From the NCBI GenBank assembly GCA_003990765.1, contig RBNJ01000071.1:1-44220 (forward strand): DNA of 44,220 bases, in the 5' to 3' direction. The notes under the pieces were generated by a model. The model had not been told where the DNA came from, searched no databases, and saw nothing but the letters and a program-made list of their open reading frames with translations. Shown one piece after another: positions 1 to 44,220 of this stretch. The DNA comes from Jimgerdemannia flammicorona (lineage: Eukaryota). Position 1 is the first letter of the stretch. Each line of letters starts with the position of its first letter. Position numbers and translations under genes: made by a program.

Positions 1-306
1 GTAGATCTCGCTGGTCATGTTTGTGTGTTTGGAAGTTGTGGTTGTTGTTTGTTTTGGTTCTTTGATTCGACGCATCTCGGTGCTCAGTATATATGCATTT
101 GGTCCTGATTGGTAAGGTTCCATTTGTGTAGATCTTGTGTTCCGTGACTTCGTATTGACTCAGCTTTGTGCACTGTGACTTCGGTTTGACTCAGCTTCGT
201 GATCAGGCAGGTGATTTCTAGATTTGTTCGGAGGTCGCGTGTGATTTCAGTGGCTTGTCCAGAGGGTGACGTGTGATTTCGGTGGCTTGGAGGTTGTGCG
301 CTTACA
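1..306 (-). mobile_element. Edge of an LTR-like element (starts TGTAAG on the minus strand) with a TATA motif and the start of an ORF running off the window
   Basis: The minus strand begins TGTAAG at 306. Internal sub-repeats: gtgatttcRgtggcttg x2 and ttgactcagctt x2. TATATA at ~88-93. ATG at 18 reads MTSEIY. The TATA-to-ATG segment aligns by eye with 25365-25468 (MITEIY). Confidence 0.5.
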
Positions 307-619
307 ACAATAGTAGCCATTCAGCCGATGTCAATTGCCCATTCCATAACTGTCCTCGGTAGTACTGCGTCCACATCTGTTGATACAAGAATCAAAACGT
401 GTGAACAAGAGACCAAAGAGGCCAAGAAAGACAAATAGGCTAAGGGAATATATGAAGTATAATCTTGAAATAAGAGGCTTAAATATAAGAAATTATATAT
501 GTATTAGTTTTACCTTTGGCTTTATAATCTCTATCTGAATTTGGATTTTGCTCATAATGGTCCAATTCTCAATGATCTGCCACAATGTCAGACTGGTATA
601 CTTTTGTAGTCATTGTACA

Positions 620-3195
620 GAAGGGTTTGGAATGACATGTCCAAATCAGGAAGCCCAGCAAAGTCCCCGTTTTGAAGAAGATTGTCAGCATTAAGGTGAA
701 GTATTGGTGAAGGGGCCAAGGGTATTGTTTTGGATGCATTTTCTTTACCTAACACTTCAAATTCAGGTGTACCTATTCGATAAATGCAATCTTTTTTAGG
801 GTTGCGCTTGTACTCTGCCTGAATACGGTTTTAAGGACAAACTGCGCAGGAGGCCTGGCCATATAGAGAGACCTATGTATGGTATGAATAGTTCTGTTTG
901 CATGGTACTTTGTAAATTTCCCTTTACATATGGTTAGGAGTGCACTATTAATGAAATAAAAGCAGGCATGCAGCCGACTGACTCTACTGCAATGGTGAAA
1001 TCCCCCTACCGAGATTGTCTCTGCCAATTTCTCCATATTGTAAATGCAATCCACAGCTCTCCACACAGATTGAGGCAGCTACAGATACCCTTGAATCAAT
1101 GGTATATGCTTATTGTGTCCACAGTTAGCTCATAAACACTCAAGCGACATTCTGACCATCAAAACCTCTCCGCTGCAATCATTTTAATGAGATTCGGATT
1201 TTTACTGCACCGTGATTTACACTGATGAGATTTGTATATATATACTGCTAAATTTAAGCTACCATGGTTCCCACTGACAAGATGCCCATAAATGAGATCC
1301 TCTGCCAATAACCACTGAAACTGGTTAGTGGGTACCTCTCCATGATTTGTATTCTATATTGCCCTAGCAGTATACTATTATCATCATTCTGTACTTATTT
1401 GTCATTCATCGCTGTTTGTGCTTAGACGGCATTCAGTTTGTTACAGTAGTACCCATGGAAGAGGCCACAAAACATTTGAAATCACTTTTTGTACCATGGG
1501 CTCATCGGCATCATTGAATTTAACCCCTTATACCATAGGCACCTCAGTATTATTGAAATTATACCTTGCTACTGCTCAATTTCTAAGGACTGCTGAGAAA
1601 GTCCTGAATCCTGTTTGGTACAGAATGCAAACTTTAGTCTTATTCAAATTTCGGTTGAATACTTTTTACTCATATCTTGGGGAACTCAAATTTGCACCCA
1701 ATAATTGTGGGAATTTCAGAGACTGGAGCTCTATTGGCACATATGTAAATCTGTTGATGCACTCATTATTTGTATGCACAATTGCATGGTACATTTTAAA
1801 CAAACTGCATTATGCATCAAGCACATAGCCAGGATTCTGCCCTTGTGTGTGCAGAGATGTCCATCCTGTATTACCATCATGCTGGATGTCAATGGCTTGT
1901 TTGGTTTCTGATATTGAAGAAAAAGCTATGGCCTTGTATCTATACTCAGTGTCATTGTCTTTGAAATTCTGGAATGTATTTCTTATCAGAGTGCACATCC
2001 TATCTCCTTCTTCGAGTAGATTGACAGAGAGAGAGTAGGGGGTATATTTATAACAAATAGGCTCCCAACATTTGCACATAGTGGGGATGGTCACTATACA
2101 ATGTCAGGAATCCTGACAACAATCCTTCCAGATTAAAGCCTCAAAATGCTTTGAACTCCCTGGTTACTATAGATAAGGCCTGTTATTATTAGGAGATATA
2201 TTGGGTGGGATCAGTTAGCTTAATGTCTGTTCATGAACTTACAGAATAGTTGTCGCGTTTTCTGTGAGGAAGTCAGGTGATGAATATGCTCTCATGTGTT
2301 CTGTTTGTGGTCAGGTGATGAACTTTTGGGACATAGGGTCATATGCAGTAGCTTTTCTTAGTTTATCTTAAAACCAAACTAGAACCTTAGAGGTCTAAAA
2401 AAACCCCACTGAATCTTTATTTCAGGTCTTGTTTTGTGGTTGGAGAAGGGGACTTGGTCGTGTTTTTTTGCTCCTTTTTATTTTCGGAGATACATTTTCT
2501 ATGATATGAGGTGGTCACATGATGTTACTTATTTATCGTTTTCGTCAATTTCATTTTCTTCCAAAAAGGTGGCGACAACTTCTTGGCGAATCCTTTCGAT
2601 CACCAGTAAGCCCGCGTCTAGTATTTCATTAACTGAATTCCATGGAGGGCGCGAATATTGGGTCACTTCTTTCCTTAAAGAAAGCGTTTGTATTGCGGGC
2701 CATCGCGGTTTCCTCGGGCCCCAGCGTATCCGACCGACTTGGCCTTTTTAGCAGTGGCTTTTCTTTGTCTACCATTAGCAATGCCTACTATCTCGTCTTC
2801 GTACTGGTGCCAACCTTGCGCCAGTAGACGAGGACCTCATTCGTATATATATCTTTTGGCCTTCTTTTCACAATAAATTGCGTTGAAGAAGAGGTACTTG
2901 ACGTCTGGCTTGGGGTGTTGGATCGGGACTTGGAGAAAGGGGACGTAATCATTGCCAGTTGGATGGCGCGGGAGACGTCATGAATCTGCGAGGTCCTGAC
3001 TTCAGATAGTCCAATCTCGTTTCGGCGGGGACAGAATCAGCCACGTTCTTGAGCATCATCTTGGGGTGGTCTTTCAACTACCTAGTCGATGACCAGCCTG
3101 ATCATTCTTCCGATGATTGTGCACCTTGGCCATTACAAACCTTTCACATGTGATGTCATACTCATGAGGCTTGAGAAGCCTCACAAGTATTTTGG
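620..3195 (-). repeat. Copy 1 of a ~2.6 kb direct duplication; decayed, unidentified coding module
   Basis: Colinear with 7255-9970. Examples: gggtttggaatgacatgtccaaatc vs gggtttggattgacgtgtccaaatc, and near identity of 2880-3145 with 9670-9935. Minus-strand peptide remnants are shared (PICYKYTPY, LIRNTFQNFKDND, LKKIAFI). Confidence 0.9.
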
Positions 3196-3399
3196 TTACA
3201 ATGTCAATATATCACCTAATAGCATCCATATTAAAACCTCTGGGCTTTTTCGCTTTTGCAGGGTTGTCAGACTTTAAACAGTTGCAATTAGCCAATATCA
3301 ATATTACACATTACAATAATGGATTTATATGAGAAGTTGTTGAGAAGGTATTTGGAAATTTCAGCATCATTATTTATAGATTTGAATTCAATTGTATTT

Positions 3400-3401
<2 letters not shown>

Positions 3402-3467
<66 letters not shown>
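3402..3467. repeat. Poly(T) tract (~66 nt)
   Basis: Directly visible homopolymer. Confidence 0.95.
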
Positions 3468-3469
<2 letters not shown>

Positions 3470-5641
3470 AAAAGTATTGTTTTTTTGCGTTATCTACGTG
3501 CTCCCAGTACACTTCACGCTCACACGATGATGTAAGCGCATCGCGGCATTAGCTAATGGCCTTATACAGTGACGTACGCCCATGTTTCGCGCGAGCCACG
3601 CGATCCATTGCAAGAACTCCTCGCAAACCGCCCTTCCGCCTTCTTTTCATGCTTTTATTATGATTTTGTTCATTATTTTTTTCCATCGTTCGCGCTTACA
3701 CGAATTTCCGTAGACAAATACCTATATTTGATCTTTTATTTTTACACAGCCCCCTCCCTTTCCCTTACGTGCCAGGTGCGGTACTGGCCACTCGCATCGG
3801 TCACGACCGGACCACTTCTTTGGTCTATTCTCCCACAGGAACCCCACCAAGGAGCAACCATGGGTCCAATGTGACGATGTCCAATCGGCAGAGTGAGTTG
3901 CAGTATCCCTCCCGATGTGTCAGCGTGTGGGGTCAAGCGGACTGGGTCACCTCGCATGATGCTCTAAATTACCGTTACCTGGGCCGGGTGAGTCAAGTGG
4001 TCGAGTGACAAATGCTGCAGCAACATTCCCTCGGGAATCCTTCGAAAGATACGGATAGTGTTCGGACAATACGAATCATTCCCACACACATTATGATCGG
4101 CGGGGTCTGTAGGGGGGTAATTTAGATGGGTGGACTTAGGAAGGTGACGCGCTATAAGATACATGGTAGTCGACTTCGGGGCAACACCAAGATGGTTGCA
4201 TATATTTCCTATTTTTTTTTTTTTTTTTTTTTTTGTTTTTTTTTTTCAAAAAAAAGGGTTAGATATCGCAGATTGTATGCTACTTTGTTATCACATGTTG
4301 TTAAGTTGGAGTCCGTGAAATGAATTTATTATAATTATATATTAACACTGACGGACATCATGTCCGCGACGCTTGGCACTACAAATTGTGTCACAAACTA
4401 CATTTCAACTCTACCAGGGCTAAGTCGATTGGAGTTCGCAGCGCCATGTGATAAGAAAGGTGGATGGCCCAGCACTACAACATCCTCACCGCCCACTTCC
4501 GGGTATTGATATGATTGAGGAACAAACACGTCTAAACGTCGTCGTCGTCGCTGCTACCTTGAAACTTCGATCGCGACTGAATGCCATCTGGAAATATGAC
4601 CAAATCTATTGAACTGCTAAGCGAAAATCGCAAACCCCCTGCTCACTGATACCTTCAATAGTAAACACGAAAAGGCTGTGTCACACGATTTGTCTTACGT
4701 CTTTGGCAAGCTCTTAAAGGCATCAACTAGTAGAAAATGGACGCCCGAGACAAAAACCAATGCCAAGGCCGATATTGCTTGAAGAGTTCGAAAAATGTCC
4801 AGGGAACCGACTATAACCAGGCTGGAATGGCTTTTTTTTAAGCCTAGGACAGAAATAACTTTCGAAGTGTCTTAGTTCTTCATTATAATATAATTTTATT
4901 ATTCTATGTGATGCAGCCATATTATAACATGTGATTTTTCTATTTCTACGCCCTCAAATGTCGTCACACTTCTGGTGGATGTATGATGCGCCGATCAGTG
5001 CTTTGGAAAACAGCGATCGCCGAGACACGATACACGATACACCGAACAGTCAGTGTGTTGTACAAGTAGTTATAAAAAAATTTCTATCTTGGGGTCGCAC
5101 ATATTAGTTATCACAATGGTGAATATGTTTCCCATATGAAGTGCATTAAATATAGACCAAATTGACTCTTGTAGGCCACGCTCAACCCAAAATTGCATTA
5201 GAATTGACAAATGTATATATGTAGTTCCAAGTGGACTGCGGAACACTTTTCAACCGCTTCGTTTCAGGCGTGGCCTGCGAACTCTTTTTTCTTTGCAAAG
5301 TCGAATATTAGTACGCACTACTTCTCGGCCAGAGCGGTTCTGGCGGGAACATAGTTAAAGAAATGGTGGCGCTTTCCAAAATCAGAAAAATCCGCCTCAG
5401 AGAATTGTTAGCTCGATGCATGCATATAAATAGCCACTCATGCATTCAAATATAGAAAAATGGTGGGTGGCCTGTCGTGCAATCACGGTTGACCGCATGC
5501 CATCCTCACAATATAATTAAGAAGGTGTATTATTTGTGATAAAATTATAAATGTGTATATTTTTAATTAAAATTAAAATGCGTATTATTTAAATCATGCT
5601 AAGAAAGTTCCTGATCAAAGCACCCAGAAATAACAATGCAA

Positions 5642-5704
<63 letters not shown>

Positions 5705-5783
5705 AGTTCTTAATGGGCTCTTGCAGATATACCAAAAGCAAGTCGAGCTAGCCTCCAGACGCGCCATCCACCCAAATGCCGTG

Positions 5784-5790
5784 TATAAAA
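5784..5790 (+). promoter_or_regulatory. Putative TATA box of the secreted-protein gene
   Basis: TATAAAA ~90 nt upstream of ATG 5877, followed by a C/A-rich leader and a good initiation context (CACCATGA). Confidence 0.55.
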
Positions 5791-5876
5791 GCACACATCC
5801 TCAGCACTCATTAACCGACACCCTCATCAGCCCACATCCCAATCTCATACCCTCACCTCCTCTCCTCTCCATCACC

Positions 5877-6356
5877 ATGAAGCCTTCCAACACCCTCGTC
5901 CTCCTCATCCTCCTGGCGATGCTCGCCACCGTTGTCATGCCCACCCCAATCCCCATCCCCCACGGGAACAATGCCGGCCTCCAACGCAGAGGACACGAAG
6001 AGAGAACCCCTACGAAAGGCAAAGGGAAGAGGACGAGGAAGGGGAAGAAGCCTCATCATCCGTCCAGGAAGCACCACCATGATTCCGACGAGTCATGCCA
6101 CTCCTCCGACTCCGACCACTGGAGACCCCGTTTCTCTGATTGCGACTCGTCCGACCATGACACAACAGATTGCGAGACCGACCGCCGCACCACAGATTGC
6201 GAGACCGATCGCCACACAACCGATTGCGAGACCGACCGCCACACAACCGATTGCGAGACCGACTGCCATACAACCGATTGCGAGACCGACCGTCACACAA
6301 CTGATTGCGAGACCGACCGCCACACAACTGATTGCGAGTCCGATCGTGATTGGTAG
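5877..6356 (+). CDS. Small secreted tandem-repeat protein, 159 aa (effector-like)
   Basis: True start is probably ATG 5877 (CACCATG). MKPSNTLVLLILLAMLATVVMP is signal-peptide-like. LQRR is a Kex2-type dibasic site. KGKGKRTRKGKK is a basic patch, followed by a His/Asp/Ser-rich segment and 7x TTDCETDR[H/R]. The frame is open, CpG is retained, and repeat variation is mostly at third codon positions. Confidence 0.85.
   Translation: MKPSNTLVLLILLAMLATVVMPTPIPIPHGNNAGLQRRGHEERTPTKGKGKRTRKGKKPHHPSRKHHHDSDESCHSSDSDHWRPRFSDCDSSDHDTTDCETDRRTTDCETDRHTTDCETDRHTTDCETDCHTTDCETDRHTTDCETDRHTTDCESDRDW
6162..6347 (+). repeat. 27-bp coding tandem repeat x7
   Basis: Unit ~ACAACCGATTGCGAGACCGACCGCCAC, encoding TTDCETDRH. 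Confidence 0.95.
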
Positions 6357-7254
6357 TCCGATCATCACCGTGAAATTGATTGCACTTGAACCCAACAAAC
6401 GTGCGATGGCCAACGTTGATGCGTATGAGCGAGCTTTTCAAGGTTTTAGTTAGCATGTTTTTTCATTGCGACAGGTGTAAATTGTATCAATAACGACATC
6501 AAATCTACGAGGTTTTTTTCTTTTCTTTTCTTTTCGGGGGCTATAAGCTACCTTCGCCTTTGTAAATTCTGACAATAAATGCAATGAAAGCTAAAAATGT
6601 GGAATCAGCAGTGTCGTATTTATCTCGTTGCTCAGGTGAGTTCGATCGGCATTTCCGCCAGCGAAATTAGCAGACAGTATTATCATAACTGTATAGTCCG
6701 CCAAAATCACGGCTCAGAATAAAAATACAAACACAAATCAGCATGTAATTAAAATGGTTTATGTTTCTCTACCAGATGCATAATTCGGGCAATTGAATTT
6801 ACCTTTCATTTTATTTTATTTGCATTCGCGAATAGAATTATAATGCATTTTGAATACTTGATAAATTACGCTTCTCAATGCTTAGACCGTCTGAAATCTT
6901 GAAGCACAGAGTCCTTGCTTGACCCGACCCTATCCGAAGAGGATGACAAGAAAAACTTCTCATAAATACTTATCTCAAATGCCGCAGAAATATGATGTCG
7001 TCGTCGCTGTCTCCCTGGCTCTTGAGTTTACTACCGTACCTCTTGTAGGCGTCCCAGACAAAATATTGCTGCTTCGTGTCGACGCATCTTCGGACTTTTG
7101 TGAACTTAGTCTCATTCGAACCGTCTTCATCACGATTTTATTTATTTATTTATTTATGGGTATCTGCTCTGAACGCCCGGATACAACCAGATATCCTTTG
7201 AAAAAATATGATTGCAGAAGGATATATCTAAACAAATATATTATATCAGACTTA

Positions 7255-9970
7255 CATAGGGTTTGGATTGACGTGTCCAAATCGGGGAGCCCGCGCAGAG
7301 TCACCGTTTTGGAGAAGATTGGCGAAGAGGCCAAGGGTATCGTTTTGAAGGACATCGGCGAGGTGCTCTTTACCTAGCACTTCAAATTCAGGCACACCTG
7401 TTTGATAAACGCGATCTTTTTTAGGGTTGTGCTCGCACTCGGCCTGACTACATTGAAGGACCAGCTGCACATTAGGCCTGGCCACGTAGAGAGACCTGCG
7501 TTCAGATGTGTAGTTCCGTTTGCGTGATCCTTTCTAAGTTGCCCTTCACCCATGTTATGAATAAAGGCAGTTTGAATTTCTTTCATGCCCACGGCATACA
7601 CTCGGCTGACTATACTGTAATAACCTACCGCAACGACGAAACCCCCCCACGAAGATTTTCTCTGGCAATTTCTCCCTGCTGTAAAGGCACTCCACAGTTC
7701 TGCACGGATCAGGTCAGCCACAAATGCCCGTGAGTCAATGCTGTTGCCAACAGGTAGCTCGGTCATAAACACCTTAGCAGCATTCTGACCATCAAAGCAC
7801 CTCTGCGATCATTCAATGAGATTCGGATTTGTACTGCCAATCTCCGCCGCCGTGATTTACACTGACGATATTCGTACTGCCAAGTTTATGCTACCATGGT
7901 ACCCACTGACGAGATGCCCATAAATTACACCTCTCTGCTGATAAATGCTGAAATCACTTCGTGGGTACCTCGCAATGGTTGGTATTCTAGGTTTCCCCAT
8001 ACAGAGCTCTATAATCACCATTCTGTACTTAGTGTCATTCATCGCTTAATCGTTGTTATTGTTTTGTGCTTCGTCCTCACCGTCATTATCGCTGGTCTGC
8101 ACTTCGTCGTCATCGTCATTCTGTACCTAGGTGTCGGTCATCACCGTTCTGCGCTTAGTCGTCATTCATCATTGTTTTGTGCTTAGTCGTCATTCAGTTT
8201 GTTATAGTAGAGCCAACGGAAGAGGCCACGAAACACTTGAAATCAACCGCCTGCACCGCGGGCTCATCGGCATCATTGAATTTAACCCCTTGTACCGTGG
8301 GCACCTCGGCATTATTGAAGTCACCTTGCTAAAGCTTGATTTCTAAGGATGTCCTGGATCCCGTTTGGTACAGAATGCAAACTTTAACCTTTTTTGACTT
8401 TGTCGTTCTCTCTCGCCAAATTTCGACCAAATATATTTTACTCGTACCTTGGAGGACTCAAATCTGTGTCCAATAGTTGCGGAAGTTTCGGAGGTGGGAA
8501 CTCCACTGGCACGTATGATCTGTCGATGCACTCGTTATTTGTAAAACAAACTGCATTATGCATCAAGTACATTGCCAGTATTCACCCTTGTGTGCGCAGA
8601 GAGGTCCCTCACATTACCACTATGCTGGGTGTCAACGGCTCGTTCGGTTTCTCCAAAATCCGTGATACCCATTGCTTCGAAGAACAGGTAATGGTCTTAG
8701 TCAATGTCGTTATCCTTGAAATTCTGGAACGTATTTCTTATCAGGGTGTACATCCTTTTTCCTTCTCTGAGTAGGTCGATGGAGAGAGAGAAGTAGGGGG
8801 TGTATTTATAACAAATAGGTGTGTGGTGATGGTCACAATACAATGTCAGGAATTCTGACAACGATCCTTCCAGATTAAAGTCTCGAAAGGCTTCGAACTC
8901 CTTGGTTGCCGTGGATAAGGCCTGTAGTTGTTGGAGGTTGTATTGGATGGGATCGGCTAGCTTAATATCTGTTGATGAACTTATGATGGGCATGTGTTCA
9001 GGTGATGCTCCTAACGTATATACGTAGTGGTCACGTGCTATGTAGGTCTGTGTGGTCAGGTGATAAACCTTCGCGACATAGGGAAACTTTTCTCGAACTC
9101 AACTAGCGCCTATTCTTCATCCGCTTCTGACTATGATGAACCTTAGAGGTATAAGCCAAACCCACTAAATTCTTATTTCAAGTCTTGTTTTGTGGTTTGG
9201 AGTAGGGGAACTTGGTCATGACTTTTTGCTCTTTTTATTTTGGGGAACTACTGCTTATACATTTTCTTGATTACTTGTTATACGATGTAGGGTGACCACG
9301 AGATGTTACTTATTTATCGTTTTCGTCAAGTTCATTTTCTTACAAGAAGGTGGCGCCGACTCCTTTCGATCAAGTAAGCCTGCGTCTTGTATTTGTAATA
9401 ACTGAATTACATGGAGGGTGCGGATTTCGGGTCACTTCTTTCCTCGAGGAAAGCGTTTTTATTACGGGTCATCGCGGTTTCCTTTTCCCATGTCCTCGGT
9501 GCCCCAGCATATCCGACCGACTTGGCCTTTTTAGCAGCGGCTTTTCTTTGTCTGTCATTAGTGATGCCCACTATCTCGTCTTCGTACTGGTGAAATTTTT
9601 CGCCAACCTTGCGCCAGTAGACGAGGACCTCGTTCGTATATGTGTCGACCTTCTTTTCACAATAAATTACGTTGAAGAAGAGGTACTTGACGTCTGGTTC
9701 GGGGTGTTGGCTCGGGACTTGGAGGAAGGGGACGTAATCATTGCCAGTCGGATGGCGCGGAAGACGTCATGAATCTGCGATGTCCTGACTTCAGATAGTC
9801 CAATCTCGTTTCGGCGGGGACAGAATCAGCCACGTTCTTGAGCATCATCTTGGGGTGGTCTTTCAACTGCCTAGTCGATGACCAGCCTGATCATTCTTCC
9901 GATGATCGTGCACCTTGGCCATTACAAACCTCTCACATATCCATGAAGCTTGAGAAGTTTCACAGGTATT
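7255..9970 (-). repeat. Copy 2 of the ~2.6 kb direct duplication (better CpG retention)
   Basis: Colinear with 620-3195. Has an expanded acidic-coding internal repeat at ~8020-8200 (minus strand VQNDDDDEVQTSDNDGEDEAQNNNND). Homology ends where the LINE 3' end begins. Confidence 0.9.
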
Positions 9971-12900
9971 CTCACTATTGTACTCCTGCATTTATTACCA
10001 ATCAGTCTATGATATATTAATACAGATCAACCCTTCACCCAATCCCACAGAGAGCTCCCCACCCCTCCATCCTTCCAGAAGAACACCACCCCCCCAGCCA
10101 CCCCAATCCTCCCCCCACTCTGCCCACAAATCCTTGCTACAAGCCCCCAATAGAGACCCCCTTGGGGTCCCCACTCCTGCTACTATTTATTCAAAAGCTC
10201 CAACACCAATCAGTCTCACCTTACCACCCAAACCCCAAGTGCCAACTGCTGGCCATTCTCAAAAACATACAGCCAATATCTAGCAAACCCAATCCAAATG
10301 GCCAGAGCCCACCCAACTATCAACTACTCATTATCAACCCCTCCAACCAGTCTTGCCCAGAGGACAGCCCACCTCTCCTCCACCATCTGCTCAGGAGGGT
10401 ACATCTCCAGCCAGCCTTCAATAGCCCTCTAGAAGTCCTCTAATATCTCACACTTCTCTAGCCAATATTCAGAGGTCTGAACCACTCTCTCTTTCTATCT
10501 GATATTAAAGCACTTCTCACAATCCAAGGCATTCTCTTTCACCAGATACTCTGACTGAAAGTTCAATATTACATTGTGCTGCAGAAATCTCTATTATACC
10601 ACCCAGTACTTGGGCAGAAGTTACTATGCTACCAACTTATTCTATAACCAGATATTAGCCCAGTTCCACCCTTTACAAATATTCACCACCTGTTAAGCCT
10701 CTGGCTACAAATCTCTCTCTTGTTCTTGAAGATACTCCATATTATTCTTAAGACAGAAATTATCTACTAGTATACTTCCCAACAGAAGATAGTCCCACCT
10801 CCACATCTGAGATCTCCAGTCCTTCTCACTCTCATTATCTCACTAGCAGATACTAATATGATGGGCCCCATCAACCATCTCCCATCAGAAGCTCCTATAG
10901 TGCATCTTCTGACTTCTCTTAAGTATCATCAGAGAGAACAAGTCACCAGATATACCTCTGAGAGAGAACCATATCTTCTATACTCTCTATATAAGAGGAA
11001 CCTACCCTCAACCCCTTAGCTCACTAGCTTACTTCAGCTACTATATCCTCAAGCAGTGTAAGTACTTGGTAAAGTCTACTAGACTAAGGCCCCCCTAGTC
11101 TACCAGTAATATCAACATCTTCCATCTAATCTGATTATATTGTCCAGCCCAGATCTAAGTCCTGACTATCTTCAGAAGCCTCTTTACTACCTATACTAGA
11201 AAGTCCAGATAATATCCCAGATATTATAGCTTAGATAGCTAATATATATTCAATATCATCACCTGTCCTACCAGAGAGATATACTGACCTCCTTAGTCCA
11301 GGAATATATTCTCCCACTTCACCAATTATTACTCTCACTATACTCTAAATAATAGAAAGCTATAATTGAGAAATAAATCCCCAAATAGTAGACCATCTCT
11401 CTAGCTGAGACAATTGTTCCAATCACATTCCTACCTACTATTCTACCTTCTAACATCAGAGTCTTATACTTATATCAGTTAAGTTTGGCTTTTGAGCACT
11501 CTTTATATTATTCTACTACTTTCTTTAATATTGCTATATTCTCTATAGAGTCCAGTCCAACCACCATATCATTGGCAAAGGCTCCCACCTTCCAATTCAC
11601 CCTAAGAATATTCAACCTCCCCACCTTGTGTCAAATTCTATCCAATAGAGACTCTAAGAAAAGAGTATAATAATTAGCAATAGTAGATCACTCTGTAATA
11701 CCCCTCTACTCAGAGGGAAGAAAACTTTCCAAAATCTATTTATCAGAATAGCTATCTGACTCCCCTCCAACAGACTGATCAAGGATCATTAGAATCCTGA
11801 GGGAACTTCAATATACTTCAATACCCCCTTCAGCCATACTCACCAGACCCTATTATATACCTTTTTCTGGTCTAGAAATACTAGATAACTATCTACCCCT
11901 TTAGCTTGTATCTCCTCAATAACTCCATAGACTCACACCATCTCATCTCTAATTAAATAGCTACTAACAAGGCCTCTTGACTCCTCCTCCAGTACTTGCT
12001 GAGTTACTCTCTATAACCTGACTACTAATATCTTCATAATTAACTTGCAATCTATATCTAGAAGTATAATTGACCTCCAGTTCTTCCACTTTTCTCTTCT
12101 CCTCTTATCCTTATACAACAAAGCTATAAGCCCCAGACACTATCCTCCAATTCAAGCTCCAGAGCCAATAACTTCATTATATATCTATATTATCTTCTTC
12201 AATACTATCTTTATGTCTGCTATTCTCTTCCAGAAATTTCAGGACAAGCTATCTTTCCCAGAAGCTATGCTAGGACTCATTATTACCAATATCTAAAGAA
12301 TCTCCTCTCTTTGAACTACTACTCTAAGTTTTCTCAGACTCTCTACCAGATCTGAGTATCAGTTCTCCAGTTACTACTCAATGTCCAGTATACTCTCCCC
12401 ACTCTCCTTCTCACTCCACAATAGTCTCCAATACCCACTCAACTGGCCTAGGATTTTCTAAGTCTTCACTGCTATCTTTTCTAACTCATTTAATACTTTA
12501 TCTCACTGCTGTCTCATCCTTCTTACTTGAAGTCTTGATAGAAACTTTGTAGACCATTCTCTCTCCTTCAAGCCCTGCCACTGCAGTTAGACTACTATAT
12601 TCTTCATCTGCACATCTTTTTCTTATCTTAGTAAACTCTGCAGCTCCTCTACCTCAAGTCTAATCTGCTGAACCCTCTAATCTCTCACTTTCTCATTCTC
12701 TAATAGTTCAGTCTATTCTATCAATAACTCTTCCAACCAATGTGAGGCCCACCATTTATAGTCTCTTCTCTGAGCACTCCTCACTCTCTCAGTCTCTCCC
12801 TAGAACCATTGAACATTAGACCTCAACTACTATTATTGATCCTCAATAGCAAGTCCTTCTGCCTACCAACTAAGGATTCTGGAGTTAATGTCTACTACTC

Positions 12901-15541
12901 AGTCATCTTACAAAGGGGGCTCATCCAACAAGAAAGTGTTCAGATACTAATGTTTGGATCTCTTCCCACTTTCTCCAGATTATTCATATCTCAGAAGACC
13001 TCAATGGTCAGATTATAAGTATTATACTATCTCTAATAATTTCCAGACATCTCTTCTCTAGTACTCAGCAGTCAGGATCCAGTCAATCCTTGAGCCAAGC
13101 CCAGTTACCCAATATATATAAATCTAGTGATCTCCCCACACTTATTAGCCCATATCCACTAGAGAGCTTAGTCTCTCAATTTTCTCTCAGTCTCACTTCT
13201 TCTAGACAGTTCCCTTCCACCATCTGTTCTATTCATCCTTCTATCATAAAACATACATATTAAAGTTTTCACCCAAGTAGTCAATCTCTATCTCTATCAG
13301 AGTATCTAAGTCCTATACTCTCCTTATCCACTCTAAGTGGGTCTCTCTTTCTATAGAGCAATAGTAAGATCCAACAACTACTGGGCCCCAGCCTGGTCTC
13401 TGCCACCTCTCCTAAACCACTTAACCCCCCTAGTGTCTAATGTCCCCAATATCTCCCTTCTCCTTCCAAACTAAAATATCCACCCTGTCTCTCTATATAG
13501 CTACACCCCCCCCTCTCCATTCTCTTGTCCAGTCTAATATATCTAAGTCCTCATCACATCTAATATTCTGTAGTAAGAATAAATCAGCATCCAGCTCTCT
13601 TAGTTAGCAGAAAATATTTTAATACTATACTGCTCCCCACAATCTATTAATATTCAGAGAGAAAATCCTAGTTATACTATTTATATTGAATAATATTTGA
13701 AGAAGAACCACCTGCTCTATAATTCCATACTCACTATATCACCGGCTACATCCAAGTTTTTTTTAGCCTCAAGTTCATCTACCTCTTTCTATTAAGTATC
13801 TAGAGCTACCAATACCTCTAGATAGTTCTCTCTATCCTATGTCTCTATAGAAGACTAGTATTTCTCACACACTATCTGCTATTTTTCCAATCCCTTTCTT
13901 GGGCTCTATAGATAAGCTGTGCAATTATTTATAATTGCCAGAAGTACTGCCTCTCTGTTGGTATCCACCTCATACTTCTCTACCTTCAGCAGGACTGCCA
14001 TTAACTCATCTCAGAGCTTTTACACTATCTTCTCTTCCATAAGATGGTATCCTAATATACCTTATCAATAATATAAAAATCAATCTCCTCTAACTCATCA
14101 GCTGTAATATTCATCAGTGTCTTCCACAATTATTTCTCATCTTCAATAGCCTTCTCTACCCTCAGGGCCATCTCCTACCCTCCTACTCTCTGGCCTCCAT
14201 CAGTATTTGATCTTACTGACTCATTCTAGTTCTTCTCTAGTATATTCTATAGCTCTTTAGTCTCTCTTCCCCTGGTGGAGACCCTATACCAAACTCAGGC
14301 CCCCTCTGTTATCACCTTATCTTCAGCCACTATATTCTACTCCTGAACTCTACCCCCTCTCAGGGCCTTCTTCTGAGCTATTCTCTTCTCTCCTGTTCAG
14401 GTACTAGCTCATAAATCAACTCTTTCAGTAATATCTCCCTCTTCTATACTTTCTTTCAAACTTATCAACAGATTCTTCTATTTCTGTCTCTCTTAAGCTC
14501 TCTTCTAAGAAGCTTGATCTAGTTATACTCTCTTGCTATTACCAATCTCTACTACTGTCCTAGTCTCAAACTTCTTCTAGTCTAGTCTTCTTCTCTCTAC
14601 TACTTTAGTCAGATCCCCCAATATCTCTAGCAAATCCTCCTCCTCCTCAGATATTCCCTTTACTCTTGAGATCTTGTACTCCACCAGATACCACTTTAGT
14701 ACTACTAGCCAATTTCTCTCTTTCTTAGTATTCTTCTTTCCTACCAGCCTCACTCTGATATCCATATCTCCTATCCTAAACTCCATACTCTTCTAGACCC
14801 AGAAACTGATATCTACAATATCTCCATACTCCTTGATAGTATCTATAATTAATCTTCTGACCTCCTCCTTCTTCACTGTTAATATATTAGCTACTATCAG
14901 CTGAATCATCCAGAGGTCTCAGTATAAGTATTGAGCTATAGAGATTGCCATCCTCCTGATCATCACTTCTTTCTCCAATATTCTCAGTATTAAATTCTTC
15001 TTCTCAAAGTCTACCTCCACTCCCTCAAACTCATTCAGGAACTTCCCTAAGACTGCTCTCTTCATCTTCTAGACTAGAAGCTTCAGAACTATTTTTACTA
15101 TGACTGCTAAGCCCCAGAAGTACAAAGTGACTATAAATTCAGATACTGATTTCTTGAGTAATAGTACTATCATCAGGCCTATCACACTATCTACTAAGTC
15201 TCTAGACTTTATGCCTCCCCTCTGCCCAGACCCTCTATCAGCTGTCACATCTGGATTTTTTTCCAGATTAGTAGTTCTCCCTCTATCAGCAGTCTCTCTC
15301 TCTTCCCCAGTTACTACTCTCCTAACCCTACCACCACTACCACCCTGAGCAGCTTCTCTAGGCTCTACAGTTCTCATCTTCTTCTTGTCTCTCTATAGTC
15401 AGCCTTCCAAGCCCACTAACTGATCACTAGCCTTGACCTTATTAGCAAAGCTCACTCTCCCAGTCTCCTGCCCACTAGTGCCTTGTCTTTTACTATTGTC
15501 AACCCTATATCTACCCAAATGAGAGCCCAACAGACTTCTCC
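9969..15541 (-). mobile_element. Degenerate full-length L1/Tx1-like LINE, copy A (older)
   Basis: ORF1 remnant (NLEKNPDV..LLKKSVSEFIVTLYF) is homologous to copy B. APE start (RIFSLNIN) is near 13684. RT motifs: GAFANDMV ~11570 and SAQKPNLT/AKLN-type segment ~11500. The 3' end resembles that of copy B (tcact..actcc..tttatt..gtctatga). Many TAG/TAA stops. Confidence 0.85.
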
Positions 15542-18500
15542 TTTTTTTTTTTTTATAGTCACTTGGACTCCATCTTTATTACTAGTCTATGAATAAGTAT
15601 ATAGTTTCACTACCCACTACCCAATCTCCATAGGGGAGCCCCTCTCCACCCCCTCATGAATAAAGATCACCCTCTCACCTACCACTCCAACTCTTCCCCC
15701 TCTCTGCCCACAGATTTTCTCTACCAAGTAGTGCCTCTAACCACCCTGCAGCCTCCAACCAAGCCACCAGCCTGTCAAGGCATCTTCCATAAGCCTATGC
15801 CACTACAACAACTGGTCTCCTAAGCCCTGTCTCCTCTTATCCTCAAAAACAAATAGTCAGTGACTGGCCAGCCCCACCCAAATGACCAAAGCCCAGTCTA
15901 AGGTAAGCTACTCCTTTCCCACCCCCCCTATCAAATGATTCTTCAAATCCTCCCACTGCCCCCATACTTCATCTCCCCTATGCCATACCTCTAAGCAAAT
16001 CTCAATGGCCCACCAAAAGTCTCCCAGCACCTCACACTCTCCTAGCCAATGTTCTGGCATCTGTATATAGCCCCCTTTCTGCCCTACATTAAGGCACTCC
16101 TCACAGTCAAAGCAACCCCCTATGACAAGGTGATCTGAGCAGAAGTTGAGTATTACATTTCTCCTCAGCATGTGCCACCAAACCACCCAGTACTTCAGTG
16201 GCATCCACTTTCTTATTGCAGTACTCCAGGTCCAAACACCATATCAGTTCTACTCTTCTCCAATTCTGACTCCTTGCCAACCACTAGGCTACAGATCTAG
16301 GCCCAGTCCCCTTTGGCATTCCATTCCATCACTAATGTTGAACTCAATTAAAGGAATGCCACTCAACAGAATACGATCCCATCTCCATATCACTAGGTCC
16401 CAAGCCACCTCCCCTTTATTCCCCTGCTAACAAATTCCAATGTGGTGCACCCCCTCTACTATCCCCTACCAGAATCCTTTATATTGCAATTGTTCAGTGT
16501 TTTGAAGTCCAACCAATGAAAGGAGATTGCCAGTTAAGCCTCTTAGTGATGACTGCCTCTCCCAGATCTTCTGCAGTAGTGGAACCCAACCACCTCCTCT
16601 CAGCTCCACTGCTCTCTTTAGCTACCATGCTCTCAAGCAGTGTAGATGTTTTGGAAAGTCAACCAGCTCAAGACCACTTCTAGCCACTGGTAAGGATAAG
16701 GTCTCCCAACTGATCTGACTCTGTCTGCCAGCCCAGATCTATTCCTTTGCCAACTTTATCAATCTCTTCACCATCTAGGCTGGGAAGTCCAGATGATAAG
16801 CCAGATACCATAACTTTGGCAGCCAATAGACATTCAAAACTGAGATACACCCTGCTAGAGAAAAGTGCCATCCCCCCCAACCCCACAGGGCCTCCTCCCA
16901 GATTCTGATCCTCTGCTCCCACCAAAGCCTGGGCAGAACTGACCCATAGACTAACAAATAGATGCCCAAGTATCACACTGTCTCACCTGTAGGGACGATT
17001 GTTCCTATAATCTCTCCTCCCACCAAGCCATTGCCTAGCACCATTGTTTCACACTTGTACCAATTAAGCTTAGCCCCAGAGTTCTCCTCATACCACTCCA
17101 CTGTCTTCTTGAGCTCCTCAACATCAGCAATCGATCCCAGGCCAACTACTATGTCATCCGCAAAGGCCCCAACTTTCCACCCAATATCAAAAACAAAGAG
17201 TCCTACTATCCTCCACCTAATTCTGTCCATCAGGGGTTCCAGAGAAAGAGTATACAAAATGAGAGACAGTGGGTCCCCCAGGGTACCCCCCTACCCAGGG
17301 GAAATATTACCCCTCTATATCCATTATACATGAGTGCAGCCCTACTCCCTTCCAGTAGGCTGACCATTGCTGACCAGAATTGGCACAGAACCCCAGTTCT
17401 ATCCAGTACTTTTGCCAGCCAGACTCATCACATCTGGTTATAAGTCTTCTTCTGGTCCAAGAAGACTAGATGCCCATCCAGTCCACAGGCCCTTACCCCT
17501 TCAATAACTCCATGTACCCAGGCTGTATCATCCCTAATGAGCTGACCACCCACAAATCCCCTCTGCTCAACACCTATGACTTGCTGGGCCACCTTCTGTA
17601 GCCTTGCAACCACCACCTTAGTTACCAACTTTCTGTCCATATCTAACAACATTATCAGTCACCAGTTCTTTCAATCCTCTTGCCTTCCTTTGTTCTTATA
17701 AAACAGTACCACCAGCCCAAGATTCTGCTCTCTCACCCATCTCTCTATTTGTAGGATAGAGTCACATAGTGCCGTCATCTCTCCCATCACATCTGGGACT
17801 CTCACTATTCGCTTCCAAAAGTCCCAGGGCAGACCATCCTCCCCAGGTGCCATCTCTGGTATTGTCGTGGCAAGAACCTGGTGGATCTCCTCCTCCTGTA
17901 CCAGTATCACTAAGTCACCTAGCCCCTCTACTCATAGTGGGTGTCAATTCTCCAATGTTCAGTCAATGGTAGCAGTATCCACCCCACCCTCCTTCTCACT
18001 CCACAATCTACTCCATTGCTCCTTCAATGATCCAAGAATGTCTTGTACACCATGTACCAGTATACTATCAGAGTCAAGTACCCCTTCCCACCATTGCTGT
18101 ACCCTTCTTGCCCTAAGGGCCCTTATAAGAAACTTGGAAGGCCTCTCTCCTTCCTCCATATCTTGCCAATGAAGCCTTGCTGCCAAGCTTTGTACCCTCA
18201 CCTCTTCCTCTTCCCACAGTATCTGTTGTAGTTTCCTAACCTCCATCTTCACCCTCATTAGTCTCCAATTTTCTTCCCTCTCCAATATCACCAGCCTTGT
18301 CCACTCCTCCAGTAGCCTGGCCAATCTAGTAGAAGTCCAATGCACTCTTTGTCTTCTCTGCTTCCCTACCTTCTTGCCAGCCTCACTCTAGTAAATCTTG
18401 GCCATCTCTTTCATCCTCATCCACCAAACCCCAATTAAGGTACCTTTTTGCCACCAGTTCTCCACCCTCAGCTGAATGTCCTTAGCCCACTCATCTCACT

Positions 18501-21300
18501 GGGTCTTGTCATTTAATAAAGAGGAATTTAGGCACCAATGTCCAGGCCCATCCCCACTCCCCCCAAAGTACTCCTGACCCAAAAGCCCCCAGTAATCCAA
18601 CCATGGACACCATTCTACCTCCAGAGATTTCCAAACATCTAAGCCCCAGCAACTGGCCATTAGAATCCAGTCTATCCTTGTCCCCAGGCCCCCTGCTCAA
18701 TGCATATAAACCCTCCTATCCCCCCAGTACTCTCTGCCTACATCTACCAGTACACTTAGTCATTCTACTTCCTCCCATGCTGTCAGTCCTCCACTCCTGC
18801 TCTCAGCACCCCATCCTCCATCTATTCTATTCATCAGTATATCCCAAACCATATTGAAATCTCCTCCAAGCATATCCACCCCAGCCTCTGCAAGGATCCC
18901 ACTCTCCTGGAGACCCTTCACCCAATCTACATGTTCACCCCATACAATAGGGCAATAACAGGAGCCCACCATAACTGGCTCCCAGCCTGCATGAATCCAC
19001 TTACCCCAGACCAGTCTCTCCCCCTAGCTCCTCATATCCCTAATCTCCCCTCTGCCTTTTCAAACCAGAATTCCCACCTTGTCCTTCCAAATTACCACAC
19101 CTCTCCATTCCTTTGTCCATTCCATCCTATCGAAATCATCCTCACACCTAACATCCTGCAAGAGGAAGAGATCAGCCTCCAATCCCTTCAGCTAAGTAAA
19201 AATGTTTCTATGTCTAGCAGCTCCCTGTAACCCATTCACATTCAAAGAAAAAATGTTAGTTGTACTGTTCATAATGGAATACATTTTGTTATCAATCAAT
19301 TCTTACTACTCTATGTTCATCTCCTTCTGTGCCATGTTCAGATTATGTTCTACAGTCTCCTCCTCCTCTTCAGCCCTCTGAGCCTCTAATCCAGCCAGCA
19401 GGTCATTCATCTCCCCATCTGCCTTTTCCTCAAACTCCTCCTAGTACTCTAGGCAGGCCTCCTGCCAGAGCTGTAGTCTATGATACCTGTTCCAGCAGTA
19501 TTCAGCCCTCTCCCCAGTGATAACTGCCATCTCTACCTCTCGCTCCTTATCTATCTCATACCCTTCCTCCTCCAGATATACTACAAGGATTTCTGCCTTC
19601 AACACCTTCATCACTCCATCTCCCTGCAGTATCTGTACCCAATGCTCATCACTCATCACTCTCAAGTCCACCTCTCCCAACTCTTCTGCTGCTAGGTTAT
19701 TCATTATCTGGCATATCCAAAGTAGGTTCCCTACCTCCTTCCCTCCAGGAGTCACTGGCCTCCCTCCATCCAGCATCATGGTGTCAGCCTCAGTGCTTGC
19801 AGACTCATCTCATATCTCCGAGACATCCACCAGTTCCTCCTCTCCAGCAGCCACTACTTGTCCCCTATTAGCTACCTCTGGAACTCTGAATTTCACCCTC
19901 TGGGCCCTCTATATTGGCACATCCTCCACCACCCTATTACAGGAAGCTGGGCCTCACCTAATAAGAGGAGTTGGGATAGAGGAGTCCTCCCAGTCCACCT
20001 CCCAGATCTCCAGTCTACCATCAGTATATGGGTCATTACCAGTCACCTCCTTATCCTTCCTTGTCTCCTTCTCGACTTTCCCACCCCTCTTGCTAGTCCA
20101 GACACTGGCTTTGGTCCCCCCTGTACTCTTCATCTTGCTCACATCCTCCAGTGATCTGCCTTCCAGCTTAGCCAGCAGCTTCCTCTATCTCTTATGCCCC
20201 TGAGCCCTTTCCCACTACTCCTTGTCCACTCAAATCTGCTTTCCATCCACTACCTCCAAGTGTGTCATCTCTACAAAAGCCTTTCAAGCCTTCACTTACC
20301 ACTTTATAGCACCACTCAACTCTTCTAGTGCCTCCAATAAATCCTCCTCCTCCTCCTCACTTCCCTTCACCCTTGTCACCTTATACAAGATCACACCCCA
20401 GACCATTACTGAAGGCCAGTCCCTCGCCTTCCCAGTAGTCTCTTTTCCAGCTAGCTAAATCCTCACATTCACATCACCAGTCCTGAGCAAGATCTCTTCC
20501 CAGACCCTGAATCTGATATCTACCACCTCTCTATATTCTGCCATGACTTCTTCAACTCTCCTTCTCATCTCTACTACTATCACCATGGGCACTCCTTTCA
20601 CTAGTAGTTGGACCACCCTGGGATCCTACTTCAGGCAGTGCACTATTAGAACATATACCTCTCCAACTACTAATCCAACCTTCAGCGCCTCCTCCAGTGA
20701 CTCAGCCTTTTCAAAACCCATCTCCACTCCCTGCAGTCTCTTCAAAAACTTCACTGACACAGCTCCTGCCACCTGCTTAGCAATAAGCCCCAGCACCATT
20801 TTCACCATTATTACTAAGCCTTGGAAGTACAGTGTAACTGCAAATGCTGAGATCGATTTTTTGAGTAATGGGGCCACCACCAGGCTTGTTATGCCATCTA
20901 CCAAATCTCCTTGTCTTCTAAGCCTCAACCACTTAGCCTCACCATCAGCCATCACATCTGGATTTTTTTCCAGATTGGCAGTCCCATTGCCATCAGCAGT
21001 CACACTCCCTCCAGCCACTACTCTCCCAGCTCCACTACCCCTCCTTCCAAGGGCTACTCCCCTCCACACTGCTGCCTTCTTAGTCTCCTTGCCCTTCCTC
21101 AGCCAGCCCTCTAGCCCTGATGTCTGCTATCTCCCCTTCACTATCTCTGCAAAGCTCGCCCTCCTGGACCCTTGGCCTCCATCACTACTTCTATGTCCAC
21201 CTGCCAGCAGTCCTCTCAAGCCCCCCCCAGGCCTGGGCCTCTCCCCAACTGCTGTCAGTTGAAAGTGCTTGGGCCACTCTACCCAGTATGCACCTCAGAT
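15542..21300 (-). mobile_element. Degenerate full-length L1/Tx1-like LINE, copy B
   Basis: Poly(A) tail is the T run at 15542-15554. ORF2 from ~19272: APE motifs (FSLNVNG, GGDFN, RLD), RT motifs (APGEDGLP, LLDMDRKLVTK, EQRGF, FLDQKK, GDPLS, GAFADDI, SGAKLN) and a C-terminal C..C..EH..C. ORF1 spans ~19300-21200. The 5' boundary is approximate. Confidence 0.92.
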
Positions 21301-21399
21301 TGCCTGTTGGTCATCATGTTGTTAGTCTCTTTTCTCCAAAAATAATGTTGTAAGTGCTTTTCCAAAGGTTGTATAACCTGAATAGTACCAGAGAAAGAA

Positions 21400-23015
21400 T
21401 ATTTGACCAAGTGATGGCTATTAAGTATTGTCAGTCAATAAATAATTATATACTATTTTCTCAAATAGATAGTATGTAATCTTCAGCCTTTTTCAACAGC
21501 AGATGATCAGGAGTTTCATCAGTTTATCAAGAGTCTCAATCTACAGTATTGTCTCCTATTCAGTAATCATACAAAGAATCTTATTATGAAACAGTATACC
21601 TCTTATAAGATTGTTATTGTAGCAATCTTATAGAATATACCAGGCTCTATTATATTGACTGCAGATAATAAGAGTTTTATTATAAGTGATAGTTATCTTG
21701 GACTTATAGTATACTTTATTGATACTTAGTGGATTATGCAGAGTATTATCTTATCTATTGAATCAATACCAAGTCTGTATATCAGCCTTCTCATCAAAGA
21801 CACTATTTTGGAAATTCTAAAAGATTTTGGTATTAAATCTAAACTTCATGCCTTAGTGACAGATAATGTAATAAATATAGTAAAAGAATTCAGACTTATT
21901 GATGAAAAATTATCTCAGCAAATCTATCATATTTGGTATTTAGCTCATGTATTCATCTTACTATTCAAGAGAGATTTAAGATCAATAGTATTGATGATAA
22001 ATATGATAATGATAATAACATTATCAGTAATCTAATTATCAAACTCTGACTTTACATCAGTACTATAAAAAGAAGTCTAAAGCTTTTGTATAAGCTTTTA
22101 GAACTTTGTAAACACAATAATGAGCCATCTATTACACTTTTAACAGATGTACCAAATTGCTAGAACTCAATTTATAAGATGATTGAAATAGCTTTTAAAG
22201 TATAGTGATTTTTTTAAAGAAAGATCTGTTCTTAAAGAAAATAAACTTACAATAAATAATAAGGAGACAATAACTGACATATCTCAGAATCTTCAACTAT
22301 TTGATTTAATAATATAAGTTTTATCAGTACATAACTATCTAATGTTATATTGAGTTTACAATATATATATAACTTATCAGAAAATTAGATAAAAACTGAA
22401 TTCTATATAATGAAAATATAATAGCAAAACTCCACCAATATTGAGAAAAGTTTCCAACTACAATACATCTAGTAACAATACTCTATCTATATTAAAAAAT
22501 ACAGCCACTAATTCACCAAGTTGATACAAAAACAACTGTTAACAAACTTATCAAAATATATATTAATCTTCTCAAACATCATGCAAAAATATATATTGAC
22601 AACTATATGACAGTAACAAAAAGTAATATACCTCCACCTATTATACTAAAGAAATAAAAGTCTGATATATCTACTTGGGAGAAATTTATAGAAAAAACTA
22701 CTTTATCATCAGAGTAGTCTGCTAGACTTATCTCAAAAACTAATATTCATAACTCTGATTATGAAGTTATACTAATATAACAGTATTATATGATAGTAAT
22801 CAGTCTCATATATTAGAGTAATAGAAAATCCATGAAGCAGAGTTTTCAATACTTACAAGTATGATATATAATTGCTTTACTATTATAGCAATAAGTATAC
22901 CTTATGAATCTCTTTTTTCAATTACTGGTAATATTATTACAAAAAATCATAATTGGTTAAGTCTATAAACAGCAAAAGCCCTTCTATGTTTAAAGTTATA
23001 GTATAGCTTTAACTC
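21400..23015 (+). mobile_element. hAT transposase relic, 5'-truncated
   Basis: Motif remnants: LQPFSTADDQEF, SYLGLIVYFID, LVTDNVINIVK (TDNASNM), IWYLAHV (RCFAH), DVPNC*NSIY (DVPTRWNST), and dimerization domain LE**KIHEAEF...ESLFS...TAKALLCLK. Confidence 0.88.
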
Positions 23016-23504
23016 TAAATTATTATAATATATTTTTATCAATTTTTTTTTTTTTTTTTTTTTTTGATAATACCTATCAGGCAGTATCTTTTTATTCAAC
23101 AATTCCAAATTCTAAATTATTCTACAGCATTATACCTATCTCTGCCCTCAGAAATATAAGAGTCCTATACTTATTAAAACTATAGAGCCCACTTTATTAA
23201 AATTGTTACCATTTCAATTTTTATTTTTCAATATTATTTTTATTTTATATTTCCTATAATTATATACTCCAGCAATATGTCTGAATAAATGATAGTTTGA
23301 AACTTTGTGAAATCAATCTATTTTCTAAACAGTTTATCATCTTTTGATAAATTAGTACTCTTTTGATATAGAAAGTGACTGAAGCTGCTTATAATATGAA
23401 ATATTTCTATATGCTGAGAAGTACATTATATTTAGTTTAGTCTTATTTTTAGTCACTATTTAGTTTACTCAGATTTAGGCAGTATATATCAAAAGTGAGA
23501 TACA

Positions 23505-24795
23505 TATCTGAGCCCCATGGGCAACATAGGCAACATGGGCAAGACAGACAAGATAGGCAAGATGACAAGATGAGCAATATGGGCAAGATGGGCAGATGGC
23601 AAGACAGGCGACATGAGCAAAACAGACAACACAGGCAACATGGGCAACATGGGCAATACAGGCAACATGGGCAACATGGACAACATGGGCAATATGGGCA
23701 ACACAGGCAACATGGGCAATATGGGCAACATGGGTAGGCAAGATGGGCAAGACAGACAAGATGGACAAGATGGCAAGATGACAAGACAGGTGATATGGGC
23801 AAGATGGGCAAGACAGGCAAGACACAAGATGGGCAAGATGGGCAAGATGGGCAAGATGGCAAGATGGCAAGATGAGTGACATGGGCAAGATGGGCAGATG
23901 GCAAGACAGGCAATATGAGCAAGATGGGCAAAATAGGCAAAACAGGCAAAATGGGCAAAAACGAGCAAAACAGGCAAACCAGGCAAAATGGATAACACAG
24001 GCAACACAGGCAACATAGACAATACGGGCAACACAGGCAGGCAATATGGGCAACATGGGCAGACAATATGGGTAATATGAGCAATACAGACAATACAGGT
24101 AATATAGGCAAGACAGGCAAGATAGACAAGACAGGCAAGATAGCAAGATGGGTGACATGGGCAAGACAGGCAGATGGCAAGATAGGCAATATGGGCAAGA
24201 CAGGCAAAACAGGCAAAATGGGCAACATAAGCAACATGGACAACATGGGCAATATGGGTAATATGGGCAATATGGGTAAGATGGGCAAGATGGACAATAT
24301 GGGCAATACAGGCAATATAGGTGGACAATATGGGCAACATGGGAAATATGGGCAATACAGGCAGACAAGATGGGCAAGATGGGCAAGACAGACAAGATGG
24401 GCAAGATAGCAAGATAGCAATATAGGCAATATGGACTGGCAAGATGGGCTAGATGGGCAAGACAGGAGGCACTAATAGAGGTAGGTCAGGTGTACTAGAT
24501 GCCAAGTACTTGAGGTGGTTGGGGCTCACAACCTATACTCACTGAGTGGGGTAGGCTGGGTAGGAGGATCTAGTTACTTAGGTAGTGAGGTTGCAACTTA
24601 CACCCTAAAGGTGCAAGGCTGGGAGTGAGATTGCAACTTATACCCTAAAGGTGCAAGGCTGGGAGTAGGTTGAGATTGGGGTAGAATTGGACTACTGATG
24701 TTGTATAAGGATATGTGGCATATTATAGATAGTTAATAAATGAGAAAAACTAAAAAAAATAAAATAAAATAAAAAATAAAAAAATAAATAAATAA
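23505..24795 (+). mobile_element. Putative non-autonomous retroposed insertion containing a VNTR
   Basis: Flanked by an exact 17-bp direct repeat ATCAAAAGTGAGATACA (23488-23504, 24796-24812). Ends in AATAAA (24735) plus a ~50-nt A-rich tail directly before the second copy. Confidence 0.6.
23517..24465. repeat. 9-bp minisatellite (ATGGGCAAN / ACAGGCAAN), roughly 100 degenerate units
   Basis: Directly visible. It generates spurious low-complexity ORFs in most frames. Confidence 0.95.
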
Positions 24796-25260
24796 ATCAA
24801 AAGTGAGATACACTATGTAGTAGTTTTTTTTATAGTTATCATTTTTTTCATTACTATTAGTATATAGTTTATATAGCTCAATATGCTACTTAACAACTAT
24901 CAGATAATTATTGTCTAATATTTAAGATAAAGATAGTAGGATATTCTTGTAAATATTGCAGGTATTTGATTATATGTAAGAGTCATGTGATCTTGGAAAT
25001 TCAGGCAAGGTATAGCATTTGGTTATTAAAAGTATATATATGAAGAATGTATGATATTACCCAATTTTGTATTTCTGATGGATGTAGAATGGCCTAACAG
25101 ATATAGAATAGTCTCTAGCTTATTTATCCAGATTTAGATATAGAAGAGATGATTATCTGATTATTAGTTTTGGGTCTTTATAAATCAGATATGGTGTTAT
25201 CAAGAGTCTGGATACTAATTTCTAAATTTCTAAAAGTAGCATAGTTCTTTATGCAGGTAA

Positions 25261-26720
25261 TGTAATTAGATGAAGTGATTTCCTTCTATCTGCTATAGGA
25301 AAATGCATAGATATATAGGAATTACTATTAAACTAAATTTTCAGCCTAATAGCCTGTTGGGTATATATATACTGAGTACTTAGATATATTGAAATAGAGA
25401 ACTACAACAAACCAAACAAATAACTACAACTCTTAAATATACACACAAATATGATCACTGAAATCTACAACCACATCTATACTGATATTTGAAATACCAT
25501 TATCAATCAAGCCACACCTCCTCTACTCCTCATGAATATCTATAGCCTGATACCTCTCTACTTCATAGAAGCCTGATAGAATGCCCTGAACATACTTAGT
25601 GAAGTCTACCAAATTGGACAAATCTCAAGCTACTACTATGATATAGATATTACTCAGATATCTCAATACTAGAAACTTATCGCCTATAAATACTAAGAAC
25701 TCTTTTATAAGTATAGTATCTTAATTCTCTGCCTCCAAGTTACTACTGCTGAAATGGTTGCTACTCTGTCTTATGGCCAAATCAACAACATGATATAAGA
25801 ACTCAACCACAAGTATATCAAGTACATTCAAACCACAGACAGAACCTTCCTGTACCCTGATGATCATATTCTACAAATGTCCCAAGTTGAATATACTATG
25901 AAGGATATCTACAATATAATCTAGTTCAATAATGATAAAGCAGAAGATAACAATCTCTCTGATGCTGATATGACCTCTAGTCAAGGATCCTTGCCAGCTC
26001 TGATCACTCTGTCAACCTTGCTGATAAACTTATAATAGTTTACAACTATCAATGAGATCTATTGAGATAATAATCACTAGCATAAGTATCAACCTGTATT
26101 CACATCTGACTACTTTAACTACAATGAAGAGACCAGAGAATACAACCTATATCTCTAGACAACTCTTGAGATTGAACCAATAACCCCACCTTCTGAGTAT
26201 AAACAAAATGAGTCACAGCTGCCAGAATACTACAACTCTGCAACCTATAGTACTATTATCTATAGAAGATATATACAGTGAATCTGATGAAAGCAAAGAT
26301 GACACACTCCTTCTCCACTCACTGACACCTTACTCAGTATATAAAATAGATAATACTATTCTGTGGGATGGTGCCTCTCTCAGACCTTAGAAACTCAGAT
26401 ATACAGACTTGAACAGACTTGAACAGATGAGAATAACTCCTGAACACTTCCCTATAATGTCTCTTCACATACTACTCCTAGTATAGCAATATTATGAATA
26501 GCAAATAAATCTATTTAATAATTCACAAACCACTTTTAAGTAAATCTACTCCCTGTTAGGTCCCACTCCTAACTATATTATAAAATTTCCTAATTGGATA
26601 TTGTCTGCAGAAATATGCCAATTCAACTAAGCTGGTCTTAGTTTCTTGAACTTTCTGAAATATAGAAACTCCTGAATATCCAGAATTAGTCCAAAAAAGG
26701 ACTTTGGTTGAGACATCACA
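25261..26720 (+). mobile_element. LTR-like unit (TGTAAT...TCACA) containing a decayed ORF from 25451
   Basis: TATA-leader-ATG segment is homologous to the minus-strand element at 1-100. The frame from ATG 25451 stays protein-like for about 200 codons or more, with only C>T/G>A-type stops. AATAAA at ~26504. Termini are tentative and no TSD was found. Confidence 0.45.
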
Positions 26721-26849
26721 TAGATAGGCAGAAGGGTAATAATAGTAGACTAGTAGAGTACTAGGCTAGAGGTGGTCATTGGGGGTTAGTGTAGGTATTA
26801 TCTTGGTGGGACCTTTTAATTGGCTAGCAAGGAGTGAGATAGTGTAGGA

Positions 26850-27408
26850 ATCAGTGTCCTGACTATACTCAACTAGAACTGAGAGCTGACATAGTAATGC
26901 AATTGAGGCCTGCAGACTTGGGGAGTAGGTTCTCTCTTATTTAGTAGTATCTGACTAGAACTGGGAGCTGATATGGCAATGTGATCAAGGCCTATAGGCT
27001 TAGAGAGTAGGAGTGGGGTCTTTTCAGACCTTAGCCCATATATCAGTTCTTTTGAGAGGGTCTTACATATAAGTTCTTTACTTACCTACTTTGAATCTAT
27101 TCTGTCTTCTGTTGACTAGTTGGGGGGGTTTTCTTTGTCTCAGACCTTTGTTTGGGGTTCAGGGGGCTATTCCTTATTTAGTCCCAGTATTACCAGATCT
27201 GATATATAGATGTGCTCTTATATATAGTCACAATAATCTAGCTCTAATAAATAGACAAGTCTGGTCTTTATAGTGAAAGTCAGTATATTTAATATATATA
27301 GCTAGAATAATAGAACTACAGGACAATTCAGTAGTCTAGATTAATGAGGGAATAATGTCTGGTAGGTAGTAGAGAAGGGTTTTAGCCTATATAGTCTAAG
27401 TTCTCTTC

Positions 27409-27439
<31 letters not shown>
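26850..27439. repeat. Dispersed repeat, copy 1, abutting a poly(A) run
   Basis: Similar to 32390-32895 (aactgggagctgata...aggcct...; gaagggtttt.gcctatatagtcta...ttctctt then A-run). Contains an internal ~82-bp tandem duplication at ~26872-27011. Confidence 0.7.
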
Positions 27440-27442
<3 letters not shown>

Positions 27443-27449
27443 ATACATA

Positions 27450-28410
27450 ACTGAACATCAATATCATATAGAAGTAAAATACCATATCAATAAATAAACA
27501 AATGTGATCCTCTTCCCCAAGTTATTAAGTTTGTAGAGCACCAAACAGTACTTGAGGATAAGCTTAATTATATTACAATCAGTAAGTTCATAAATATCTC
27601 AAGCTTACTAATAACTGAGAAATACTGATACTTAAGTACTAGTATCCCTAAAGGTATACTCCATATTAATAAAGTTTCAAAATTGTTTGGACTACATGAT
27701 CTCAAACTTACTACTCAGATATTTTTCCATAATCTTTAGTTTATATTTAAAAATAGATATCATCATCAAGTAAATAGAAAGAATCTTTCTAAATTTTCAA
27801 ATCTAATAGTAAGTTATTTATGCTAAGTCAGTCTGTGAACTTTTTTTGTAATATTTCTAATATCTTTCCTTGATCTCTATAGATTAATATATTTACCTCT
27901 TTATTAATTAGAGTTCATAACCTATTTGCAGATATAAAATTAGGTTTGACTATATTTTACTAACTCATTTACTATAAACAACAGTTCTACTAGAGTCTAT
28001 AATATGACTGAGTAGTATTGTATAATCTTACAGATAAGTAGTTTGAGATAAAACAAGATATAGACAAATATCTTTTTGCCCAAGTTTATCTTCTCTTCAA
28101 AATTGAGCAAGATTGCTAAGTTTATTAACTTGTATACTTAGAGTAATATAATATAATAGATATTGAGGATCCTAGTGCTAAAAATATAGTCTCTTGTAAT
28201 TATGAGACAGAAATAGCTGTCACTCTGTAGACTGAGCAGTTCAATATTATATCTATGGATATAATTATTCATATAGTATATATGCAACTCTTGTTTAAAA
28301 AATATGATTCAATAAGAAAGAACTTAGTAAGTAGATTGCATATATATTCTTTTCATTTATATTTAGTAAATAAGTATATAGATTGCATATTATAGAAGAA
28401 ACTCTTTTAA
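27450..28410 (+). mobile_element. Possible Plavaka/CACTA-like transposase C-terminal relic
   Basis: Peptide remnants YLFAQVYLLFKI, FNIISMDIIIHIVYMQ and YLVNKYID resemble, from recollection, the C-terminus of fungal Plavaka transposases. Heavily mutated. Confidence 0.35.
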
Positions 28411-28644
28411 ATATATATTTTATTTGTAAACATATAGTTGAACTAAATAGCCAAGTATATAGACTGAAAATATAGTTATATGAACTTAGTATTACTTGCA
28501 ATTGTAACTGATTTTTATTTAAGGAGTATGCAGTAGCATTAGAAGTATATGTTCAATAATGAATTATATATAATACAAGAGTCTATGGATTATTAAAACT
28601 AAATCTTTATTGATATAAATTGAGATTTTTGTATAGCTGGCTAC

Positions 28645-29067
28645 TAGTGCTCCCAACGAATCGAATTGAATCAAATTTGGCCCAAACTCGATTTGATTCG
28701 ATTGAATCAAGGGTCCAATTCAATTCGATTCGAATCAAATCAAAGGTCCAATTCAATTCAAAGTTCAATTCAAATCTTAATTTTCAAAATGTAATAACTC
28801 AACGAAAACTCATCTAATTTAACGTATTTTAGCTTATTAGATTCACCATATTAATGTGATTCTAACAAGTGAAAGTATATTAGATTTAGATAAGTTTATG
28901 CTGAGTTATTACATTTTGAAAATTAGGGTTTAAATTAGACCCTCAATTCAATTCGACTTTTGATTCAATTCAAATTGATTCAAATTGAAAAATCCCCAAT
29001 TTGATTCGACTCATTTAACCCTCAATTCGATTCGATTCAAATTAATTCAACTCATTTGGGAGCACTA
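28645..29067. mobile_element. hAT-type MITE with foldback structure, inserted in the Gypsy pol
   Basis: TIRs TAGTGCTCCCAA / TTGGGAGCACTA. 8-bp TSD CTGGCTAC / CTGACTAC. Subterminal TTCGA/TTCAA 5-mers. Internal inverted repeat TTTTCAAAATGTAATAACTCA / TGAGTTATTACATTTTGAAAA. Confidence 0.92.
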
Positions 29068-31402
29068 CTGACTACTACTATCACTTTGTTAAGAATTTTT
29101 CTAGCATTACTGAGCCACTGACTAACCTCATAAGAAAGGCCCAACTCTGATAACTATATACTTTATACCTTTGACCTCTTTTGTCAATAAGTTTTTCAAG
29201 AACTCAAAAACTATCTAACCTATGCTCTAGTCTTATATAATGTAGATCTAAGTCTGAAATTCACTATTATTACTAATGTATCAAATTTACCATTAGAGCA
29301 GTCTTGTCACATAATGGTAAAGGACATCACCTTATCATCTTGAGTTTTACAAGTTGTCTTTAGCTGAACAAAAGCTAGCTACCCACAAAAAGGAGTTATT
29401 GATAATAATATATATACTAGACTACTGGCAATACTATCTAAAAGATATTGAGTTTGATATCATTACTGACTATCAATTACTTAAGTATATTAACATCCAA
29501 CTAACTCTATCATATCTATAAGCTAAGTAGAGCCTAAAGCTTCAAACTTTCAATCTAACAATTATCTACAAGTCTGGCAAAATACTTATAGTATCAGATA
29601 TCTTATTCAGATATCTAGATCTTACCATAATCATATAAGCCACCCTGATATCAGAATTTCTAGACCAAATCAGACAAGCTTATAAAGAAGATACTATCAC
29701 TACTAGAGTTTTCTTGAATGAGCTCAAGGATATATATACCATCAAGGATAATCTGATCTACTATCAAGACAAAGTCTATATACCTAATAATATAAATCTA
29801 TACTATAAGATACTATAAGAACACTATAACTCTCCACTTACTAGTTATCTTAGAATTGAGAAAACTATTAAGAATATTCAACATCACTACTATTGACCAA
29901 ATATAATTAAGAAAATAAAGAACCATATTGCTAGCTATGATCTCTATCAGCAAAATAAGCCTACTAACTAAGTACTAGCTAATTTACTATAATCACTACT
30001 AATCTCAATTAAGAAATTTGAATAAGTTACAATAGACTTTATAACTCAACTACTACAAACTCAATCTGATACTGATACTATTATTATATTTGTTGACCAC
30101 CTAATCAAGACTATAGTTACCAAACTCACTACTACTAATATTACTATATCTGAGATTATAAGAATCTTCTTCTAGTCTATCTTTTATCACTATGGTCTAC
30201 TATAAGTAATTGTCAGTAACTACAACCCCAAGTTCACCAATTACTTCTGGTAAACTCTCTTTAAGACTCTAGGAATCCAATTGGCTATATCTACTATCTT
30301 CTACCTATCAACTGATAGACAAACTAAATATATAAATAGAACCTTAGAGCAAATGCTCAGAAACCATATCTTTTATAAGTAAGATGATTGGAACTACTAT
30401 CTAACTTATACAGAATTTACATATAATAATATTATTAATCATTTACTAGTCTTTTTCTCTTTCAGCTACTCTATGGTCAAGATTCTGAAACCTCTGCAAA
30501 TCTAGTCTCTTTTAAGAAAAATAGTCAAATATAAGTCTCTAATATCAAGAACCTCATGGATAAGATAGATGAACTACTCAAGATTACTACTGTGAACCTT
30601 CAGAAAGCCCAACAATACTAAGCCAAATATATTAATAAGAAGCACTGTAATATCATATATACTATTAGAGACTAAGTTCTACTGTCTACTGAGAACCTCA
30701 AGATATAATCTCAAGTCAACTATCCATTAAACAAATTTCAACTCAAATATATTAGAATTTTTAAGATTACTAAATAAGTCTCAGTATCCTTCTATCATCT
30801 TAAGTTATCTAAGGCTATAAAGATATACTCAGTCTTTTATATATTATATCTCAAAATCTGAAACCAGTCACCACTCTGGTCAAATTTCCAAGCCATCTAT
30901 TTCTATGATTATTAAAAACTATATTAACTACAAAGTTGAAAAAATCCTTAACAAATAAATCTGCTACTATTATCCTGAATATCTGATCAAGTAGATGGAC
31001 TACTCTGAATATGATGCTATCTAAAAATTACTAGTTAACCTTAAGAACTCTCAAGACTTAGTCTAAGACTTTGAGATAAAATATATTACCCAATCCCTAT
31101 AGTAACTTTCTTAAATTATCAAGAATCTATAGTAATAATCAGTACTTTATATATTGGAAGTTTACTTTAAGACCCCAGAACTAGCAGAATATCTAGTAAA
31201 CAAGAAGTCTACTGAAATGAAGCTATAGCTGGGTTTAAATCTCTTCTAGTTAATTAGTCTAATAATAGGCTCTCTGCTTTATATAAAGATGCCTAGTTCT
31301 TGCTAATATGCTAATATAAGTTTGAGAAATTTTGGTTAAGTATATTTAGTCTTATATAATCTAAGAACTCAATGAGAATATTGATTCTTAAGAAGAGAAA
31401 GA

Positions 31403-31869
31403 TATAATAATTTTATAGTTATATTTTAGTCTTAGTACTTTTTTGTATCTTTGCTCTAGTCTTTTCTTATCTTTTCTTGAATATTCTACTATATTTCAGT
31501 ACCTTTTAAATGTCTAGAAATCTTCTCTTGATATCAAAATATTACTAAAACATTCTTGTCTTTTCTCAGTATCAAGTATCTCATCTTAGTTAGTTATAGA
31601 ACCTTTTGGAGTATTGTAGAATTCTATTAATTATTCTTGCTAAGAATCTATTTCTTGGCTTTTCTCTTCTTTTTTAAGATCCTTCCAGATCTTTCTTTCA
31701 GATCTTGTATAAATATTCTTATTCTCTGCTTAAATAAAGCTTAGAATATTTTCTCTCAGAATTTCTTCAAGAACACTTGAACCTATAAGTATCTCTTCAA
31801 GCTACTTTAGATCTATTAAAACTATCAGATTTAGCTACTTTCTCTTAAAAAAAAACTAGAACTGTTACA
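31403..31869 (+). repeat. Putative 3' LTR of the Gypsy element
   Basis: Follows the PPT. Decayed TGTAAC start and intact GTTACA end. Confidence 0.6.
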
Positions 31870-32389
31870 AGTTGCCCCTTTATCAGTATCAGATCAGTGC
31901 TTTCTCTACTTTTTCACAGTTTCTGATATCTCTGACTACATCTGGAGTATACTTATTTTAGTATGATATCTTCTTCCTTTTGCTATTATTAATAAGAAGT
32001 TATCTTGATATATTATGAGTTATATAGAGAGTTGGCTGATCTTAGGTATTAAGTGCCAGTATAAGTTATCTACAGATCCTCAGTATCTGTAGTAGGGCTC
32101 TCTGAGCTTTGATAAGCTTCCCAGTAAGTATAGTTCTGGTATTAGTGATTGTTTCTCAGATAGAGTTAAGATGAGAGAGAAGATAGCTATTATAGATAGA
32201 TGAAAGGGTAATTATAGTGGACCAGTTGAGTACCAGACTGGTGATGGTCATCAGAGCTGGGACAGATACTGTATTGGTAGAGCCTTCTGATTGATGTGAG
32301 GTAGTTAGATAGTAGGTATTACTCTCAGCTATTTTCAGTATACTATAGTATCACTTGGAAGTTGTTGGGGGGTCTGAGGCTACCTGGGT

Positions 32390-32895
32390 CAGATATCTTG
32401 ACTGCACTCAACTGAAACTGGGAGCTGATATAGCAATACAATTAAGGCCTACAGACTTGAGTAGTAGAGTATTGAAGATCTCCTCTCACCTTATATATAA
32501 GTCCTCTACTTACTTCATCAGAGAGAACCAGATCCTATCCACTATTCTGTATTTCTTGGGGGATTTTTTCTTTACCTATTACTCCATTGAAGGTAGCAGG
32601 GCCTATTCTATTCAGCTTAAGTATAGCCTTGTATATATATTGGGATTTTAGGTGTGCACCTTTGGTTGGTCATTTTCCCCCTGGTGATAAAGAGAGCATG
32701 GTGTATAGAATGAGGTGTGGGCAACAATGTTCTGCTATGTCTGGTATGGTTGAGCTGTTGGACAATAGCTAGCCTAGGTTAATAGAGGTATATTGCTTGG
32801 GGGAGAAGAGGGAAGGGTTTTGGCCTATATAGTCTAGATTCTCTTTCAATAAAAATCTGTAGGACATAGAGTTCATTAAAAAAAAAAAAAAAAAA
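32390..32895. repeat. Dispersed repeat, copy 2, ending near a poly(A) run
   Basis: Homologous to 26850-27439. Confidence 0.7.
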
Positions 32896-33106
32896 CAGTG
32901 ATATATAATCATTTTATAGGTATATGAAGAACAACTCTTGTAATATAAATATGCATGCAGAGAACGTTTTCTAGAGAGTGTAATTAAATGTGGTACAGAT
33001 ACTCGAGCATTTCTGTATAGAATGTGACGTAAGTAAAACAGTTTTTTCGCCACAATCCACAACATATCTTGAACCCGCAACCCTAACAAAGGCGTAATCA
33101 AACAGC

Positions 33107-34362
33107 ATGCAATCCAACAGTAGTTTTAACCTCAAGGACGACATCGCCGCTATATGAACAGACACAACCCACCACAACATAACCATTGTCTGCGCCGATG
33201 GCGTCGAGCTTGGCTGTGCTGGCTGCTAGGTATGTTCAATCATTTCTTGATTGTGTTCGCGGTTTTTGGAGGTCTATCTCAAATCCATTAATGACATATG
33301 GTCCCAAAGGTGTCCGTTTTCAAGGAAATGCCTTACGAAAACATGCAAGAGAGTATTTCCCAGCGAGTTGTCCTCCTGACATCAACTCTGCAGTGTTCAC
33401 CTTCGTCCTCGGCTTCATCTACTGCGCAGCGAGCTTCCTTCTCTTCCTGAAGCTCACGGAAATGGTCCTGGAGCACACCCGACTTTGGCGTCTCCTCATC
33501 TCTCTCAACCAGGCCGCCTCTATCCCATTGGATGATGCCAGCAATGACCTCTATGCTATGCTCCTCAAGCCCTTCTATGCTCGCAAGCTCGCCACAGGGG
33601 AGTTGACCGATCGAGTCGCTCTTCACTGCACCCTATGCGACTACCTTTGTTACTTCAGAATATGACCTGCTGCTATGGGTCTGGGCACATGCCGAAGAGT
33701 TGGGACCAGATATTTCGGAGCGCCGTGATGTCTTGCGTGAAGTCGCCAGTATGGTTCCGACATGCAAGGGTAAAATTTGGCTGGGAAATACTTCATTGCT
33801 ACTGAACAAGATGAAATATGTGTATTTCACCCTGGTGTGTGCATGTCGCCTGAAGCTCCTCACGGAGGCAGTCGATGGGTTTACAAAGACGTCTCCGCAC
33901 TACATGATCTTCTATTACCCCGCATGCAAGAATACCGTGTGCCCAATGGGTCATCTGTCTGGGTATCGTGGAAGACAAGACCTCCAGTGGGGTCGATTGA
34001 AGGTCGGATCCCGCATTGTCATCTCAGACGAGGTTGTGGAGTTTTCTTTCGGTCCACCAGCACAGGGAAACTTTATTAAAACGGCAAGGATCTCTACTCC
34101 CTTGACGATGGCTCAGGAAGGACTGTGCGAATGGGACATAGTGGTCGAGTCTCTTGGGGATGCCATCAGCGATATCAGGTTGGTGGGCAAGGAGTTTACC
34201 GACTTCTATTGCGACATGTGGTATAGGTCATCGGCGTGGGCATTCCATTGTAATGAGCGACCCGTGATTATGGTGTCATTCTTCAGAGTAACTTTCCATC
34301 TGGATAAATGTAGCCACATTTGCGCTCTTTCCATTAATTATAATAACCATGGGATTGCATGA
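33107..34362 (+). pseudogene. BTB/POZ (probably BTB-BACK-SPRY) protein pseudogene
   Basis: Joined across frameshifts and one intron (gtatgt..caaag at ~33230-33309), it reads MQSNSSFNLKDDIAAI*TDTTHHNITIVCADGVEL..AVLAARCPF.KEMPYENMQESISQRVVL.DINSAVFTFVLGFIY, a BTB pattern. Later EYDLLLWVW is BACK-like and GLCEWDIVVE is SPRY-like. Confidence 0.7.
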
Positions 34363-34879
34363 ACTGACCTTCCAGATAAGGTGTACTCAGCTGTGGCTTT
34401 GTGTACTCAATCCAAATACAAGATACTTAATTTTTGTCTCTTCTCATTGTGATCACGACCTCTCTTCATTTACTTCCTAGCTGATTGACATCACTTTCAT
34501 GTATTTGAGTATATATCTGCTTCTATTTTTCTAAAACAAAAAAGTTTTTGTGCTCTTAAATTACCTGCTCAATTTGATTGTTGGTGATAATATGGAAGAA
34601 TGACTGAATAGTATATAAAGCTCCAGAAAATATCTGATAGTTATTTTAGATATTGTATATTTAATATATATAGTCTGTTTCATAATATATATATGTATCT
34701 ATCTTTTTACCATAATATTATATATATATAATTAAAAATATACCTTAAAAAAAGAGTATTGAATTTCATAAATGTCATATTTAGTGAAATGGGAATCAGG
34801 TCATAAAACAATGGTCGCACGACTGAATGATGACGCGTTAAATGCGGAACGCCTTATATGATCGACACAACACATCGCC

Positions 34880-35428
34880 CGGCGACATAATTACTCTGCG
34901 GTCACTTGGTCAAGCATCCCTGAGTTATAACAAAGGCTACCATATTCACAAGTCGACTTTTGAGAGATACCTGCAGCTATATTCGATCAAACGAGTCCTG
35001 TTGGGTCCGGTGGGCGTGGGCGAGTCGCATCTCGCACTCTTCCTCGCGGCCAAGACGGTTGGCCTGTGCTCTACATATCGCATGCGGCCAATCTGATGAA
35101 AGATACGAGTCCGGGATCAGAAATGAAGCTTATTTCACGGTTTCTGGCGCTTAACAAAGACATTATCACTACCGACGAGCTTAAACTGATGGTGGAGTTC
35201 GCTCATTTCAGTTCCCGACGCCAATGTGATTATACACAAACTGCTGAAGAGAGACGACCACAAAGGTCTCCTGGTCGTCGACAGGCACAACGCTCCGTTC
35301 AGCGTTCAACTTCTGGTACCTGATTGGTTTCCGTTTTTGAGCTCTCTAAAAACCTTACCGAGTGGGGTGAGGTGATGAACGGAAACGTTGTGGTGACTGG
35401 TACCTCGTACGACCAATTTGGGAGGAAG

Positions 35429-35459
<31 letters not shown>

Positions 35460-35900
35460 AGCATGAACGGTCGGAAAATCTTTGTCGGCCCGTTATCACA
35501 AGTTGTCTTCGACAAGCTACTGCAACTTCACCCCTACCTAGGAATAGTAGAATTCTCAGGATATGTGAAGGGATTTGCAACTTCGTGCCGGGCGAACTCG
35601 TATCTCTCGACAAATATTTGCGCCACCCAAACCCGTATTCCTTCAACGTTTACCGAAGACGACAATTTTTACAGGCAGCAATCGATCATTACAATTCGCT
35701 CGAGCACAATTCCAAAATTCGCTATTGTCAAGACCTTACCATCGTGTTCCGAAGGTGGTCGCTCGCCCTTACGCCAAGAGACTTCTAAATTGACCACAAA
35801 CCACGCGACAAGCGTTGTGCTACTTGTTGTATGTGTTAGACCTGGCGAGTTTCGCATATATCGACAAAAGAAAAGTATAGACAAGCGTCAAGGTCCGTCG
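34880..35900 (+). pseudogene. P-loop NTPase pseudogene resembling Crinkler-like families of early-diverging fungi
   Basis: Walker A remnant GPVGVGES (K>E) followed by HLALFLAAK, LYISHAA, RFLALNKDIITTDEL, IFVGPLSQVVFDKLLQLHP and CNFVPGEL. Spread over several frames, with a (TA)n insertion at ~35429-35454. Family assignment is from recollection. Confidence 0.55.
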
Positions 35901-38806
35901 CCAAAAGCTGAAGGTTAAAAGGTACTTCTCTCTAAATTTCATTCAGAAATGAGGGGAGGGGGACTATAGATATTTGGCACTCTCCACGATGACGATCCCG
36001 CGAATCATGTCGACGGCCCAATTCACGGACCAGCCGTTATCAATTGTAGGCAAGGATTGATTATAATGATCCAACCTGTTCGTTCGATATGTATCGCTTT
36101 ACCAACATTAACTGCTATGACGTTCCACCAGAAATTGGGCGGTCTGTAAGAAAAAGTCGGATCTATCGCGACGCTTTTGCCAGTAAATTCCTTAAGAGAA
36201 ACGTCGTAAAACAATCTGTCGAGCCTGAAAAGTGATAGCATGTCCAATCTGGTCTTTATTGTCTTCCATACCCTATTTATACAACTCGTTCCTGTCTCTA
36301 TGACTAATTACTATAAAATCGCACGGTTACGCGCGATAACACGTCCAGGCTGGCTGCCAGCAGTTTCTGGACTAATAGGCACAGGCATACCCGTATTCTA
36401 TGACGTGGACTGAAACGCATGAACCAATCGCACTCTACCAACTGTCGCCCCCATGCCATACGCCCCCCACACACCCCATCACCGAATTCACCTCCTCCAT
36501 CCTCGTCGTCGGTGCCATCTAAAAGTTGAGTATATTGTCTTATATGTTTGCACACAAGAAAGCTTACTTATTTCGAAAGACGAACTTCCCTGCGGGGGTA
36601 CCTTGGCCTAAATGTCCATAGATGATGCCCTGGCCTACAGCTTATAGATACGGCGTAGGTTCGGATGCTGGAGTACTAGATCCCACCCAAGATAAGTCCA
36701 AGGTGAGTGGACTGTTACTTCCGTGATAGGCGGACATATAACGCTGGGTGGCACGGGAGACAGGCAGTAAGATATCAACGGTCCACGGCAAGTAGATTTT
36801 CTCTCCCAACACTTTGTGAGTATGGCCGGACACAAATCCCCCTTCTACCGTCAGTTGTTAATTAACCCCGGTCTGGGCAAGCCTTTAAGCCCAGATGAGG
36901 CCCTTTGAAACCGTTTCCGTTATATGAATTTGACGCGTTGCACGTTTGGATTTGACGCGTCACGCGCGTCCTATGGTATGGAATAAAGCCCAGATTTGAA
37001 CTATCGCGTATAATATATAGAGGCTTGACAGGTTGCCCTGTGACACCTCACTTAAGGAATTTACTAGCAAAAGCGTTGCGATAGATCCGACACTCGACAC
37101 TCAACCGTTCATCACACTCGGTCTTTGGGTATAGAGTGCGCGCGCGCTTTCTGGTGTGCTCTAATTATGCAGTTTCTTATGTGCTGTATGCACGATTTCT
37201 TGTACTTACAGACCATCTTATCTCATCCTACAGTATCTTTGGACGTGGTCACGGTCTTCGGGGCCTTCTCAGTGGCTTGGTACCCGTGCTTGGCGACAAC
37301 GTGCCACATTTCATACGGTTGGCGGCGTTATTGTGAGCGAAAACTTTACACCAACCCACGGTTGGCATCGTGGTTGTGAGAGAAAAGTGTGTGCGTTTGA
37401 TCATTATTTAAACTCCAAGTATATACGGTATCTTCGTTGTCAGAGTGATCTTGCACCCTTTGTTGGGCTGTTGTTGGACGCTGGGCTGGTATATGCAAGG
37501 ATTACTCGCTGCCAAGCGATGTGTAGTGATGCCGAGTCAAACCCCAGAAATACGAAGAGTAAAGTGATTGAGAATCCGAACACAGCACAGACCCAAAAAG
37601 AATCCGTAACCAGCACACAATCCGGCAATTGCTCCAGCCAATTTCTGGGTGGAACAAAAAGACACTTGACTCAAGAATATAGATTTTAGAATCCTGATAT
37701 CGTATTCCGGAAGGCCGCGGCCAGTCTTTCAAACGCCGGAAGCAAAACAAAACAGAATAAAATAGAGAAATGCCTGGACGAATAGACACCAATGGCCGCT
37801 TCAGCGTCATCCAAAACGGTGAGATTGTAAAAAGGCGTCAGGATCGTTTAAATTCTGGCCACCCCTACCACACATATTTGGTCGTTATTTGTTGGTTTGG
37901 TAAATTGAACCTTGTTTTTATTCCCTCTTCCATCCTTATCCTGCTGCACTATTTTGGCAGCCTCTCAATATAACAAAACGGGTTGGTGATCTTGAAAAAC
38001 AAATTAAATGTTTCAACTTCCATGCCCACGACCGTGTTTCGGTATGACTCAAAGAGCCGCCGTCTCGTCCTTTTCGTTGCCAAGCCCGTTGTAGTATCAC
38101 TCAAGCCGCCGTTGGACGAGCCACCATCCGCGCCTTGGAGAGCGTCAGATTGTTTCCCCAATGGAAACCTTTACACACCCTACGAACGAGTCATCGTCAT
38201 CGTCATCGTCGTCGTTTCGTTGTTGACGAAGGTCCTGAAGACCAGCAGACGCGCGTTCTTGTCGGACGGGTACCTTGGCGATGTTACGGACCGAAGCAAC
38301 CTTTGACAAATGCAACGAGAGGTGGGTGCTCCAAATGAGCACTCCATTCGAAATTGTAAATCTGCATCCCAACCAAGTGCTCCAGCGGCGGCTGAAGCTC
38401 TGGTGAACAAATTCTCCTTTTATTTCATATCACATTGAATTATTTGTATGTATGCTCAGAAATAAGAGTGTCTTCACTAAAAAAATTATATTGTAGTTTA
38501 ATTTCCTCCAATGCTGTATTTGATGTGAGAAAGCCTGCTGCGACATCTGTGTTGTAGCATCATTGTCAAATAACCTTTTTTTTTTTTTTCTATCCCAGTG
38601 AAACCAATCCTCTTCAATGTAATAGAGATATTCAGGCTGGAAGAATGAGAGCTCTCAGTCTTGCCACACAGTGCTATTGTCCACGTTATTTTTTCCCCTA
38701 ACCTAGTAACAATTTTTTACGCGATAATCACGATCGATGATCACATGACGACTATTGAATGAAGCGGCTTATGCTTACCTTCTGACATCCATCCACATCC
38801 ACCACC

Positions 38807-40164
38807 ATGACAACCACCGCCCCAGTTCCCGTCCGTAGCTTCCGTGTCGCCGTCCCCTGCTCCACCGCCAACATCGGCCCGGGTTTCGACGTCCTCGGCA
38901 TCTCCCTCTCCCTCTACCTCGTCCTCGATGTCCAAATCTTTTCACCCACTACACCCGTCCCTGACTTCGCCATGACCTACTCGGGCGAAGGAGCCGCCGA
39001 CGTTCCCCTCACTCCTGAGGAGAACCTCACTACCAAAACGGCTCTCTACGTCCTCTCCACCCACAACATCCGAGAATTCCCAAAACCTCTCCGCATCCAC
39101 GTCCACAACCCAATCCCCCTAGGCCGCGGTCTGGGCTCCTCTGGCGCCGCCGTCGTCGCCGGCGTCGCCCTCGGCGATGCGCTCGGGAACCTCAAGCTTG
39201 GGAAGGACCGCATGCTCGACTACTGCCTCATGATTGAGTGCCACCCGGACAACGTCGCCGCCGCTCTGATAGGCGGGTTCGTCGCGAGCTACCTTCGGGA
39301 GCCGGAGCCCGCCGTGACAGAGAAGCCGAACATCCCACATTCAGAGACACTCGAGGAAGGGAGGATCGGGAAGGAGCTCGGGGCGCAGCAGCCTCCGGTC
39401 GGGATCGGGCATTATGTGAGGTTGGGATGGGCAAAGGAGATCAAGGCTATTGCGATCGTGCCTCAGTTCGAGATCGCGACGGCGAAGGCGAGGGCCGTGT
39501 TGCCGAAGAGCTATGAGAGGCAGGATGTGGTAAGTAGGTAGGATGTTGGATGAACGCGGATTGAATGCAGAATTTTCTTTTGTGAAAGCAGGGGGTTGGG
39601 AGGACATAGTTTAAAAGCCCATGTTTCTGCATATCCGGAGACTGGGTGCGCAAATGGTAACTCTGAGAGTCGCGACTCACAAACCTTGCCGAGGAACGTG
39701 ACAATCTTTTCAATTAATCTCATCCTATCAAATCCTCCAGATCTTTAACCTCCAACGCCTCGCCGTCCTCACCACCGCTCTTGGCTGCTCGCCCCCGGAT
39801 GCCGATCTAATCTACCAAGCAATGCAGGACAAGGTGCACCAGCCGTACCGGAAACACCTGGTTTGTATCCTTCTACTCCATCCACCCCCTATCGCATCAT
39901 TGGCTCACCCCTTCTCTCAACTTCCAATCCCACCAGATCCCTGGTCTCCCCGAAATCCTCACGACCATCACTCCCTCAAAGTACCCGGGCTTGCTCGGCA
40001 TCTGCCTCTCGGGCGCTGGCCCCACCATCCTCGCGCTGGCCACTGACAACTTCGTTCAGATCGCCACCGCCGCCCAGGAGGTGTACCAGCGCGTCGGAGG
40101 GTTCGATAGCTTTTACAAGGTGTTGGATGTGGTTGAGGATGGAGCAACGTGCGTGGATACTTAA
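38807..40164 (+). CDS. THR1: Homoserine kinase (GHMP family), 356 aa; exons 38807-39529, 39741-39860, 39937-40164
   Basis: Motifs PCSTANIGPGFDVLG, NPIPLGRGLGSSGAA, HPDN, IFNLQRLAVL, MQDKVHQPYR, CLSGAGPTILAL. Two GT-AG introns restore a continuous frame. Confidence 0.97.
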
Positions 40165-40385
40165 GTGATAGGGGTCGCTCTCTGTTGGTTGGATTGATTC
40201 TGTTGTGGTCGCACGTGAATGTCGTTTGAATAGAATGCGTGTGCTTGATATTATTGGGGCAAGAATCCATTTATGAATAGGTCGAAACCTTGAATCGAAA
40301 AAGCAGCTACACCCAACCCACTAGGCGGCAATTCCGTGACTCGCGCGTCCCCACCACCATCCACCATCTTCCCCTCCCCTTCACT

Positions 40386-40656
40386 GTGGTCCAAAGTTTG
40401 AACTTTTGCGGCTTCATCAGTGTATTTCGCGCCATCGCCAAACCGAACTTTGTCGTGCCGCATCTCGTCGTACCTGGCAACGCTCGGCCATTCCTCGCCA
40501 ATGCGTCGTGAGCAGCCCCGCACATCTCTGCAAAGACGTCCGGCCCCTTAACTTCCGCATGTTCAAGACTTCTAGATTCCTTGTTCTGGCGTTCGACGAG
40601 GATAACTGATTGACGGTGCCATAATCAGAACGCAATACACCCTCTGTTTGTTTCAG
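40386..40656 (+). pseudogene. GEP4: 5' fragment of a mitochondrial phosphatidylglycerophosphatase (HAD family) pseudogene
   Basis: (GTG)VQSLNFCGFISVFRAIAKPNFVVPHLVVP, then an intron at 40477-40535 (GC..AG), then DVRPLNFRMFKTSRFLVLAFDEDN*LTVP*. This resembles the Gep4 N-terminus and its DKDNC motif. Start codon lost and two stops present. Confidence 0.65.
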
Positions 40657-41375
40657 GTGCGGCTCGTATTCGATTCTTCGTTTCTGTTCGTGTCGCTCTA
40701 CCCCGTAGATTTTCACTTGGGATTCGTGCAACGTAGGTTTATTAATGAAGATGCCCAACTCGATACCGAGCTCTAAATGCGTAGCAATACTAATGCGGCG
40801 AATTTAGGCAGGCAACCTCTCCATAGAATCCCTAGAATCTTCTCAACTCTCATCCCGACGGCCACATTCTCAACATACCACCACGGTCACAGGACTATCA
40901 TATTCTGAAGGCGCCGAAGGTATTCCCAAAGACGACATCCGTGAACAAGCGGCCACCGAGGACGAGTGCGAAAGTAAGGGGGCGCCGCCGGAAGGTTTCT
41001 AAGTTTGGAGAGAGGGTGCGGCCGTCCCCACCCCACCCTGCTTCTCGCCCACATCACCACAACCATCCTCGCCAAAGGCCTCCCTGCCCTGCGTTACCCT
41101 TTCCAGCATGTAAACAGTATGCACATTCGGGGAGATTATGAAGTAGAGTTTACCAAGACATCACAAGAAGGTTCGAGTTCTCTTGATGCCATTTATATGC
41201 TTTTTTGTTTTTAACCAGATTGAAGGGAAATATCATGTAACAAACAAAGATAACAAAGGGTAGATGTGTGACGAAAGCCCAGCCTAGCTACCCAAAACCA
41301 TCGATCGGCCCCTTCACCGGTTCAGAATAGTTTACATTGCTCCACCTTCCACCCACAACAAATAAATCACCTTCC

Positions 41376-43005
41376 TCAATACGACCACCCGGTCTGATCC
41401 TGCTGGTGCGAAGCTAGCTCTTCCTTCAGCTGCATCTGCACATAACCGAGCTTGTCGAGCAGCGTCTTCATCCCCATGGACACCACGTCCTCTGGCTTGA
41501 GCGAGCCGACCGTCTAAGTATGTGTGTATGCGGGCATGTAAGTATCTGCAAAGGGGCCGGAGGACGGAAGCAAAGGGGCGATCGTTGATCCTGCTTACCT
41601 CGGTTTCAATATAGAACCGGTCAGGCTTCGCGTTGTAGTCGAACGCTGTACGATGAGAAGTGGGGACCATGCTCGTTAGCACGCAGAACTTGGCAATAAA
41701 GAAATATATTCAAGATGACTTACGAGCGTCGGGATTTGGCTCGGCCTCGAGTTTTGCGTTCCCGCTCACCGGCCTTGGCGTGCGACACAATGGGAGCAAA
41801 TATAAGTTGTAATCGTATATACATTTAATGAAACAACAACAATAATAATAATAATAACATCATATGAAACAGAGCAACGAGATCACAATCGCGAGATTCT
41901 CACCATTCCTTCCCCGCGTCCTCTTCAATCCAGTAATGTGTATGACGGAGCTTGTTGTACGGGTCGTACTCGAACGCGACGCCGGAAACGGGGGACCACT
42001 TGGCGTGCTCCTTGGCGACGCCCTGGATATAAGTCGGGGAGGGGTGAGGATCACGATGAGTTATGGATTTGATGGGAGTGAGAATAACAAAAGAACGTGA
42101 GCGGACATTTACCTTTTTCGCAATGCACTTGAGCTTCAACTCGTGACCCTTGCGTAGTTTAACGATCAGGATGCCCTGGTCATTCTTGTCTGCACGGTCC
42201 GAAATCAAAAGAAACGTCGCGTAATACAAAACCGGATGAGCTCCCTGTGCCAATTGATCAAGCTCACCAAAATATAAAACGAAGAAAAATGTAATCTCAC
42301 CTTCGACGACTGGCTGGAACTGGGGGTTGTTCGACACCAAATCCTTAGAGGTGACAATCTTCGTCCGGTCCTCGGTGCACTTGACGTGGAGAGTAAGCTC
42401 GACGGAGCATTCGCTGCAATATTGAGAGCAGGTGCAGTCCTGTTGGATGAGTCGTGGGGAATGAGTGAGTGGAGGATGGAATCTAATCAACAGATGGGCT
42501 GAAACGAGCAACGCACGTACCCTCGTGTACTTGATCCTTTCCACGTCCGTGCTGTCGATGGGGATCATGCCCAAGCGATGAGCGATGAATTCGTCAGCCA
42601 AGACCGTCGTGTTTGTCTCGATTTCGACCATGTCAATCGCTGTGAGTTTTTGCGCATGTATTACATAGATGTTGCTGTCGATCCCGGGCTAGGGGGAGTG
42701 AAGCGCAACAATTGCGAAATGCACACAGACTGGTAAAAAATGTGTAAAATGCGTACCGATCGTGGGAACCTCGGCGATCATGACGCGGCGGAGGGAGTTG
42801 GCCACACTGTTTGGGAGCGAATGGAAGTTTGGCCAAGAGAGTCAGTACCAGAGTGCTGAAATCGACTTTCGGTGGCGCGGGCAACGCACCTGAGATCTGT
42901 TTCGGTGAGGATGAAGGAGATTCTGTCCTTCTTCAGCTCCTGAATGGTGATGCTTGGGCCGCTGAGCGTTCCGAGGGAACCATAGGGAGCGCCCGAGAGA
43001 TCCAT
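41376..43005 (-). CDS. RPB3: RNA polymerase II subunit RPB3, 284 aa; exons 43005-42890, 42806-42757, 42639-42521, 42439-42301, 42189-42113, 42022-41904, 41773-41724, 41645-41599, 41513-41376
   Basis: Motifs SVANSLRRVMIAEVPTIAID, VLADEFIAHRLGMIP, zinc site [53 protein letters not shown]. Eight GT-AG introns; exons sum to 855 nt. Confidence 0.97.
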
Positions 43006-43721
43006 TTGTTTGAAGAAAGACAGCCAGCTCTTCAAATTGGATGGGTTGTTGATACTTTGAAGTCGCTGGGACTGCGTCACGGAGTCATGTGATGGGACTA
43101 TCCCTTATGCTGCTAATCGTCTTTCCATCTCAGTGTAAAATTGCTCATATTAAATCTATGCACACGTTTTCAACAAAGAATCCCCTTTTATTTATTTATT
43201 GTTATTTGTGGATAATGGAATATCATTGCTATGATTTGGCGATACAAAAATACTTTGGCTTCATATTGTGTTTTTTTTCTTTTTTAGCTACTATGAGCTT
43301 AAGTCAGTAATTAGTTATGAGGAAATTCAATACATTGGAGCCAAATGTATTAGCTTTGCAATGCAAGGAACAAGACTCACTTTTTGTGATTTAAAAATAA
43401 AATAAAAAATAGAAAATAAAAAATAAATAAAGGAAAATATATATTATAATATAGTAAATACATAATTATATAAGTATATCAGATTTCTATATCTTAAAAA
43501 CTTGATCTTCTTTGACTCTGCAGAGTCCTCAGGATGCAGTGGGTGAGTTCAAAGTATATCTGCCCACAGGCTTACTAGTTCTCTTGCTTTTTCTTTGCTT
43601 TGAACTATTTTGATCTGAGGTTTATTTACTCTAGATACTGAAAATTTATTAACTATAAGATAGCTAACTTATGACTATATTTCCTATAAGTCACTTTTTA
43701 CAAGTATGGATCCTCTACATC

Positions 43722-44050
43722 TAGTACTCTAAACAAGTTGATCTGGATCAGATTTGAATCTCATCCAGATTAACTTAGATGAGATTCAAATCTCATCTAA
43801 ATTAATTCAAATCAACCACTGTTTTGATTTCTATAGTACTCTTAAATAAATTAAATCAATTCAAATCAAATTGAATTGAGGGTCATTTGAATCAAATCAA
43901 ATTGAGAGTCTGATTCAAGCTCTATTTTTCAAAATATAATAATTTAATAAATATATATCTAAATTTAATAATCTTTAGCTTATTAGATTCCTCTATCTCT
44001 TTAACTATAAATAAGATCATCTTTTAAAATCATTTAGCAGACAAATTAAA
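43722..44050. mobile_element. Decayed relative(s) of the hAT MITE at 28645
   Basis: TAGTACTCT at 43722 and 43834 is a decayed TAGTGCTCC. ttttcaaaatataataattt...tttagcttattagattc matches 28781-28844. Confidence 0.7.
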
Positions 44051-44220
44051 GTTTGAAAAAATGATTTTTTGAAATATTGTTTTTCTGTTAAAAATATATC
44101 TCAATTTGTTTAAAAAAAAATTTTTTTTTTTTTTTATAAAATTTTTACCAAAGGTAGAATTATTATATAAAAAATTATTGGTAAATTTTTTTTTAAAAGC
44201 TATTATGATTTTAAAAGTTA

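Follow-up and report, generated by a model that had tools for sequence, protein, structure and literature searches.

The SP7-like effectors are described, in the part of PMC11333574 available to us, as restricted to Glomeromycotina, with a KR island closing each repeat, an intron before the first repeat and a D+Y+K+S+G content of 75-80%. The DELD family of Serendipita indica comprises, according to the accessible portion of PMC3192844, His/Ala-rich helical proteins that contain no Cys and end C-terminally in RSIDELD, and Mmt1 is a fungal metallothionein-like protein placed in cell walls by the corresponding section of a review (PMC9036806). The host considered here, Jimgerdemannia flammicorona, is a member of the Endogonales and a putative ectomycorrhizal partner of Pinaceae, and Jimgerdemannia zygospores possess a hyphal mantle fused to the spore wall (both from the available part of PMC5729711). 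That the DNA should come from a plant symbiont, as an earlier note based on the sequence had implied, was borne out. The Endogonales represent a lineage tied to early plant-fungus symbioses, and to our knowledge next to nothing is known of their secreted proteins. We analysed a 44,220-nucleotide stretch of this genome (the window), in which a continuous, intronless open reading frame (ORF) on the plus strand at 5877-6356 encodes a protein of 159 aa. Its sequence indicates that it belongs to an apparently unannotated, lineage-restricted family, which we take to be real and class with the small repeat proteins that mycorrhizal fungi secrete; the family, its subfamily series and a map of its retrocopies are the contributions of this work. 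The features of the locus are as follows.

5641..5703, plus strand: T/A homopolymer tract upstream of the promoter, read from the sequence; most promoter-bearing paralogs likewise have A-runs upstream.
5783..5792, plus strand: TATA box (GTATAAAAGC); GTATAAAAG occurs in 11 of 12 promoter-bearing loci and a T>C variant in one.
5819..5876, plus strand: putative transcription start and 5' UTR, placed by the starts of retrocopies and promoterless copies.
5877..5942, plus strand: probable signal peptide, aa 1-22, by hydropathy, helix and family conservation; cleavage site uncertain (Pro22).
5943..5990, plus strand: propeptide TPIPIP...LQRR, with a putative Kex2 site after R38 (LQRR = aa 35-38).
6015..6050, plus strand: Lys/Arg patch KGKGKRTRKGKK (aa 47-58), which matches the monopartite nuclear localisation signal (NLS) pattern and contains a second KR.
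6054..6161, plus strand: His/Asp/Ser linker (HHH-DSDESCHSS...SDCDSSDHD), common to subfamilies A, B and C.
6162..6350, plus strand: seven 9-aa Cys/Asp/Glu/His/Thr repeats (27-nt units), by unit alignment and TRF.
6357..6592, plus strand: 3' UTR, conserved across subfamilies, with AATAAA at 6574-6579 and a probable poly(A) site at ~6592.
7258..9970, minus strand: decayed, multi-piece gene-like neighbour, with a second copy at 622-3191, by blastn; present at three places in the genome.

The window gene is real and undecayed, with a TATA box and a poly(A) signal, and the ORFs that overlap it in other frames are shadows of its repeat. The leader has its highest Kyte-Doolittle mean over 11 residues, 3.36, starting at residue 7, and residues 5-19 form the only helix in the AlphaFold model of the protein. 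Most family members have Ser before TPIP, in place of which subfamily A, that of the window protein, has Pro22, and signal cleavage may for this reason be shifted in subfamily A. R38 is invariant in 14 of 14 aligned members. The monopartite NLS pattern K(K/R)x(K/R) is present in all 15 family proteins examined, and HHPSRKHHHD of the window protein occupies aa 60-69. TRF reports the repeat at period 27, with 6.8 copies, 90% match and a score of 291, and the Cys codon TGC is kept in 7/7 units. The leader, dibasic pro-site, basic patch and hydrophilic repeats listed in the earlier note were all recovered in the translated ORF; its seven copies of TTDCETDRH stand as to number, but only four units are exact, the others reading TTDCETDRR, TTDCETDCH and TTDCESDRD. 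Its description of an intact gene among decayed neighbours likewise agrees with CpG observed/expected ratios of 1.09 for the gene and 1.06 for the window's THR1 exon, against 0.04 for the LINE-rich block at 10000-21500.

The gene is flanked by two copies, 70-76% identical by blastn, of the broken minus-strand gene-like sequence listed above, for which no Pfam family match was obtained. Parts of this neighbour also follow family paralogs on contigs C3037, C5599, C3614 and C7166, and owing to this co-duplication with several members the family spread in part by segmental duplication. Elsewhere in the window, positions 10000-21500 hold nested LINE-like elements on the minus strand with a GC skew of ~-0.5 and strong CpG depletion, 23517-24466 holds ~105 copies of a degenerate 9-nt repeat with several frames open, and 28716-28987 a 270-nt self-inverted repeat with arms 75% identical. 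The homoserine kinase (THR1) exon lies at 38807-39541 on the plus strand, and an RNA polymerase Rpb3 exon at 41900-42631 on the minus strand; the former matches, at 100% identity, a protein that its source assigns to Jimgerdemannia flammicorona.

Contig searches of the Jimgerdemannia genome yielded at least 22 distinct family loci, a lower bound among which alleles or assembly duplicates may be counted, and thereby the paralogs with differing repeats that the earlier note had proposed to look for. Conserved across the family are the leader, the TPIP motif, R38 with its LxRR-like site, the basic patch, the promoter and both UTRs, while the tails were expanded separately from different micro-units into five types.

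Subfamily A (window, L002, L003): tail of the 9-mer TTDCETDRH.
Subfamily B (L004-L008): tail of the 7-mer TSCSDHD/E.
Subfamily C (L009-L011): tail of the 7-mer TCESEPE.
Subfamily D (L012, L023-L026): tail of the 4-mers CDDP, CDDD and CHHD.
Subfamily E (L027, L029, L031, L035): basic chain, 27% Cys.

The tail of subfamily B closes with a single HTTDCDTD unit, the motif that is expanded in A, which suggests that the arrays arose by separate slippage in a common tail. A tree built on the 5' UTR and N-terminus of 21 of the 22 loci (L013, whose start is missing, was left out) recovers the subfamilies, except that L012 stands away from the rest of D, and groups every retrocopy next to its subfamily. 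Twelve loci bear promoters, nine of these having complete ORFs, two being cut by contig ends and one having an early stop. Four further loci (L014, L028, L029 and L031, one of them a fragment) are promoterless from the point at which retrocopies begin and show no clear poly(A) tail or target duplication; recombination, read-through retrocopies and assembly chimeras are candidate readings of these. L028 and L029 are tailless and run on into 3' flank of the parent type; LINE coding DNA immediately precedes L028 and L031. The seven window repeat units give a pN/pS of 0.12, from pairs that are not independent; as pN/pS between retrocopies and parents ranges from 1.05 down to 0.10, mutation bias can mimic selection.

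Five loci (L007, L008, L009, L025 and L026) are processed retrocopies with the marks of LINE activity, in that they have no promoter, start at the mRNA 5' end, end in poly(A) (5/5) and are bounded by target-site duplications of 15-18 bp (4/5; L009, for which no duplication was scored, ends at a contig end). These five and the four other promoterless copies start at the homologue of window position 5819, ~35 nt past the TATA box, and the retrocopies, colinear with their parents, terminate in 21-59 A's just after AATAAA, the tails starting no more than a few bases from the homologue of 6592. The L026 retrocopy (contig C54, ~26197 onward) spans 811 bases with its tail and two ~15-base target copies, its parent subfamily being that of L024. 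Decay of the retrocopies is dominated by C>T/G>A changes (86 of 99 substitutions, versus 12 of 39 in three promoter-bearing pairs). The five processed retrocopies establish that family mRNAs exist, are polyadenylated and intronless, and have both ends mapped, and the poly(A) tails, four accompanied by target duplications, show transcription in heritable nuclei. As none of the five derives from subfamily A, the transcript ends of the window gene itself are assigned by homology. Short mRNAs are more easily retroposed whole, and the family retrocopies do not prove unusual mRNA abundance; in a small control, two GAPDH loci and one S3Ae gene had no retrocopies. The 14-mer at the family transcript start has 29 genome matches, of which 15 lie on new contigs and none of these 15 in family members. 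Nine of the 15 (L081, L083, L086, L091, L092, L094, L095, L097 and L098) fall, at position 1501, in a repeated element with a LINE-like antisense translation. This overlap is probably chance times copy number; otherwise, pairing between LINE RNA and the mRNA 5' end would be conceivable.

The sequencing-run record for the window gene lists no RNA run, and three runs with a small share. Runs X1 and X2, which are only guessed to be RNA, give contigs without joints that extend across the 5' UTR and ORF (5833-6356) and have loose ends matching subfamilies B, C and D. The main records of these runs carry depth figures of ~950-3,500, contig depth being no expression level. The residues of X1 match L002 and those of X2 a variant of L002, neither carrying the window allele, and for this reason the two runs do not establish expression of the window copy. 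Positions 5462-5731 are uncovered in both (5632-5712 were skipped as repeat), a gap that was not counted as evidence.

Protein, structure and metagenome searches, with Jimgerdemannia as the Endogonales assembly covered, returned no homologue outside the Jimgerdemannia genome. Pfam gave 0 families for the window protein and none above cut-off for five paralogs, profile A2 had no match among longer proteins, PDB sequences and metagenome contigs gave 0 matches each, and two ESM Atlas queries gave no usable match, a blank that signifies neither novelty nor absence. The sole word-index match, P0002, was rejected as a chance TDRH repeat without a leader; the sole HMMER match of profile A2 among 1.84 billion representatives, P0003, was rejected as an unrelated low-complexity repeat aligned to profile positions 16-41 only. 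Among the accessible titles and abstracts searched, none describes the family; the part of PMC12574304 available to us makes no mention of it. By exact sequence 0 of 10 family members occur in the protein collection, which does include THR1 of the same contig. A family that is amplified and transcribed is yet seemingly absent from public protein sets.

Everything after transcription is inference. C+H+D+E make up 47% of the window protein's mature chain and hydrophobic residues 2%; across the nine complete promoter-bearing members the ranges are 47-85% and 2-5%. Unit sequence and length vary by subfamily, while the composition and one Cys per unit with acidic residues are kept, and this suggests that function depends on composition. 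In the acidic members the Cys recur at a strict period of 9, 7 or 4, with few CC or CxC clusters, and polyanions (L024) and a 27%-Cys polycation (L027) stand behind the same promoter and UTRs. AlphaFold returned no fold for the window protein (mean pLDDT 49.4, pTM 0.15; a low-confidence model from 11 sequences). A beta-solenoid or ice-binding fold finds no support in that model, and subfamily D is without Thr. The kept composition, the periodic Cys and the sharing of one promoter by acidic and basic members lead us to favour, tentatively and with somewhat less than even confidence, lineage-restricted, secreted, disordered polyampholytes of the wall or matrix that would bind cations via Asp/Glu/His and be cross-linked through Cys. 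The leader would direct the protein into the secretory route, where Kex2 may cut the propeptide after LQRR; the Lys patch could then hold the protein on wall polyanions, and the Asp/Glu/His tail bind cations (Ca, Zn, Cu, Fe). Thiols are oxidised in the secretory route, and single, evenly spaced Cys tend to oxidise there, which would leave carboxylates and imidazoles as ligands and turn the Cys into interchain cross-links, possibly with the basic Cys-rich paralogs, the product being a metal-loaded coat or cement. The mantle of Jimgerdemannia zygospores and the wall-located Mmt1 are consistent with this reading. Against it, an NLS would account just as well for the basic patch in all 15 proteins examined. 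An unlikely extension is that the acidic members (CDDD, TSCSDHD, TTDCETDRH) and the basic Cys-rich ones, as disordered chains of opposite charge, are secreted together, condense and are cured by metal ions and disulfides into a mantle or sheath cement; if true, the glue of the zygospore mantle or hyphal sheath would be the fungal equivalent of the protein glues of animals. It would also amount to a metal sink that resembles metallothionein yet has a leader and lies outside the cell, in an early-diverging fungus living in symbiosis with plants.

A close rival, possible if doubtful, is a soluble metal chelator, secreted or held in the vacuole lumen for scavenging, storage or detoxification, which would resemble metallothioneins or Dld1 and keep its Cys partly reduced. 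It overlaps the wall or matrix reading, some metal binding being likely under both; the interpretation in the earlier note is supported in part, its metal-binding alternative fitting better than the SP7-like one. The C+H+D+E content of up to 85% and the HHH and CHHD motifs speak for it, as does the example of Dld1, a His-rich protein of metal homeostasis that a root symbiont secretes (PMC9610748, in the part available). Members L012, L023, L024 and L027, with 15-27% Cys, lie within the 13-35 mol% of metallothioneins, but the window protein has just 8%, singly spaced, and metallothioneins are described as cytosolic and nearly pure S-donors (accessible text of PMC12508003 for both), whereas all aligned members carry a hydrophobic leader, which would take them into a route that oxidises thiols. 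In a scan of 11 related promoters, the Mac1 and Zap1 motifs were each found in 0/11 and an SreA-type motif in 1/11; an Ace1-like motif occurred in 8/11 (5.6 expected) and an MRE-like motif in 6/11 (2.3 expected), neither being present in the window copy. The basic Cys-rich member is also left unexplained by a chelator. The same promoters held a CCG-N3-CGG palindrome ~160-170 nt upstream of the ATG in 4/11 (L005, L023, L027 and L035) against 0.3 expected by shuffle, the promoters being related; it is altered in the window copy.

Rather improbable is a symbiosis effector that enters host cells and nuclei and acts there, a disordered repeat protein converging on SP7. The putative partnership with Pinaceae, the leader with NLS-like patch and hydrophilic repeats, and the multi-copy, lineage-restricted occurrence in repeat-rich surroundings, as in the available descriptions of SP7-like and DELD genes, are consistent with it, and N-terminal pN/pS is near or above 1 in several distant promoter-bearing pairs. 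The SP7-like nuclear effector put forward in the earlier note did not hold up, however: KR is absent from the window repeats, D+Y+K+S+G is 36% of the window mature chain (29-60% across 15 members) instead of 75-80%, there is no intron, the subphylum is the wrong one, and across the family the tails tend to be rich in Cys, His and Asp, up to 85% of the mature chain. Periodic Cys, moreover, suit an oxidising extracellular space, and Kex2 could cut at the KR of the subfamily A patch, with loss of its sole K(K/R)x(K/R) match. Retrocopies need expression in inherited nuclei, which is less expected of an interface-only gene, though this would weigh little in a coenocytic fungus.

Acidic Asp/Ser-rich proteins template minerals in animals, and the templating of a hyphal or spore mineral phase, for example calcium oxalate or phosphate, would suit the polyanionic Asp/Ser-rich tails (~40-45% D+S in subfamily B), but it leaves the conserved Cys and His and the basic member unexplained and is very unlikely. 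A KEP- or RiPP-type precursor of secreted repeat peptides, also suggested previously, is scarcely credible even though a leader and a dibasic pro-site are present and nearly identical cores follow a conserved N-terminus, as KEPs need Kex2 sites between repeats (PMC6339444, available part), while tail RR occurs once in the window protein, twice in L003 and not at all in 13 of 15 proteins examined, and the subset of window frames scanned gave no tailoring-enzyme Pfam match.

Because the repeat units are short and can be synthesised, metal binding and cross-linking can be examined directly, with no need of fungal culture, and retrocopies allow transcript ends to be obtained from DNA alone. Set beside the known systems, as far as the available parts of their descriptions extend, the family shares with KEPs internal repeats and, probably, a signal peptide, but misses the Kex2 sites between at least three repeats by which those are defined. 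With SP7-like proteins it has in common a basic patch, imperfect hydrophilic repeats, multiple copies, disorder and a mycorrhizal fungus as host, and its hydrophobic leader is a candidate counterpart of their signal peptide; it differs in its periodic Cys, intronless genes and repeats without a KR island, and it resides in an Endogonales host, with no sequence match found. Like DELD proteins and Dld1 it is a lineage-specific, multi-copy family of small, probably secreted His-rich proteins of a root symbiont, encoded near transposons, whereas, compared with DELD, it is Cys/Asp-rich, non-helical and without RSIDELD. Like fungal metallothioneins it is Cys-rich, nearly devoid of hydrophobic residues and expanded by internal duplication, with Mmt1 offering a wall-located precedent; it departs from them in its leader and pro-site, in the dominance of Asp, Glu and His, and in the singly spaced Cys of the window protein.
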